Shown here in pieces: positions 1-64,000 of a stretch of DNA of 64,000 nt. How positions within the stretch are numbered: the first letter of the stretch is position 1; each line of letters opens with the position of its first letter. The stretch is taken from the IMG/VR virus record IMGVR_UViG_3300025162_000016, positions 1-64,000 of that record; one strand, 5' to 3'. The notes beneath the pieces are model-generated. The model had not been told where the DNA came from. It saw only the letters and a list, made by a program, of their open reading frames with translations, and made no database searches. The stretch is from a virus. The position numbers were made by a program, and so were the translations under genes.

Positions 1-166
1 ATTCTTCACCGGAAAAATATATTAAAACAAGCGATTTATTGACAGAATTTCACTTCGGTTGCAGTTTTAATGTTGACGCAGTGGACACCACCTACTCGTC
101 AACCCACAACTGTTTATTTTATTAGAACTGAAGTTACTATAGCAGAATTTCTATAAATGTCAACAT
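1..166. repeat. Inverted repeat, left arm (partner 6806..6971). It touches the window edge, so true length is unknown
   Basis: Reverse complement of 6806..6971 matches 1..166 with 3 mismatches by manual alignment. Confidence 0.9.
136..163 (-). promoter_or_regulatory. sigma70-like promoter inside the left IR arm, firing leftwards out of the cassette
   Basis: Minus strand reads TTGACA-16nt-TATAGT, mirroring 6809..6836. Confidence 0.4.
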
Positions 167-206
167 TTTTCAATAAAATGTTTGCTCTTTTCTGATACTT
201 ATAAAC

Positions 207-707
207 ATGAAAACAAAATTTATATTTCTTATAATAAGTTTCTTACTGTTGGTAGGATGTAACACCGTTCCTAGTTTTACTTCTAATAATATTCTTAATT
301 TAAGAGTGGTAGATGCTTCTCAAAACATACTGAGAGGTGGTCAACCAGATGCGAAGGGATTTATATATTTGAAATCACTTGGTATAACTAATATTATTAA
401 ACTTAATTTAGAAGATAATGAGGATGCGGAGGCAACTGCATTAGGAATGACGGTGGTTTATATTCCTATTAACACATATGATCAGGTAATTCATTTGGAA
501 AAGTGGAAGTTCGAGGTTGCGGTAATTGCTATAACTCCGAACACTTTCATTCATTGTGCGCATGGACAAGATCGAACTGGGTTGGTTGTAGCGGGATATA
601 GGATGGCGAATGGAATGTCTAAAGCAGATGCAGAAAAAGAAATGCTGGCGAATGGATTTCACAAAGAATTGATTGGGTTATGGGGATTTTTTAAAAAAAT
701 AAATTAA
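207..707 (+). CDS. Lipoprotein, Cys-based (PTP/dual-specificity-like) phosphatase
   Basis: Signal peptide with lipobox LLLVGC. CX5R P-loop HCAHGQDRTG. Confidence 0.6.
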   Translation: MKTKFIFLIISFLLLVGCNTVPSFTSNNILNLRVVDASQNILRGGQPDAKGFIYLKSLGITNIIKLNLEDNEDAEATALGMTVVYIPINTYDQVIHLEKWKFEVAVIAITPNTFIHCAHGQDRTGLVVAGYRMANGMSKADAEKEMLANGFHKELIGLWGFFKKIN

Positions 708-740
708 TGATTTATCTTTTTCTGTTGATATTTAAGATAT

Positions 741-2459
741 ATGACAGAAAAACAATCACTCCCATCAAGCGTTTATAATTGGAAGAGACAAAAGCCAGAT
801 TCTCGTGATTATAAATTTGCAGAAATACCTTCGGTGAAACGATTAAAAGTAACAACTCCACCACCGGTTGTTAATTTACGAAAATGGTGTTCTGAAGTAG
901 AAAATCAAAAATCTTTAGGTAGTTGTTTTACCGGCGATACTTTAATTCCTCTTTTGAATGGAAAGATAGCTACACTGAAAGAACTTACAGATGGGATGTA
1001 TGGGAAAACTTTTTGGGTATATGGAAATAAAAATGGAAGAATGGTTCCTGCGTTAGCATCCGCATCTCTTACACAGTATATCGCACCCATTTATAATGTC
1101 ACATTAGATAATGGGAGAACAATAAAATGTACTGCTGATCATCAGTTTTTGATGCGAGATGGTAATTACAAAAAAGCAATGGAATTAGTATCTGGGGATA
1201 GTTTAATGTCATTTAGAAGAAAATATAATAAATTGGGATATGAGTATGTTTTTTGCCACAGTGACCACAAATATCATCTTACACATTGGTTAGTCGGAAG
1301 TTATATACATGATTATTCTGTTAATAAAAATGGAGTAGAAGTGATACATCATAAGGATTTTATTAAAAATAATAATACTCCGGAAAATTTGGTAGGAATG
1401 ACAATACAAGAACATTCAATATATCAAAATAAAACGGCGGAATGTAAATTAAAACGTTTTATCGCAGCGAAAAATAGATGGAAAGATATAACGCCGGAAG
1501 CTATGAGTCGTGTTGTAGATTCCGCAGAAATACGTTTGGGGGCAGTGGGAACACGAAGTCAGATAGCAAAAACAGCAAACGAGGTATTTCTTAAATGTGG
1601 AAATATTTCTAAAGAACAATGGGAAACGACGGACGTAACAAAACGATTTAAGTTTGAAACGGCGATGAAATATTTTGGAAACCAAGACGAGTTATTGATT
1701 GCTGCACAAAATTATAATCATAAAGTCGTATCGGTCATTAATAGTAATACATCCGAAGATGTTTATTGTCTCACGGTACCAGATACTCAAAATTTTGCAC
1801 TTAATGATGGAGTTTATGTTCATAATTGTACCGGCCAGGCGTGGGTGGGTTTAATGGAGTGGCATGAGAATTTCATGGGAAGAGGAGGAAAGGCATTTCA
1901 AAATCTTAGTCGGTTGTTTGTTTATTATAATGAACGGGAACTTGAAGGAACCATCAATGAGGATGCCGGTGCCGAATTAAGAAGTGGAGCAAAAGCATTG
2001 GCTACGTGGGGGGTTTGTTATGAAAAAAGTTGGCCTTATAACATTGATACTTTCACACAAAAACCAAGTCCAATATGTTATCAGGATGGAGCTATTCATA
2101 AAATTAATAGTTATTATTCTATCAGTACATTTAATCATCTTAAAATGTGTTTGGCAAACAATTTGCCGGTGGTATTTGGATTTATGGTATATTCGAGTTT
2201 TGATTCCGATGTGGTTGCTAAAACCGGTATAGCTTCTATGCCAGATATTAAAAACGAGGAATTGCTGGGGGGACACGCCGCAATGATTGTGGGATATAAT
2301 AATTATGAGAAGCGATTTTTAGTAAGAAATTCGTGGGGGAAAAATTGGGGACTTAAAGGAATTAATGCCGGTTATTTTACGCTTCCCTACGATTATGTGG
2401 CTAATCCCAATCTTGCCAGTGATTTTTGGACGGTGGTTCGTATTGTCGAAGACGCATGA
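741..2459 (+). CDS. Papain-like (C1 family) cysteine peptidase precursor interrupted by an intein
   Basis: Joined exteins give NQKSLGS|CTGQAWV (Gln...Cys active-site block). Downstream GGHAAMIVGY and NSWGKNWG blocks are typical of C1 peptidases. Confidence 0.7.
   Translation: MTEKQSLPSSVYNWKRQKPDSRDYKFAEIPSVKRLKVTTPPPVVNLRKWCSEVENQKSLGSCFTGDTLIPLLNGKIATLKELTDGMYGKTFWVYGNKNGRMVPALASASLTQYIAPIYNVTLDNGRTIKCTADHQFLMRDGNYKKAMELVSGDSLMSFRRKYNKLGYEYVFCHSDHKYHLTHWLVGSYIHDYSVNKNGVEVIHHKDFIKNNNTPENLVGMTIQEHSIYQNKTAECKLKRFIAAKNRWKDITPEAMSRVVDSAEIRLGAVGTRSQIAKTANEVFLKCGNISKEQWETTDVTKRFKFETAMKYFGNQDELLIAAQNYNHKVVSVINSNTSEDVYCLTVPDTQNFALNDGVYVHNCTGQAWVGLMEWHENFMGRGGKAFQNLSRLFVYYNERELEGTINEDAGAELRSGAKALATWGVCYEKSWPYNIDTFTQKPSPICYQDGAIHKINSYYSISTFNHLKMCLANNLPVVFGFMVYSSFDSDVVAKTGIASMPDIKNEELLGGHAAMIVGYNNYEKRFLVRNSWGKNWGLKGINAGYFTLPYDYVANPNLASDFWTVVRIVEDA
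924..1826 (+). mobile_element. Intein (301 aa) with HNH homing-endonuclease domain, inserted at the catalytic Cys of the peptidase
   Basis: Starts CFTGDTLIPL and ends VYVHN followed by Cys+1. Internal HNH motif VIHHKDFIKNNNTPENLVGMTIQEH. Confidence 0.75.
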
Positions 2460-2995
2460 AAATAGCGTTTTATAAAGGAACTAGTTGGTTTAGTAAAGCA
2501 ATCATGCGAATTTCCCGTGGGGGTTATTCTCATGCGGCGGTTCAATTAAACGACGGAACCATTGTTGAAGCGGGTGTAAAAAATGGGGTATGTCTGAGAA
2601 AAAGTTTATTGGACGACGTGGATATTAATACTACGGTCGATGTATTTGATGTTCAAACTACGCCGGAAGAAGATGAAATTATTTGTGATTTCTTGATTCG
2701 ACAAATGGGGAAGGGGTATGATTTCTGGAATATAATTGGGTTTGTATTATATTCATCTAAAGAAGGAAGAAAAGGATATGATCGGTGGTTTTGTAGTGAA
2801 TTGGTAGTGGCGGCTTTTCGACAAGCCGGAATCAATCTACTCACACGAGTTGACGCATGGAAAATATCACCCACGATTTTATCTTATAGTCCTCTCCTAA
2901 AAAGCGGACAGAGAATGCAGATTACAAAAAGTAAACGATTCGGTGGCATAAAACACTCAAATTCAATACATACGACAACTGAAAACTTAGGATAA
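2456..2995 (+). CDS. Permuted papain-fold / NlpC-P60-like hydrolase (His before Cys)
   Basis: GGYSHAAV ... WFCSELVVAAF. The ATG overlaps the upstream TGA (ATGA). The ORF track gives a longer 2426 start. Confidence 0.4.
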   Translation: MKIAFYKGTSWFSKAIMRISRGGYSHAAVQLNDGTIVEAGVKNGVCLRKSLLDDVDINTTVDVFDVQTTPEEDEIICDFLIRQMGKGYDFWNIIGFVLYSSKEGRKGYDRWFCSELVVAAFRQAGINLLTRVDAWKISPTILSYSPLLKSGQRMQITKSKRFGGIKHSNSIHTTTENLG

Positions 2996-3078
2996 TAGTT
3001 TATTTGCGGGCACAAGGACATCATTTTAATGGTTTTTGAATAATTTGAACTATTTATAGGATGAACTATAGATAAAAT

Positions 3079-4470
3079 ATGCATATCATTACACCGTATA
3101 ATCCGTGGGCTCCTAAAAAGAAAAAAACTTGGCAGGAAGAGTTGTGGGAACAGCAAACCATTGCGGAGGCTGAAGCAAGAATGTTAGCAGAAGCTAGTAG
3201 CAGGACATTACCCAATAATTCTCCTAATACTTCAATGGCAACGGTTGGACCAATGGCAAATACTATGGCAGGCGGTGGCGGTAAACCCGTTTATGCATTT
3301 TTTAGCGCCGGTTCAGACGTGGTAAATTTCGATCGGAGTCCTGCTAGTGGAGATGGCCCAGTCACGGTCAATTTTATAAATTTAACTACAACTCCTCAGT
3401 TCGATTCATATAAATGGAGATTTAGTGATAATACTACTAGTACGGATGTAAATCCGGTTCATATATTTCAAAGCGGAAGTACTAATTCAACCATTTATAT
3501 CGCATCGTTGGAAGTAAGTAATTCTGTAACCGGTGCGCCGGGTGGAAGAAGTCCAGATGTTTTTATTGTGGTAGGAGTTCCTAGTGTAACTGCCAGTTAT
3601 ACGTATACAACTACATCCAAGGTAGCGCCTTTCTCGGCGTCGTTTACTAATACTTCGATTAATACAAGTCAAACAAAAACGACTTCGTATGTTTGGATAA
3701 TCAAAAACGACAATAATACATACACGTCTACGGCGACCGATTTTGAGGTTAGAATTGATAGTGGAAGTGTTACCGCATCGCTCGGAATGACTGGATCGTA
3801 TGGATTAACTAGTTTGACTAATTCAATGTTTAAGGCGGCAGCACCCACATTATTAGTATCCTACACCGTGGTCACTTCGTCTAAATATGCTCCCGCTAAT
3901 GTAACGTTATCAAGTTCATATAGCTATACCGGAATCGGAACTCTTAGTGGACTCTGGCGTGAAGGAGAGTATCAGGAAAATGGCACGGAATATGTGGTTG
4001 GATATCCCGGTGCAAAAGTTATTGGGCCGGAAGTTTTCAATACGAAATCGATTTCGGGCGGTGATGGAAAATTCACCTCATCATTAGCAATTACTGAGTC
4101 TATATACGGAATTACCGCTTTCTATACTCAGAGTTTCCAGCTTAAATTGCCAACGTTGGAACTGTCATTCGTCACTCGTTCATTTGGTAACGGTGGAATA
4201 GAGAATTCTTATATGGAGCCGGTTTCAATGTCGTACACTTCGAGTATCGTTACGGAAGGTATGTATGGGGCGAATTACACATTCCTTTGGGATTTCGGTG
4301 CGGCAAGTTTCACAAACTCTCAAGGAGTTTATGCTGGGACTGCAACAACTCAAGGACCGCATTTCCGATCTGATTATGCTCCCGGTTCATACACGGCATC
4401 ACTGGAAGTTACATCGAGCATTTATGGATTGTCGGTGAGATCAACTCAAAGTTTCGTTGTCGGATCTTAA
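3079..4470 (+). CDS. PKD-like repeat protein
   Basis: Repeated modules such as PVTVNFINLTTTPQFDSYKWRFSDNTTSTDVNPVHIF...IASLEVSN. Confidence 0.45.
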   Translation: MHIITPYNPWAPKKKKTWQEELWEQQTIAEAEARMLAEASSRTLPNNSPNTSMATVGPMANTMAGGGGKPVYAFFSAGSDVVNFDRSPASGDGPVTVNFINLTTTPQFDSYKWRFSDNTTSTDVNPVHIFQSGSTNSTIYIASLEVSNSVTGAPGGRSPDVFIVVGVPSVTASYTYTTTSKVAPFSASFTNTSINTSQTKTTSYVWIIKNDNNTYTSTATDFEVRIDSGSVTASLGMTGSYGLTSLTNSMFKAAAPTLLVSYTVVTSSKYAPANVTLSSSYSYTGIGTLSGLWREGEYQENGTEYVVGYPGAKVIGPEVFNTKSISGGDGKFTSSLAITESIYGITAFYTQSFQLKLPTLELSFVTRSFGNGGIENSYMEPVSMSYTSSIVTEGMYGANYTFLWDFGAASFTNSQGVYAGTATTQGPHFRSDYAPGSYTASLEVTSSIYGLSVRSTQSFVVGS

Positions 4471-4498
4471 TTTAAACACTCATTATAAAATCAAAGAC

Positions 4499-4531
4499 AA
4501 GGCGTTAGTAAAATAACGCCTTTTCTTTTTT
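4499..4531 (+). terminator. Rho-independent terminator
   Basis: AAGGCGTTA-gtaaaa-TAACGCCTT followed by a T-rich run. Confidence 0.7.
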
Positions 4532-4550
4532 GTAACATAATCGTAACATA
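4532..4550 (+). promoter_or_regulatory. Pho-box-like direct repeat (GTAACATA x2, 11-bp phasing) upstream of the OMP-pstS pair
   Basis: GTAACATAatcGTAACATA about 50 nt before the ATG at 4602. Confidence 0.4.
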
Positions 4551-4601
4551 GATTCATCAATTTCGTTTGCGGTTCTTCATAGTTATTTGCAAATTAAAAT
4601 T

Positions 4602-5288
4602 ATGATGAAAAATCTAAAAGTATATGTTTATGTCGCCGCCCTGATCATGGTCGGTGTTTTTAATGTTAATGCTCAAACTAATGTTGTATCAACGGGTTCC
4701 ACAAATAAACCTGTACATAAAACATTTAAAACCTTTGATTTGAGTAATTTCGTCTTTACAGTTGAAAACGAGTTCCGTGCTAAAGACACGGGCACCTCCT
4801 TCTTCTATGAACATAATGATATTCAAGCTAAATATCTTTTGATAGACAAATATTTTGATATCTTCACTGATTATCGACTTATTTTTAAAAACAGTGCCGA
4901 AGGTAATAATTGGAAAAATCAAAGTATGTTTCTTGAAGGCTTTAATATAAAATATCCCGAACAAACGTGGGGTAAAATTAACCTCCGTCAACGACTTGAA
5001 ATTGGACTGAACCATGCTCCTACAAAAGACACTTATCAGTGGAATGTGTTTCCCAAATATAATACCCCATGGAAACTTACTAAATATGAAATCAATCCAT
5101 TCGTAGCCGATGAATCCTTCTTTGACACCCAGCAATCTATGGGCTTTGTAAAAAATCGAGTCTATGCTGGTATAGATTATAAGTTTACTCCCAAAATCAA
5201 AGGTGGTACTTGGTACTACTATGAAACCGCTGCTCATTCATCATCAACCGCAAATGTCCTCGTTACCCAGATTAAATTCGAATTTTAA
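4602..5288 (+). CDS. Outer-membrane beta-barrel-like protein
   Basis: Signal peptide ending NVNA|Q, aromatic-rich alternating pattern, C-terminal ...QIKFEF. Confidence 0.4.
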   Translation: MMKNLKVYVYVAALIMVGVFNVNAQTNVVSTGSTNKPVHKTFKTFDLSNFVFTVENEFRAKDTGTSFFYEHNDIQAKYLLIDKYFDIFTDYRLIFKNSAEGNNWKNQSMFLEGFNIKYPEQTWGKINLRQRLEIGLNHAPTKDTYQWNVFPKYNTPWKLTKYEINPFVADESFFDTQQSMGFVKNRVYAGIDYKFTPKIKGGTWYYYETAAHSSSTANVLVTQIKFEF

Positions 5289-5294
5289 ATTAAT

Positions 5295-6170
5295 ATGAAA
5301 TATCTTTTTATAAGTGCTATTCTCAGTCTGTTAATGGTAGGTTGTAATAAATCTAATAACATCGTGACAACCCCAACCACTACCATCCAAGTAAAAGGCT
5401 CAGATACAATGGTTAATCTGGCTCAAGCATGGGCAGAAGAATATGTAAAAACAAATCCTGCCATCAATGTGGAGGTTTGTGGCGGCGGGTCTGGTGTTGG
5501 TATTGCTGCCCTCGAAAAGGGAATCATTGATATAGCGAATAGTAGCCGTAATATGAAACCCGACGAAATTGATGCTACTAAAAAAATAACAGGTAAGTTA
5601 CCAGTGGAGTTCGTAGTCGGTTATGACGCTCTTGGTGTATATGTTCATATTGATAATCCCATTAATGAAATTACCATCGAACAACTCGCCCAAATCTATG
5701 TGGCAAATGGTAAAATTAATAAATGGTCGGATATTGGTATCAAAATTCCCAATGGAGAAGATAACATTGTCCTCGTCAATAGACAATCTAGTTCGGGAAC
5801 ATATGAGTTCTTCAGAGAACATGTTCTAAACAAAAAAGACTTCCGCCTCGGTTCGAGGGATATGAATGGTTCAAAAGAAGTGGTTGAATTAGTTTCATTT
5901 ACAAAAGCCGCTATCGGCTATAGTGGTATGGGGTATAATATACCGGGAAAAGTAAAAATGTTGAAAATAGCTAAAGCTGCCGGTATCCCATCCGTCGAAC
6001 CTACAATGATAAATGCATTAAATAAATCATACCCTCTATCTCGTTCACTATTATGTTATACTCTAGGAGAACCCGCTGGTGAACTGAAAAAATATCTTGA
6101 TTGGTGCGTATCTCCTCCCGGTCAAAAAATAGTAGAACAAACGGGATATGTTCCACTCCCAATTAAATGA
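5295..6170 (+). CDS. pstS: Phosphate-binding lipoprotein PstS
   Basis: Lipobox LLMVGC. GSDTMVNLAQAWAEEY, GGGSGVGIAAL and SSGTYEFF blocks of PstS-type periplasmic binding proteins. Confidence 0.75.
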   Translation: MKYLFISAILSLLMVGCNKSNNIVTTPTTTIQVKGSDTMVNLAQAWAEEYVKTNPAINVEVCGGGSGVGIAALEKGIIDIANSSRNMKPDEIDATKKITGKLPVEFVVGYDALGVYVHIDNPINEITIEQLAQIYVANGKINKWSDIGIKIPNGEDNIVLVNRQSSSGTYEFFREHVLNKKDFRLGSRDMNGSKEVVELVSFTKAAIGYSGMGYNIPGKVKMLKIAKAAGIPSVEPTMINALNKSYPLSRSLLCYTLGEPAGELKKYLDWCVSPPGQKIVEQTGYVPLPIK

Positions 6171-6202
6171 GCGGCAATTATCATTTTGTTTCTATTTATT
6201 TT

Positions 6203-6411
6203 GAAGGAAGCAGAAAACCCATCTGCTTCCAGCGGATGGGATGAATGCGACCCATTGAAAAATAGTTTGATGTTTCTCATTTCTCAAAAATATATATTCT
6301 TGTAGAAAGCAATCTTCGGATTAGCATTCTCAAGGGCTGGAAGAGTCCTATAGAAACTCTAATGTTAGAGACAAGTGGAAACCCACTTGCTTTAGCGGGT
6401 GGGTACTTCAT
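6203..6411 (+). mobile_element. Miniature tnpB-less derivative of the IS200/IS605-type elements at 7490..8709 and 51301..52530
   Basis: LE hairpin CCCATCTGC-ttcca-GCGGATGGG followed by GGGATGAAT. 5' UTR block TTTGATGTTTC..ATTTCTCAA..GTAGAAA matches IS copy 1. RE-like hairpin CCCACTTGC-ttta-GCGGGTGGG at 6382..6403. Confidence 0.6.
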
Positions 6412-6415
6412 AAAT

Positions 6416-6790
6416 ATGATTAAACTAAAAGATATTTTGTTTGAGCTTATTGATAAGAATGCGATATTATATTTAGGATGGGTTAAACGCAATAACCATG
6501 ATGTTATGGGAATGGACATTCAGTCTGGGGAGGATGAGACGCATCATAATTATATGCTCGGATTGCCTCCGGAATGGAGAAATGAATTTGATAGTAATTT
6601 ATTGAGATGGAGATATCGAAAAGATATTAATATTGTCTATTGGTGGGAGTTTGGTAATCCAACCGATGACGAGAAAGAGGCGGTAGAACACTGGATTGAA
6701 AAAAAATTAAATCAAAAAAATCCTTCTCATAAAATTATTCCTACCGATAAAAATAATATGACTTTTTGGAAATCTCATGGAGAAGATTAA
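6416..6790 (+). CDS. Hypothetical protein with MIKLK...L-x-E leader
   Basis: Internal ATG gives MIKLKDILFE, the leader shared with five other ORFs. The ORF track start at 6362 lies inside the mini-element. Confidence 0.5.
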   Translation: MIKLKDILFELIDKNAILYLGWVKRNNHDVMGMDIQSGEDETHHNYMLGLPPEWRNEFDSNLLRWRYRKDINIVYWWEFGNPTDDEKEAVEHWIEKKLNQKNPSHKIIPTDKNNMTFWKSHGED

Positions 6791-6805
6791 CAATGTCAAA
6801 TTTTG

Positions 6806-6971
6806 ATGTTGACATTTATAGAAATTCTGCTATAGTAATTCCAGTTCTAATAAAATAAACAGTTGTGGGTTGACGAGTAGGTGGTGTCCACTGCGTCAAC
6901 ATTAAAACTGCAACCGAAGTGAAATTCTGTCAAAAAATCGCTTGTTTTAATATATTTTTCCGGTGAAGAAT
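6806..6971. repeat. Inverted repeat, right arm (partner 1..166)
   Basis: See the left arm. Contains the long irregular hairpin CAGTT..GTTGACG..GTGGtgtCCAC..CGTCAAC..AACTG. Confidence 0.9.
6809..6836 (+). promoter_or_regulatory. sigma70-like promoter inside the right IR arm, firing rightwards out of the cassette
   Basis: TTGACA-16nt-TATAGT. Confidence 0.45.
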
Positions 6972-7143
6972 ATTAATAAACATAGGTTAATTGACTAACA
7001 AAAAGATGAGAATAGAAATATTCCAGCACGGAGTTTATAGTCCCGAGTGTTTTAAAAACCTAAATTTAGCGAGAATAAATTTCAATAGAACAGGTAACTA
7101 TCTGTGGGTCAATATAGTGTTGACCATAAACAAAAAAAAATAT

Positions 7144-7422
7144 ATGAAAATTCAATCAATCATTTTAGCAGTTTTATTATCTACTAGCACTTTTGCTTTC
7201 GCACAAGATACACCTCAACCTCGCCGACAGGGACCGCCTCCCACCGTTCAATGTGAGGGAATGAAAAACTTAATGAAAGCAATGCAAGATCATAGAAAAA
7301 CATGTGAAGTCTGCAAGACCAATCCTCCTCCGAGAGGAATGTTTGGTCCACGAATGGGCGGTAAACAGGGTCAGGGTCAAGGTAGAGGTCAGGGTAGAGG
7401 TCCGCAGGGTCCGCCTTCTTGA
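7144..7422 (+). CDS. Small secreted Pro/Gly/Gln-rich protein
   Basis: MKIQSIILAVLLSTSTFAFA|Q signal peptide. GQGQGRGQGRG tail. Confidence 0.45.
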   Translation: MKIQSIILAVLLSTSTFAFAQDTPQPRRQGPPPTVQCEGMKNLMKAMQDHRKTCEVCKTNPPPRGMFGPRMGGKQGQGQGRGQGRGPQGPPS

Positions 7423-7595
7423 AAATAAGTTTTAATAGATATTTCGGGATCTGCTCAATTGACATGGGAGTATATTTGAATATTTTAACCTTCCTCCGAA
7501 AGAAATCCCTTTCCTTTAGGTGAGGGATGAATTTCGGAATATAATTAATAATTTTTTGATGTTTCGTATTTCTCAATCATATGTATAAGTAGAAA

Positions 7596-8672
7596 ATGAA
7601 ATTTACTTATAAATATAGAATGTTTCCGACAAAAACCCAACAATCCATTCTAAATGGACAGTTGGAAACTTGTAGATTTCTTTATAATCATTTACTTGAA
7701 ATTAGGAAAAATGCATGGGAAAAAGAAAAAAAATCAATGTCCTGTTATGATACCCAAAATCTAATTCCTAAATTAAAAGAAGAATTTCCTCAACTCAAAT
7801 CTGTTTATTCACAAGTTCTCCAAAACGTAAATGTAAGAATTGATTTAGCATATCAAGGATTTTTTAGAAGATTGAAAAGTAATGAAAAATCTGGATATCC
7901 ACGCTTTAAAGGAAAAGGTAGATATAAATCCATTTGTTATTCACAATATGGAAATGGTTGTAAATTAGAAAAAAATAAATTATCTATTTCTAAAGTAGGA
8001 GATGTTTTCATTAAATTGCATAGACCAATTGAAGGTACACCGAAAACAGTTACTATAATAAAACAACCGACAGGTAAATGGTTCGTTTGTATTTCTTGTC
8101 AAGATGTTTCCAAAAAAATAAAGAATTTTCCCAAAACAAATAAAGAGTGTGGAATTGATGTTGGAATAACTTCGTTTGCTACTTTTGATAATGGTAATAA
8201 AATTGAAAATCCTCATTTTTTTGAAACCGAGGAAAAACAGTTATCAAAAGCACAAAATAAGGAAAAGTGGAAAGCGGTAAAAAGAATACATGAGAGGATT
8301 GGAAATAAGAGACATGAATTTCTTCATAAAATAACGAATGATATTCTTAAACAATATGATTTCATATCTATCGAAGATATTGATGTAAATTCTATTATAA
8401 GAAAAAGATGGAATAAGAAGCGGGTATATGATGTAGCGTGGAGTAATTTTGCAAACATACTTTCTCATAAAGCTGAAAATGCTGATAAGATTGTAGTAAA
8501 AATAAATCCGGCATATACTAGTCAGACATGTAGTGATTGCGGAACGAGAACAGTTATGGAAGAAAAGGATAGAATTTATAATTGTTCTTGTTGTGGGATG
8601 GTAAAAGATAGGGACGTGAATGCTGCAATAAACATTTTGAGATTGGGAACACAATCTCACGTTATTATATAA
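7596..8672 (+). CDS. tnpB: TnpB (IS605 OrfB-type RuvC nuclease)
   Basis: MKFTYKYRMFPTKTQ...LETCRFLYNHLLE N-terminus. GIDVGI, SIEDI, YTSQTCSDCG...CSCCG, DRDVNAAINI. Confidence 0.85.
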   Translation: MKFTYKYRMFPTKTQQSILNGQLETCRFLYNHLLEIRKNAWEKEKKSMSCYDTQNLIPKLKEEFPQLKSVYSQVLQNVNVRIDLAYQGFFRRLKSNEKSGYPRFKGKGRYKSICYSQYGNGCKLEKNKLSISKVGDVFIKLHRPIEGTPKTVTIIKQPTGKWFVCISCQDVSKKIKNFPKTNKECGIDVGITSFATFDNGNKIENPHFFETEEKQLSKAQNKEKWKAVKRIHERIGNKRHEFLHKITNDILKQYDFISIEDIDVNSIIRKRWNKKRVYDVAWSNFANILSHKAENADKIVVKINPAYTSQTCSDCGTRTVMEEKDRIYNCSCCGMVKDRDVNAAINILRLGTQSHVII

Positions 8673-8676
8673 CGAA

Positions 8677-8709
8677 GAAGCCCCTGCCTTTAGGCAGGGG
8701 AGTGTTCAC
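8677..8709 (+). ncRNA. Predicted 3'-terminal hairpin of the TnpB guide (omega) RNA scaffold, copy 1
   Basis: GAAG-CCCCTGCC-ttta-GGCAGGGG-AGTGTTCAC. The stem covaries with copy 2 while the flanks are conserved. Confidence 0.45.
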
Positions 8710-8724
8710 ATGCTATATATCATT

Positions 8725-9150
8725 ATGAAAAAGATATTCCATATACTTCTAGTCAGTTTAACCGTGTTTATATTAGCCGGTTGCACCACTGCTTTACAGT
8801 CAGATAAAATAATATCAATTAAAACTCGTTGTTTTGGGGTTATAATTGAAACCTCATCGATGTCTGCCAACAGTGTTCCAACAGTAAAGCTTGGATTCAT
8901 AAGTCAAGTAGTTCAATTAATTCCTACATCTACGAATGTTTTATATGCTCCAAATTATATGGACACTTTCGATCTAGGTCAGGGTATGAGTCCATTTAGC
9001 ACTACTATATCCGAAGATACCGGGACCGGTAATGTAATGTTAGATCCAGGTACCGCCACCATAATTACTACTAATAAAATGGGATTAGCTACCACTAATC
9101 ACGCTCCTTATAAATTAGGAGCAAGACTTCGCTCGCCTAAGCTGTTATAG
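8725..9150 (+). CDS. Lipoprotein, unknown function
   Basis: MKKIFHILLVSLTVFILAGC lipobox. Alternative start at 8710. The stop codon lies inside the degenerate terminal CRISPR repeat. Confidence 0.45.
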   Translation: MKKIFHILLVSLTVFILAGCTTALQSDKIISIKTRCFGVIIETSSMSANSVPTVKLGFISQVVQLIPTSTNVLYAPNYMDTFDLGQGMSPFSTTISEDTGTGNVMLDPGTATIITTNKMGLATTNHAPYKLGARLRSPKLL

Positions 9151-9612
9151 TAACTGGTCTGTTCCAGCACTTCACCTACTGGTGCGGCGGTTGGGCATGC
9201 CGACAACAAGCGGAGGTGATATAGTAACTGGTCTGTTCCAGCACTTCACCCAAAGCAAGATTTTTATTCGCTAAAGAACAGTGTGGAGGTGATATAGTAA
9301 CTGGTCTGTTCCAGCACTTCACCCTAATATGGGCGGTCCCGCTGGGGTATCCTATGGGGTGATATAGTAACTGGTCTGTTCCAGCACTTCACCCTAATTG
9401 CATTTCCTTTTTCTCGGTATCGAACCTACGGTGATATAGTAACTGGTCTGTTCCAGCACTTCACCCATCTATGAAAGAACGCATAGTAATGAAGTTAGCG
9501 AAAGGTGATATAGTAACTGGTCTGTTCCAGCACTTCACCACGGCGTGCGCCATTTAAGGAATCCCTTAGTTTCGCCGGTGATATAGTAACTGGTCTGTTC
9601 CAGCACTTCACC
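9141..9612 (-). CRISPR. CRISPR array with 7 repeats of 36 nt and 6 spacers of 34-38 nt
   Basis: Repeats at 9141, 9215, 9288, 9358, 9430, 9504 and 9577 (+ strand GGTGATATAGTAACTGGTCTGTTCCAGCACTTCACC). The 9141 copy is degenerate (GCTGTTATAG...), so the leader is placed at the 9613 side and the array on the minus strand. Confidence 0.9.
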
Positions 9613-9657
9613 TGTGTCCCTCGTAACTATCGTATTATCAAAGAACTATGTATCAAT

Positions 9658-9790
9658 TTGCGAGCGGTAGTGTATTCTATCGCCCTCGATTTGTCAACAT
9701 CAAATATCATATTTCGTAAGTTCCACATTATCAGCGAGTTACAAGTTGCGAGCGGCTATGGTATATTTGACACCACCTAACCGCTCGCAA
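9658..9790. promoter_or_regulatory. Three copies of the 10-mer TTGCGAGCGG in the putative leader (two direct, one inverted)
   Basis: 9658..9667 and 9746..9755 are direct. 9781..9790 is the reverse complement. Confidence 0.5.
9669..9697 (-). promoter_or_regulatory. sigma70-like promoter reading into the CRISPR array
   Basis: Minus strand reads TTGACA-17nt-TACACT, about 55 nt upstream of the first full repeat. Confidence 0.4.
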
Positions 9791-9864
9791 ATTAACATAA
9801 AAGTCTCATATGAGAAATCCAAAAATTGTAGACGTTTTATTTTAACCGGCATATATATATGCAG

Positions 9865-10320
9865 ATGATTAAACTAAAAAAACTTATCGAGACCCGAGGT
9901 CTGGAAACGCAGAATGATTATTCTCGGCAAGAAAGCATTGAACTCACTGGACCTGAAGAAACCGATATTGATTATTATGACGATTTAAATAGAATGGAAA
10001 AAGAATCTGGAATTAATATTCTCAGTAACAAAGAATTGAATACTTTAGCGGTTCAAGACGAAAAGCTGGTCGGAGCCCTCTATGTTTCGATGCAGAATGA
10101 CGAATTTTCCTTTGATGTTATTGTCGATAAATTAGCTAGAGGACAAGGAATTGGAGCTAAACTTATTGATACCGCCCTTTCGCAATATCGAGAGATGAAA
10201 AATGATATGAGATTAACGTTGAAATTAGATGTGGTCAATCAATGGGTCGAAAAATATCTTCTAAAAAAAGGACTAAAAATTGTGGGAAAATACGGTACTC
10301 ATACAATAATGACAATTTAA
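9865..10320 (+). CDS. GNAT-family acetyltransferase-like protein with MIKLK leader
   Basis: Motif A-like RGQGIGAKLIDTAL. N-terminus MIKLKKLIE. Confidence 0.45.
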   Translation: MIKLKKLIETRGLETQNDYSRQESIELTGPEETDIDYYDDLNRMEKESGINILSNKELNTLAVQDEKLVGALYVSMQNDEFSFDVIVDKLARGQGIGAKLIDTALSQYREMKNDMRLTLKLDVVNQWVEKYLLKKGLKIVGKYGTHTIMTI

Positions 10321-10435
10321 TTTTTCTTGTTATTTGTAGTTGACAGAAACGACAATGTGTGTTATCAATAAAAAAAGTTTAATTGTTCCTCGTGGAACAT
10401 CTCCACGAGGAATCATATGATATATATTATAACAT

Positions 10436-10981
10436 ATGATTAGATTAAAAAATATAGTAAATGGAATATTAGCCGAGGAGGAAAAAAGTTCGGAGGATAC
10501 GGTTGCGAATAATAAAGGATATAATATAAAAAATATTTATCATGGTACAACCGAGAAATTTAATGTATTCAAGTTTGATACATTAAAAAATGTAAAAGCA
10601 TCCGATACAGATAAGGTTATATATGCTACAGATTCCGAGGAAGAAGCTAAAATCGCCGGTAGTCCTGATAGCAGTCGATCTAAGGTGATGAAATTATATG
10701 GGAAATTAAAAAATCCTATGGTGGTTGATGCTAAAGGTACAGAAAAAAATAAAAGTTTTGGAACAATTGGTTATAAAAAATTAATACAAATGGCTAAAAG
10801 TAGGAATCATGACGGTGCCATTATAAAAAATGTTATCGATTTTGGTAATACTCCACAGACGACATACATATTTTTTGATACAAAGGCAGTTAAACTCGCC
10901 GGAGAAACTAAAGATAATAGCGGCAATTTAATTCCTTTATCACAGCGATTTAATTCAACCGTAGATGATTTGCGGTTTTGA
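10436..10981 (+). CDS. ART-like (polyvalent-protein type ADP-ribosyltransferase fold?) protein with leader. Paralog of 30841..31380
   Basis: MIRLKNIVNGILAEE leader. The IYHGT...F.F...(S/T).(S/E)EEA...LK.NP...HDG pattern is shared with the 30841 ORF. Confidence 0.35.
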   Translation: MIRLKNIVNGILAEEEKSSEDTVANNKGYNIKNIYHGTTEKFNVFKFDTLKNVKASDTDKVIYATDSEEEAKIAGSPDSSRSKVMKLYGKLKNPMVVDAKGTEKNKSFGTIGYKKLIQMAKSRNHDGAIIKNVIDFGNTPQTTYIFFDTKAVKLAGETKDNSGNLIPLSQRFNSTVDDLRF

Positions 10982-11079
10982 ATTGACATTTAGGAAGAAT
11001 GTGATAGTCTATTAAACATTTTAAGAGAAATATAGAAAAATATTGTAATTTGCGGAAAGTTGGTTATATTTATAACCAT

Positions 11080-11649
11080 ATGAAACTATCGAAATGGGCA
11101 AAATTGCAAGGAATAAGTTACAGAACAGCATGGTCTTGGTTTAAGAATAACACATTGCCTATTAAATCTTATCAAACTCCAACTGGAACTATTATAGTAG
11201 ATGACTCGTTGGATGTCAAAGAAAATAATAATGAAGTTGATATTTACTGTAGAGTTAGTTCCTCTAATAAAAAATTGGACTTAGACAATCAACTTAAATT
11301 ATGTGAAGAATATTGTATTTCTAATGGATACAAAATTAGAAAATCACTAAAAGAAATTGCATCGGGAATGAATGATAATCGACCAAGATTGAATTTAATT
11401 TTGGACAATCCATCAAATAAATTAGTAGTCCTTTATAAAGACAGATTAACAAGATTTGGATTTAATTATATAGAAAAACTATTAAAATCAAAAAAGTGTG
11501 AGTTGATAGTAATAAATCAAAACAAAACTGAGGAAGAGGACTTATTAAAAGACTTCATTGCTATTATTACATCGTTCTGTTGTAGAATGTATGGTGCGAG
11601 AAGAGGACAATCAAAAGCATTACGTATGAAACAGGAATTGAAAACATGA
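11080..11649 (+). CDS. tnpA: IS607-type TnpA (MerR-like HTH + serine recombinase)
   Basis: MKLSKWAKLQGISYRTAWSWFK HTH. IYCRVSSSNKK catalytic Ser block. LVVLYKDRLTRFGF. Confidence 0.8.
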   Translation: MKLSKWAKLQGISYRTAWSWFKNNTLPIKSYQTPTGTIIVDDSLDVKENNNEVDIYCRVSSSNKKLDLDNQLKLCEEYCISNGYKIRKSLKEIASGMNDNRPRLNLILDNPSNKLVVLYKDRLTRFGFNYIEKLLKSKKCELIVINQNKTEEEDLLKDFIAIITSFCCRMYGARRGQSKALRMKQELKT

Positions 11650-12890
11650 TTAGGAGTTCCAAACATTCTACAAAATTTACAAATCTTCGGAAAATGAAGA
11701 CATTGGCGTTGTTTATCTCGGAATATAGAAAAATAGGACAAGAAATTGTTGACATAATATGGAATAATGGATATGAAGAATTTAATATTCAGGAGGATAA
11801 ACTAAATTGTCCGAAATATCTCGATTATAAAAAATTCAACATAAATACATCCTTATCGGCTCGGGCATTAAGTTCTTTGGTTACACAGATATGTTTTAGT
11901 TTATCATCGGCAACAAAAAAACGAAAACAAATATTATATGCAAAGAATAAATTAATATCTGAAGGAAAGCCGCTTGGTAGAATTGATAAGATTCTCGATA
12001 AATATAAATTAATTAAACCAAATTTTTCAAACATCAATCCAGAATTGAGTTCAAAATGTTGCGATATTAAGGATGGAAATTCTTTTAATTATTTTTTAAG
12101 AATAAAATCAATAGGAAAAATATACGGATGTATTAAAATACCTATAAAAAATACAAAAGTATCATTAAAATGGTTAAAAAATGGAAAATTATTAAATTCA
12201 TTTTCTATTGGTCAGCAATATATTTCCCTACGATTTAATATTACAAATAAAAATGTAAATGTTGGAACTAAAATAATTGGAATTGATCAAGGACTGAAAG
12301 ATGTCGCAACATTATCAGACCATCAAATAACACCAAAATATGATATTCACGGGCATTCACTTGAATCAATTATAAATACGATATCAAAGAAGAAACGAGG
12401 TTCAGATGCATTTATTAAATCGCAGGAACATAGAAAAAATTTTATTAATTGGGCAATTAACCAATTAAATTTTAATGACGCCAAAGAAATTCGATTGGAA
12501 AAAATATGGAATATAGGATATAAACGGCGTACATCAAGAAGACTTTCACACTGGACGAATACGTTGATACGAGATAAGATTAAACGGAAATGCGAAGAGC
12601 TGGAGGTTCCAGTTATCGAGCAAGATTCCTCTTATCGCTCTCAACGATGTTCTTGTTGCGGATTAGTACGAAAGGCCAATAGAAATGGTAAAATATATAA
12701 ATGTAAAACTTGTAAATTTGAATCAGATGCTGATTATAATGCAAGTTTAAATCATATTGTAGATTTACCCGAAATCAGTTGGCAGTTTCGCAATCAACGA
12801 AATAATCTAAAATGTGGTTTTTACTGGAAGCCAAGTGGATTATTTAGTATTGATGGAGTGGAGCTTAGAGTCCCACTTTCTACCGATTAA
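11646..12890 (+). CDS. tnpB: TnpB-type RuvC nuclease (414 aa), candidate effector for the repeat-derived guide RNAs
   Basis: GIDQGLKD (RuvC I), IRLEKI (RuvC II), SSYRSQRCSCCG...YKCKTCKF zinc ribbon, DADYNASLNHI (RuvC III). Confidence 0.8.
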   Translation: MIRSSKHSTKFTNLRKMKTLALFISEYRKIGQEIVDIIWNNGYEEFNIQEDKLNCPKYLDYKKFNINTSLSARALSSLVTQICFSLSSATKKRKQILYAKNKLISEGKPLGRIDKILDKYKLIKPNFSNINPELSSKCCDIKDGNSFNYFLRIKSIGKIYGCIKIPIKNTKVSLKWLKNGKLLNSFSIGQQYISLRFNITNKNVNVGTKIIGIDQGLKDVATLSDHQITPKYDIHGHSLESIINTISKKKRGSDAFIKSQEHRKNFINWAINQLNFNDAKEIRLEKIWNIGYKRRTSRRLSHWTNTLIRDKIKRKCEELEVPVIEQDSSYRSQRCSCCGLVRKANRNGKIYKCKTCKFESDADYNASLNHIVDLPEISWQFRNQRNNLKCGFYWKPSGLFSIDGVELRVPLSTD

Positions 12891-12986
12891 GATAATTTTC
12901 TATATTTTATCTAACTCTATTAAACAATGAATAAACTAACAGAAAAATCATGATATTAACAATAGTTAGACACCAACTATACACAT

Positions 12987-13022
12987 GGTGAAGTGCTGGA
13001 ACAGACCAGTCACTATATCACC
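12987..13022 (+). repeat. Solo CRISPR repeat, inverted relative to the array (35/36 identity)
   Basis: GGTGAAGTGCTGGAACAGACCAGTCACTATATCACC equals the reverse complement of the array repeat with one T-to-C change. Confidence 0.9.
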
Positions 13023-13092
13023 AACGCATCCAGATTGTAAAAAAATGAGAGAATCGTTAGTAAACAAATAAACAAATAAAAAAATATAAATT

Positions 13093-13251
13093 ATGGGAAA
13101 TTCAAGAACAATAAAAAGAAGTATCGCCCGAAACCCAGAACGAGTATGGGTGGCTAAACAAACAGCAGCTAAACAAGAAGAAGATCGTCTTAATTCATTG
13201 AAGTCGAAGAATAACGTGGAATCTAAAGAAATATCCAAAGATTCTCTTTGA
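13093..13251 (+). CDS. Small basic protein (52 aa), hypothetical
   Basis: ATG...TGA ORF MGNSRTIKRSIARNPERVWVAKQ..., below the ORF-track cutoff. Confidence 0.3.
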   Translation: MGNSRTIKRSIARNPERVWVAKQTAAKQEEDRLNSLKSKNNVESKEISKDSL

Positions 13252-13291
13252 TTTTTCAGAAAAATCAATATAGTTATACATGGTTAAAAGT

Positions 13292-13370
13292 GCGAACGTG
13301 GTACAGTGGCCGACTACGCCTTCTCTACACGGAGGAATCATCGCAGGTTCGAATCCTGCCGTTCGCACCA
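13292..13370 (+). tRNA. tRNA, probably Val(UAC), atypical, with encoded CCA
   Basis: 7-bp acceptor GCGAACG/CGTTCGC + A + CCA. Canonical T arm GCAGG-TTCGAAT-CCTGC. Anticodon stem CCTTC/GGAGG with loop TCTACAC (C at position 33). 7-nt variable region. Confidence 0.6.
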
Positions 13371-13380
13371 GCTTAGTTGT

Positions 13381-13454
13381 CGGTTATAGGTGTTGCGGAA
13401 GCATACAAGTTTTGGGAACTTGTGGGGAGCGTTCAACTCGCTCATAGCCGACCA
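13381..13454 (+). tRNA. tRNA-Pro(UGG), with encoded CCA
   Basis: Acceptor CGGTTAT/ATAGCCG, anticodon arm CAAGT-TTTGGGA-ACTTG, T arm GAGCG-TTCAACT-CGCTC. Confidence 0.7.
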
Positions 13455-13463
13455 AATTTTTGA

Positions 13464-13535
13464 TATAGTTATCTTATAACGGTAATACGCTAGTTTTGCA
13501 GACTAGAAATCGGGGTTCGGCTCCACGGAATTTAA
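13464..13535 (+). tRNA. tRNA-like element or pseudo-tRNA (anticodon-arm-like CTAGT-TTTGCAG-ACTAG, UGC)
   Basis: A T-arm-like CGGGG-TTCGGCT-CCACG is present, but the acceptor pairs only 5/7 and there is no CCA. Confidence 0.2.
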
Positions 13536-13537
13536 AT

Positions 13538-13609
13538 TGCAGTAAGGTGTAAGAGTGCATGTGACTCTCATAAGGTCACGGGCCGGTGCGAATCCGGAAT
13601 CTGCATCCA
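13538..13609 (+). tRNA. tRNA-like, Met/Ile2(CAU), with encoded CCA. Irregular acceptor base and T arm
   Basis: Classic CTCATAA loop on stem TGACT/GGTCA. Acceptor TGCAG/CTGCA plus two mismatches. T loop TGCGAAT. Confidence 0.4.
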
Positions 13610-13655
13610 ATTTTGCTAAACAGCAAATATAAATAAAAAAATAGAAGTTAAAAAT

Positions 13656-14198
13656 ATGAAAAAAATGTTAAATTTGGTAGCGGTTATTGGACTTATTACA
13701 ATGTTGGGCACGGGTTGTTCTACTATTAAAACGTTGACACCGGCACAAGTGTCAATTGGAATTCAACAGACGGCTCAAATTGGTGCAACATATGCTATTC
13801 GACAAAATACCAACAATGTTAAATATTTTGTTTTAGCAGACGCAGCATTGAGTACATTTGTTTTAGGAACGGATCTGTCTCCCGCCTCATTTCAATCGGC
13901 ATTGGCAAATGTCGGATTACAGGATCAGTGGGCACAACTTGCGGTTAGTGCAGTCATTATTGCATATACCGCAACTTATAATCAATATGTCATAAATCAG
14001 GTCAATTCTAATGCGATGGCTAAAGAGTTTTTATTGGCGGTTGATAATGGATTTAAAGTAGCATTGGGAAAACCAGTTGTTCCGATGGTTCCCATTGCGC
14101 TAAAAGGCGAAAGAACGGGAGCAGTTCCTTACTTCCTTAAAGATGGGAAGATAGATAAGAATGCGATTTACACAAAAGTTTTAGTTACTAAAAGATAA
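13656..14198 (+). CDS. Lipoprotein, unknown function
   Basis: MKKMLNLVAVIGLITMLGTGC lipobox. Confidence 0.5.
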   Translation: MKKMLNLVAVIGLITMLGTGCSTIKTLTPAQVSIGIQQTAQIGATYAIRQNTNNVKYFVLADAALSTFVLGTDLSPASFQSALANVGLQDQWAQLAVSAVIIAYTATYNQYVINQVNSNAMAKEFLLAVDNGFKVALGKPVVPMVPIALKGERTGAVPYFLKDGKIDKNAIYTKVLVTKR

Positions 14199-14217
14199 TC
14201 TTTTCTTAATCTCAGAC

Positions 14218-14252
14218 CCCCGATCCGTCAAAAAGATCGGGGAGTTTTCACT
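14218..14252 (+). other. Solo hairpin with the TnpB right-end tail motif (possibly also a terminator)
   Basis: CCCCCGATC-cgtcaaaaa-GATCGGGG followed by AGTTTTCAC. GGGGAGTTTTCAC is identical to the 13-mer at the RE of IS copy 2. Confidence 0.4.
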
Positions 14253-14292
14253 TCTTCGTTCTATTTATAAAGGAATACGGCGGTTTCATTTT

Positions 14293-14430
14293 ATGAAAAA
14301 ATTATTGAATATATTCTTTTTATTTCTATTTATAATTTTATTTGTTGGGTGTTTATCGGCGGGAAAAGGATTATCAAACACGGAGGTTGAATTGATGCGA
14401 GTCAATCCACATATACCAATCAATAATTAA
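14293..14430 (+). CDS. Small lipoprotein (45 aa)
   Basis: MKKLLNIFFLFLFIILFVGC lipobox. Below the ORF-track cutoff. Confidence 0.4.
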   Translation: MKKLLNIFFLFLFIILFVGCLSAGKGLSNTEVELMRVNPHIPINN

Positions 14431-14443
14431 AATATAATATCAT

Positions 14444-14731
14444 ATGAACGCCGATTCCGTAATTGTTTATGCGAAATTATTTTGTATATTTGGTGGTACA
14501 AGTTTGTTATGTCTTCAAACTGGGCTTTCGCAATGGTCAAACGAGGCGGCAACGCCGTCTAAGGTTCAGTGGATAATGATTTTAGGAGGAAGTTTAGGAG
14601 CTGGATTAATGGCAACTGGCGGATTTTTATCTAATGATTATGGGAACTATAGAAAATCGCAGAATGACATTAATAGCAATAGAAGAATGTCTTTAGTTAT
14701 TCGGAAAAAAAGAGATATGGAAAAATCATAA
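14444..14731 (+). CDS. Small membrane protein
   Basis: Two hydrophobic segments and a basic C-terminus. Confidence 0.4.
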   Translation: MNADSVIVYAKLFCIFGGTSLLCLQTGLSQWSNEAATPSKVQWIMILGGSLGAGLMATGGFLSNDYGNYRKSQNDINSNRRMSLVIRKKRDMEKS

Positions 14732-14739
14732 TAAGTTCA

Positions 14740-14768
14740 TTGACTTTTCATTGGACATATGATATATA
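14740..14768 (+). promoter_or_regulatory. sigma70-like promoter for the structured RNA candidate
   Basis: TTGACT-17nt-TATATA. Confidence 0.4.
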
Positions 14769-14774
14769 TGTTAG

Positions 14775-15058
14775 AGTTAAGTGCGGACAGGTGATCCCCG
14801 CAATGATACGGGGCAGTCATAGATAATAATGTAAGTTGTTAAGTTCAACCGAAGACTATGATAGGAGTCGTCACCGTAATAATAATGGCGGCTTTGATGA
14901 TGAGACAAGATTTTCATCTTACACTTAACTTTTTGTGGATAGTAAACTGTGACGGCTCACAGGATAGTCTTGAAAACTATAATGCCGAGAGGCATCTGGA
15001 TCGACACCAGTACTATCCTCCAATTTCATTTCGGTGATAGTAAATTAAAAAAAAAACT
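14775..15058 (+). ncRNA. Structured intergenic RNA candidate (~285 nt, two domains), class unknown
   Basis: No ORF. Long-range pairs GTTAAGTG(14776)/CACTTAAC(14932) and GGATAGT(14972)/ACTATCC(15022). Nested hairpins CCCCG/CGGGG, GACT/AGTC, TGCC-gaga-GGCA and CTGG/CCAG. Confidence 0.45.
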
Positions 15059-15062
15059 ATAA

Positions 15063-15182
15063 ATGAAATATAACCGCATTGTAATTTGGTGTGATGAATG
15101 TGATACACATCTCATCGAACCGGGTAAGAAATGTCCTAAATGTGGTCATAAGAAGGGTGATCCTAAGCGATTTAAAAAATGA
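15063..15182 (+). CDS. Zinc-ribbon miniprotein (39 aa)
   Basis: CDEC...CPKC. Its stop overlaps the next ATG (ATGA). Confidence 0.4.
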   Translation: MKYNRIVIWCDECDTHLIEPGKKCPKCGHKKGDPKRFKK

Positions 15183-15856
15183 GTCATATTAAATTAAAAC
15201 ATCTTATTGAAGAGGGGTGGAGAAATAAACTCGGTGCATTGGGATTAGCGGGATCGCTATTAACTTCACCTGCATCTGCATCGCCGACCACAGGAGCACA
15301 GCATACCCATAATAAACCTGCAATAAAAAAACAAATTACAAAAGCAGTTCCTAATAAATCCGGTAAACCACCTATTGGAAAATCTAAACAGAACGTTGCT
15401 ACAAAAAAGGTTTCTAACAAAACGTCTGGTAATCCGCTTGCAGGTAAGCCGAAGCACGGTTTGGGTACAAAAGGTATCCGTAATAATAATCCCGGCAATA
15501 TTAAAAAGACAACCATTCCTTGGAAAGGAGTAGTAGGAACAGATGAAGAATTTCTTAAATTCGCAACACCGGAAGATGGTATTCGGGCAATTTCACGAAT
15601 TTTAAAAGTATATGTTACTAAATATAATTTAAATACTCCCTCACAAATTATGTCTCGCTGGGCTCCTCCAATTGAAAATCCTACTAAAAATTACATTGGG
15701 TTTGTTGCAGATAAGCTCGGAAAAAAACCAAATGATAAAATTGATATAACTAATGAAAATGAGTTTTCTAAATTAATTTCGGCTATTATTTCATTTGAAT
15801 GTGGTAGTATGCCATATGATAATGATACTATTAAACGAGGAATCAAAAAAGCATAA
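15179..15856 (+). CDS. Hypothetical protein with leader (MSHIKLKHLIEE), Lys/Pro-rich linker and conserved C-terminal domain
   Basis: Leader motif. GIRNNNPGNIKK...FATPEDGIRA block. Confidence 0.5.
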   Translation: MSHIKLKHLIEEGWRNKLGALGLAGSLLTSPASASPTTGAQHTHNKPAIKKQITKAVPNKSGKPPIGKSKQNVATKKVSNKTSGNPLAGKPKHGLGTKGIRNNNPGNIKKTTIPWKGVVGTDEEFLKFATPEDGIRAISRILKVYVTKYNLNTPSQIMSRWAPPIENPTKNYIGFVADKLGKKPNDKIDITNENEFSKLISAIISFECGSMPYDNDTIKRGIKKA

Positions 15857-15863
15857 TCGGCTC

Positions 15864-15892
15864 TTGACATTTCACCCGACATCTGATATGTT
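15864..15892 (+). promoter_or_regulatory. sigma70-like promoter
   Basis: TTGACATTT...17nt spacing...TATGTT. Confidence 0.4.
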
Positions 15893-15913
15893 ATAAACAC
15901 AATAGAAAACATT

Positions 15914-16225
15914 ATGTCACGAAAAACAAATGATACAGAAATGGCCGCACCTGTTGCTCCACAGGTGGTTACGGATAATCGTGAGCAAAGTGATACAAAA
16001 GCAATCAAGTATGTAGTTCTTCGAGATGGATATAGGGTTTCCGCAAATGAATATAATAAACCCAAAGATCCGAAAGCAATATCGGAATTGAAGTTTTGGA
16101 GTAGTGTTGAAAAGAATCATTCGTGGGGAGCCCCCGTGAAGATCGTTCAATATGATAACAAACTCCACCGAGTGTGGGGGGCTAAACCTATTGATGATAA
16201 TGTAGTAGAAACTATTAATAATTAA
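15914..16225 (+). CDS. Hypothetical protein
   Basis: ORF only. Confidence 0.45.
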   Translation: MSRKTNDTEMAAPVAPQVVTDNREQSDTKAIKYVVLRDGYRVSANEYNKPKDPKAISELKFWSSVEKNHSWGAPVKIVQYDNKLHRVWGAKPIDDNVVETINN

Positions 16226-16227
16226 TT

Positions 16228-16434
16228 ATGGGATTAATTGATAATATCAGAGTGGCTTCTAAAGTGGCAGAAGTAGAAAAGCTGTTTGTAGAAGGTAAAG
16301 CATATACCAACGCCTCATTGAAGACTCAACGTCGTTGGAAATATGTAGCAGTTAAACGTCTTAAGGAACTTGACGCAGTTAAAGTGGCTCCAACGAAAGC
16401 GCCGGTCGCTGAGAAACGGAAACCGAAAACATAA
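16228..16434 (+). CDS. Hypothetical small protein
   Basis: ORF only, followed by a terminator. Confidence 0.4.
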   Translation: MGLIDNIRVASKVAEVEKLFVEGKAYTNASLKTQRRWKYVAVKRLKELDAVKVAPTKAPVAEKRKPKT

Positions 16435-16453
16435 TAGTTTAGTATTCATCAAA

Positions 16454-16490
16454 AACGCAGTCCTCAAAAGGGATTGCGTTTTTTTGTTTT
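16454..16490 (+). terminator. Rho-independent terminator
   Basis: AACGCAGTCC-loop-GGATTGCGTT followed by a T run. Confidence 0.7.
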
Positions 16491-16552
16491 TACATTTCTG
16501 TTTGAGATAGTTATTACTGTAGTATGGTAGTGCTTAGTAAAATCTAAGACAG

Positions 16553-16933
16553 ATGCCACATATGAAAAATATCGACCAAGAAAATGAAAGTTATGTTCTT
16601 CCTTCAAATAATGAAGAGTTAAAATCTTTTATCTTCAAATATAAAGTAGACATGACAGAGCAGGTAATTTCCTCAATCGAATTTGCAATAAAACATAAAC
16701 TACCCATTGCGGAAATATTTCAATTTAAGGGGTCTAAATTTGTGGTTACGGTATCCCCGAAAGAATTCGATTGTAATTTAGAAAATATTTATAAATATTA
16801 TATTAAATCTGAGCAATATGAATTGTGCGAAAGAGTAATAAAATTGCGTGAAAAACTCCGTAAAAAACCAAATGAAAAAACGAAAAATTCTGCCACTGGA
16901 ACCCATTGTACAACCACAACTCCCAATTCTTGA
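16553..16933 (+). CDS. Hypothetical protein
   Basis: ORF only. The 3' end overlaps the phoH ORF. Confidence 0.4.
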   Translation: MPHMKNIDQENESYVLPSNNEELKSFIFKYKVDMTEQVISSIEFAIKHKLPIAEIFQFKGSKFVVTVSPKEFDCNLENIYKYYIKSEQYELCERVIKLREKLRKKPNEKTKNSATGTHCTTTTPNS

Positions 16934-17636
16934 TACCAGTCCAATCATTCCTCAAAGAAATAAAATAAAGAATCTTTTAAATATTTATCAACGCCCCGAC
17001 TTTACCGAAAAACAAAAAGAGTTTATAGAATTGGCACTTGATAAAAAAACAAAACTACTATTTGTTAGCGGACCTGCCGGAAGCACAAAAAGTTATTTAT
17101 CGGTTTATTGTGCGTTGAAATTACTTAATGATCGACGGGTTAGCGACTTAATATATGTTAGAAGTATTGTAGAATCTGCTGAATATAAGATTGGGTATCT
17201 CCCAGGGGAAATTGATTCGAAAGTTCTTCCATATATGGAGCCCTTGTATGACAAACTATCAGAGTTATTACCCAAAAATGAAGTGGATTATTTAAAAAAA
17301 GACCACCGAATAACTACTATTCCAGTTTCTTTTCTTAGGGGTCTCAATTTCAATGCGAAATGTGTTATAGCAGATGAGATCCAAAACATGACGATGAAAG
17401 AGTTAATAACTTTAACGACTCGTGTTGGGGAACATTCAAAAATAATACTTGCGGGAGATCCAGAACAATCCGATTTAAAAAATGGCAACAGGGGTGGATT
17501 TGAGAAAATAATGGGTATATTCGATGATGATGAATCCAGACAAAATGGAATTTTTACTTTTAGATTTACTGAAGAACATGTACTGCGAAGTAAATTAGTA
17601 AAATTTATTGTAAAAAAACTTAGAGGTCATAGTTAA
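16848..17636 (+). CDS. phoH: PhoH-like ATPase
   Basis: Walker A VSGPAGSTKS. IGYLPGE, VIADEIQN and LAGDPEQSDL blocks. The start may be the ATG at 16872. Confidence 0.75.
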   Translation: MKNSVKNQMKKRKILPLEPIVQPQLPILDTSPIIPQRNKIKNLLNIYQRPDFTEKQKEFIELALDKKTKLLFVSGPAGSTKSYLSVYCALKLLNDRRVSDLIYVRSIVESAEYKIGYLPGEIDSKVLPYMEPLYDKLSELLPKNEVDYLKKDHRITTIPVSFLRGLNFNAKCVIADEIQNMTMKELITLTTRVGEHSKIILAGDPEQSDLKNGNRGGFEKIMGIFDDDESRQNGIFTFRFTEEHVLRSKLVKFIVKKLRGHS

Positions 17637-18544
17637 AATGTTAAAATTTTTGGAGATTTATCGATTCCTTTTTTAAAACTTTTCCAATCAGATTCCCAAA
17701 TATATTTTATATTATATCCCATAGATTTTAATTTTTTAAATCTATCAAATGTATGATTATACAATTCTCCAAATGTCTTTTTAGATAAATCATTTTTATT
17801 TTCCAAATTATATTTTTTAGGATTTCCATGCCAATAATCACCTAGAAATTCATATATTGTATTATCTTCAATTCCATCCACTATAAACGATTTTATAAAA
17901 ATATTTCTATTAGTGATATTTATATAATTTAAAAATTCGGTTTCTGGTTTAGAAATTCGATGACCCGTGATTTTTTTAACTCCACAATGTTTACATCCTT
18001 TTCCAGATAAATGATTTCCTGGAGTTTGCCAGAACTCCTCATGAATTGGACAAATTATTTTTAATTTAGTTATAGAATTTATATAATTTATTTTGGAATA
18101 ATTATAAAAATTATTGTGAATTTTATTTGACGAATTGACAAATTCATCTTTTGTTAATTTAAGCGTTTTTCCACATTTTTGGCATCCTCTACCCATGAGA
18201 TGTTTATGTGGAGTTTGTAAAAATTCATCGTGATTGGGACAAATTATTTTCACTCTTGTATTAATATTTTTATAATTTACTTTGGAATAATTATAAAAAT
18301 TATTGTGAATTTTATTTGACGAATTGATAAATTCATTTTTTGTTAATTTAAGCGTTTTTCCACATTGTTGACATCCTCTATTATTTAAATGACCATTTGG
18401 TCTTTGTAAAAATTCGCCATGTTTTTTACATATTATTATAACTTTTTTATTAGATTTTTCATAAATTGTTTTTGAATAGTCATATTTATCACCATGAACT
18501 TTTCTTGCTTTTTCGATGAAATCAGTTGTTGTTAATTTTTCCAT
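17633..18544 (-). CDS. Free-standing homing-endonuclease-like protein (three Zn-knuckle modules + Vsr/PD-(D/E)xK-like C-terminal domain)
   Basis: Three copies of H(G/D/E)EF.Q.P..HL..(R/K)GC..CG. C-terminus IYEFLGDYWHGNP...YIWESDW. Confidence 0.5.
   Translation of the reverse strand: MEKLTTTDFIEKARKVHGDKYDYSKTIYEKSNKKVIIICKKHGEFLQRPNGHLNNRGCQQCGKTLKLTKNEFINSSNKIHNNFYNYSKVNYKNINTRVKIICPNHDEFLQTPHKHLMGRGCQKCGKTLKLTKDEFVNSSNKIHNNFYNYSKINYINSITKLKIICPIHEEFWQTPGNHLSGKGCKHCGVKKITGHRISKPETEFLNYINITNRNIFIKSFIVDGIEDNTIYEFLGDYWHGNPKKYNLENKNDLSKKTFGELYNHTFDRFKKLKSMGYNIKYIWESDWKSFKKGIDKSPKILTF
18092..18365. repeat. 189-bp tandem duplication inside the endonuclease gene
   Basis: 18092..18176 and 18281..18365 are near-identical (TTTGGAATAATTATAAAAATTATTGTGAATTTTATTTGACGAATTGA...). 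Confidence 0.85.
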
Positions 18545-18731
18545 GATATCTTTCTAGGTTTTTCTTTTTAATTTTTTCGGAATTTTTCCAATAATAACGC
18601 ATTGACTTTTTTCTATTGGCGTTTTGTTTTTCGTCATCAGTAAAATATTTTGTTTTTCTTCCCATAATTGTATATCCACAAATAGAGTTTGAAGTAAGAA
18701 AGACGTCAGAAAAATGTAAATATTCAATCAT
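18522..18731 (-). CDS. Hypothetical basic protein
   Basis: ORF only, co-oriented with the endonuclease. Confidence 0.3.
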   Translation of the reverse strand: MIEYLHFSDVFLTSNSICGYTIMGRKTKYFTDDEKQNANRKKSMRYYWKNSEKIKKKNLERYHGKINNN

Positions 18732-18909
18732 TTATTAAATGGCGTGTATGTTTTTAGATTCACCGAGGAGGATATTGTAAGAAGTCCATTAACTCGGTTT
18801 ATTGTCAATAGATTAAATAAAGTAAATTGAGTTGCCGTCATTGATCGGTTATTAAGAGATTTAACTGATAAAAACTATTCTTGAGTAATATGTATAAGGA
18901 TAGAACCAT

Positions 18910-20091
18910 ATGGCAAATAAAAGAATAGATGAGCTTAACGAACTACTACGAAATCAAGTAGACGCTAATGATTTGTTTTTGATATCCGATCTGAGTGCAT
19001 TAGAATCAAAGAAAATTCGGGCAGATGAATTACAAGCATATATCATAAATGGCGGGTCAATCACCGGATCATTTAATGGTACCGCTAGTTATGCGATACA
19101 GGCAAAAACAGCGTCGTGGGCTCCTCCTTGTATTTCTGCATCTTATGCTCTTTCAGCATCTTATGCAGATTTAGCAAATACAACATCCTACGTAGTTTCT
19201 TCATCTTATGGTCTAAGTTCTTCTTGGGCGGATAAATCTTATTATTCGGTTACTTCTTCTTATGCGTTGACATCTTCGGTTCAATTAGTTATTTCCAGTG
19301 GAATGTCCAATTTTGCCGATACTGCTTCTTTCATGTGGTATGATACCGGACGTTATAACGGAAGAATCTCCTATGCAGATGCATCAACCGCATCCACATC
19401 TTCATTTACTAGTTCTTATTTGTTATATACCGGAAGACATAATGGGAGTGCATCTTATGCTTTAACTGCATCCAGTGTTAATACATCGAGTTTTTCTAGA
19501 ACCGCTTCTTTTGCTAAAACCGCTTCTTTTGCTGAAACCGCATCTTATGCGACAACTTCTTCCTATGCCGAAACCGCATCTTATGCGGTAACATCTAGTT
19601 ATGTGATAACCTCTAGTTATTCGGAAATTTCTAATTATTCTAATTATTCTTCATTTATTAGTAGACCAATGGGGTGGACTATCATTTCTCCACAGTATTT
19701 AACTCAAACGATGGCTCGTATTAATACTATGAGTTTATTTAAGTCAAATGGAGCAATTCCGACTACTTACATAACGGTTACCGGCACGGTGGATTATAAA
19801 TATATTAATTTTATATCTGAATCTGTAGCATTGTTTGCGGTTAATCAAACAACAACTACTTCTAGTTTTTATGATATGATTCCGATATCATCGAGAATGG
19901 AAAGTACAATGGGCGATACCTTTACGGGGTCAGTTAGTCATTCATTTACCTTGCAAGGAGAGGTAGATTTACCATCTGGAAGTTATAGCGTTTATCTCAC
20001 GGCATCGTCTACTAATTTAACATTCGACGCAACCAGACGAATTAATTTTCGCATTGATAGTAATGCCGACAACTTTTTATATTCAGTATAA
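18910..20091 (+). CDS. Tail-fibre-like structural protein with S/T-A-S-(Y/F)-A repeats
   Basis: TASFAKTASFAETASYATTSSYAETASYAVTSSY repeats. Confidence 0.45.
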   Translation: MANKRIDELNELLRNQVDANDLFLISDLSALESKKIRADELQAYIINGGSITGSFNGTASYAIQAKTASWAPPCISASYALSASYADLANTTSYVVSSSYGLSSSWADKSYYSVTSSYALTSSVQLVISSGMSNFADTASFMWYDTGRYNGRISYADASTASTSSFTSSYLLYTGRHNGSASYALTASSVNTSSFSRTASFAKTASFAETASYATTSSYAETASYAVTSSYVITSSYSEISNYSNYSSFISRPMGWTIISPQYLTQTMARINTMSLFKSNGAIPTTYITVTGTVDYKYINFISESVALFAVNQTTTTSSFYDMIPISSRMESTMGDTFTGSVSHSFTLQGEVDLPSGSYSVYLTASSTNLTFDATRRINFRIDSNADNFLYSV

Positions 20092-20094
20092 TAT

Positions 20095-21999
20095 ATGGCA
20101 AGCATACCCATTACTCAACTTAGCTTTATTCCGCTACCGGTAACAGGATCGGATTTATTGGCAATTGTACAAACCAGTTCGATGACAACTTATAAAGTCA
20201 ATGTGTTTGATGTCATAAGTTCTTATCCGTTTCCACAGCTTGTATCTGCTTCTTTATTTTCATCGAGGTCATTATTTGCATCGCAATCCATTTGGGCAGT
20301 ATCAGCTAGTTGGGCATCCCGCTCATTATTTTCTGAAATCTCTTCTCAATCATTATTTTCAGTATCCGCTAGTTGGGCATCTCGTTCTTTAGTTGCGAAT
20401 AGTGCCTTTTATTCTTCTGCTTCAAAAGAATCGATGTATTCAACGTATTCTTTATATGCGAATTTAACCGGCAGTGAAAATTATTTTCCATATTGGTATA
20501 CCGACAAAACATTGGATGGTGGAAATTTTCAAGTAAATGGAGGGTTACAGAAAAATTCTCTTTTATATAATTATCCTGCCGGTGCGGGTGCGGGGACCGT
20601 AATTTTTGCTCCAGATCCCACTCTTAATCCCGCATCCACGATACCGGGATTTCCCGGCTATTCACAAGCGGGATGGTGGAATCCTTCGGCGGTAGCATGG
20701 GATGGAGAAATTTGGTTTGGCGGAGCGGGGATTTTTACGGCCTTGCCAATCGTTAGTACAGTATTCAATGGGACAGATCAAAAAAAGTGGCCATTCGCCA
20801 CTGCAAGTAATGCAGTTTTCTCCAATCAATATTGGCAAGGGAATTATAATGGAGGGCCTCAAACTATAGGTAGTGCTAGCGATAGTATAGCAACTGCATT
20901 CAATGGCAAATGGGTGCGTATAGCTACTCTTGGGGTGAGAGAAGGTCCAGTAGTAGTAGCAAATGCTTCTAAAGGGGAAGTGAAGATGTTGGATACTGGA
21001 TTAAAAGGGAGAGTTCGGATTAAAATAGCAGATGGCGGGAATAAAAATTACGGAGTTGTTGGATTTTATCAAGATATTGATATGCATCTTGATGCGTCTG
21101 GAAATATTCCACTTGCAACTAATGCAACTATATTTGCGGTAGTTCAAGATGGATGGGATGTAATTCGAAAATTAAGAATATCGGTAGATGGATCTGGTAA
21201 TAATGATCCCATGTTCGCATTGGATATATTTATTAACGATATACCGGATGGAGTATATGGGTTTTATATTGAATGTCAATCATGGGGAGGAGTAAGGTTT
21301 TTGGAAACTCCAAATATTTCCCCGATTGCTTTAGTAGATGCAGATACCGACCCACTTTTTCCGAAATATTTAATTTTCCCACCGGCTCCTGGACATTATT
21401 CAAATAGACCTTTTGATACAGGACAGCCATATGTTATTGGGGGACAAAATGTCATTATTAACCCTAAAGTCAATGAAATTACTGAAAGTGCCGGTTATGG
21501 ACATACCAATTTAATAAATCCTTATTCATTAGATGTAAGTGGGTCAATCAATACTCAACAGTATTATGCCAAAGGGCAGGCAGGATTAAATGCAAATTAT
21601 GTAGCTTATCATCCTAGTGATTCGAAATGGTATAATTTAGAAATAACAGGCGGTATTCCTGTTAAAGCAACGGAGACTACTTCTCCGGTAGCTGGACCTA
21701 CAGGCCCTACTATTATTGCAGCCGGAAATGCGACCTGTCAAAGAGATATTGCTCCTACCGAAAATTATAAGTATGGGTGTAGCATAACAAGAATAGACAA
21801 TCAAAATATCGGGGTAACCGGGGGATTTCCTAGTTCATATGCGGTCACTGCTTTAGCTAGAAATTCCGCTGGAACGGCAGCTACAGGTTGTAGAATTAAT
21901 GATCAAGGGCCAACTGGGTTTACAATTAGTCTGGGAAATTCAATTGAAGACGGATTCAATCCAACGGTTATTCAATTTATTGCGGTGGGCGGCGGATAA
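20095..21999 (+). CDS. Tail-fibre-like structural protein
   Basis: N-terminal SRSLF/SASWA repeats similar to the upstream ORF. Gly-rich C-terminal domain. Confidence 0.4.
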   Translation: MASIPITQLSFIPLPVTGSDLLAIVQTSSMTTYKVNVFDVISSYPFPQLVSASLFSSRSLFASQSIWAVSASWASRSLFSEISSQSLFSVSASWASRSLVANSAFYSSASKESMYSTYSLYANLTGSENYFPYWYTDKTLDGGNFQVNGGLQKNSLLYNYPAGAGAGTVIFAPDPTLNPASTIPGFPGYSQAGWWNPSAVAWDGEIWFGGAGIFTALPIVSTVFNGTDQKKWPFATASNAVFSNQYWQGNYNGGPQTIGSASDSIATAFNGKWVRIATLGVREGPVVVANASKGEVKMLDTGLKGRVRIKIADGGNKNYGVVGFYQDIDMHLDASGNIPLATNATIFAVVQDGWDVIRKLRISVDGSGNNDPMFALDIFINDIPDGVYGFYIECQSWGGVRFLETPNISPIALVDADTDPLFPKYLIFPPAPGHYSNRPFDTGQPYVIGGQNVIINPKVNEITESAGYGHTNLINPYSLDVSGSINTQQYYAKGQAGLNANYVAYHPSDSKWYNLEITGGIPVKATETTSPVAGPTGPTIIAAGNATCQRDIAPTENYKYGCSITRIDNQNIGVTGGFPSSYAVTALARNSAGTAATGCRINDQGPTGFTISLGNSIEDGFNPTVIQFIAVGGG

Positions 22000-22127
22000 A
22001 AAATCACGTTTTTTCTTTTTTTCTGATATATATTCATTGGTAATATAGATATATTATCATAATAGTGCCTTTTGTTAGGGCTATTAAAATTAACAGACAA
22101 TAATTGTTGTTAAAGAAAGAAAATAAT

Positions 22128-22634
22128 ATGAATATAAATAATCTAGTACGTTATAATTCAACTTACACTCCAACATTCTTCACCGATTTTTTCGATGACG
22201 AATTTTTTGCTCCACATGATGTTTTGATGGATAGAGTTTTTACTAAACTTTTCCCGAATACATCTAAAGAATTAGGTGGACCTTTATTTGAATCCCGAGC
22301 GTATCCTAAAGTAGATATTCGAGAAACGGATAAGGAATTTATCCTTGAAGCCGAGGTATCAGGACTTACTAAAAATCAAGTTAAAGTTGAAATTAAAGAA
22401 GATTCACTTGTTATTCGTGGTGAAAAACGAGATGAAGAAAAGAAAGAAGGCAAGTATAATGTAAAAGAAATTAAACGTTCTTCTTTTATTCGGTCATTTT
22501 CACTTCCATCGGATATCGTAGATAAAAATTCTATTAAAGCAAAGTTTCAAGATGGAATTTTAGAAGTTACAATAGCAAAAACGAAACCTATTCCTCCACC
22601 AAAACCGGATGTTAAAGTGATTGACATTCAATAA
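22128..22634 (+). CDS. Small heat-shock protein (Hsp20/alpha-crystallin)
   Basis: DIRETDKEFILEAEVSGL...VIRGEK...SFSLP...GILEVTIAK. Confidence 0.75.
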   Translation: MNINNLVRYNSTYTPTFFTDFFDDEFFAPHDVLMDRVFTKLFPNTSKELGGPLFESRAYPKVDIRETDKEFILEAEVSGLTKNQVKVEIKEDSLVIRGEKRDEEKKEGKYNVKEIKRSSFIRSFSLPSDIVDKNSIKAKFQDGILEVTIAKTKPIPPPKPDVKVIDIQ

Positions 22635-22653
22635 AGTTATACGTAAACACGTT

Positions 22654-22679
22654 CAGCCCCCGAACATCGGGGGCTTTTT
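22654..22679 (+). terminator. Rho-independent terminator
   Basis: AGCCCCCGA-acat-TCGGGGGCT followed by TTTT. Confidence 0.75.
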
Positions 22680-22723
22680 CATTGCAATGATACAATAGGC
22701 GTTATTTGTTATATTTATATGGT

Positions 22724-23566
22724 ATGAAATTTGAACATCTTTTATTAATTGCCGCTCTTTTAATGGCGGTCTGTGGCGGAGCATTTTCCATTATTGGGAT
22801 ATCCACTTTATTTGGAGGAACTCCTATATTAAGCGGGACAATGGCGGGCATTATAGAATTCGCTAAAATAATAGGGACCACGTTTTTATATAGGTATTGG
22901 ACAAAAACGATGGGGTATTTGAAAACGTATTTAATTATATCAGTTTTTATATTAATGGTAATTACATCAGCCGGGATATATGGATTTTTAGGAAGTTCGT
23001 ATCAGGGATCGTCTTTAAAATATAAAGCTCAACAGGAACAAATAGTTTTAACAGAAAAGACTAAAGTATATACTCAAACTAAAATTGATCAGTCTCAAAA
23101 TAGAATGCTTATATTGAATAAAATGCGGGAATCTCAAGAATCTCGTATGTCGGAAGCAATGACAAATTCTTATATTTCAAGAAATCCTATTCAGTTGAAG
23201 CAACTACAAGATCAAACTGCTGAAATGATAAAAACAACTGAAGCGGATACTAAGATAGAACAAAATAAAATAGATACCGCCATTACGGAAATTGCGGGTA
23301 TAGATCAAAAGGTAAATCAAATGAAATATTCGGATACTAGTAAAGATATTAGGACATTTGAATTTATAGCAAAACTTTTTAATACAACTCTTGATAACGT
23401 AGCTAAATGGTTTATTTTTCTGCTTATCATCGTATTCGATCCACTTGCGGTTGCACTTATTCTTGCTTATAATGTAATGATATATAAGGAATCGCAGGAA
23501 TTAGTTCATTTGGACGAAACTCCGTCGAAAGAAATTTCGGTTATCGAACCGTTAAAAAAAGTTTAG
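22724..23566 (+). CDS. Membrane protein with central coiled coil
   Basis: Hydrophobic N- and C-terminal segments and a Gln/Lys-rich helix. The 3' end carries an A7 slippery run. Confidence 0.5.
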   Translation: MKFEHLLLIAALLMAVCGGAFSIIGISTLFGGTPILSGTMAGIIEFAKIIGTTFLYRYWTKTMGYLKTYLIISVFILMVITSAGIYGFLGSSYQGSSLKYKAQQEQIVLTEKTKVYTQTKIDQSQNRMLILNKMRESQESRMSEAMTNSYISRNPIQLKQLQDQTAEMIKTTEADTKIEQNKIDTAITEIAGIDQKVNQMKYSDTSKDIRTFEFIAKLFNTTLDNVAKWFIFLLIIVFDPLAVALILAYNVMIYKESQELVHLDETPSKEISVIEPLKKV

Positions 23567-23596
23567 GAAGGAGAGGAATCACCCCCTTCTCTTTCC
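23554..23596 (+). promoter_or_regulatory. Candidate -1 programmed frameshift signal
   Basis: A_AAA_AAA in frame (23554..23560), 5-nt spacer, then an 11-bp hairpin GGAAGGAGAGG/CCTTCTCTTTCC (23566..23596). The -1 frame stays open to 23715. Confidence 0.3.
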
Positions 23597-23721
23597 AAAA
23601 AATTCCCAAGGTGGAGTCAAAACCGGAACCTATTGTTCCGGTTATAGTCCCCTCTCAAGTAATATCACCGCCCATAGATGACGCCTTTTTTCGAGGATAT
23701 TTTAAATCATATTAAAATTAG

Positions 23722-23750
23722 TTGACATTTTTATGAATAAATGATAATAT
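23722..23750 (+). promoter_or_regulatory. sigma70-like promoter
   Basis: TTGACATTT...17nt spacing...TAATAT. Confidence 0.45.
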
Positions 23751-23804
23751 TAATTTGTATTAAAAAATGAAGAATATATCTTTTGGAAAAATTTATAACT
23801 ATAT

Positions 23805-23978
23805 ATGAGCAATTTAGTTAAATTAAAAGCAACTATGGATCAATCTGATATTTCATATGTAATTGAATTGCTCACTAATGCAATACGAGACGAGGACTGG
23901 GACAGCGCAATTGAAGCCAGAGAATTTTTAAAAGAATATATCGGCGATGATGGCGGGCCTATCGAATTAGAAGAGTAA
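23805..23978 (+). CDS. Small acidic protein (57 aa)
   Basis: ATG...TAA ORF below the track cutoff, tightly packed before the next gene. Confidence 0.35.
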   Translation: MSNLVKLKATMDQSDISYVIELLTNAIRDEDWDSAIEAREFLKEYIGDDGGPIELEE

Positions 23979-23980
23979 TT

Positions 23981-24250
23981 ATGTGGCCAATTTATTTGTT
24001 GATTTTCTTTATCATTTTTTTATTGATAATGGTAGGATTTTTGTCTAAAGCTCTCATCATTCAAATTAAAAAAAATGAAATTCACGAACAGTGGATCATT
24101 GGACTTCAGAACAAGGTTGAAAAAACATATCAAACCATCACCATGTTAGATGATAGGCAAATGTTTGCCAAAGATGATGAGGTGGGAACTGTATTTCAAC
24201 AAATAGTGGAGATTGTAAAATCTCTTAACGAAATCACAACCAAAGAATAA
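23981..24250 (+). CDS. Small membrane-anchored protein
   Basis: N-terminal TM segment. Confidence 0.4.
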   Translation: MWPIYLLIFFIIFLLIMVGFLSKALIIQIKKNEIHEQWIIGLQNKVEKTYQTITMLDDRQMFAKDDEVGTVFQQIVEIVKSLNEITTKE

Positions 24251-24253
24251 GTT

Positions 24254-25132
24254 ATGTCTAAAAAAAAGCGTATAACGCATAAGCACTCTGTACAAAAACG
24301 GAAGAAATTAAAAAAACATATAGGCAAGTCTCGACCCAAAAAAGAATTACCGGCTCCACCGCCGATAGTGCCCGTTCCTAAAAAGAAAAGGGAAAAGAAA
24401 AGGGAAAAGAAAAAAAGCAATATTTATTTTTCACAAGAGACAGAATCTGCCATTGTATTATATAATAATACAGAAAACATGTTAGAACGAAATAAGATTT
24501 ATCATGAAAAGATAGAATATCCTCTTCAGAAATTAGTTGAAAATGTATTTAATCGGTTTGGGTTTACGTATTTTAAAACCAGTCCACATGATGTACAAAA
24601 GGAAGCATTGGCTCATTTAGTTTCTAATATGGGGAAATATGATCCTAACCGTGAAAGTAAAGCGTTTGGAAAGAAAATGAAAAGTAAAGCATTTTCTTAT
24701 TTTTCAGTCATTGCTAAAAATTGGTTTATTTTACTTAACAATAATAATTACAAAGAGTTTCGAACAAATGTAGAGATAAGCGAGGAGCGGGGAGAAAATA
24801 CGGTTCAACTTCAGCATGTGGATAAACATCACACTCAAGTTGAAATGGACGAATTCATGACGTTAACCATAGAGTTTTGGGAGACTAATGTTAGGAAAAT
24901 TTTCATGAAACAACGGGATTTAGATATTGCCAATGCCGTTATTGAACTTTTAAGAAATTCTGGTCGAATTGAGGCTTTTAATAAAAAAGCTCTTTATTTG
25001 TATATACGAGAGATTTCTGAATGTAAGACTCAACAGATCACAAAGATTATAAACAAGATGAAGCAATATCATAGAGCTAATTATAAAACATATCTTAACA
25101 CCGGGAATATAGAGCCATACTCAAAAGTGTGA
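24254..25132 (+). CDS. Possible phage sigma-like/late transcription factor
   Basis: Very basic N-terminus. Weak resemblance to sigma region 2 (AFSYFSVIAKNW). Not verified. Confidence 0.25.
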   Translation: MSKKKRITHKHSVQKRKKLKKHIGKSRPKKELPAPPPIVPVPKKKREKKREKKKSNIYFSQETESAIVLYNNTENMLERNKIYHEKIEYPLQKLVENVFNRFGFTYFKTSPHDVQKEALAHLVSNMGKYDPNRESKAFGKKMKSKAFSYFSVIAKNWFILLNNNNYKEFRTNVEISEERGENTVQLQHVDKHHTQVEMDEFMTLTIEFWETNVRKIFMKQRDLDIANAVIELLRNSGRIEAFNKKALYLYIREISECKTQQITKIINKMKQYHRANYKTYLNTGNIEPYSKV

Positions 25133-25219
25133 TCCATTAGATTTTTAGTTATTATAACCGATTTTCGGTTAACCTTCGAGAAACCCTCTCAATTCCTTGG
25201 GAGGTTTCTATTTATAAAT

Positions 25220-25603
25220 ATGCCAGATAACGATTTCGAAATTTTTGAAAATAAATCCTTTACGGGGTTGTGTAAAGATATTTACGATCGGTCAGAAAAT
25301 AAAAAAGATCAATTGGATTTATTGATAAGTGAATTACGACCATATATTCGTAGTTTAGACGACGCCAGAGAAATGGTACCACTTATTCAAGGATATTTAG
25401 AAGTATCGGTTAGAAACGATGAACAGCTTGTTAAATTGGCACAAGTATCTCAAAGACTTCAAACGGCTAAAATGGATAGAGGAGGCGGCGAAGCACTATT
25501 AACGGATGCGGAAAAAGAGGCATTGTGGCAAGAAGTGAAAGAAGTCATTGAAGTAGTAAAAACCCCCGTTTCGATTATAACTAGTTCGATTACTCCAAAA
25601 TAA
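25220..25603 (+). CDS. Hypothetical protein
   Basis: ORF only. Confidence 0.4.
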   Translation: MPDNDFEIFENKSFTGLCKDIYDRSENKKDQLDLLISELRPYIRSLDDAREMVPLIQGYLEVSVRNDEQLVKLAQVSQRLQTAKMDRGGGEALLTDAEKEALWQEVKEVIEVVKTPVSIITSSITPK

Positions 25604-25604
25604 T

Positions 25605-27098
25605 ATGTCATACTGGAATGCGCAAGGAAACAATGGTAGGTCCACTGAAAGCTTTGGACTGGGTGGTTCTACTTCAACGGGTGGCAGTGGGGAGTTTTAT
25701 GAGTTGGAACCTGCGGTAGTTTTAGATATTGTTCTAGATAAGGATCATCCGATTTTTAAAAAAGATTCTAATGTAAAAACCACCATTGATATAGAACATT
25801 GGCCTTCTGATTATACCGGGAAAGCAAAACCAGTCAAAGGAGATATTAACTATACGTGGGTAGGAAGAGCATTGGTTCGGCTTCAATATTCAACCCCATC
25901 TGCTAAAAAAGATGATTTGGTTTGGGCATTTCCTTTGGAAGCAGGAATATCTGAATATCCTCTTATTAACGAAATAGTGATGATACTCAAATATCGCAAT
26001 AAATATTTTTATAGCCGCCGAGTCAATATTGATAATTTTCCAAACGAAGCAGTGGATTTTGGAATTAATCCCATTGTTAGTGGTCAACCTAATACCGAGT
26101 TATATTCCAATGCAGATTATGCAGGGAGAAGCTCAAAAACAAATCACGATGGAACGGCAGGGTATAAGGGAGTTGCCGGAAAATATTATAAAATAAATAA
26201 TCGTATACGTGCGATTAAACGATACGAAGGAGATACTGTTTTAGAAAGCAGATTTGGTCAATCGATTAGATTTTCGGCATATGACGCTATCCGAGCGAAT
26301 GATATAGGAGATAAGAAAAACACGGATTATGACGATTACGGGGGGAATCCAATGATTCTCATTAGAAACCGACAACGGAAATTACTTAAAAAGGGAGAAA
26401 CCCTAAAACTTAAAGATAGCCCTAATCCTGCTATAATTACCGGAACGGAAGAAGAAAAAAATGCGGGGGGATTTATTAAAGAGGATATTAATCATGATGG
26501 GTCTTCAATTCATATTACCACCGGACAAACTGAATCCAATTGGAAACCTACTTGTTACAAAAAGATGTGGGGGAACGGAGAAGAACAACCTCTTTACAAT
26601 GGGATAAGTGATTTTAAATATCCCGCTCCTTTAAATGGCGATCAAATTATCATTCAATCGGATAGATTAATTTTCTCATCTAGATATGGCGAAACGTTTC
26701 ATTATTCCAAAAAAAGATATGCAGTAGTAACCGACAATGAATATACGGTAGATGCTCATCAACAAATTGTTTTAACTACTAATTCAAAAACAGTGCTTAA
26801 TGCCCCGGTTATTTATCTTGGAGCGTATGATGAAACTGCCGAACCAGTATTACTTGGGCAATCAACTGTGACTTTATTAACAAGTCTATGTGATTGGTTA
26901 TTGCGGCATATTCATAAACATGAACATAGCCATGTTAATGCCGGTGCGCCGTCTCCTAAAACCACGCAGGAACCTACAAATCCCATGCTTGAAGATCTAA
27001 AGACTATTAAATCAAATCTTCAAGCATGTTTAAGTCGCAGAGTATTTGTTGTAGGAGGAGGATTGTCTCCCGGTGCCGACGGAGGAAAATTAGGATAA
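25605..27098 (+). CDS. Putative baseplate hub/central spike
   Basis: Position upstream of the gp25-like and J-like genes (P2 V-W-J order). His cluster HIHKHEHSH near the C-terminus. Confidence 0.35.
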   Translation: MSYWNAQGNNGRSTESFGLGGSTSTGGSGEFYELEPAVVLDIVLDKDHPIFKKDSNVKTTIDIEHWPSDYTGKAKPVKGDINYTWVGRALVRLQYSTPSAKKDDLVWAFPLEAGISEYPLINEIVMILKYRNKYFYSRRVNIDNFPNEAVDFGINPIVSGQPNTELYSNADYAGRSSKTNHDGTAGYKGVAGKYYKINNRIRAIKRYEGDTVLESRFGQSIRFSAYDAIRANDIGDKKNTDYDDYGGNPMILIRNRQRKLLKKGETLKLKDSPNPAIITGTEEEKNAGGFIKEDINHDGSSIHITTGQTESNWKPTCYKKMWGNGEEQPLYNGISDFKYPAPLNGDQIIIQSDRLIFSSRYGETFHYSKKRYAVVTDNEYTVDAHQQIVLTTNSKTVLNAPVIYLGAYDETAEPVLLGQSTVTLLTSLCDWLLRHIHKHEHSHVNAGAPSPKTTQEPTNPMLEDLKTIKSNLQACLSRRVFVVGGGLSPGADGGKLG

Positions 27099-27102
27099 AA
27101 CT

Positions 27103-27606
27103 ATGGCATTTACATTACCATCGCCATCATTACCCGTGCCACAAGCGCCACCGCTACCTGCTGTTCCTAAAATATCGCTTCCAAAAGGACCGGCACCTTT
27201 AAAAATAAATACTATAACAGGAAAGGGAGTTCCTGGTGGATTTACGGGCACCAATAAATTAATACCGAAGGTAGCAGCCGCAGGAGTTGCATCTAATATA
27301 GCCGCAATTGCAGCTAAGGTATCTTCTATAAAAGCATCAATACCCGGTGCAACAGCGGCTCAAGCTAAGTTAGCGGGATTAAAAGCAAAGGCGTTATCTA
27401 AAATAAAATCATTAGCTAAAGCTCCGGATTTAAGCAGTAAATTGAAATTACCGGCTCCCCCTAAAATACCGTCGCCACCTGATTTTTCTAGTTTGAATCT
27501 TCCTTCGGTTCCTGCTTTGCCGTCAGTGCCGTCAGTGCCGTCAGTGCCTTCGGTTCCTGCTTTGCCGTCATTACCGTCAGTGCCGAAATTACCAACTATT
27601 GGGTAA
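27103..27606 (+). CDS. Ala/Pro-rich protein with PSVPSVPSVPALPS repeats
   Basis: Low-complexity sequence. DNA tandem repeat at 27502..27584. Confidence 0.4.
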   Translation: MAFTLPSPSLPVPQAPPLPAVPKISLPKGPAPLKINTITGKGVPGGFTGTNKLIPKVAAAGVASNIAAIAAKVSSIKASIPGATAAQAKLAGLKAKALSKIKSLAKAPDLSSKLKLPAPPKIPSPPDFSSLNLPSVPALPSVPSVPSVPSVPALPSLPSVPKLPTIG

Positions 27607-27633
27607 AAAAACTATATTTATAGATACACACAT

Positions 27634-28365
27634 ATGAAAAAAGACGATTTAGTAAAAATAATTCGAGCGATTGTTCAACAGGAACTCAAAAGAGAACTGC
27701 CCAAGGCGCTTGCAAATGTATTTTCCAATTTAATGGGAACTCCACCGTCAGAAGTTCGTAATATGAAGACGGCAACTCCTATTTATAAGGGACAATCATT
27801 ACCACATAAACCATCGGCGGAAGAAATGCCGGACGAAATTGATGAAACCATTCAATTAAAACAGCAACTTCGAGAAATGTTTACAGATGGGGAACCGGCG
27901 AGACGAACTGCTCCTTTGCAAACAGTTCAACCACCGAAGGTTTATACAAAAAATCCAATTTTTAATGAAATTCTAAACCAAACTCGTCCGTTTAATGGAC
28001 AAGAGAGAATGGCGATGGGAGTTGGTGGCTCGGGAATGTCGCCATCAGTTATGATGGCAGCAGAGGGATTTCAATCGTCTACCGCAGCTATGACCGGGGT
28101 CGGAGAACTCATGGATGGTAATGAATTGGGATTTTTAAATAAAGTTCCGACAATGCCAGGAGCTGGTGGTCCGGTTTTAACGGAACTTCCGATGAATGTT
28201 AATACTATACGAGAAGGACAAGTAGGCGGAGCGGCTCCACTGGACGGAGTGTTTGTTGATTCGGCATTGGATTTGAAAAATCATCCTGCGCTTCCCGATA
28301 GCATTAAAGGAATTTTAAATCGTGATTATAGATCGTTAGTTAAAGCAATGAATAAGAAGAAATAA
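27634..28365 (+). CDS. Hypothetical baseplate-module protein
   Basis: ORF only, synteny. Confidence 0.35.
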   Translation: MKKDDLVKIIRAIVQQELKRELPKALANVFSNLMGTPPSEVRNMKTATPIYKGQSLPHKPSAEEMPDEIDETIQLKQQLREMFTDGEPARRTAPLQTVQPPKVYTKNPIFNEILNQTRPFNGQERMAMGVGGSGMSPSVMMAAEGFQSSTAAMTGVGELMDGNELGFLNKVPTMPGAGGPVLTELPMNVNTIREGQVGGAAPLDGVFVDSALDLKNHPALPDSIKGILNRDYRSLVKAMNKKK

Positions 28366-28366
28366 T

Positions 28367-28783
28367 ATGGCAACTAGAAAAATACCACTTGGATTGATGC
28401 TCCCGATTCGAGATGGGAACAGCGGGTATTTTGATCAGGCATACGATACTTTTACACAAAAACGTATGAATATTATCAATTTACTTCGCACAAAAACGGG
28501 TGAAAGAAGATTTCAACCTACATTTGGTTCAAGGTTGTGGACTGTATTATTTGAACAGAACATGGATATCTTACCAGATATTATAACAAATATCGTGAAA
28601 GAGGATATATCTAGATGGATAGATGGAGTAATTGTAAGAAAAGTAGATATTCAAGTGCCACAAATTAGCGAAACAACTGACTATCGAGATATTTATAGTT
28701 TGTTAGTTTCAGTAATTTTTGAGGATACCGCCACTCAACAACAAGGAACCGTTGAAATTTACATTAATAGCGGCAAAATATAA
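28367..28783 (+). CDS. Baseplate wedge protein, gp25/GPW-like
   Basis: INLLRTKTGERRFQPTFGSRLWTVLFEQ block. Confidence 0.7.
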   Translation: MATRKIPLGLMLPIRDGNSGYFDQAYDTFTQKRMNIINLLRTKTGERRFQPTFGSRLWTVLFEQNMDILPDIITNIVKEDISRWIDGVIVRKVDIQVPQISETTDYRDIYSLLVSVIFEDTATQQQGTVEIYINSGKI

Positions 28784-28864
28784 CTTATGGAAAAACATAC
28801 AAAAAATCGTGTCGAGTTCGGGGGTGCGGTCGAACTGATAAACAATGTATTAGGAGATTAAATT

Positions 28865-30844
28865 GTGCCGACTACCACTTCTAAAAATTTCACTCCAAAT
28901 TCTAAAGATATTCGATATCTTAATCGGGACTTTACTCAGTTAAGACAATCTCTTATGGATTTCGCCAAAACGTATTTTCCAAATACGTATAACGATTTTT
29001 CCACGGCATCTCCCGGCACGATGTTTATTGAAATGGCAGCATATGTCGGAGATGTACTTAGCTATTATACGGATTATGCATTTAAAGAAAGCATGATCCA
29101 AAACTCGACTGAGCGTAGAAATATTATATCTCTTGCGAACTATCTGGGATATAAAGTGAAACCAATTCAAGGCGCTATCGGAACCATTGAGCTTTTTCAA
29201 TTATGTCCAGCCAAAGAAAATGCGGTGGGAGTTTATGTTCCGGATACCGATTATGCACTTAGAATAAAAGAAGACATGCAAGTGTCGAATAATGCGGGGT
29301 CGTATTATGTTCTTAATGATTCGGTAGATTTTGCCGTAAGCACTTCATTATCTCCTCGAACGGATGCAGTATATTCCAGAAATCAAGATGGCACCCCACA
29401 ATTCTTTTTGCTTCAGAAAACCGGCAAGATAGCTGCGGGAAAAGTATCTACAAAAACAATTACAGTGAATTCTCCTACCCCGTTTTTTCAAATATATTTA
29501 AATGAAACTAATGTATTGGGAATAATTGATGTGGTAGACTCTAACAACAATGAATGGCATGAAGTCGATTTTCTAGCACAAGAATTAGTTCCGATTGCGA
29601 TTCCTAATGATTCGGAACATGAAGGCACATTGTCTACCTATAAAGATTCGGTTCCATATATTTTGAAGTTTTTGAGAACCCCTAATCGGTTCACTGTAAA
29701 CGTAGATTCAAATAACTTTACTTATTTAGAATTTGGAGCAGGAACAGAAGGATTTTCTGAAGAATTCGTGACATTTGATTCCAAATTAATTGGTATCGGA
29801 TTAAGAAATATTAGTAATTATAATATTCCATTTGATCCTGCTAATTTTCTTAAAAATAAAACCTATGGGGTTGCTCCATCTAACACAACATTGACGATTC
29901 GTTATTTAACGGGCGGCGGAATTAACTCAAATTCCCCCTCAAACGCAATTAGAAATGTAGTGTCAGTAGAGTTTGATAATCCAACAGATGGACTTCCTCC
30001 GGAAAAAAATAATTTATTAAATACCGTAAAAAATTCGTTGCAAGTTAATAATTCAATTGCTACAGTAGGGGGGAAAGAAGGAGAAACTGATAATGAAGTG
30101 AAAATGAATGCAACTGCTAATTTTGCCACTCAAAATCGAGCCGTAACCAAAGATGATTATTTGGTACGTATTTATTCTCTTCCTCCGAAATTCGGTTCTA
30201 TAGCAAAAGCTCAAGTAATTACTGATACCAGTTTAAACGTGGGAGTAAATAGGGTATTATCGGGAACTATAAATTCAGAAAATATTGCAACAGTAACCGA
30301 TAATGCAACTGCTAATTATTTCCGAAAAATATCATATGATTCCTCAAATCCATTTTCCATCAACATTTATTTGTTGGGATATGACGAAAATAAAAACTTA
30401 ACTCCCGTGAATTCGGCTTTGTTAACTAATCTGATTACGTATATGAAACGTTATCGGATTATGACGGATGGAGTAAATCTTATCGATGGTTATATTATTA
30501 ATATTGGAGTGAATTTTGCAATCACCGTATATAAAGGATATACGAAAAAAGATGTTTTATCGGAATGCATTCAAACTATTCAAAACTTTTTTAATATTGA
30601 TAATTGGAATTTTTCTCAACCAATCAATCTTAGTCAATTAGAATTAGAAATCGCCAAAGTCGAAGGGGTTCAATCTATAGTTAATTTAGAGATTATTAAT
30701 AAAACAACGTTAGATGGAAACTATTCTGCGGTGGAATACGATATTTCATCGGCCACCAAAAATAATATTATATATCCATCAACAGATCCTAGTTGCTGGG
30801 AAATAAAATATCCTAATAGTGATATTATAGGGAGATGTTCATGA
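28865..30844 (+). CDS. Baseplate J/gp6-like protein
   Basis: GTG start. FTQLRQSLMDFAKTYFPNTYNDFSTASPGTMFIEMAAYVGDVLSYY block. Synteny after the gp25-like gene. Confidence 0.6.
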   Translation: MPTTTSKNFTPNSKDIRYLNRDFTQLRQSLMDFAKTYFPNTYNDFSTASPGTMFIEMAAYVGDVLSYYTDYAFKESMIQNSTERRNIISLANYLGYKVKPIQGAIGTIELFQLCPAKENAVGVYVPDTDYALRIKEDMQVSNNAGSYYVLNDSVDFAVSTSLSPRTDAVYSRNQDGTPQFFLLQKTGKIAAGKVSTKTITVNSPTPFFQIYLNETNVLGIIDVVDSNNNEWHEVDFLAQELVPIAIPNDSEHEGTLSTYKDSVPYILKFLRTPNRFTVNVDSNNFTYLEFGAGTEGFSEEFVTFDSKLIGIGLRNISNYNIPFDPANFLKNKTYGVAPSNTTLTIRYLTGGGINSNSPSNAIRNVVSVEFDNPTDGLPPEKNNLLNTVKNSLQVNNSIATVGGKEGETDNEVKMNATANFATQNRAVTKDDYLVRIYSLPPKFGSIAKAQVITDTSLNVGVNRVLSGTINSENIATVTDNATANYFRKISYDSSNPFSINIYLLGYDENKNLTPVNSALLTNLITYMKRYRIMTDGVNLIDGYIINIGVNFAITVYKGYTKKDVLSECIQTIQNFFNIDNWNFSQPINLSQLELEIAKVEGVQSIVNLEIINKTTLDGNYSAVEYDISSATKNNIIYPSTDPSCWEIKYPNSDIIGRCS

Positions 30845-31380
30845 TTAAATTGAAAGTATTATTATTTGAAGGTATGACTGATACTCCTGAATTCAAGCAA
30901 TGGTTTGGACAGAGTAAAGTTGTGGATGAACATGGACAACCAAAAGTAGTGTATCACGGAACATCAAAAAGTAGAGATTTTTCAAAATTCAATAAAAAAG
31001 GAGGGGGCTCTTGGTTTACTTCTAGCAAAGAAGAAGCTTCTAAGTATGCAGAACGTAACGATTTTAGCGATATCAGGGGGCACGATGAACATGGAGTTCC
31101 ATATGGGAGTAATGTAAGCAGTAGAATATATCCGGTTTACCTTAAAATAGAAAATCCCAAATTACTTACATCAAAGGAAATTGAATGGTGGAGACATCAA
31201 AAGGATTATCGTAGCGCCAACAAAGAACTTTTAGCTAGAGCATTTGCCGCAGGACACGATGGTATTGATATGGGTAATGGTAATTACGTTGTTCACAAGC
31301 CGGAACAAATCAAATCAGCAATAGGCAATAAAGGAATGTTTGATCCTAAACATCCAGATATAACCAAAGAAACTATTTAA
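30841..31380 (+). CDS. ART-like protein with MIKLK leader. Paralog of 10436..10981
   Basis: MIKLKVLLFE leader. EFKQWFGQSKVVDEHGQPKVVYHGTS block as seen at the N-termini of polyvalent phage proteins. Confidence 0.4.
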   Translation: MIKLKVLLFEGMTDTPEFKQWFGQSKVVDEHGQPKVVYHGTSKSRDFSKFNKKGGGSWFTSSKEEASKYAERNDFSDIRGHDEHGVPYGSNVSSRIYPVYLKIENPKLLTSKEIEWWRHQKDYRSANKELLARAFAAGHDGIDMGNGNYVVHKPEQIKSAIGNKGMFDPKHPDITKETI

Positions 31381-31381
31381 A

Positions 31382-34051
31382 ATGCATCACCACCTATTTC
31401 CAGAATCGGATACATATGTAACGAATGAATCCGGATTCGAAGATAAAAATTTCGGTATAAATGAAATTCTTCGAATTGGAACTTCTACTTCTCCCATGCG
31501 AGTTTTAGAAGACACGAAAGATTATCCTTATTCAAATGTGATATGGACGAATCATTGTATCACAAATTTTACGGGAATCTTAACTGGTTCTTTTTCCGGT
31601 GCAGCGGAGTCTGTATACGGAACAATTATAGCCTCCGCTTCATTTAGTTCTTCTTATTTCAATGGATATTTCGATGGGGTTTTAGTAGAATCCAGCGGAG
31701 GGTTTTCGGGAAGTGTGGATGGAATTGTTTCCGGTTCTTTAACTGCATCCGTGTTTCCAAATTTCGATGGACAATTAACAAGTTCTTATGGAAAAATTAC
31801 AGGAACGGTAACCGGAATAGATACTAGAAATGAAAATCATTGGGTAACTACTGCAACTAAATTAGTTGATAGAACTATAATTAAATTCGATTTAAATACT
31901 ATTTCCGCTTCGGTTGCCAATGGAGAAATTACAAATCCGGAATTTAAATTAAATTTAAAAGTGTGTAATGAATATGAATTACCGATTTCATATGCTATTT
32001 ATGCGTTTCCAGTAAGTCAAAGTTGGGTGATGGGAAATGGTTATTTTTCTGATGGAGGATCTTATACCGGAGCCAGTTGGTATTATCGAGATTACGTTGC
32101 AGGGACGGCATGGTATGCTCCTATTACTACTAGTTTAAGACCAGTCGTTGATTTTTTTAACACCGAAAGTAACGCAACTGCATCTTTTGCATATGGCGGA
32201 GGAACTTGGTATTACGATTCAGCGTCAAAACAAGATTTCTCATATGAATCCGCCGATATTTCGATGGATGTTACAGATATTGTAATGACATGGATAAACG
32301 GAACACTTCCAAATAATGGATTCATTTTGATGTCATCGGATGAAATAGTGGCCAGTGGTTCCGGATTCGCTTTAACGTTTTATAGTAAAGACACCAATTC
32401 CATAAATTCACCATACCTCGATGTAATGTGGAGTGATTGGATAGGAGAATCTGGAAGTGTTGATATATCTAGCGCAAATATAATAACGCCCTATCTCGGC
32501 CTTTCGGGAGAGGTGCAAAATGGGTCGTCGTTATCCGGAAATTCGATTTTATCAGGAGGTTCAACAAATGCAAGTCAACTTAGTGGGAGTTTTTCCGGCA
32601 GTTCATTGGTTAATTTTACTTTGAATTATATTACGGCTAGTAATGCACCGGTAAATAACTTATGTGTATTTCAATTTACGGGAAGTTTAACGGGGTCTTT
32701 TTTAGGAACAGCTTCTTATGCTTTAGGAATAATTTCCGGAGGTATCGTGGATTTTTATACAGATTATTTTACCGGAAATATTGATGGCACTCCTTCCACA
32801 ATAACAAGCGGAAAAGTATTAAGTAATTCTTCTGTTTTAGGATCAATTACGGGCTCGGTAATTACTAGCACATATCTCGGGGATTTTTCCGGATCAATAA
32901 CGAGTTCAAATCTGTATATATCGGGGGGTGTATCTGGCACATACTTAGATACTATATTCCATAATTTCAATGGATTTTTTGCATGTAACGGGTTTACCGG
33001 AAATATAAGCGGAGTTCCAGTTATAGGCAACGTTCAGGGATTGATTACTATAGATCCAGCTTCGGTATATACCCCAACGGACATGACAACGCTGTATCCG
33101 AGCATGCCGTATAATCAATCTCCCTACTCCACGGGATATCAAAATCTTTATTCGGATTCACCTTATAATGGACTTATAAATGTCTGGTATACATGGATGG
33201 GAGACACTTGGACGTCGAATGTGCCGGCATATCCAACCTATCCAATAACCACTTCCTGTGGGAATATTCCTCATCAAGCGCAAACTATGATGGGCACTCT
33301 TACTAGTGGCGTTTTTAGTGGAAGTCATTTTGTAGCATATTATTCAAACTATTCAATTCTTATTGGATCTTTACAAGGATTTTATACAACAGAGGCATTA
33401 CTTAATTCAACCGTAACTATTCCTCTCCCATCCGGTATAGATCCATATGCATATGCATACTTCACCGGAACATATGTCAATGGGACGGCAATGGGACTTT
33501 ATAATTTATATCCCAACAGTCATGATAGCTCTAGTTTTACTGGTCAATTTATAAATGGAGAACTTTTGGGTAGCTATGTTACTATACAATTAAGCGGAAG
33601 TATGTATACTTCAAGTTATTCTTATACGGGAAGTGTAAATTATACCTCCAACACATTTAAGCAACTTGATACTAATAGTCCATTTACGGTGATTGTAAAG
33701 AATCTCAAACCTACTATTAAAAGCGGAGATTTAATTCAAGTAAATGTATTTGGAAGACAAGAATTTCCTCTTAAAACATTTGAAAAGACATCACAACAAT
33801 CAGAATATGTTATTCCTAAATTGTTGCCATCGGCATCATATTATGCAATTAAAGATAATATGAGTGAGGAAATGATTATTGATTTCGATCGGTTTACGCA
33901 AATTAGTTCAAAGTATCCAAACGGAAACTTTTTCGTATTAGATACCACTGGATTAGCGCAAGAAAGATCGTATCGGGTGTTAATACGAATACATAACAGT
34001 TCCTCTATTTATACATTTGATGATAACAATGTATTTAAAATAACAAGATAA
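31382..34051 (+). CDS. Large fibre/baseplate structural protein
   Basis: 889 aa, Ser/Gly/Thr-rich repeats. The N-terminal region (DTYVTNE...NFG...LRIG ... DVTDIVMTWINGTLPNNGFIL) resembles a carbohydrate-binding module. Confidence 0.4.
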   Translation: MHHHLFPESDTYVTNESGFEDKNFGINEILRIGTSTSPMRVLEDTKDYPYSNVIWTNHCITNFTGILTGSFSGAAESVYGTIIASASFSSSYFNGYFDGVLVESSGGFSGSVDGIVSGSLTASVFPNFDGQLTSSYGKITGTVTGIDTRNENHWVTTATKLVDRTIIKFDLNTISASVANGEITNPEFKLNLKVCNEYELPISYAIYAFPVSQSWVMGNGYFSDGGSYTGASWYYRDYVAGTAWYAPITTSLRPVVDFFNTESNATASFAYGGGTWYYDSASKQDFSYESADISMDVTDIVMTWINGTLPNNGFILMSSDEIVASGSGFALTFYSKDTNSINSPYLDVMWSDWIGESGSVDISSANIITPYLGLSGEVQNGSSLSGNSILSGGSTNASQLSGSFSGSSLVNFTLNYITASNAPVNNLCVFQFTGSLTGSFLGTASYALGIISGGIVDFYTDYFTGNIDGTPSTITSGKVLSNSSVLGSITGSVITSTYLGDFSGSITSSNLYISGGVSGTYLDTIFHNFNGFFACNGFTGNISGVPVIGNVQGLITIDPASVYTPTDMTTLYPSMPYNQSPYSTGYQNLYSDSPYNGLINVWYTWMGDTWTSNVPAYPTYPITTSCGNIPHQAQTMMGTLTSGVFSGSHFVAYYSNYSILIGSLQGFYTTEALLNSTVTIPLPSGIDPYAYAYFTGTYVNGTAMGLYNLYPNSHDSSSFTGQFINGELLGSYVTIQLSGSMYTSSYSYTGSVNYTSNTFKQLDTNSPFTVIVKNLKPTIKSGDLIQVNVFGRQEFPLKTFEKTSQQSEYVIPKLLPSASYYAIKDNMSEEMIIDFDRFTQISSKYPNGNFFVLDTTGLAQERSYRVLIRIHNSSSIYTFDDNNVFKITR

Positions 34052-34054
34052 CCT

Positions 34055-34360
34055 ATGATTTATTTAAAAAATTTAATTTCGAAAGTTCTAAATGAAGGAG
34101 TGTTATCTAAATTGGTAAGTATACCAGACCCTCTTAAACAAAAACTAGGAACTGTTATTGCCAAATGGTATTCTGATAAACGTTCACAAGAACAATCGGG
34201 AAAATTGTTGCCGAGTCTGGGAGTTCGGCTGGAAAAAATAAAAGTCACTGTCGAGAAACTTGGATTTACTAAACATCGAGACATGACTGGCGCAACTGAA
34301 ATTGAATTAGCTATAGATATGTTATATCGTTTTCATATGAGGCAATCAAAAAATGTATGA
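34055..34360 (+). CDS. Hypothetical protein with leader (MIYLKNLISKVLNE)
   Basis: Leader motif. Confidence 0.45.
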   Translation: MIYLKNLISKVLNEGVLSKLVSIPDPLKQKLGTVIAKWYSDKRSQEQSGKLLPSLGVRLEKIKVTVEKLGFTKHRDMTGATEIELAIDMLYRFHMRQSKNV

Positions 34361-34836
34361 CAGATTTTAATAAACAAATTCTGGAATTCGAGCAGTATGG
34401 GACGTTTACGTATAAATATGACGAAGTTGGTAATGTCGTCATGAACTCATCTTCGGTGGACTTTGCCCAGAATTATTTAGCATTTCCGTTGGATAATTTT
34501 GTTTATAATAATTCTAAAATACTGGGATTTTATGATCCGGTTTTTTCTGAATTTATTCCAACATCGCAAACGGAGGAACAGCAGGTGACTATTGATGTTA
34601 CCGCATTGCAAGACGAATTGGATGTTGAAAAAGCTAAAAATGCAGCATTAACAGACCAATTGAATTCGATTATAGCCGAGTCTGGTAATACATCTGGTCC
34701 CGATCCATCAGCTACACAACAAGTGGTGTTGGAATTGCGCAAACAGCTTGGACAGGGACGAGTCGATTCGGACTTTTCCGTTGATTTTCCGTATTCTCCG
34801 GTGATAAAACAAACAAATCTGGCAACCGGTACATAA
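34357..34836 (+). CDS. Hypothetical protein (coiled-coil segment)
   Basis: ORF only, start overlaps the preceding stop. Confidence 0.4.
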   Translation: MTDFNKQILEFEQYGTFTYKYDEVGNVVMNSSSVDFAQNYLAFPLDNFVYNNSKILGFYDPVFSEFIPTSQTEEQQVTIDVTALQDELDVEKAKNAALTDQLNSIIAESGNTSGPDPSATQQVVLELRKQLGQGRVDSDFSVDFPYSPVIKQTNLATGT

Positions 34837-34839
34837 TTT

Positions 34840-37800
34840 ATGGCAATTCCATTTCCATTCGTCACATCTAATCCTGAAAATATTAACACTGGTTCGTATT
34901 TGAACCAGAAGGAAACAACTAATTTTGTTTCTAATTTCTTACCGGACTTATGGTATGGTTTTTCAGAGGAGGATGTAATTGAGGTTTCTGTGTTTGATCT
35001 TGATCAGAATCCAATTGGATGGAAGACCATAAACACGGATAAGAATTATCGAACAGTTACGTTATCTTATCTTAATACGCTAGATCAAACCATTACTTAT
35101 TCCTATAAAGAACTTTTAACAGATTTTACTTTATATAAAACCGAGGAAATTCTTGTTAATCCAATCGAACAATTTTCTTCGTCTTTTGGTATTATATCTG
35201 GTAGTTATTTGGCAACTTATAATTTTGTTCGGGAAATGGCGGGGAATTCCTTAACGCCGCTTGTCGTAAAAGACATTTCTCCATCAAGAAAAGAAGTTAA
35301 ACTGGTTCCTCTTTTTAATAATACGGCGAGATACCAAGCATTTTGCACCAAAAAACTTCAAGTTAAAGAGGTTGCACCTTTATTATTAAGATTAACTAAT
35401 CAATGTCCATATGATCAGATATATTCGAGAATTAAAGATAAATATACCAGCCAGATAATATTTCTAAAAAATTTATTATATCTTCAGACCGACGGAGAGT
35501 TCGTGTCGTTTTTAAAAACAATATATGAAGATGTGATAATTTATACATCACCTTCTGATATAACTCAACCACAAGAACGACTCAAAAGAACACAAGGAAT
35601 TCGAAATTACTATCAGAATTATCTTCTATCTAATTATGAAACTATTACGGATTTTATTGAAATAGACAATTCTTATGATTCTTTTGCAACTCATAGAATA
35701 GAGCAACAATTTAAACCTTATGGTTTACAACTTGGTAAAGATTTTATAGATGCAAAACAATTTTTGATCGATTTCTTTACTACCGAATTTTATCATCCTA
35801 TTACGGTAAGCACCAAAGCATCATTTGATGACAAGTACTATTCGCTTTTCAAAAATGCTTTAAATCTAGGTAATAATACCACGTTCATTATTCTTGATCA
35901 TGCATACATGGATGAACGAATTACGCTTTCCGATCCACTTACACTTTTAGTTAAACTCAAAGAAGAACTGCCCGATGATGTTAAAATTCAAAGCCAGTGC
36001 TGGGTTAGTAATATTAGTCTTGCTCCTTTTGTTGTCAATATCATCTTCAAGCAGATGGGGTCTACAAAAACGATTAAAATATCGTCACCTAATTTTACAT
36101 TGGAGTCGGATACAATAAGTTTATACAACGTCAATACTTCATATACGGCGAATGAACTTGTTACTCAACCGGCAGGACAACAAAATATCGATATTAGTAA
36201 AAAAATAAACGAACTTTCCGTTGATTATTCAGATTTCTCAAATTTCGTGATATTTTCATCTGCCAATCAACGGACAGCCAATTTCAAAACAAAAGTAATA
36301 TCGTGGTATCAGTTAAGTTCTTCTTTGATGAGTCTCAACACAATTGCGGCTCAATCAACGCTATCAGGGTCGGCATATCCATATTATTCTACAGAGCGAG
36401 ATACCGTTGAAGGTCAAATGAATGAAATTGTTAATTCATTTGATGGATATGAATCCTATTTGTTTAGAAGTGGTTCATATGAATACAATCCAATTACACG
36501 CAAATTTGTAAATGCCTCTTATGTTTCCGATAAAGATACAGATGCGGCATATTATGATAAATCGAATCGAGATAGTCTGATAAGTAATACTCCGGACCAT
36601 ATTGTTTTAGATAGTGATAATGATGAATATTTAATTTTCTTAAATATGATAGGTCATTTCTTTGATAATATCTATTTGTATATTACCAATCTTCCATCTG
36701 AAAAATTTGTCGTTAATGATCCTACCAAAACATTTTCTAAAAAAGTTATAGATTATATGTTGGATTCGTTCGGATGGAAATTGGGATCTACTTATGAAGA
36801 TTTATCGACGATAGATACTTATACAACGTCAGCGATATCATTGATATCCGCCGAAGATAGAACCAAAGCAATTCGGACCCGAATTCTTACTACCCTTCCT
36901 CAAATATATAAAACGACGGGAACAGAAGAAGCCATAAAATTGTTATTAGCATGTCATGGTATTCCTTCAGATTTATTACAGATTCGAGAATATGGGGGAT
37001 ATGATTATTATACGGGATCAATGGTCACCTACACCAAACGGGAACGGGCATGTATGTTTGGGATTTCGGGGTCCGGCGCAACCATAAATCAGGTATATGA
37101 GCCAAGACCAAATGTTCGAACGGCAGAATTTAAACTAACAATTAATTCTCCGGAGATTTATCCCGAAACAAAAAGATATAGAATTGTTGATTCTAAAGTT
37201 ATTTATTCGGTTAATTGGGGTGGATATCCTGATTCGTTTTTCCCAAATTGGGAAATAGGATTTTGGCGGGAATATGGAAAAATGGGGCGTATTTATGCTT
37301 CTCTTCCAACTCGTTTAAGTTCTTATTCCGGAAAAGATGTTATAGGGTATGGCAATCCAAGGATTTTTTTAACTAGTAGTTTGTTTCCGCTCTTCGATGG
37401 CGACATTTTTAATATCCGACTTCGAAGAAATAATCCAGATCCATATTTTCAATATACGGCAGATGAAGAACTGGTAACAACTCAATATGATTTAACCGTT
37501 CAAAGAAATGAATCGGGAAGAGTTGTTTTCAGAAGTATTGATTCCAAATTGGGATTATTCGAAGATAATATGATTTGGGATGGTATTTCTACTTTTGATC
37601 CTCCATCAACCGTCGGAAGTTTAGGAACTACTAATACGGCTTCAATCAATTGGGGAATACAAGGTAGCAAGGTTGATTTCGCATTCGGAAATGCAATGAT
37701 ATGGGATGTTCCTATCTCCGATACCGATTTTGACATTCATTGTAATGATTATAGCTCGTTTGCATATAGTGGATCAGAGGGAATGATACATCTAATTGCC

Positions 37801-39657
37801 CGAATGGATGCCGATGAAGCAACAAATTTTCTTACTATTTCTTCATCTTATCTTTATCAGACTCCTACGGGAAGTTCAACTTATGGATTTGGTATTGGAA
37901 CTATTTCAAACAAATCAGAATATTATCCCACTTTTATAGATAAGTACGGGGCGTATGTGTTATCATCAAGTTATATGGGGAGTAACATGTCTCTTTATAA
38001 TAAACCCATTATCCCAATTGGATTTTATTATAGTTCTCAAAACTATTTTCCTTTAAATCCAAATATAGTACAGACAACATATTGCCCTAACTTAACGACA
38101 TCGCTCGTTGCTCCTAAATATCCATACGAATACGTGGTAAAAGATATTGAGAAAATATATACAACTCCTTTCTATGGTCCTAATCGGTTTAAAAATGAAA
38201 AAGTAAACAAAAAAGAGCAAGAAATATCTGCCCGGCTGGATGATAAAGATCGTTCAACCTTTGACTCGGGAATGGGAAGTCAAACGGATTCTAATTTACT
38301 CGGATTATATCTCGATCCTCAAGATGCTAAAAATCGAGATATAATTAAATATCTCGGAAATCAAAACCTAATGGAATTGATTGCGGACCCTTCGGATATG
38401 TATTCGTCCTCCTATTCTAACTTAACTGCTCTAAATCGGGAGTATAATTCATTCGGGGATAGGCGGGTATTATATAATGAACTTATTACGCTTTATAAAA
38501 TCTATTTTAATCGATCGATATTCGATACCGTAAAAAATATTGTTCCCGCCCGATCTGCGGTTAGAACGGGTATTTTAATTGAGCCAACCGTATTAGAACG
38601 TTCAAAATATCAATATCAACCTATTTTTTCTGAATCCAATACAGGGTCGGTTGCTTATTTTGATGTTACCGCCAGCCATTATTGGAGAGATCCTATTACT
38701 AAACTATTAAAATTTTCGGGGTCGGTTGGAAATACCAGTAACGGAAAATTAGAAATTCTATATGGGGAATTTAATATTGCGGGCGTTAGTTCTTCAAGTT
38801 TAGATATGTCCACTCTCCCGGTTAATCCGCATTTCGATGTTGATATATCATATATTAACGAAGCTAATTTTAATTATCCTATTAATTATGGCGGAGGATA
38901 TATTACCGATTTAGCGGACGAATTTCAAATGGGAAATTATGGAAGTCTTGGGAATGAATGGGGATATTCCGATGCTATAGGAGTCACTCCTCAAGGAAAA
39001 TTAGAAACACATACACATCCATCTGGCAGTGAAAGAACGTTCATAGTAAAAAAATGGGATAAATACACCATTTATGCTAAAACGGGTCCATATGTCAAAA
39101 CTTCCAACAAATTTGCAGATTTATATACGTCTAGCTCTATTTGGCTGTATTCGCTAGTAGGTATGACTCCCACCGGATATAATAATTTATTCTATACTTC
39201 TAGTAAGAATGAATTATCAGGGTCAGTGTGGGATTTAACTCCTACCAGAAATTGTGATGACGATGGATACTGTTATTATCAACACTATGCAAATACGGCA
39301 AAAAAGACCCCAAATCAACGAATAAATACCATCAAAGCCACGGATATGCATATAGGACCAATAGTATATGCGATAACACCGTATTATGATATAGCGCAAG
39401 ATACATATTTTGAAGTTTTTGGAGGATATCCTAGAAATCACTATACTCATAAGAGAATGCAATTCTCCCCATTGAAAATGCAAACAATTAGCGGCAAAGC
39501 AACCGACCAAACTTATCAGATTTATGTTCGGTCGAGACAGACGGTAGAAACAACAATAGACGATAAATCAGGAATTGGGGATGCTTCGCTCCCAGTTCAG
39601 ACAATTCAAACCAGCAATATTAATTTGATTAAGAGTAACAACGTCATTAATATGTGA
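34840..39657 (+). CDS. Giant virion structural protein (1605 aa)
   Basis: Long uninterrupted ORF in the tail/baseplate module. Confidence 0.5.
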   Translation: MAIPFPFVTSNPENINTGSYLNQKETTNFVSNFLPDLWYGFSEEDVIEVSVFDLDQNPIGWKTINTDKNYRTVTLSYLNTLDQTITYSYKELLTDFTLYKTEEILVNPIEQFSSSFGIISGSYLATYNFVREMAGNSLTPLVVKDISPSRKEVKLVPLFNNTARYQAFCTKKLQVKEVAPLLLRLTNQCPYDQIYSRIKDKYTSQIIFLKNLLYLQTDGEFVSFLKTIYEDVIIYTSPSDITQPQERLKRTQGIRNYYQNYLLSNYETITDFIEIDNSYDSFATHRIEQQFKPYGLQLGKDFIDAKQFLIDFFTTEFYHPITVSTKASFDDKYYSLFKNALNLGNNTTFIILDHAYMDERITLSDPLTLLVKLKEELPDDVKIQSQCWVSNISLAPFVVNIIFKQMGSTKTIKISSPNFTLESDTISLYNVNTSYTANELVTQPAGQQNIDISKKINELSVDYSDFSNFVIFSSANQRTANFKTKVISWYQLSSSLMSLNTIAAQSTLSGSAYPYYSTERDTVEGQMNEIVNSFDGYESYLFRSGSYEYNPITRKFVNASYVSDKDTDAAYYDKSNRDSLISNTPDHIVLDSDNDEYLIFLNMIGHFFDNIYLYITNLPSEKFVVNDPTKTFSKKVIDYMLDSFGWKLGSTYEDLSTIDTYTTSAISLISAEDRTKAIRTRILTTLPQIYKTTGTEEAIKLLLACHGIPSDLLQIREYGGYDYYTGSMVTYTKRERACMFGISGSGATINQVYEPRPNVRTAEFKLTINSPEIYPETKRYRIVDSKVIYSVNWGGYPDSFFPNWEIGFWREYGKMGRIYASLPTRLSSYSGKDVIGYGNPRIFLTSSLFPLFDGDIFNIRLRRNNPDPYFQYTADEELVTTQYDLTVQRNESGRVVFRSIDSKLGLFEDNMIWDGISTFDPPSTVGSLGTTNTASINWGIQGSKVDFAFGNAMIWDVPISDTDFDIHCNDYSSFAYSGSEGMIHLIARMDADEATNFLTISSSYLYQTPTGSSTYGFGIGTISNKSEYYPTFIDKYGAYVLSSSYMGSNMSLYNKPIIPIGFYYSSQNYFPLNPNIVQTTYCPNLTTSLVAPKYPYEYVVKDIEKIYTTPFYGPNRFKNEKVNKKEQEISARLDDKDRSTFDSGMGSQTDSNLLGLYLDPQDAKNRDIIKYLGNQNLMELIADPSDMYSSSYSNLTALNREYNSFGDRRVLYNELITLYKIYFNRSIFDTVKNIVPARSAVRTGILIEPTVLERSKYQYQPIFSESNTGSVAYFDVTASHYWRDPITKLLKFSGSVGNTSNGKLEILYGEFNIAGVSSSSLDMSTLPVNPHFDVDISYINEANFNYPINYGGGYITDLADEFQMGNYGSLGNEWGYSDAIGVTPQGKLETHTHPSGSERTFIVKKWDKYTIYAKTGPYVKTSNKFADLYTSSSIWLYSLVGMTPTGYNNLFYTSSKNELSGSVWDLTPTRNCDDDGYCYYQHYANTAKKTPNQRINTIKATDMHIGPIVYAITPYYDIAQDTYFEVFGGYPRNHYTHKRMQFSPLKMQTISGKATDQTYQIYVRSRQTVETTIDDKSGIGDASLPVQTIQTSNINLIKSNNVINM

Positions 39658-39717
39658 AAAAAGAGGTTCCGAGTAATACTTATAACAAGAGACTAATAAA
39701 GAATAGGAATATAATAT

Positions 39718-40359
39718 ATGGGATATAACGATAATCAAACGGTGACAATAGATGCAATTCTAACTAAAAAAGGGAGAGAATTATTGGCAAAAAATGGAAA
39801 CCTTAACATAACTAGTTTTGCGTTGGCAGATGATGAAATTGATTACTCCCTTTATCAGCCAAATCATCCAAATGGGAGTGCATTTTATGATATTGCACTG
39901 AGAAATATTCCAATATTTGAGCCGTTTACGGATGAAACACAAGTTATGAAATACAAATTAGTTACATTAAATCAAGGAGTGACGTCTATTCCTGTTATTA
40001 CGATTGCCCAAGACAAAATTAGTGTCAATCGAGATTTTACTGGTCAGATTCTTATTTCTCCTTCTACTAATCCCGCCTATAATTTAACCGCCGGATATAC
40101 CGCTATTTTGGGAAATAAAAACGTAGGAATTATTGTAGTTCAAACAAATAATTCTCTTAATTCGGTCTCAAATACAGTGCCAACATTTGCAGGCGATATT
40201 AATACCGCAAGTTCTCAGGTGGTTGTGGGAATGACATTTTTATTCGTTCCTAATTCTCAATTAGGAAGAACAACCACAACGGATTTAACGATTGTTGGAA
40301 ATGAATCGGGGGGAAGCACAAGCATCGAAGTAACTGTTATTGTTCCTACTACAAGTTAA
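39718..40359 (+). CDS. Structural protein candidate
   Basis: ORF only, synteny. Confidence 0.4.
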   Translation: MGYNDNQTVTIDAILTKKGRELLAKNGNLNITSFALADDEIDYSLYQPNHPNGSAFYDIALRNIPIFEPFTDETQVMKYKLVTLNQGVTSIPVITIAQDKISVNRDFTGQILISPSTNPAYNLTAGYTAILGNKNVGIIVVQTNNSLNSVSNTVPTFAGDINTASSQVVVGMTFLFVPNSQLGRTTTTDLTIVGNESGGSTSIEVTVIVPTTS

Positions 40360-40368
40360 AATTGATTT

Positions 40369-41508
40369 ATGATATTCAACACTTTTCAAGATACGGATAT
40401 TGTCACCGGACGAACAACTCGGGTAGCCAGCGGATTTTGGCCAGGCGGCGTGACTAATTGGAGCCAAAGTTTATTTGTGGACGATTTATGGGACTTAACC
40501 GGATCAATTGCTACACCCTCGCCTGCGTACGGGACGTCTCTTTATGATGTTCGGCGAACCATGTATTATGTGAATGTGTTTCCAAATGCGACATATCATG
40601 AACAACACGATCCTTATTTTTCTGCTACATATGGACATATTGCTGGGAGCGGTTCATTTAATATTGAAACTTCGAGTATTTTAGTAAATCCGACTAAAGC
40701 AATTTATACACAATATAAAAATCTGCTTTTGGGAACCGGAGACGTAGATGGAAAATTTAGTTTTAAAATCGGAAGTGCGGGAGGAACTACTAATGCAAAT
40801 GATATATTTGTTTTAACTTTTTCAACCTATAAAATGAAAGATCGGTTAGACGAAGGGATTTTTCAAATTTCATTTTCCGGCTCATATGGATGTAAAACTT
40901 ATATAGATGATTCTATAACTGACACTCAAGTAAAAACGGTATATAATTTAATCTCAGGATCATTAGAATCAGGTGTTGCTCCAAATGCAACATATGATGG
41001 AGTTGGATTATTTTATCCGAATAATGGTATGTTAGTTATTAATGCTCAAAAGTTAGATGATATAATTGGAATGCAGGCGTCAACTACTGTAAATTATAAT
41101 TCCGATGGTGGTGGAAAATATTATTATTCCAGTGCGTCTTTTTCAACCGATTATAGTCAAAATTCTAAAGTTATCGTGGAGGCGATTAAAGCGGCAGGAT
41201 CGAATACCTCGATTCAAATGAAAATACGAAAATCCGAATATGTTCCGGCAAGACATTATTTTATTCGCATTAAAAATAGAGACTTTAATTATAGCAACAA
41301 TCCGACATATGTTTACGATGGGACCGATGGAAACCATGCCAATGGAACTATTCGTAATAGCGATTTTGTAGACAATCCAAGAACTTATCTGACGACAATC
41401 GGATTATATAATAGTGATAATGAATTAGTAGCTGTTGCAAAATTAAGTCGCCCCGCCGTAAAAACTTTCGATAATGAAATCTTGTGCAAAGTTCGAATTG
41501 ATACGTGA
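40369..41508 (+). CDS. Structural protein with C-terminal TIGLY...LVAVAKL module
   Basis: C-terminus TTIGLYNSDNELVAVAKLSRPAVK is homologous to the C-terminus of the 47854 ORF. Confidence 0.45.
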   Translation: MIFNTFQDTDIVTGRTTRVASGFWPGGVTNWSQSLFVDDLWDLTGSIATPSPAYGTSLYDVRRTMYYVNVFPNATYHEQHDPYFSATYGHIAGSGSFNIETSSILVNPTKAIYTQYKNLLLGTGDVDGKFSFKIGSAGGTTNANDIFVLTFSTYKMKDRLDEGIFQISFSGSYGCKTYIDDSITDTQVKTVYNLISGSLESGVAPNATYDGVGLFYPNNGMLVINAQKLDDIIGMQASTTVNYNSDGGGKYYYSSASFSTDYSQNSKVIVEAIKAAGSNTSIQMKIRKSEYVPARHYFIRIKNRDFNYSNNPTYVYDGTDGNHANGTIRNSDFVDNPRTYLTTIGLYNSDNELVAVAKLSRPAVKTFDNEILCKVRIDT

Positions 41509-41592
41509 CAATGAGCCATTAATTAAACTGAGAGCCGATAGTGTTTTGGAAAATGTCATTGATCAATTTTAGATTGATACTTATATTTAACA

Positions 41593-42912
41593 ATGTTAAA
41601 GCAAATTCAACGCAATAATTTTCTTACGGTGCCATTTGTTGCTTCTAAAAAATGGAATTTACGTAATATTGATAATGAGGCTTTAGCTGTTATTGATGAT
41701 GAATACATTGCATTAGAATATGTAGATTATTATGGCAATCCTCTTCTTAATCGTGATTGTAACATAACGCTTGAACAGCAACGTAATAATAATGTTATTT
41801 TTGAAATAGGTAGAAAATCTACCGGAATTTTTTATCCAGATCAGGAAGAAAAAAATGATACTGGAACTTATATTCGACTGGTATATGATCAGACAAAATT
41901 AGCTTTTTATAATGAATATAAGAATCCTTTGAAAATTTTTGGGGTGGAGAATATTGATTTTGGTAATAGTAGAATGTTTCGATATATTGCAGATGAGTTT
42001 CGAATGTTTACTCTTCCAAAAGCATTTTTTGGAGATTCTATTAAAAAGAAAAGCGTATCCTTTATGGATAATGCATTGGATGATTATGTTCAAATAAATG
42101 ATGATGGATATGGAAATTTGATAGCTACAAAAAATCTTTTTTCTAAAATTCAAGAGGTTAGAAAGTTTTCAAATGCTTATAAAGAAGGAGATGCCGCAAA
42201 TGAATGTCCCCCAGTTGTGATTCCTACAACCACTACGACTACATCTACCACGTCTACTACATCTACGACTACTGCACCGACAACAACTACTACGACTACT
42301 ACAACTACTGAAGCTCCTCCACCAACAACTACTACAACAACCAGCACAACTAGCACTACCAGTACTACAAGCACAACATCAACAACCAGTACAACTACTG
42401 AAGCTCCTCCTCCACCAACAACAACAACTACTACGACTACTACAACTACTGAAGCTCCTCCTCCTCCAACAACAACAACTACTACGACTACTACAACTAC
42501 TGAAGCTCCTCCACCAACAACTACTACTACGACTACTACAACTACCGAAGCTCCTCCACCAACAACTACCACTACCACTACGACAACTAGTACCACATCA
42601 ACGACAACAGCGCCTCCTACATGTCCTGAATGTTCCACTTACTCCGCTACAACAGTATATTGTCCGAATACTGTTTTGTTATTCTCAACACAGGCTCAGT
42701 TCTGTCAAGATTTAAAAGATGCTTGGGGATTCGGAAGCGGTCATTCTGTTTTTATTTGGAAACCAATATATGATGGTATTAATGGAGCAACGGTTATTTC
42801 TAATCTTGCTACATTATGTGGAATGACGTTTACCCAAACATCCACTACATTGGGGAATACAACTTGTGAAATAACTCCTCCCGAAACAGAGTTTCGGTTT
42901 ACTGTGCCGTAA
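41593..42912 (+). CDS. Mucin-like Thr/Pro-rich protein with Cys-containing C-terminal domain
   Basis: About 130 aa of T/S runs punctuated by EAPPP(P). Confidence 0.55.
   Translation: MLKQIQRNNFLTVPFVASKKWNLRNIDNEALAVIDDEYIALEYVDYYGNPLLNRDCNITLEQQRNNNVIFEIGRKSTGIFYPDQEEKNDTGTYIRLVYDQTKLAFYNEYKNPLKIFGVENIDFGNSRMFRYIADEFRMFTLPKAFFGDSIKKKSVSFMDNALDDYVQINDDGYGNLIATKNLFSKIQEVRKFSNAYKEGDAANECPPVVIPTTTTTTSTTSTTSTTTAPTTTTTTTTTTEAPPPTTTTTTSTTSTTSTTSTTSTTSTTTEAPPPPTTTTTTTTTTTEAPPPPTTTTTTTTTTTEAPPPTTTTTTTTTTEAPPPTTTTTTTTTSTTSTTTAPPTCPECSTYSATTVYCPNTVLLFSTQAQFCQDLKDAWGFGSGHSVFIWKPIYDGINGATVISNLATLCGMTFTQTSTTLGNTTCEITPPETEFRFTVP
42225..42617. repeat. Tandem/low-complexity coding repeats (ACT/ACA/ACG runs with GAAGCTCCTCC punctuation)
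   Basis: Five GAAGCTCCTCC(N)CCA units at roughly 50-100 bp spacing. Confidence 0.85.
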
Positions 42913-42921
42913 TAAAATAAT

Positions 42922-45165
42922 ATGTTATCTGTTATAATTCCCTGTTGGAGAGATAATTCCAATTTAATTAATACTTTACAATCGATGTATTCAACTTCCA
43001 CATCGGAATTTGAATGTATTATTGTGGACGATGCCTCTCCTATTCCTGTCATTATTCCAAATGAGTATAAAAATAAATTACGACTGATAAGAAATAATAA
43101 ACAACTTGGTTGTGGTAGATCCAGAACATTAGCCGCTAAATTAGCTACTCAGAAATATTTATTTACCATTGACAGTCATACAGACTTCGAACAGGGGTGG
43201 GATGATGTTATAAAAAAGAACTTAAAATTTGTAGATAATAATACTATTATTTATTTTCCTCTTAAAATTAGTAATACTTGGGATCGTAATTTATACGATT
43301 TTTGCGATATACGTTATGGAAGTTTAGCTTATCTATATAATCCCCGAAATAAAAACTTTTTAGGCGTAGAACAAATAGTCAATACAAAAATTGAACCTAA
43401 TTGTTTACATGCATCATATGTTATTAAACGAGATTATTTTTTATATTTAAAGGGTTTACTTGATGTAAAATATTGGGGTTCCGATGAATTAATATTAACT
43501 ATTAAAATATTAATGACAGGAGGAAACATAAAACTAATTCAAGATGTTATATTAACACACGTTGATTTACGGAGTGGAATGCACATTAGAAACTTGTATT
43601 ATATCTATTATAATATTCTACGAATTGCAAAAACACTAATGAGCGTAGAAGAGTATAATGAGTTTTTGAGTTTCATAGATAAAACTCAAATACCCGTTCA
43701 ATCATTTAAATTCTTAGATGATGATGTAGAAGAAATAGAAGAATTTAAAAAGTATTATAAAGAGATTTTTATTCACGATTTTTCTTGGTTAAAAGAAAAA
43801 TTAAATTTTGATTTATCCGACAAAAATAATCCTTTACATTACAATGCATTATTAAATCGAGATACTATAAATAAACGATTAGAAAATCAAAAATTAATAC
43901 ACAAAGAATGGCCTGTAGTCAAAAATACATGGGAAAAGGCAGACGCATTTATAAACTCGGTAGCAAGCCGAGGAATTTTATCGACAACGATGAATTTAAT
44001 TGGGATAGATAATAATTCCGGAGAAAAAGTATCGGAAGAAATTTATACTATAAGGCATAATTCTTGTTTTGGAATAACCGGTTCTAACCAATGTTCTCAA
44101 CTTAAATATGCGGAGAACTTTGGTCATTATTGCGGAGCGTGTGGATGTGGGCAAACAAAATTAGCTAAATTGGATGGAGATGGATATAGATATACAAAAC
44201 TTCATTATCCGTATCTTGAATGTCCATTAAAAAAACATGGATTTTCTAATTATATTGAAAAAAAATCAATTCTTTCAATTATTATAACTTGTTGTAATGA
44301 AAAAAAAGAGTATCTTAATAGAACAATTGATTCTATAAGAAAAACCGCTGGGAATGAACCAGAAATAATTATCATTGACGATGCTTCTATTATTCCTATT
44401 GAAAGCAATGAAAGAGTAATACGAAACGATGTTAGAATTGGGGTAGGAAGATCGAGACATAAAGGGGCTATAGCGGCTTCCAATCAATATTTACTCATTA
44501 CAGATGGTCATATGATTTTCGATAATGGGTGGTATGAAAATTTCATTGAACGGGCAAAGACAGCCAAACTAAATGACATGTTCTGTGGAACCTGTTTGGG
44601 ATTAGACGAAAAAGACAAAGATTTATCCGCCCATAAAGGAGCATACCACGGAGCAAGAATAGAGCTTTACAACGAAAAAGAAAATCAAATATTAGAAGGA
44701 AAATGGATACCCGAAAAAAGTGAAATGGAATATGAAATATCTTGCTTAATGGGAGCGTTATATTTTGTCAGGAAAGACTGGTTTTTAAAGATTCGTGGAT
44801 TATCCGATATTAAAATGTGGGGATCGGATGAGCCGTTTCTAAGTCTGAAAACACTATTATGCGGCGGACATATTTTTTTGCTAAAAAATGTGAGAGCGGG
44901 ACATGTTTTTAGAGATAGTGCGCCATACACTACAGGAGTAGAATATTTGGTCTATAATAAAATTAGAATGGCAAAAACATTATTACCGGATGAATTGGCT
45001 AATAAACTTATAGATAAATTACCGAAGGATGGTAATTTTAATGCAGCAATGAAAATGTGCGAATTGGAGAAAACTGAAATTGAAGAATATAAAACATATT
45101 ATAAATCTATTTTTATAAAAGATTTTTATGAATTTTGTAAAGAATACGATATAAAATTATTATGA
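42922..45165 (+). CDS. Protein with two tandem ppGalNAc-transferase-like (GT2/GT27-type, DxH) catalytic domains
   Basis: Domain 1: SVIIPCW...IIVDDAS...TIDSHTDF...KYWGSDELILTIKILMTGG. Domain 2: SIIITCC...IIIDDAS...ITDGHMIF...KMWGSDEPFLSLKTLLCGG. Confidence 0.6.
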   Translation: MLSVIIPCWRDNSNLINTLQSMYSTSTSEFECIIVDDASPIPVIIPNEYKNKLRLIRNNKQLGCGRSRTLAAKLATQKYLFTIDSHTDFEQGWDDVIKKNLKFVDNNTIIYFPLKISNTWDRNLYDFCDIRYGSLAYLYNPRNKNFLGVEQIVNTKIEPNCLHASYVIKRDYFLYLKGLLDVKYWGSDELILTIKILMTGGNIKLIQDVILTHVDLRSGMHIRNLYYIYYNILRIAKTLMSVEEYNEFLSFIDKTQIPVQSFKFLDDDVEEIEEFKKYYKEIFIHDFSWLKEKLNFDLSDKNNPLHYNALLNRDTINKRLENQKLIHKEWPVVKNTWEKADAFINSVASRGILSTTMNLIGIDNNSGEKVSEEIYTIRHNSCFGITGSNQCSQLKYAENFGHYCGACGCGQTKLAKLDGDGYRYTKLHYPYLECPLKKHGFSNYIEKKSILSIIITCCNEKKEYLNRTIDSIRKTAGNEPEIIIIDDASIIPIESNERVIRNDVRIGVGRSRHKGAIAASNQYLLITDGHMIFDNGWYENFIERAKTAKLNDMFCGTCLGLDEKDKDLSAHKGAYHGARIELYNEKENQILEGKWIPEKSEMEYEISCLMGALYFVRKDWFLKIRGLSDIKMWGSDEPFLSLKTLLCGGHIFLLKNVRAGHVFRDSAPYTTGVEYLVYNKIRMAKTLLPDELANKLIDKLPKDGNFNAAMKMCELEKTEIEEYKTYYKSIFIKDFYEFCKEYDIKLL

Positions 45166-45752
45166 ATGATATAGTAGAAAATATAATTAAAGAAAAACCA
45201 GAATCAATTCACAAATTAATACCATCTGAATTTTTTACGAAGTATGATTCGTATGACTATGTGTGGAGTGGAAATTGTTTTGAATGGTATTATGCCATTA
45301 GCAAAGTGATACAACCAAAAACATTTATGGAAATCGGGGTCAGATTCGCATTTAGTTTTTTACCATCTATGATTGGCGGAGATAAACTTGAATATGCTCT
45401 TGGTTGGGATTTAGAAACGTATGGAAACAATACAATAGCAATTGACAATCTTACAAAATATTATCACGGATCATCTAAATGGGAAATATTACATGTAGAT
45501 TCACAACTACAATCGGAACTTCCTCAATTTTTTGATTTAGTAAGTATTGATGGTTGTCATGAATATGATGGAAAAATTCACGATTTAAAAATGGCAATGA
45601 ATAATTCTAGATATGTTATATTAGATGATTATGATTATCATTCCGATGTTCGTAGAGCAACAGACTTCTTCTTAAAAGAATATAGAGATAGAATTGAATG
45701 GAATGAATATATAAAAACATTTAGAGGAAGTCAACTTATAAAATTTAAATGA
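45162..45752 (+). CDS. Possible class-I methyltransferase-fold protein
   Basis: FMEIGV... and LVSIDGCHEYDG...VILDDYD pattern. Weak. Confidence 0.3.
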   Translation: MNDIVENIIKEKPESIHKLIPSEFFTKYDSYDYVWSGNCFEWYYAISKVIQPKTFMEIGVRFAFSFLPSMIGGDKLEYALGWDLETYGNNTIAIDNLTKYYHGSSKWEILHVDSQLQSELPQFFDLVSIDGCHEYDGKIHDLKMAMNNSRYVILDDYDYHSDVRRATDFFLKEYRDRIEWNEYIKTFRGSQLIKFK

Positions 45753-46417
45753 AATATTTAGACTTTTTTGAAGATGTATATTATATCAATTTAGATTATA
45801 GAATTGATAGGAAAATACTATTTGAAAAAAGAGCATCTGATGTAGGAATTATTCCTAATAGATTTTCAGCAATACAACCAACTGAAATAGAATGTCAATC
45901 GATTACTCCTTTTAAAGAAATAAGAAGATTTAAAGTTGGATGTACAATGTCTCATCAGGCAGTAGTTAAAATAGCTAAAGAAAAAAATTTTTCAAATGTT
46001 TTAATATTTGAAGATGATTGTCTATTTTTGGAAGGATTTCAATCAAAAGCTCAATTATGTGTTAATGAATTAAAAAATTTACATTGGGATATTATATATT
46101 TTGGTGGAGAACCTAATAATCAATGTGTAGATATATCAGATAATTTGGTAAAAATAGAAAATGGCGGAGTTTATTGTTGTCATGCTTATGCTGTTAATAA
46201 TACATTTTATGATAAAATACTAAATGTAAATCCTCATCAGATAGATGTTATAGATATATTTATTTTAAACTATGAATGTTCACGAAGAATATATCTTTTA
46301 AGTAGAGATTTACTAGCTGTTCAAGATGGAATTTTTTCAGATTTAAAACAAGGATTAAATGAAGCTGCAGCTTCTTATATGAAAAAAGGGTGGGATAAAT
46401 ACGTTAATAAAAAATAA
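45749..46417 (+). CDS. Glycosyltransferase family 25-like
   Basis: VYYINLDYRIDR...GCTMSHQAVVKIA...VLIFEDDC. Confidence 0.55.
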   Translation: MKYLDFFEDVYYINLDYRIDRKILFEKRASDVGIIPNRFSAIQPTEIECQSITPFKEIRRFKVGCTMSHQAVVKIAKEKNFSNVLIFEDDCLFLEGFQSKAQLCVNELKNLHWDIIYFGGEPNNQCVDISDNLVKIENGGVYCCHAYAVNNTFYDKILNVNPHQIDVIDIFILNYECSRRIYLLSRDLLAVQDGIFSDLKQGLNEAAASYMKKGWDKYVNKK

Positions 46418-47070
46418 TGGAAAAAATTATACATCAAATTTGGGTTGGTAAATATAAAATGCCAAAAAGAGAAAAATCATTTGTTGAATTAATGAAACAA
46501 AAAAATTCCACATGGGAACATATGTTGTGGACAGATTTAGAAGTATTACAATTAAATATGCCCCCAAATATAAAAAATGCTTATAATTATTTCTTAAAAG
46601 ACGATGATTATGTTGCTCAAGCAGATATTTTAAGATTATTTTTAGTTTATGAATTTGGAGGTATATATCTAGATGTAGATTTTGAAACCAGAAAGGGATT
46701 TGATGAATTAAATCTTTTATCATATGATGGATTCATATGTTATCATGATACAGATATTAGAGTTGATACCATTCCTAATGGTATATTTGGTAGTAAAAAA
46801 GGTAATAAATTATTTGAATTTTTAAATAAAAATATATCATCTAATTATCATACTCCTTATGTTGTAGGAAAATTTATTAAACAATATTACAATTTAAATC
46901 TAGAAAAAACAGAACATCTTGGTGAAAATGGATTGTTAAATTATTTTAAAAGAGATAATATATTTTATATGCCATTTAATGACTTTCATAACAATTATTA
47001 TTTTCATCATGCGTTATATTCTCATTCACCAGAAATGAAACGAAAATTTAAAGAAGGAAAAATAGAATGA
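46417..47070 (+). CDS. Glycosyltransferase with DXD sugar-binding motif (GT32-like)
   Basis: IIHQIWVG...AQADILRLFLVYEFGGIYLDVDFE. Confidence 0.55.
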   Translation: MEKIIHQIWVGKYKMPKREKSFVELMKQKNSTWEHMLWTDLEVLQLNMPPNIKNAYNYFLKDDDYVAQADILRLFLVYEFGGIYLDVDFETRKGFDELNLLSYDGFICYHDTDIRVDTIPNGIFGSKKGNKLFEFLNKNISSNYHTPYVVGKFIKQYYNLNLEKTEHLGENGLLNYFKRDNIFYMPFNDFHNNYYFHHALYSHSPEMKRKFKEGKIE

Positions 47071-47798
47071 CAAATCCAAAAATTACATGCCTCACGTCTA
47101 CTTATGGTAGATTATCAAAATTAAATGAAGCAGTTTCCTGCTTTTTAGATCAAGATTATGAAAATAAAAAATTAATAATTCTCAACAATCATCCAACACC
47201 TTTAATTTGTGATTTACCACAAATTATTGTATATAATGAACCAATATATCCTACTCTAGGAGATTGTAGAAATAGATTAATAGAATTAGCAGACGGTGAT
47301 TTTATCAGGACGTGGGATGACGATGATCTTTATATGCCTTGGACACTTTCTCAAGGAATAAAATATATAAAAGATAGTCCTGCATGGAAACCAAAAAAAT
47401 CTTGGTTTTGGTTAAAAGAAAAAAATCCTGAATTGGCTGAAAACGTATTTGAAGCTGCAATATTAATTAGAATTGACATTGCTAAAAAATATGGATATTT
47501 AAAATCTTCTGGAGGAAATGAACATGAAACTTTATGTAAAGGCATAGAAAAGGAGGGCGGTTGTAGTAACGACGACCTTGGTGATTTAGCATCTTATGTA
47601 TATCGGTGGGGATGGGGAAGTTGGCATATTTCAGGAAGTTTAGGTAGCAATACCATTGAAAATAGAACAAAAACGTGGTGTGAACATAATAATGATGTAC
47701 AAAACGGAATTATAAGAAAAGTAGATTTATCCGAATATTGGAGTCATTTCCCAACGTGGAATCCAAATTTACGAGCTTTCAACAAACAACTAGTTTAA
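47067..47798 (+). CDS. GT2-like glycosyltransferase
   Basis: ITCLTSTYGR...FLDQDYENKKLIILNN...WDDDDLY. Confidence 0.4.
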   Translation: MTNPKITCLTSTYGRLSKLNEAVSCFLDQDYENKKLIILNNHPTPLICDLPQIIVYNEPIYPTLGDCRNRLIELADGDFIRTWDDDDLYMPWTLSQGIKYIKDSPAWKPKKSWFWLKEKNPELAENVFEAAILIRIDIAKKYGYLKSSGGNEHETLCKGIEKEGGCSNDDLGDLASYVYRWGWGSWHISGSLGSNTIENRTKTWCEHNNDVQNGIIRKVDLSEYWSHFPTWNPNLRAFNKQLV

Positions 47799-47853
47799 TT
47801 GGCTCGGTTCTTTTCAAATTAAATAAGCGTCAAGCTGATATGTATTAAGTAGA

Positions 47854-50214
47854 ATGTATATTGAAGTCCACAATGCAAATTACGGATATGCCACTGCCAC
47901 GTATGGGGATTACGTTGCCATCGGTAATCCAGTTTTCCTACGATATACCGGGAGCACTCCTGATGTATACTATACCGGATCGGTAGATGTTTTCCGATAT
48001 AATAAAACAACCGATCAACACGATTTAATTAACACTCTTTTTGTTCACGGGGCGGGATTAGAAACCCTATTAGCCACCGAACTAATTGATCCGTTATTAC
48101 ATACAGAATATGGATCTTACTGGTCGGCAGACTTGGACATCTGGATCGACAGAGAGAAATATTATTCTTCTATAGAAGATGGGACAGGTGTTTCTCTGGA
48201 TATGTATGCCAAAACACTGGTAGCGGGAGTTCCATATTATAGAGTAAGATTTAAGACCGATTATGTTGAATTATTTGCTTCGGGATCCGCCGTCGATATT
48301 TATGATTTCACACGAAAAGAGACAATTCCCGGCACAGACCCTTATGTTGGTTCTTTGATGAATCCACATAGTTATATAACTGAATCATTTGGAATAGGAG
48401 TGGGAATAAATAGCGAATGGATAGCAGTAGGATCTCCACTAGTAAGTTCTTCCTGCGGAATGGTATATGTTTATCAAAATATCTCAACTGGAAGTAATAA
48501 TTTTAGTTGGTCTCTTTTTCAAACAATAACTTCTCCAAATCCCATGCCAGAGCAGCAGTTTGGACGAAGTGTAAAATTAAATAAACAAAGTGGATATTAC
48601 AGTTCTAGTATGGTGGTTGGATGTGGACTATCTTCTTCAAATGAAGCTTATTATTTTGAGTTTATTAGCGGAAGTTGGATTTCCAGTTATACTTTTAAAC
48701 CAACCACCGATATTTACCCTTTAACATTCGGCAATTATCCTCCGTATGCTCCGACGATGAGTCTAAATAGTGGGTTTGGATACGATGTCTCTTTATTTAA
48801 TAATTCGGTTATTATTGGGGCGTATGCAGATAGATTGGTATACGAGTATACCGGCTCCTCTCAATTTCAACAGGGTGCCGTGTATATATTTGAAAAATGT
48901 CATGACGTGCCGTTATCCAAGTTTCGATTGGCGTTAAAAACATATGGAACCCCCCTCACATTAAGAAACAATAGAATGGGATTTTCGGTTGATATGTTTG
49001 ATAAATATGCCGTTGCCGGTATACCCAAAATAGATTCATTAGATATGACGCCTTGTTTCGTTCAAGGTACATTAGGGCAACTTCACTATTGCGATCAAGC
49101 ATTGGAAGACATGTTGCAAGGTCAAGCTATGTTACTTGAAAAGAACACTTCTTCTTTAGATTGGGAAATTATAAATGTTTATCAAAAGAAAAAACGCTTT
49201 TTAAGTCCGCATCGACACTTCGGATGGGATGTTTCCGTTGACGGAAGGTCTATGGTCGTGGGTGCCCCCATGTATTATAGCGGTTCCAGATTTATTAATA
49301 TTGAGACAACTGCCAGCAGTGGAGTTACCATTGATGATATCGCAGGTAAAGCATATATTTATAATTTTCCTAATCTCCGACCCGAATTTCATGTTGGAAA
49401 CGTATTTTACCGAAATGGAAAAATTGTTATAATGACGTCCGGATCGGCATTCAATGGACTGTTTTTAAATCCCGTAAGCAATATAAATTATGAATATGAT
49501 TTAACTTACAACAGTCAAAGAACAATTCATGAACAACAGATTTTATGTAATGTGGAACCGGGAGAATTTAATGTTAGTACAAATCCATCCGCAATAATGT
49601 TACCTTCTTCGACATTAGATCTAAATAAAAATGGGAAATTTGATTTTCAAGATGTAGACGTTCTTTTAAGATATTTACAATATAAACAAGATTCAACCAC
49701 CGACTGGAGTTCTTCTATCTTGTCCGCCGATGATGAAATAAGTTTTTATAACTATAACGCATCACAGTGGAATAACACCGATTCAGTATGGAGTTCGAGT
49801 TTTTATAGATTTGAAAACGTCGATACCACTTTTATAGATTCTTTGGATATCAATTTCGATAATAAAATTAATGGCTCAGATATGATCGTATTGTGGAAAT
49901 ATTTTTCAAATAGATTGGAAGAAAAGAATTACAATACCTGTGTTAATATTAACTGTAAAAGAAAATTGGTAAGTGAAGCGATTAGTTATCTAAATTCAAT
50001 TTCAAAAAGACATTATCTTCCACAAATTTCTCCGGAGTTTTTTAACTATGATACTTTAAGCGCAGGGGATAAAACCGGATCATTTCTTGCACCGATGGTA
50101 TCTACAATTGGGCTATTTGACGGGCTAGATCTAGTTGCAGTGGCCAAATTAGGATCGCCGGTCAAACTCCCTAAAACATTATCAACAAATTTTTGCATCA
50201 AAATGGATTATTGA
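47854..50214 (+). CDS. FG-GAP-like beta-propeller protein with dockerin/EF-hand-like repeats and a TIGLF...LVAVAKL C-terminal module
   Basis: Repeated FG..V.......VVGAP-type motifs (FGWDVSVDGRSMVVGAP and others). DLNKNGKFDFQDVDVLLRYL and DINFDNKINGSDMIVLWKYF. Confidence 0.5.
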   Translation: MYIEVHNANYGYATATYGDYVAIGNPVFLRYTGSTPDVYYTGSVDVFRYNKTTDQHDLINTLFVHGAGLETLLATELIDPLLHTEYGSYWSADLDIWIDREKYYSSIEDGTGVSLDMYAKTLVAGVPYYRVRFKTDYVELFASGSAVDIYDFTRKETIPGTDPYVGSLMNPHSYITESFGIGVGINSEWIAVGSPLVSSSCGMVYVYQNISTGSNNFSWSLFQTITSPNPMPEQQFGRSVKLNKQSGYYSSSMVVGCGLSSSNEAYYFEFISGSWISSYTFKPTTDIYPLTFGNYPPYAPTMSLNSGFGYDVSLFNNSVIIGAYADRLVYEYTGSSQFQQGAVYIFEKCHDVPLSKFRLALKTYGTPLTLRNNRMGFSVDMFDKYAVAGIPKIDSLDMTPCFVQGTLGQLHYCDQALEDMLQGQAMLLEKNTSSLDWEIINVYQKKKRFLSPHRHFGWDVSVDGRSMVVGAPMYYSGSRFINIETTASSGVTIDDIAGKAYIYNFPNLRPEFHVGNVFYRNGKIVIMTSGSAFNGLFLNPVSNINYEYDLTYNSQRTIHEQQILCNVEPGEFNVSTNPSAIMLPSSTLDLNKNGKFDFQDVDVLLRYLQYKQDSTTDWSSSILSADDEISFYNYNASQWNNTDSVWSSSFYRFENVDTTFIDSLDINFDNKINGSDMIVLWKYFSNRLEEKNYNTCVNINCKRKLVSEAISYLNSISKRHYLPQISPEFFNYDTLSAGDKTGSFLAPMVSTIGLFDGLDLVAVAKLGSPVKLPKTLSTNFCIKMDY

Positions 50215-50243
50215 TGATATTTATAGTTAGGAAATAACAACAT

Positions 50244-50576
50244 ATGCCAACACTTAATATTAAAACGGAAAATGCGAGACCCGCATTGACTCAAAATCTT
50301 AAAGACTTATATGCCGCAATGCATGTAGGGGGGACGTATGATGCTAAAGCTCAAGTCATTACAGATGGGACTCATAATGAATTGTTAGATGTGTTTGGAA
50401 CGGGAGAAGCCAGTAAAACCGTTAAAGGATTCAAAACTAAAATGCAAGAATGGGCAACTGAATTCATAATGGCAAAAGACGCACCGAATGAAGGGAAAGA
50501 AACAACTGGATTGTTAACTAGCGTGTTTGGACACCATTCCACTACTCGTTATAGTAATGGCCGAATTCAAGATTAA
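50244..50576 (+). CDS. Hypothetical protein
   Basis: ORF only. Confidence 0.4.
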   Translation: MPTLNIKTENARPALTQNLKDLYAAMHVGGTYDAKAQVITDGTHNELLDVFGTGEASKTVKGFKTKMQEWATEFIMAKDAPNEGKETTGLLTSVFGHHSTTRYSNGRIQD

Positions 50577-50590
50577 AAAACTAAAAAGTT

Positions 50591-51004
50591 ATGTCGGATT
50601 TAGGACATTGGATGCTTCCTGCTGATGCATTACAGGATATTCCTGTAGATTCCATTGGATTTGTTTATTGTATTACTAATAAAACTACTAATAAAAAATA
50701 CATTGGCAAAAAACTATTAGAAAATAAAAAGAAAAGAAAGCCATTGAAAGGTAGGGTTAATTCTAGAAGATATAAAGTAGAATCTAATTGGAAAGAATAT
50801 ACCGGATCATCTCCTATATTAAATGCAGATATAGAAAAATGCGGCAAAGAAAACTTTATATTTGATATTTTATCTTTTCAACCATCTAAACTTCTGTTAG
50901 CATATTGGGAAACTAAAACTATTATAGATCGAAATGCTATTTTTAGTAATGAATACTATAATGAAGTTTGTAACTTACGAATACGCAATAGAAAATCACA
51001 ATGA
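50591..51004 (+). CDS. GIY-YIG endonuclease-like protein
   Basis: GFVYCITNKTTNKKYIGKK motif. Confidence 0.5.
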   Translation: MSDLGHWMLPADALQDIPVDSIGFVYCITNKTTNKKYIGKKLLENKKKRKPLKGRVNSRRYKVESNWKEYTGSSPILNADIEKCGKENFIFDILSFQPSKLLLAYWETKTIIDRNAIFSNEYYNEVCNLRIRNRKSQ

Positions 51005-51303
51005 AATCCGGTTATTTATATATTGTTATAAATCCTGCCTTTCCGTTATGGTGCAAAATAGGCATCACTACCAATCTTAAAGAACGAATTTATTTGTACC
51101 AAACTTGTGATCCCCACCGAGGATACAAACTGGTGTATTCCCTTTATCATCCGGATTACAAAGAAGCTGAGAAAAAAATAAAAAAAGCTATAAAACCATT
51201 CGCAAAATCAATTAAAAACGAATGGGCCGAAATTGATTTGGAAATGTGTAAAAGTCGCCTTCAAGAGTCGCTCGAATCCTATCAATCTGGCGAGTGGATG
51301 TGA
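51001..51303 (+). CDS. T5orf172/GIY-YIG-superfamily domain protein
   Basis: GYLYIVINPAFPLWCKIGITTNLKERI...NEWAEIDL. Confidence 0.45.
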   Translation: MKSGYLYIVINPAFPLWCKIGITTNLKERIYLYQTCDPHRGYKLVYSLYHPDYKEAEKKIKKAIKPFAKSIKNEWAEIDLEMCKSRLQESLESYQSGEWM

Positions 51304-52530
51304 AAACTCCCCTACCCTAAAGGGATAGGGGCTTCTATGCTGTTCACAGCAAGAGATTGTCTTCCCAATCTCAAAATGTTTCTTGCCGCATTTATGTCTC
51401 TATCCATAGATAGACCACACGAACAATTGAAAACTCGATCTTTCAACTCCATTATCGTTCTCGTTCCACATTGGCTGCAAGTTTGACTAGTATAGGCAGG
51501 GTTGATTTTTATCAATATCTTATCAGCATATGCTGCTTTATAAGATATTATGTTTCCAAACATACTCCACGCTACATCATTTATCTGTTTACTACACCAT
51601 CTTTTCTTTAACAATTTATTTGTTTCAATATCTTCTATAAATATAAAATCATATCTGTTTAATATACCATTTGTTGTTTTGTGAAGAAAATCATTTCTCT
51701 TATTTACAATTCTCTCATGAATTCTTCTAGCAACTTTCCATTTTTTCTGTCTCTGTTTTTTTGCTAATTGCTTTTGCTCTTTCTCAAAAAATCGTGGATT
51801 GTTTATTTTAGTTCCATCATCAAAAGTGGCAAAAGATAGAATCCCAACATCTATTCCAGTTTCTTTACCTGTTCTTCTAAATTGTTTTTTATTATTTGGA
51901 ATATCGCAACAAGATATAGAAACGAACCATTTATTTGTTGGGGTTTTGGCTATGGTTATAGTTTTTGGAGTTCCAAATAATTTTCTATGTAATACAATAT
52001 CAACTTCTCCTACTTTTGATAATAATAATTTATTTTCTTTTATTTCGCACCCATTATTATATTGCGGGTAACAAATAGAAAAATATCTACCTTTTCCACG
52101 AAATCTAGGATATCCCGGAGTATCTCCATTTTTCAATCTTCTAAAAAATCCTTGGTATGCTAAATCAACTCTTATTGCTACATTTTGTAAACATTGAGAA
52201 TATACAGAAGTTAGTTGGGGATATGTTTCTTTTAAAATTGGTATTTGTTTGATTGAATCATAACAAGACACAGACTTCTTTTCTTTTTCCCAACTATTCT
52301 TTCTAATTTCAAGTAAATGATTATAGAGAAACCTACAAGTTTCCAACTGGTTATTCAGGATTGTCTCCTGTTTCTTTGTTGGATATATTCTGTATTTATA
52401 TGTAAGTTTCATTTTCTACATATATGTATATCAAAGAATGTGAAAACGTTGATTTATTTTGAATTATTTTTCTCTTGGTCGAATTCATCCCCAAGGCTAA
52501 AGCCGTTGGGGTTTTCTTCTCCCAAGATTA
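51301..52530 (-). mobile_element. IS200/IS605-family element carrying only tnpB (copy 2). Boundaries are approximate
   Basis: The RE (reverse complement GAAGCCCCTATCCCtttaGGGTAGGGGAGTTTTCA) abuts the stop codon of the 51001 ORF. LE hairpin at 52489..52511 followed by GGGGATGAAT. Confidence 0.65.
51312..52412 (-). CDS. tnpB: TnpB (IS605 OrfB-type), paralog of 7596..8672
   Basis: MKLTYKYRIYPTKKQ...LETCRFLYNHLLEIRKN. GIDVGI, FIEDI, YTSQTCSQCG, DRDINAARNI. Confidence 0.85.
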   Translation of the reverse strand: MKLTYKYRIYPTKKQETILNNQLETCRFLYNHLLEIRKNSWEKEKKSVSCYDSIKQIPILKETYPQLTSVYSQCLQNVAIRVDLAYQGFFRRLKNGDTPGYPRFRGKGRYFSICYPQYNNGCEIKENKLLLSKVGEVDIVLHRKLFGTPKTITIAKTPTNKWFVSISCCDIPNNKKQFRRTGKETGIDVGILSFATFDDGTKINNPRFFEKEQKQLAKKQRQKKWKVARRIHERIVNKRNDFLHKTTNGILNRYDFIFIEDIETNKLLKKRWCSKQINDVAWSMFGNIISYKAAYADKILIKINPAYTSQTCSQCGTRTIMELKDRVFNCSCGLSMDRDINAARNILRLGRQSLAVNSIEAPIPLG

Positions 52531-52572
52531 TAAAAAGTTGTGTTTTCTTGAGTTTCTGATAGTGTTTACCTC

Positions 52573-53538
52573 ATGATTTTACAGTCGAATCTCCTTTCTC
52601 TTCTTAATGAATTGATTGGTCAGAATGCCAAACTTCGAAAAGGAGGCACTCAGGCAGTTTATTTTTGTAAATGTGGGCATTACAAGCGAAAACTTGAAGT
52701 TTTATTAGACCCGCCGTTTTATTTTAATTGTTGGGTGTGTCATTTTTCCGGAAATATTTACACGCTGTTCAGAGAATACAATGCCCAACCATCTCATTAT
52801 AATCGGCTACAAGATATCGTCGGAGATTCGGGCGGTTTCCATTTAAAAGGAGACGAAAATAAAAAAACAGACTTGTCTTTACCCGAGGATTTTATATCTT
52901 TGGCCACTCCCCCAAAGCCCGATGCGCTTTATTCAGAACACATGCAGGAGTATCGTAGAGCAATGGCATATTTGAAAGGCCGTGACATAACGATAGAGGA
53001 TATTTGTCGGTATAATATGGGTTACTGTGAAGCCGGAATTTATAGGGATTGTATTATTGTCCCATCTTACGACGATGAAGGAAAACTTAACTATTTCTCG
53101 TCTCGTTATTATTATCCGCATCCGTGGCTGAAATACAAGAATGCCCCGTTTTCAAAGAACATTGTCGGGTTCGAATGCTTCATCAATTATGATGCCGACA
53201 TTGGAGTTACAATAACGGAAGGAGTATTTGACGCAATATCCGTTCGAAACAATGCCATCCCAATGTTTGGAACATTCCCATCAAGAAAACTATTGGATTG
53301 TCTTGGATTACATAGAGTTAAACGTGTTAATATATGTCTAGATTCAGATGCTATTAAAGAAGCATTAAAAATATATGAAAAACTTGTTCTAGACGGGACT
53401 GCATCCGAAAATATTCACCTTCTGGTTCTACCTGAAAAAGATCCATCCGAAATGGGATTTGATTGGATTCATCGTATTATAACTCAATCCAAACCAATTT
53501 CTATGAAAGAGGTTGTGGAATTAAAATCAAAATATTGA
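52573..53538 (+). CDS. DNA primase (Zn finger + TOPRIM)
   Basis: CKCGH...CWVCH zinc finger. ITEGVFDAISV and CLDSDA TOPRIM motifs. Confidence 0.6.
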   Translation: MILQSNLLSLLNELIGQNAKLRKGGTQAVYFCKCGHYKRKLEVLLDPPFYFNCWVCHFSGNIYTLFREYNAQPSHYNRLQDIVGDSGGFHLKGDENKKTDLSLPEDFISLATPPKPDALYSEHMQEYRRAMAYLKGRDITIEDICRYNMGYCEAGIYRDCIIVPSYDDEGKLNYFSSRYYYPHPWLKYKNAPFSKNIVGFECFINYDADIGVTITEGVFDAISVRNNAIPMFGTFPSRKLLDCLGLHRVKRVNICLDSDAIKEALKIYEKLVLDGTASENIHLLVLPEKDPSEMGFDWIHRIITQSKPISMKEVVELKSKY

Positions 53539-53663
53539 TGTAAACGGAAATCTAAGACCCAAAGATGCATTAAGAGAAAAAGAAATAAGAGATCATTTGA
53601 AATGTACATTTGTAAGAATAAAAGAAACCAATTTCAATGAAGAAGACGCAATAAAAATTATTT

Positions 53664-56600
53664 ATGAAAGTATTACAAGTTCGGAATCAAAACTTTAAAA
53701 GAATAATCCATCTGGCAGATGTTCATATTCGTCTTTTAAAACGACATATAGAATATAAAGAAGTATTCGATAAATTTTTTGAAGAGATATCCATATTATC
53801 GAAAGAAGAAACTTGTATCTGTATTCTCGGAGATGTTTTTCATTCAAAAACCGATCTTCAACCGGAATCTATAGAACTATGTAATTATTTTCTGTCGGGG
53901 TGTGCTAATAGGTTTCCAACTATTTTAATAGCGGGAAATCACGACGCTATTTTATCTAATAAAACAAGATTGGATTCGTTATCTCCAATCGTCAAGGCGT
54001 TAAATAATCCTAATTTGTATTATCTTAACAAAACCGATTTATATGGATTTGGAAATATCCTATTTAACAACATGTGTATTTTCGATGATCCAGAGAAATA
54101 CATGAAGGGATATGATATTCCAGAGGTATATCGAAATCAATATTCTCATATTATAGCACTTTTCCATGGAGCAGTGGATGGGTCAGTTACAGATACCGGA
54201 TTTCGAATGAATAATCCCGCTATCATGCCCCCGTTATTTGATTGGCATCATATCGCATTATTAGGAGATATACACAAAAGACAGAATATACAGGAAGCAA
54301 TACCAGAAGAACATAAACCGTGCATTCATTTTTGCGGCTCATTATTGCAACAAAATCATGGAGAATCTTTACACGGTCATGGATATACATTATGGGATTT
54401 AAAAGATTATTCTTATAAACACGTTGAAGTTCTCAATGATTATGGACATTTTACATTAGAATTAAATGGCGGGCAAATATTAACTAATTTAGACGATTTG
54501 CCGAAAAAAACATATCTTCGAATAAAATGTTTAGATACTATACCTTCAGAGGTCAAAGCTACCGAAGCAAAACTTTCATTGCTTACAGAAATAGTTGAAA
54601 CTGCCAGAATTCGTATTGAGTCTGAAACAGATAAACAGGCAAAAAAAGAACGAGTTTGTAAAGATGTGAAATTGGCAGAAATTGCAGATGTCGATTATCA
54701 AAATAAACTTATTACTGAATTTCTAGAAGTTAAAGAGAATCTTCGAGACAAATCTAAGGTTGATAAAATTCTTCTTATTAATAGAGAAGTTAATACCGAA
54801 ATTAAAAAAGATGAGTTTGCTCGTAATATTAAATGGATTCCTATTAAATTCGAATGGTCGAATATGTTTGTTTATGGAGAAAATAACGTTATAGATTTCA
54901 CTCAAATGCGTGGAACCTATGGCGTATTTGGACCAAATACATGTGGCAAATCCAGTATATTTTCCGCATTGTGTTTCTGTATGTTTGATAAATGGGATAG
55001 AGGATATAAATCTATCGTGGCTCGTAATGTTTCTACACAGGGATTTCACTGTAAGTTTGAATTTGAAATTAGTGGTATACGTTACTTTATAGAAAAAACC
55101 GGAGAAACCACTAAGGGTGGGAACGTTCGTGTCGAAGTTAATTTTTGGAGAATAGTGGACAGGGTTGTGCAAGATCTGACAGATGTGATGCGCCGTAAAA
55201 CCAATGATGTTATTCGTGATTATGTTGGAACATTTGAGGATTTTATTGTTACCACGTTGTCAGTTCAAACTGTAACTAAAAACACGATTTCATTTATTGA
55301 TTTAGGAAATACTGAACGAAAAGATCTTTTAGTTCAGTTTATGGGGCTTAATGTTTTTGATAAATTGTATGATGCGGCTTATGCTAAAGGAAAAGAGTTA
55401 ACTATTGAACTTAAACCACATAAAGATAAAAATTATATAAAGGACTTGGATGATACCGAGGCAACATTAAAATACACGCAGTTAGCGATTGGGGAATGTC
55501 AACATGTTGCGGAGGACGTATCTCGACAGGTCAAAGAAGTCAATGATAATATTGTGATTGAAACCACAAAATTAATAAAATTGGATAACGAAGTGCCTAC
55601 TGATATTCTTTTTCTGGAAAAGAAACGTTTATCTTCCATCGCAGAGACGGAAAAACTAATAAAACAGATTGGCATTGATAAACCGAAATTAGAAATTTAT
55701 CGCAAAAAAATGCTGGAGTTGAACGAACAACTTTCAGAAATCATTGCGGCAGATTTGGTTAAAGAACATAAAAAATATAATGAAATTTGTAAGCAATTGA
55801 ATGATGAAACTCGTAAATATGAACTTAAAAAAGTTGAGATTAAAAATAAACTAGATAAATTAAAAAAACTGGAGGAATATAAATACGATCCGAACTGTGT
55901 TTTTTGTGTCGAAAATGTGTTCGTAAAAGATGCCCGACAAACGAAATCCGTTCTAAAAACGGATCAGGAAGAGATGAACATAGCATTTGCCTCTATCACA
56001 AAACTCAAAGAACAACAGAAGGAATGTGATTGGGTAGATGCCGCATATCAGCATTATACTAAATTATTAAATGATCATAGTAAAGCTAAAGATGATTTTA
56101 CTACATTAAATACCAAAATCCTTTTAACCGAGAAAGATGTCGAAAAGGGAACCCAATCACTGTTAGAAACCGAACGTAAAATCGAACTTTATCATCGAAA
56201 TCAAATTGCATTGGAAAATAACCAAAAGATCAACCTAATCATTTTAACATATAAAAATACTCTAAATAAACTTGAATCTACATTTAATTCTAATAATAAA
56301 AAACTACTTGAATTGGTAGGGAAAGAACAAGTTCTAAAGGGAACGGTTCAAACTGTAACGGAAACCATTCAAAAAATGATTGATACTGAGGAAAAAAGGG
56401 AATTATATGAGTATTATTGTAGGGCGGTCGGACGCAATGGCATTCCTTACGTGGTTATTTGTAATACTATACCAGAGATTACTCGGGAAATTAATGCTAT
56501 TTTAACACAAACTACTGATTTTACGGTGGATATAGAATACGATGAGAAAAATATTACCCCTTATGTTAATTATGAAACAAAAGGACGCTGGGTAGTTGAG

Positions 56601-56876
56601 TCTTTAAGTGGGTTTGAACGGGTTATAACTTCAATTGCAATCCGAGTTGCTTTATGTAATATATCTAATCTACCCAGAAATAACTTCCTAATCGTGGATG
56701 AAGGCTGGGGGGCTCTTGATGCTCATAATTTATCATCTGTCCCGGTTTTACTATCGGTGTTAAAAAGTCATTTTGATTTTATAATAATCATTTCACACTT
56801 AAATGTATTGAGAGATTATACGGATAATCAAATAGAAATAAAACAAATAGGAAATTTTAGTAAAGTTACATTTTAG
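53664..56876 (+). CDS. Fused Mre11/SbcD-like phosphoesterase + Rad50/SbcC-like ATPase
   Basis: HLADVH, GDVFH, GNHD, FHG and GDIH motifs. Then Walker A GPNTCGKSS, a long coiled coil with a CVFC hook-like motif, LSGFER signature, LIVDEG Walker B and IIISH. Confidence 0.7.
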   Translation: MKVLQVRNQNFKRIIHLADVHIRLLKRHIEYKEVFDKFFEEISILSKEETCICILGDVFHSKTDLQPESIELCNYFLSGCANRFPTILIAGNHDAILSNKTRLDSLSPIVKALNNPNLYYLNKTDLYGFGNILFNNMCIFDDPEKYMKGYDIPEVYRNQYSHIIALFHGAVDGSVTDTGFRMNNPAIMPPLFDWHHIALLGDIHKRQNIQEAIPEEHKPCIHFCGSLLQQNHGESLHGHGYTLWDLKDYSYKHVEVLNDYGHFTLELNGGQILTNLDDLPKKTYLRIKCLDTIPSEVKATEAKLSLLTEIVETARIRIESETDKQAKKERVCKDVKLAEIADVDYQNKLITEFLEVKENLRDKSKVDKILLINREVNTEIKKDEFARNIKWIPIKFEWSNMFVYGENNVIDFTQMRGTYGVFGPNTCGKSSIFSALCFCMFDKWDRGYKSIVARNVSTQGFHCKFEFEISGIRYFIEKTGETTKGGNVRVEVNFWRIVDRVVQDLTDVMRRKTNDVIRDYVGTFEDFIVTTLSVQTVTKNTISFIDLGNTERKDLLVQFMGLNVFDKLYDAAYAKGKELTIELKPHKDKNYIKDLDDTEATLKYTQLAIGECQHVAEDVSRQVKEVNDNIVIETTKLIKLDNEVPTDILFLEKKRLSSIAETEKLIKQIGIDKPKLEIYRKKMLELNEQLSEIIAADLVKEHKKYNEICKQLNDETRKYELKKVEIKNKLDKLKKLEEYKYDPNCVFCVENVFVKDARQTKSVLKTDQEEMNIAFASITKLKEQQKECDWVDAAYQHYTKLLNDHSKAKDDFTTLNTKILLTEKDVEKGTQSLLETERKIELYHRNQIALENNQKINLIILTYKNTLNKLESTFNSNNKKLLELVGKEQVLKGTVQTVTETIQKMIDTEEKRELYEYYCRAVGRNGIPYVVICNTIPEITREINAILTQTTDFTVDIEYDEKNITPYVNYETKGRWVVESLSGFERVITSIAIRVALCNISNLPRNNFLIVDEGWGALDAHNLSSVPVLLSVLKSHFDFIIIISHLNVLRDYTDNQIEIKQIGNFSKVTF

Positions 56877-56908
56877 CGAAAACGTCGGTTGGAGATATAT
56901 GTATATGA

Positions 56909-59650
56909 ATGAGTTTGTTATCATCATTTGGGAAGCAAGGCGAGACGCTCGGGTTGCTTACCCTTAAAGCGGACATCGAAGATACAGCACAGCTATCTAA
57001 ATATTTCGCATTGACGGAGTTTGACCCTGTTTTTACCGCAGGGAAAAACTCCGTTGCTTTTAATGGATCTAATCTGTTAAAGGATAAATCCGAGGTTAAA
57101 GTCGAATGTATAGATTCTCATGGCAATTCCTTATATATGGAAAATGCCAGAGCAATCAATTCACAGTTCACGGATGCGTCCAAATTTGTTTTAGCGGTTC
57201 ATATCTATGAGGAAGTTTATAATGGACCAGGAAAATTAATCCTTGTAGGAACTACCGTTCGAGGAGAAATCGTCAGATGGATAGGAAACATCACTATAGA
57301 TAAAACCCTCGATAATAGTTCTAAAGTCAGATTTTATTATAAACCCACACTGGAAATCCGTCCTTTATTATATCCACTTATAGATACAGGAGTGGCTCAA
57401 ACAATTTATCCTCCCCTTCCGGCCACAAGAGGCGCAACTGCAATTGCAACTATAACAGGCAAAATCGAGCATATAGAAATTACTATCGGAGGAAGGGACT
57501 ATACATATGCGCAGGTTGGACTTAAGCGTGGTCCATTCTATACACAGTGGGTCAGTGCAGATGTGGTGGTAGATATACATGGAAGTATTATATCCCTTGT
57601 TATAACCGGACAGATGCCACCATGGGAAGGTGTGGTGGAAAGAATAGAAATAAAAGGAGATGGATATGGTGCATTTGGAACTCCAGTCAAGTTAAATCAA
57701 GTTGCGTCTATTATTTTGCAAGATGGCGGAATAGGATATACGTATAACCCTGTAGTTACAATTACCGGAGTTGCTGGAACTGGAGCAACAGCAACCGCAA
57801 CTGTATTTAACAGCGTCGTAACTTCTGTTGAACTCACAAATTCAGGGTCTGGATATACCGCCATTCCTACTGTTAATTTTGAGGTTCCTCCTTATGTTCC
57901 CCCGGCGATATTAAATGTTCCAGTATCTTTTACTGGAAGTTTTTATACGTATGCAACTAATCCGCTTAGAGATGCGGATAAGTTCACACTTAATGCTAAA
58001 CAAACGGAGGTTGATTATCGTCTAATATTATCTGGATCAACCGATGATTTTAAATTAGATTCGCCGACATTTCCTTCTAATTCATTTAATAGTCAAATGG
58101 AAGGACAGACTATTAATTTAAATATAAGTGAAATTTTACTTCCCTTTTCTTATCAAACAGTATCCTCAAGTATAACCCAATCTTTTACAATTAAAAAAGT
58201 AAAGGACAATAAAACCATTCAATTATCGGAACCCTTTTATTATGCGGATGGAAAAAATGAATTTGTTGCTCATATTACTAAAGGAACATTCAATTGTTTA
58301 TATGACTATGTTTTATATAACACAAACCCAGATTCTGTAAAAAAAATAAAAACATCTCCAACTGAAACAGTAAATGTTGAAGAATCTCACGCCGAAATTA
58401 CGTATAGAAATCTCCGAACTTATTCGGGATTTGTAGCTCGACATAAATTATATCGAAAAAGCGCATTTGCTCCGGGCGATTTTCAATTAATTTCAGATGA
58501 ATTATTAGGATCATTAGAGTTATTACAAGACACGGTGACTTTTAATAAATTTTATGATAGAATGGGAGTATTTTATAATCAACTTCATGTTGACAAATAT
58601 TGGTTTACCAGTTCAAACGCTATAAGTGTTCAAGCACAATCTTCTCCTCTTAATTCAATGAAGATTTCGGGAAGTACTCCAACCACGTTTGATGGTCATC
58701 AATATGTTATCATAAAAAATGATTCTACCGGTGGTATTAATGATAATATATATTATCCTTACAACGAAATAGAATTTAATCGACAATCGGGATCATCCTA
58801 CAATGCTAATTTTGTACCTCTTAAGAAAGACGCACTATATGCACTTTCTTTTAATGTGACAATGGAAAAAGAGGCATTGGATACAACTGCCAATGTTGCA
58901 TTCTATTTTACTAGTTCCATTCCCAGTATAAAGTTAGAAAAATCATATGAATCCCCACACGGATTGAAATTAGGAGCGGTATCTACAACAGATAAAACTG
59001 CCATAAAATATTTTACGGATAAACAAGTATTATATTTTACTCCAACTAATGATTATTATGGAACTTTAGTAGTAATACCATATCATTGCAATGTTATATT
59101 ATCGGATATTTCTTTAAAATTGTATGGAGATCATGGGTTTTCTCCGGATATTCTTTTTATTAGAATACCGTTTCCGTTAAAAGTCGCAAATGAAGCATTT
59201 AACTTGAAAGCGGAGTTATTAGATATTAATTCTAATGTGGTTTTTTCTAACATTACATCAACCCAAACGTTTGATACAATTGGCGCTAGTTTGAATGGGG
59301 CTGGAGTTAGTAATTTAAACGCCGTCATTTCAGTTGTACCAACGGACGGCACAACGCCCCCCACGGTTGTAGTTACAGGAACCCCATATCTCCCAGATTT
59401 AGCCGCTGCTACGGATCTTATTAGATTTGTTGGATGGCACATTCCAACCGATGTAGGAGAAAAAGGAAAACTGTGCTATACCAATGTATCTCAATTATTT
59501 ATTGATTCAGACGAATATATTGTATTAAATTCGTATGAAAGTGGAATAGAACATATTGCGAAATCCGTGGCAGTTAGATATGACTTTTCTGTCGGCCAAG
59601 GTCGCAAAATCGTGGTTAATACTCTTGGAGTTAAAGAATCGTTCCCGTAA
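56909..59650 (+). CDS. Large virion structural protein with G.GYT..P.V tandem modules
   Basis: DGGIGYTYNPVVTITGVAGTGATATATV...NSGSGYTAIPTVNFE. Confidence 0.4.
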   Translation: MSLLSSFGKQGETLGLLTLKADIEDTAQLSKYFALTEFDPVFTAGKNSVAFNGSNLLKDKSEVKVECIDSHGNSLYMENARAINSQFTDASKFVLAVHIYEEVYNGPGKLILVGTTVRGEIVRWIGNITIDKTLDNSSKVRFYYKPTLEIRPLLYPLIDTGVAQTIYPPLPATRGATAIATITGKIEHIEITIGGRDYTYAQVGLKRGPFYTQWVSADVVVDIHGSIISLVITGQMPPWEGVVERIEIKGDGYGAFGTPVKLNQVASIILQDGGIGYTYNPVVTITGVAGTGATATATVFNSVVTSVELTNSGSGYTAIPTVNFEVPPYVPPAILNVPVSFTGSFYTYATNPLRDADKFTLNAKQTEVDYRLILSGSTDDFKLDSPTFPSNSFNSQMEGQTINLNISEILLPFSYQTVSSSITQSFTIKKVKDNKTIQLSEPFYYADGKNEFVAHITKGTFNCLYDYVLYNTNPDSVKKIKTSPTETVNVEESHAEITYRNLRTYSGFVARHKLYRKSAFAPGDFQLISDELLGSLELLQDTVTFNKFYDRMGVFYNQLHVDKYWFTSSNAISVQAQSSPLNSMKISGSTPTTFDGHQYVIIKNDSTGGINDNIYYPYNEIEFNRQSGSSYNANFVPLKKDALYALSFNVTMEKEALDTTANVAFYFTSSIPSIKLEKSYESPHGLKLGAVSTTDKTAIKYFTDKQVLYFTPTNDYYGTLVVIPYHCNVILSDISLKLYGDHGFSPDILFIRIPFPLKVANEAFNLKAELLDINSNVVFSNITSTQTFDTIGASLNGAGVSNLNAVISVVPTDGTTPPTVVVTGTPYLPDLAAATDLIRFVGWHIPTDVGEKGKLCYTNVSQLFIDSDEYIVLNSYESGIEHIAKSVAVRYDFSVGQGRKIVVNTLGVKESFP

Positions 59651-59711
59651 ATATTTATAGAAAAATATAGAAAAATATACTTTTTGAATAAGAATGTTCA
59701 TATATACTAAT

Positions 59712-59876
59712 ATGAAACTATCTCATTGGGCAAAAACTCAAGGCATTACTTACCGGACCGCATGGAATTGGTTTAAAGCAGGGAAAATGCCGGTGAAGAC
59801 TATTCAAACTAAAACCGGAACAATATTGGTTGAAATCTCATCTCCAATTAATTGTATAAAAAAGTCAAAGCCATGA
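59712..59876 (+). pseudogene. Stand-alone IS607-TnpA-type HTH (truncated tnpA remnant or domesticated regulator)
   Basis: MKLSHWAKTQGITYRTAWNWFKAGKMPVKTIQTKTGTILVE is close to the N-terminus of the 11080 TnpA and has no recombinase domain. The upstream ATATAGAAAAATAT block is shared. Confidence 0.5.
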
Positions 59877-59921
59877 AATCTGAGTTTTGATGATGTAAAA
59901 TAAGCATATTAAAAAGTAATT

Positions 59922-60569
59922 ATGTATAAGAATAAATCGAATATTTCCATAGTAAAATCTTATTTGGCAGGGGAACGTCCATTTGTGAAGGTAGGATATT
60001 CCGTACCCGAAATTAAACGAGAAATCGGTTCTACCTGGGTTGATAATCAGGATGTAAAATGGGAACAAAAAGATGGATATAAAACCCGAATCAATGAACA
60101 AGCTAATATGATTAAAGCGGCAATGAAACGAAAATGCAAATGTGGACAGGAAATTCAATATGGAAGTAGATTGGATGAAGTATTCTTTTCTAAAACAGGT
60201 AAATGCTTTGATTGTATTATTAAAGAAGAAACCGAATACCGAGTTTTAGGAGTCTATCCTCAATACGAAGCTTTCAAACTTCTATCGAATTATTTAGGAT
60301 TTTTAGAAGATATGAAACAGAAAATTGAAGATAGTATAAAATATTTTCAAACAGAAGATGGAACTTTGCAAATCTTATGTAATAGTGAAGGATTTTTGGA
60401 AAAATTCAAAGGAATAAATACCGAAGAATTATTGGTTTCTGCTAAAAATGATTTGTCCGAAATTACAAAGTTAATTTCAAAAACGTCCAAAGATAAAAAG
60501 AAAGCCAAAAAGACATTTAATGAGGATTTAAAAAAGACCCGAAAGAATTTAACTTCTAGCATAAAATGA
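59922..60569 (+). CDS. Hypothetical protein (small-terminase position)
   Basis: Immediately upstream of and overlapping terL. CKCG...CFDC zinc ribbon. Function not recognisable. Confidence 0.3.
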   Translation: MYKNKSNISIVKSYLAGERPFVKVGYSVPEIKREIGSTWVDNQDVKWEQKDGYKTRINEQANMIKAAMKRKCKCGQEIQYGSRLDEVFFSKTGKCFDCIIKEETEYRVLGVYPQYEAFKLLSNYLGFLEDMKQKIEDSIKYFQTEDGTLQILCNSEGFLEKFKGINTEELLVSAKNDLSEITKLISKTSKDKKKAKKTFNEDLKKTRKNLTSSIK

Positions 60570-61159
60570 GCGATAATACAGTAAAAAGATCTCTTCAAGA
60601 GATCATTAAAGAAGAATATAAAAAATGCTTAATAGATCCGGTATATTTCATGCGGAAATATGTCAAAATTCAGCATCCTATTCGTGGAACTATAGCGTTC
60701 GATCTTTATCCGTTTCAAGCATCTACGCTGAAAGATTTTGCCGATAATGATTTCAGCATCGTATTGAAATCTCGCCAAATGGGAATATCCACACTAGTAG
60801 CGGCATATTCTCTGTGGCTTATGATTTTTCATAAAGATAAAAATGTACTTATCATTTCTATTAAACAAGACGTATCTAAAGAAATTGTATCAAAAATTCG
60901 ATTTGCAAATGATAATCTTCCGTCTTGGATGAGGGTAGAATGCAAAGAAGATAATCGACTATCACTTAAATTAGCCAATGGATCACAAGTATCAGCGGTC
61001 TCATCTGCTACAACCGCAGGGAGATCCGCAGCACTTAGTCTTTTAGTTTTAGATGAATGTTGCGAAAAATCTACAGTGGTGTATATTCGAAACAAGAAAA
61101 CCGGCGAAACAAAACCGGTAAAAATTGGTGAATTATATGAATCAAATATATACGTGTAA
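60566..61159 (+). CDS. terL: Terminase large subunit, N-terminal fragment ending in a 33-aa split-intein N-piece
   Basis: Walker A-like KSRQMGIST, Walker B LLVLDE. CCEKSTVVYIRNKKTGETKPVKIGELYE then a stop. Confidence 0.75.
   Translation: MSDNTVKRSLQEIIKEEYKKCLIDPVYFMRKYVKIQHPIRGTIAFDLYPFQASTLKDFADNDFSIVLKSRQMGISTLVAAYSLWLMIFHKDKNVLIISIKQDVSKEIVSKIRFANDNLPSWMRVECKEDNRLSLKLANGSQVSAVSSATTAGRSAALSLLVLDECCEKSTVVYIRNKKTGETKPVKIGELYESNIYV
61058..61156 (+). mobile_element. Split intein, N-fragment (33 aa)
   Basis: Begins with Cys directly after LDE. T4-type terminases read DECAFI, which is restored by joining to CAFIEK at 62906. Confidence 0.6.
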
Positions 61160-62573
61160 ACTGGATAATAAAGAATGCAAATCGCAGTCAGAATTTGTGG
61201 TTCATTTGAAAAAATGTCATGGATTTAATACGAAAAGTTATTATGATTCGGTGATTAAACCCGGATTAAATGGGAAATGTTTAAATTGTACAAAAGATAC
61301 GATTTTTTTAGGATTGCGGGAGGGATATCAAAAATTTTGTTCTAATAAATGCCGCAGTGAATATTTTAAAAATCACAAGGAGTTGCAAGAGTTACGAACA
61401 CAAAAAATAAAAAAAACTAAGTTAGAAAAATATGGAGACGAAAATTATAATAATGTAGATAAAATGCAGAAAACATGTTTGAAAAAATATGGGAAAATAA
61501 CAGCTACTGGCACCGAAGAATATAATAAAAAACATCGTGAAACTTGTTTAAAGAGATATGGAGTGGAACATCATGCTCAATCCGACGAAGTAAAAAATAA
61601 GTCTAAACAGACATGTTTAAATCATTATGGAGTGGAATATACGTTACAATCAAAGGAAATAAGAGATAGGATAGATAATACTGTTAATGAAAAATATGGC
61701 GGATATACATTGGCATCGAAGACATTATCGGAGAAAATGAAAAATACAATGATAGAGAAGTATGGCGTGGAAAATGCGCTACAAAGTGATGTCATAAAAG
61801 AAAAGCAACGGGCAACCAATCGGGAGAGATATGGAGCATCTGTGCCAACTCAAAATAAAGATGTTATTTTAAAAATGAAGAAAAGTAACATAAAAAAATA
61901 TGGAATTGAGAATACTTTTAATCTTATACAGACAAAAAACACTTTTCTGGAAAAATATAACGTTATAAACCCATCTCAAATACCGGCAGTTCAAGAAAAA
62001 ATTAAGGAAACGTGTCTGGAGAAATATGGTAGTAATACTTTTTTTGCCTCGGATTATGCAAAGGAAAAAATTAAAAATACATGCATGGAACGATATGGAG
62101 TGTCCTGTGTTTTATTGCTCCCCGAAATAAAAGAAAAATCGAAGCAAACCAACATTTTAAAGTATGGAGTTGCACACCCAATGCAAAATTCAATAATTAG
62201 AAACAAAGTAATGTCGGCTATAAATAGAAAGTCGTATAAATTACAACAATATATGACCATTTTTAACGATAATATTGTATATCAATCTCTTCCGGAACTT
62301 GCATTTATTAAGCTGTGCGAATCGAGGGGACTTCGAATTTTAAATGGACCGGTTTTACCGTATATTTTAGATGAAAAAAACAGAATGTATTATTCAGACT
62401 TTTTAATTTCCGACACGAAAAGTCAGCGAATAGTAGAAATTAAAAGAAAGCATGAATGGTGGTTTTCCGGATTAAAATCGGGAGAAATTAAAGCAAAAAC
62501 GAAATGCGCAATAAAATTCAGTAAAGAAAATGGATATTTGCCGTATAAAATCATTTTCGAAAATAAGATATGA
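61137..62573 (+). CDS. Free-standing nuclease between the terL halves (Zn fingers + ~12 tandem ~23-aa repeats + PD-(D/E)xK-like C-terminus)
   Basis: Repeats of type .TCL.KYGVE...QS. C-terminal YYSDFLI...IVEIKRK (D...ExK). Alternative start at 61125. Confidence 0.55.
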   Translation: MNQIYTCKLDNKECKSQSEFVVHLKKCHGFNTKSYYDSVIKPGLNGKCLNCTKDTIFLGLREGYQKFCSNKCRSEYFKNHKELQELRTQKIKKTKLEKYGDENYNNVDKMQKTCLKKYGKITATGTEEYNKKHRETCLKRYGVEHHAQSDEVKNKSKQTCLNHYGVEYTLQSKEIRDRIDNTVNEKYGGYTLASKTLSEKMKNTMIEKYGVENALQSDVIKEKQRATNRERYGASVPTQNKDVILKMKKSNIKKYGIENTFNLIQTKNTFLEKYNVINPSQIPAVQEKIKETCLEKYGSNTFFASDYAKEKIKNTCMERYGVSCVLLLPEIKEKSKQTNILKYGVAHPMQNSIIRNKVMSAINRKSYKLQQYMTIFNDNIVYQSLPELAFIKLCESRGLRILNGPVLPYILDEKNRMYYSDFLISDTKSQRIVEIKRKHEWWFSGLKSGEIKAKTKCAIKFSKENGYLPYKIIFENKI

Positions 62574-64000
62574 GCAATTTTAAAAAAATATCGGATTGGG
62601 AAGTATTAACTCCAAATGGGTGGAGCGAGTTTAAAGGGGTTCAGGTTCGTCAAAAAGATTGTTATATTAAAATGGTATTTGATGATGGAACAATTTTAGA
62701 ATGTTCGGAAAATCATAAAATTAAATTATTAAATGGTAAATTTGAATATGTTAAAAACATTGAACTTGGCACTTCGATTTTAGCATTAAATGGAAATAAA
62801 ATTTTAGTATCTAAAGAGAAGATTGATGGGGAAATTGATTTATATGATTTGATAGAAGTGAAGAAAAACCGGGAATTTTATTCCAACGATATTTTATCAA
62901 GTAATTGTGCATTTATTGAAAAGGCGGAAGAGATTTGGGCGGCAGCCCAGCCCACACTATCTTGTTTAGATAAAAATACACTTATTTTATCCGACATGGG
63001 TTTAATTCGTTTGGAAACTTTTATTAATAGCTCAACTAAACTGGAATTTAATCCTGTAAATATAAAAACACATGATGGCGATAATATGGTTGATGTTTCT
63101 TCTTTTTATAAATCCGAAAAATCGGATTTATATGAAGTGGAATTTGAAAGTGGTGGCAAGATTGTTGGAACCGAGAATCATCCATTAATGACAAAAAGCG
63201 GGTGGAAAACTATTGGGGATTTAAACGAAAATGAGGATGCTGTTTTATGTAAATATTCTCAAAATGTTTTTGGTTCATCTATAGATTATACTAAATTCAA
63301 TCCCAATATTAGGAAGGATGCTATTGTTTATAAATTCTCCAATGAAGAAATTGCTTATTTGTGCGGGATTTGGACCGCTGAAGGTCACATTTGTAAAAAA
63401 ACAGTTGGGATTACTAACACAGATAAAGAAATAACCGATTGGTTAAAAGAAAAAGGATTTAAATGTTATGATGATAGACATTATTATTTAAGTTCGGGTT
63501 GGGTGGTTAATCTTTTAAAATGGATAGGATGTGAAGGAACGGCTCATACAAAACGAATTCCGGAACGAATTCTTGCGGCATCCCAAGAAGAACAAATTGC
63601 GTTTCTTCAAGGATTGTTTGATGGAGATGGTTGTTCATTAGGTTCCAAAGGAATTAAACTTACATCGGGTTCATATGAACTGCTTTCTAATGTGAGAGTT
63701 GTTCTATTGAATATGGGAATAAATTCTTATATACGAAATGCAGTATGGAAATCAACAAAATCCACGGTTATTAAAGATAAAACTAGAATTTTCAGTGGGT
63801 ATGAATTACATATTGGAGGTTTTGACGCCCATTCATTTTATTCTACAATTGGGTTTAGAATTAAAAGAAAACAACTTGGCTGGCAAAAGTTATCAAGAAA
63901 ATCTATTAAACGGATTTTTCCAGATAAGACAATCGTTAAAAACTTAATTCTTGAAAGTGGGATGTCGGTTAGAAAATTTTCAAAAAAACACAAGTGTTAT
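62570..64000 (+). CDS. terL: Terminase large subunit, C-terminal fragment (partial, runs off the window). Starts with the split-intein C-piece and contains a second intein
   Basis: The ATG overlaps the upstream TGA. My translation is open to 64000: MSNFKKISDWEV...DILSSN|CAFIEKAEEIWAAAQPTLS|CLDKNTLIL... Confidence 0.7.
   Translation, partial: MSNFKKISDWEVLTPNGWSEFKGVQVRQKDCYIKMVFDDGTILECSENHKIKLLNGKFEYVKNIELGTSILALNGNKILVSKEKIDGEIDLYDLIEVKKNREFYSNDILSSNCAFIEKAEEIWAAAQPTLSCLDKNTLILSDMGLIRLETFINSSTKLEFNPVNIKTHDGDNMVDVSSFYKSEKSDLYEVEFESGGKIVGTENHPLMTKSGWKTIGDLNENEDAVLCKYSQNVFGSSIDYTKFNPNIRKDAIVYKFSNEEIAYLCGIWTAEGHICKKTVGITNTDKEITDWLKEKGFKCYDDRHYYLSSGWVVNLLKWIGCEGTAHTKRIPERILAASQEEQIAFLQGLFDGDGCSLGSKGIKLTSGSYELLSNVRVVLLNMGINSYIRNAVWKSTKSTVIKDKTRIFSGYELHIGGFDAHSFYSTIGFRIKRKQLGWQKLSRKSIKRIFPDKTIVKNLILESGMSVRKFSKKHKCY
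62573..62905 (+). mobile_element. Split intein, C-fragment (~111 aa)
   Basis: Hint-like ...GTILECSENHKIKLLNGKF...DLYDLIEVKKNREFYSNDILSSN followed by Cys+1. Confidence 0.55.
62963..64000 (+). mobile_element. Second terL intein with LAGLIDADG endonuclease (partial at the window end)
   Basis: Starts CLDKNTLILSD, TENHPLMT block B-like, LAGLIDADG motifs YLCGIWTAEGH and FLQGLFDGDGC. Confidence 0.7.

Follow-up and report, generated by a model that had tools for sequence, protein, structure and literature searches.

An apparently fractured large-terminase gene with a split intein and an interposed nuclease gene in a T4-like phage

How could a phage obtain a complete large terminase from a terL gene whose two parts stand in separate reading frames, with a nuclease gene between them? 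The question is raised by positions 59,922 to 64,000 of the window, i.e., the whole 64,000-nt stretch that was analysed (positions 1..64,000 of IMG/VR record IMGVR_UViG_3300025162_000016). Three overlapping open reading frames share the plus strand here, namely ORF1 (60566..61159), ORF2 (61137..62573) and ORF3 (from 62570). They hold, in this order, the N-terminal part of terL with an intein N-piece (IntN), a free-standing endonuclease gene, and the intein C-piece (IntC) with terL's C-terminal part. ORF1 and ORF2 overlap by 23 nt, and the ORF2 stop and ORF3 start overlap as ATGA. By profile comparison, the family matches of all three are beyond chance: ORF1 to PHROG terminase phrog_5989 (2.7e-45), ORF2 to Pfam DUF7487 (2.3e-58) and ORF3, for the part inside the window, to Pfam LAGLIDADG_3 (2.8e-19). 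We consider it very likely, taking our explanation as a whole, that the locus is a 'fractured' large-terminase gene in a T4-like phage.

The terL exteins, the stop codon and the recurrence of the layout

The host protein is a T4-type large terminase, as seen from Pfam Terminase_6N, phrog_5989 and 52-60% identity to T4-like TerLs. ORF1 encodes 197 aa and is 59.6% identical to the TerL of Microcystis phage Mel-JY01. Its first 164 aa (60566..61057) are the N-extein, the ATPase's N-terminal part with Walker A (SRQMGIST) and Walker B, which ends LLVLDE at 61057 and aligns with uninterrupted TerLs as far as DE. A Cys-initiated piece of 33 aa follows (CCEKSTVVYIRNKKTGETKPVKIGELYESNIYV, 61058..61156) and runs into a stop codon (61157..61159), an anatomy that the earlier note had described with coordinates that hold. 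On the other side of ORF2, the +1 Cys (62906..62908) opens a 19-aa terL extein (CAFIEKAEEIWAAAQPTLS, 62906..62962), and the DE-C-AFI motif is restored across the junction (LDE + CAFIEK), as had been proposed.

Since the close relative L011 carries an uninterrupted terL, all three insertion points in the gene are fixed. The concatenated ORF1 and ORF3 products align with the 539-aa, intein-free L011 TerL in exactly four blocks with 83% identity overall, leaving gaps that correspond to the split intein (33 + 112 aa), to intein 2 (428 aa) and to intein 3 (459 aa). The 19-aa extein shares 18 of its 19 residues with L011, where the first residue is Ala. Empty alleles, with neither intein nor nuclease, are present in the close relatives L010-L012.

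The stop codon at 61157..61159 is genuine and not an error, because public contigs from several samples carry identical sequence. Records of the 197-aa ORF1 product fall in 25 index blocks; of its contigs, 24 from at least six samples were read, and five further loci that were fetched match the window with 0-1 mismatches. The same three-gene layout recurs in six diverged metagenomic phages (L013, L014, L016-L019; nuclease identity 36-55%), and every full-length ORF2 homologue examined (36-55% identity) lies between terL halves. In six of the seven loci the nuclease ATG lies inside the IntN reading frame, giving the 23-nt coding overlap. The layout is also present in cultured T-even coliphages (Tequatroviruses), and the joined halves from coliphage PD112 agree at 70/70 residues with the contiguous T4-type gp17 (found in 498 records). 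The fractured layout claimed from the window is thus confirmed, and the rarity that the claim implied is not: deposited phage genomes with related C-pieces number 96, and 780 cluster representatives have them as well.

A split intein at DE|C and two LAGLIDADG inteins downstream

The N-piece with its stop (61058..61159) is absent from the L011 allele. It extends from Cys1 to IGELYE with a tail SNIYV, and all seven loci share C1 and the IRNK.T motif without change. The C-piece (62570..62905) begins at a conserved Met of its own, includes block B (ECSENH) along with blocks F/G (DLYDL...YSNDILSSN), and ends SSN|C; its ATGA start at 62570 and this ending had been recognised correctly, and its length is 112 aa instead of about 111. 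The best match to a solved structure is CatC (PDB 6dsl_B, E 6.2e-13, query 42-147 to chain 16-114), with an identity of ~38% over the aligned stretch by our own count. The C-piece also matches the gp41-1 intein (9.6e-6), and the split intein is 33% identical to that in PD112 gp17 (E 6e-23). Together, the CatC match and the L011 junctions bear out a split intein at DE|C whose N-piece is short. The family is found in both contiguous and split forms. The Pfam Intein_splicing model did not detect the split intein, and AlphaFold gave no usable model of the two pieces when fused (pLDDT 44).

Of the class-1 set, C1, S-E-N-H, the terminal N and C+1 are present and invariant in seven diverged loci, including the block-B His (H82), N145 and C+1, although the intein sequences of these loci are only 38-62% identical to the window copy. 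The penultimate residue is Ser here and in L016 (SSN|C), compared to SHN|C in five of the seven loci, and Ser instead of the usual His could slow Asn cyclisation.

Intein 2 begins 19 residues after the split-intein junction, at Cys 62963 (CLDK...), and its N-terminal 346 aa lie in the window (62963..64000), from which it runs off. It is detected by LAGLIDADG_3, Intein_splicing and TIGR01445, with block B as GTENH and LAGLIDADG motifs LCGIWTAEG at ~63359 and LQGLFDGDG at 63605. In L004, which is a longer copy of this contig and gives the whole sequence with its boundaries, it is a 428-aa class-1 LAGLIDADG intein ending GYINHN|T beyond position 64000. The earlier note's second LAGLIDADG intein therefore stands, but not as the sole one downstream. 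Nine extein residues further on, also beyond the window, lies intein 3, a LAGLIDADG intein of 459 aa (CVTK... start, CTKNH block B, ...AEG and ...GDG, end HQ|T). For inteins 2 and 3, TIGR01445 is matched above its cutoff with two stretches and LAGLIDADG_3 at 7.7e-34, both acidic LAGLIDADG residues are retained, and both inteins show the class-1 LAGLIDADG features, i.e., Cys1, T-x-x-H, two motifs, H-N/H-Q and a +1 nucleophile. At the intein 3 site (site c), L013 has an allelic intein with 58% identity that likewise ends His-Gln. The terminal Gln is a rarer chemistry and counts against our explanation, and the 19- and 9-residue exteins among the three inteins could create folding interference. 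In the longer contig copy, the neighbouring portal gene carries two mini-inteins.

The free-standing nuclease gene

ORF2 (61137..62573, plus strand) encodes 478 aa and matches, in addition to DUF7487, phrog_3339 and phrog_12131, 'homing endonuclease'. Its ATG lies within the intein ELYE codons, and the N-piece owes its last ~6 residues to codons that overlap the nuclease gene. Upstream of ORF2, GGTG (61127..61130) is a candidate ribosome-binding site; TATAAATA was not found upstream of the gene, and the other loci do not conserve the hairpin at 61100..61119.

All three parts noted earlier, i.e., Zn fingers, about twelve repeats and a nuclease core, were recovered in ORF2. Two Zn-finger-like Cys/His clusters (aa 7-28 and 48-72; 61155..61352) are recognised from their Cys/His positions, and all 18 homologues retain C48, C51 and C68, and nearly all retain C7. 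The DUF7487 array (61392..62192) is delimited by spacing, AlphaFold and conservation, and consists of twelve helix-loop repeats of ~23 aa, centred on [KRH]Y[GN] and spaced 19-23 aa. Their consensus is K..T...KYGV....Q, with the scaffold positions K-9, T-5, Y0 and G+1 conserved, and the AlphaFold model of ORF2 (pLDDT 84) has one helix per repeat. The array is presumably a DNA-binding module.

The C-terminal domain (aa ~365-474; 62229..62558) contains the nuclease motif E387...D421...E434-x-K436, and all four residues are invariant in the 18 homologues. In Foldseek searches, aa 370-474 of the AlphaFold model matched Hjc, TnsA, Bax1 and RecU with a probability of 0.9-1.0, with E-values for the whole model of at best 2.7e-3. 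There is also a weak Pfam TnsA-like_N match, and the domain shares 29% identity (E 7e-7) with the nuclease that interrupts gp17 in PD112. According to the model, the fold is that of the PD-(D/E)xK nucleases. No Pfam match to GIY-YIG or Vsr was found in ORF2, and Vsr and I-Bth0305I were absent among the top 50 Foldseek PDB matches of its model. A Vsr-like or EDxHD type, as in I-Bth0305I, was ruled out, as the domain has no conserved His in the 18 homologues.

Proposed maturation, alternative explanations and related systems

In the explanation we favour, a mini-intein placed immediately behind the catalytic Glu of Walker B (DE|C) would have been broken by a free-standing homing-endonuclease gene, with the break between splicing block A and block B. 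The short N-piece would dock into the nearly complete C-piece and rebuild the HINT fold, and class-1 trans-splicing (Cys1, S-x-x-H, terminal Asn, +1 Cys) would then ligate ...LLVLDE to CAFIEK.... The C-half precursor would lose its two contiguous LAGLIDADG inteins through cis-splicing, one after ...PTLS and one after ...AILLS in the ATPase coupling-motif region, leaving a mature TerL of ~543 aa. The trans-splicing step thus agrees with the earlier note, but two cis-splicing events instead of one would be needed because the third intein lies beyond the window end. The 23-nt and ATGA overlaps probably couple translation such that both halves are made together, although conservation of the IGELYE codons may have produced the putative ribosome-binding site and the coupling as by-products. 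Most likely the nuclease reads DNA via its Zn fingers and 12-repeat array, and its PD-(D/E)xK domain would cut the intein-less terL of co-infecting relatives, whereupon repair would copy in the whole cassette.

The nuclease might instead no longer be mobile, having become a domesticated or regulatory component, e.g., an exclusion nuclease against competing phages or a packaging accessory, that is retained beside terL to the benefit of the phage itself. Proteins 36-55% identical still sit at the terL split site, with invariant catalytic residues, which points to long-term purifying selection and not to the decay often seen after fixation, and domestication cannot be judged from sequence alone (PMC10448857). 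However, the empty alleles in close relatives and the occurrence of the intein family in contiguous and split forms fit ongoing cycles of gain and loss, and homing and exclusion are not mutually exclusive; we therefore find a domesticated nuclease improbable. We hold it to be still less probable that the two TerL fragments work unligated, as a two-chain terminase in which the intein pieces serve as an affinity clamp or are decaying. NrdA of phage Aeh1, split and intein-less, would be a parallel; split genes that assemble without splicing are mentioned in the literature (PMC3045599), and the penultimate Ser of the window copy would fit. Yet the nucleophiles and block-B His have stayed invariant through the divergence of the seven inteins, related inteins are reported to splice (PMC11766414), and one would expect the ATPase centre to be disrupted by 145 extra aa right behind the catalytic Glu.

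An artefact or an event at the RNA level, i.e., mis-assembly, an error stop, a pseudogene, or a group I intron with a nuclease ORF, is already contradicted by the evidence and thereby highly improbable. ORF1 and ORF3 are in the same frame here and in five of seven loci, but at best this count reaches p ~0.045, for loci that are not independent of one another. Independent assemblies are identical, diverged and cultured phages keep the layout, and the C-piece has its conserved start. An Rfam intron search of 59500..64000 (E <= 1) returned no intron, with one chance sRNA match only. A group I intron was rejected on the missing Rfam core and the absence of non-coding sequence between the ORFs; ORF2 overlaps both neighbours and leaves no room for an intron core.

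The fractured terL resembles several known systems. Trans-splicing is reported for GOS-TerL, whose N-piece of 37 aa can be cut down to 27, and for AceL-TerL, whose N-piece has 25 aa (PMC11766414, citing Thiel 2014, Bachmann & Mootz 2015 and Stevens 2018 on atypical TerL split inteins). Together with Cat (PDB 6DSL, of which CatC is a consensus of GOS-TerL and AceL-TerL), they share the host protein, a T4-type large terminase, and the split between block A (N1) and block B. Their N-pieces of 25-37 aa and C-pieces of 104-122 aa bracket the 33 and 112 aa found here, and AceL-TerL has the same Cys1 and Cys+1. GOS-TerL and AceL-TerL were compared by published description, and the direct alignment was with CatC. 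In contrast to these inteins, the window copy has Ser and not His as penultimate residue, its terL holds two more inteins, and the IntN end overlaps the nuclease gene.

The fractured genes of Dassa et al. 2009 (PMC2677866) have the same co-oriented order in phage, i.e., host-N/IntN, endonuclease, IntC/host-C, and here too the endonuclease 3' end overlaps the IntC start. Their 27 loci include a gp17-like terminase whose break point is unusual and whose C-piece lacks only motif N1; the earlier note was thus right that such arrangements had been described. Their endonucleases are GIY-YIG or Vsr-like, whereas the window nuclease has a canonical E...D...ExK motif with DUF7487 repeats, and where they have 27-51 nt of non-coding spacer, usually containing a hairpin or late promoter, the window has the 23-nt overlap. 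Among the cultured Tequatroviruses, PD112, HY03, SG1, JEP6, CE1 and others have a fractured gp17, annotated only as two 'terminase large subunit' CDS and a 'hypothetical protein' or 'endonuclease'. They share the DE|C site, the homologous split intein and a homologous PD-(D/E)xK domain with an N-terminal Zn finger. Unlike in the window, their nuclease has 199 aa without DUF7487 repeats, the N-piece has 41 aa, and gp17 holds no further inteins. In mycobacteriophages, inteins of TerL cluster within the ATPase domain, at Walker B and the C (coupling) motif, and their LAGLIDADG endonuclease domains are active on intein-less alleles (Kelley et al. 2016, PMC5050341). The window terL has such sites and LAGLIDADG domains as well, but the mycobacteriophage inteins are single, contiguous, one per gene and mostly in unrelated TerL families, compared to three sites within 28 residues that are all filled together, one of them split.

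Collectively, a fractured terL with an atypical split intein belongs to a known type, which has already found use in protein engineering. What may be new in this phage is a nuclease that is neither GIY-YIG nor Vsr-like, a nuclease start codon inside conserved intein codons, and three inteins within 28 extein residues.

The fractured terL gene and its split intein

The earlier note had described terL as broken by a split intein at DE|C, with a nuclease gene between the halves. This finding was correct and well interpreted, and the three ORFs lie exactly where it placed them. ORF1 (60566..61159, 197 aa) encodes the N-terminal part of a T4-type large terminase (Pfam Terminase_6N; phrog_5989 at 2.7e-45), with 59.6% identity to TerL of Microcystis phage Mel-JY01 and 52% to TerL of Flavobacterium phage immuto. 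It tracks these proteins as far as LLVLDE, then continues as CCEKSTVVYIRNKKTGETKPVKIGELYESNIYV and ends at a stop codon (61157..61159). ORF2, the nuclease gene, runs from an ATG at 61137 to 62573 (478 aa) and matches Pfam DUF7487 at 2.3e-58, with a weak TnsA-like match at aa 407-473. ORF3 starts at 62570, in an ATGA overlap with the ORF2 stop, and extends past the window end; its full length of 1378 aa was obtained from L004, a longer contig copy of the locus.

The stop at 61157 is genuine. The exact 197-aa product is recorded in 25 index blocks, and 24 contigs from at least six samples were read. The window is identical to L004, a 107.8-kb ENA contig, across 13.4 kb, and five other contigs differ from it at 0-1 positions. 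An assembly error or pseudogene is thus excluded by independent assemblies and conservation. A group I intron is also excluded, as Rfam gave a chance sRNA match only and the ORFs leave no non-coding space between them. The shared frame of ORF1 and ORF3 might have pointed to readthrough, but this reading was discarded, since the frame is full of stops and the 5/7 count is weak and non-independent.

When the N- and C-pieces were fused and compared with solved structures, the best match was CatC, the engineered consensus of atypical TerL split inteins (6dsl_B, E 6.2e-13), followed by the gp41-1 intein (9.6e-6). This PDB sequence search was needed for identification, as Pfam Intein_splicing missed the split intein both as fused pieces and in its native context. 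Searching PDB with the 33-aa N-piece gave spurious pilin matches only, and an AlphaFold model of the fused pieces from a 2-row alignment was unusable (pLDDT 44). The N-piece (IntN) holds block A only, while the C-piece (IntC) holds block B (ECSENH) and blocks F/G (DLYDL...YSNDILSSN). A fractured terL with an atypical split intein is of a kind already in the literature: a fractured gp17-like terminase was found in Lake Gatun data (Dassa et al., 2009; PMC2677866), the N-pieces of GOS-TerL and AceL-TerL are 37 aa (reducible to 27) and 25 aa, and trans-splicing rates are reported for both and for consensus Cat-TerL (PMC11766414).

The full-length ORF2 homologues that were looked up (36-55% identity) are all flanked by a terL N-half of 193-202 aa on one side and by an ORF opening with a C-piece on the other, and a T4-type portal gene is found downstream in each of these loci (L013, L014, L016-L019). 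Together with the window, all seven loci share C1, the IRNK.T motif, the block-B His, the terminal Asn and the +1 Cys; at the penultimate intein position, five loci have His and the other two, among them the window, have Ser. An exhaustive HMMER search with the C-piece returned 780 cluster representatives at E <= 1e-3, compared with one match from a word-index protein search. Among the best 150 of these 780, 101 start with the C-piece, i.e., the split form, and 49 carry it internally. These 49 include several unbroken ...DEC...IGDLY... inteins inserted at this very position, and some that look like fusions of nuclease and IntC or errors of gene calling. Finding contiguous and split forms at one site is in line with Dassa's proposal that a contiguous intein is broken up by an endonuclease gene.

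Gene overlaps and insertion sites

The nuclease ATG is embedded in conserved intein codons, GAA-TTA-TAT-GA (ELYE), 23-26 nt ahead of the IntN stop in six of the seven loci, and GGAG or GGTG, from Gly-Glu codons, lies just 5' of it. Because they are read from the 5' end of the nuclease gene in a different frame, the five or six residues that close the N-piece are unlikely to be part of the ancestral intein. This agrees with the trimming of the GOS-TerL IntN from 37 to 27 aa (PMC11766414). At the other end, the nuclease stop and IntC start overlap by 4-20 nt, whereas Dassa's loci have a 27-51-nt spacer with a hairpin (PMC2677866). From the overlaps, it is reasonable to infer that the ORFs may be translationally coupled. 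No T4 late-promoter motif like that in Dassa's loci was found ahead of ORF2; its core, TATAAATA, occurs 29 times in the whole window against 16.1 expected (0/100 shuffles reach 29), and none of these copies is directly 5' of the nuclease gene. A GC-rich hairpin (ACCGG...CCGGT) at 61100..61119 lies within the IntN coding sequence, just 5' of the putative ribosome-binding region of the nuclease, and shows no conservation across the six other loci.

Three IMG/VR relatives (L010, L011, L012) have an uninterrupted terL, and L011, with a 539-aa TerL, has the same neighbouring genes as the window phage. A locus search with the C-piece alone gave extein-level matches only, i.e., intein-less alleles. 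Aligned globally with the L011 TerL, ORF1+ORF3 falls into exactly four extein blocks with 83% identity: ORF1 aa 1-164; ORF3 aa 113-131 (CAFIEKAEEIWAAAQPTLS), where the +1 Cys is Ala in L011; ORF3 aa 560-568 (TGGKAILLS); and ORF3 from aa 1028 to its C terminus (TPNGVGNF...). Between these blocks lie the inserts, which are therefore the split intein (33 aa ending ORF1 and 112 aa opening ORF3), intein 2 (428 aa, CLDKNTL...GYINHN|T) and intein 3 (459 aa, CVTKDTM...GFIGHQ|T), the last read from the ORF3 continuation (L004:12005-16141).

The earlier note had proposed one LAGLIDADG intein downstream of the split intein. That intein, intein 2, was confirmed and its end located in L004; intein 3 lies past the window and had gone unseen. 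Intein 3 follows after nine extein residues (TGGKAILLS), is also of LAGLIDADG type, and ends in His-Gln instead of His-Asn. The allelic intein of L013 (58% identity) has the same His-Gln ending, so the terminal Gln is conserved rather than a sign of damage. Inteins 2 and 3 have GTENH and CTKNH as block B, respectively, and each has two LAGLIDADG motifs with acidic residues. Extra terL inteins number two in the window phage, one in L013 and none in L014, L016, L017, L018 and L019. By comparison with a recovered T4-type gp17 sequence, the insertion sites are directly behind the Walker-B Asp-Glu (a), at PVIS|SG (b) and in the TTTPNG region (c), which we take to be the ATPase coupling motif of T4 gp17. 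No co-conversion tract was seen near these sites, as nucleotide identity to the empty allele is 72% overall with no local peak.

The nuclease between the halves

Two Cys/His clusters of ORF2 (aa 7-28 and 48-72) are followed by twelve [KRH]Y[GN]-centred repeats spaced by 19-23 aa. In an AlphaFold model built with 18 homologues (mean pLDDT 84), each 23-aa repeat forms one helix, and aa 370-474 fold as a C-terminal alpha/beta domain. For this domain, Foldseek returned Hjc, TnsA, Bax1, RecU and McrC, with probabilities up to 1.0 and modest whole-model E-values (best 2.7e-3). The viral library gave many 'endonuclease-like' and DUF7487 proteins, including a TnsA-like 199-aa protein of Pseudomonas phage PspYZU05. 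Residues E387, D421, E434 and K436 are invariant among the ORF2 homologues, which have no conserved His. Based on these residues and the fold matches, ORF2 is a canonical PD-(D/E)xK enzyme, and thus differs from the GIY-YIG or Vsr-like endonucleases of fractured genes in the literature.

The repeats probably bind DNA, and the nuclease would be expected to cut empty terL alleles; a repeat-position analysis of ORF2 for a recognition code gave no clear signal. ORF2 was not classed as 'Hef', because comparison with the 'Hef85-like' endonuclease of Campylobacter phage CPX showed no significant similarity, and neither did comparison with the 653-aa ORF that separates the terL parts in Vibrio phage 1.244.A. 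The full-length form of ORF2 was seen nowhere but at the split-intein site in the terL Walker B, in 7/7 contexts examined. A tentative and rather doubtful reading is that ORF2 represents a distinct, uncharacterised homing-endonuclease family combining Zn fingers, twelve 23-aa DUF7487 helix-loop repeats and a PD-(D/E)xK domain. Its array would then read a long DNA target in modular fashion, its start would have co-evolved into the IGELYE codons, and intein and nuclease would form one inseparable mobile unit.

The locus could also be explained without splicing or homing. The terL halves might complement each other non-covalently, with no ligation, and the nuclease might have been domesticated. 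Both explanations are disfavoured, given that the catalytic residues are invariant and that empty, contiguous and split alleles exist side by side.

Cultured counterparts and the mobile-element load

A related C-piece is found in terL of 96 deposited phage genomes. In the Tequatrovirus PD112 (Escherichia phage vB_vPM_PD112, MH837626.1, 115..2706), gp17 is fractured at the same DE|C site and annotated as two 'terminase large subunit' CDS flanking a 199-aa 'hypothetical protein'. The PD112 intein is 33% identical to the split intein of the window (E 6e-23). The 199-aa protein is of Zn-finger/PD-(D/E)xK type and shares its nuclease domain with ORF2 (29% identity, E 7e-7). When the PD112 halves are joined at DE|C, a 70-residue stretch matches contiguous gp17 of 498 records at every position (100% identity). 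PD112 provides strong indirect evidence that precise splicing at DE|C gives the native enzyme and that phages with the fractured layout are viable. The match pattern suggests that the layout also occurs in HY03, SG1, JEP6, CE1 and others.

In GenBank, the similar matches in HY03, SG1, JEP6, CE1 and PspYZU05 are labelled as two terminase CDS and a 'hypothetical protein' or 'endonuclease'. In CPX (NC_016562.1, 25271..26599), the terL C-half opens with a homologous C-piece, and the gene just upstream is a gp13-like neck gene, with no terL N-half there. In the Fletchervirus group, the terL halves seem to lie scattered across the genome.

The genome surrounding the window's terL is heavily loaded with mobile elements. 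The T4-type portal gene directly 3' of terL and past the window (L004:16099-19158, 1019 aa) has mini-inteins at aa 126-294 and 578-722; the L011 portal is intein-less (673 aa), and the L013 portal product has three Intein_splicing matches. A 572-aa ORF (741..2459, +) encodes a papain-like cysteine protease (Peptidase_C1) interrupted by an intein with HNH_3 (Pfam Intein_splicing 3.5e-22, aa 69-362), and this intein is related to both portal mini-inteins. A mobile-gene cluster at 50591..52412 comprises a SegE-type GIY-YIG gene (50591..51004), T5orf172 (51001..51303) and IS605 OrfB/TnpB, which is Cas12f-like (51312..52412, -). Separately, a 1070-aa ORF (53664..56876, +), conserved in L004, L005 and L016, joins an N-terminal Metallophos domain (SbcD/Mre11-like) and a C-terminal SMC_N domain (SbcC/Rad50-like) in one polypeptide.

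We consider the locus moderately novel for its nuclease type, the nuclease start embedded in intein codons, and the simultaneous occupation of three sites. It is a natural, population-verified addition to the small family of split inteins with very short N-pieces, which are in use for protein labelling and semisynthesis, and its six diverged orthologues and cultured-coliphage counterpart are candidates in which to look for faster or orthogonal splicing. DUF7487, an uncharacterised Pfam family, is here tied to a specific, conserved genomic target, which gives a practical start for finding what the repeats recognise. The locus also illustrates how heavily selfish elements can load an essential gene: a span of 28 residues at the terminase ATPase centre takes in three inteins, the neighbouring portal gene contains two more, and the protease gene has one. 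As close relatives have empty sites, homing is directly testable in this group.
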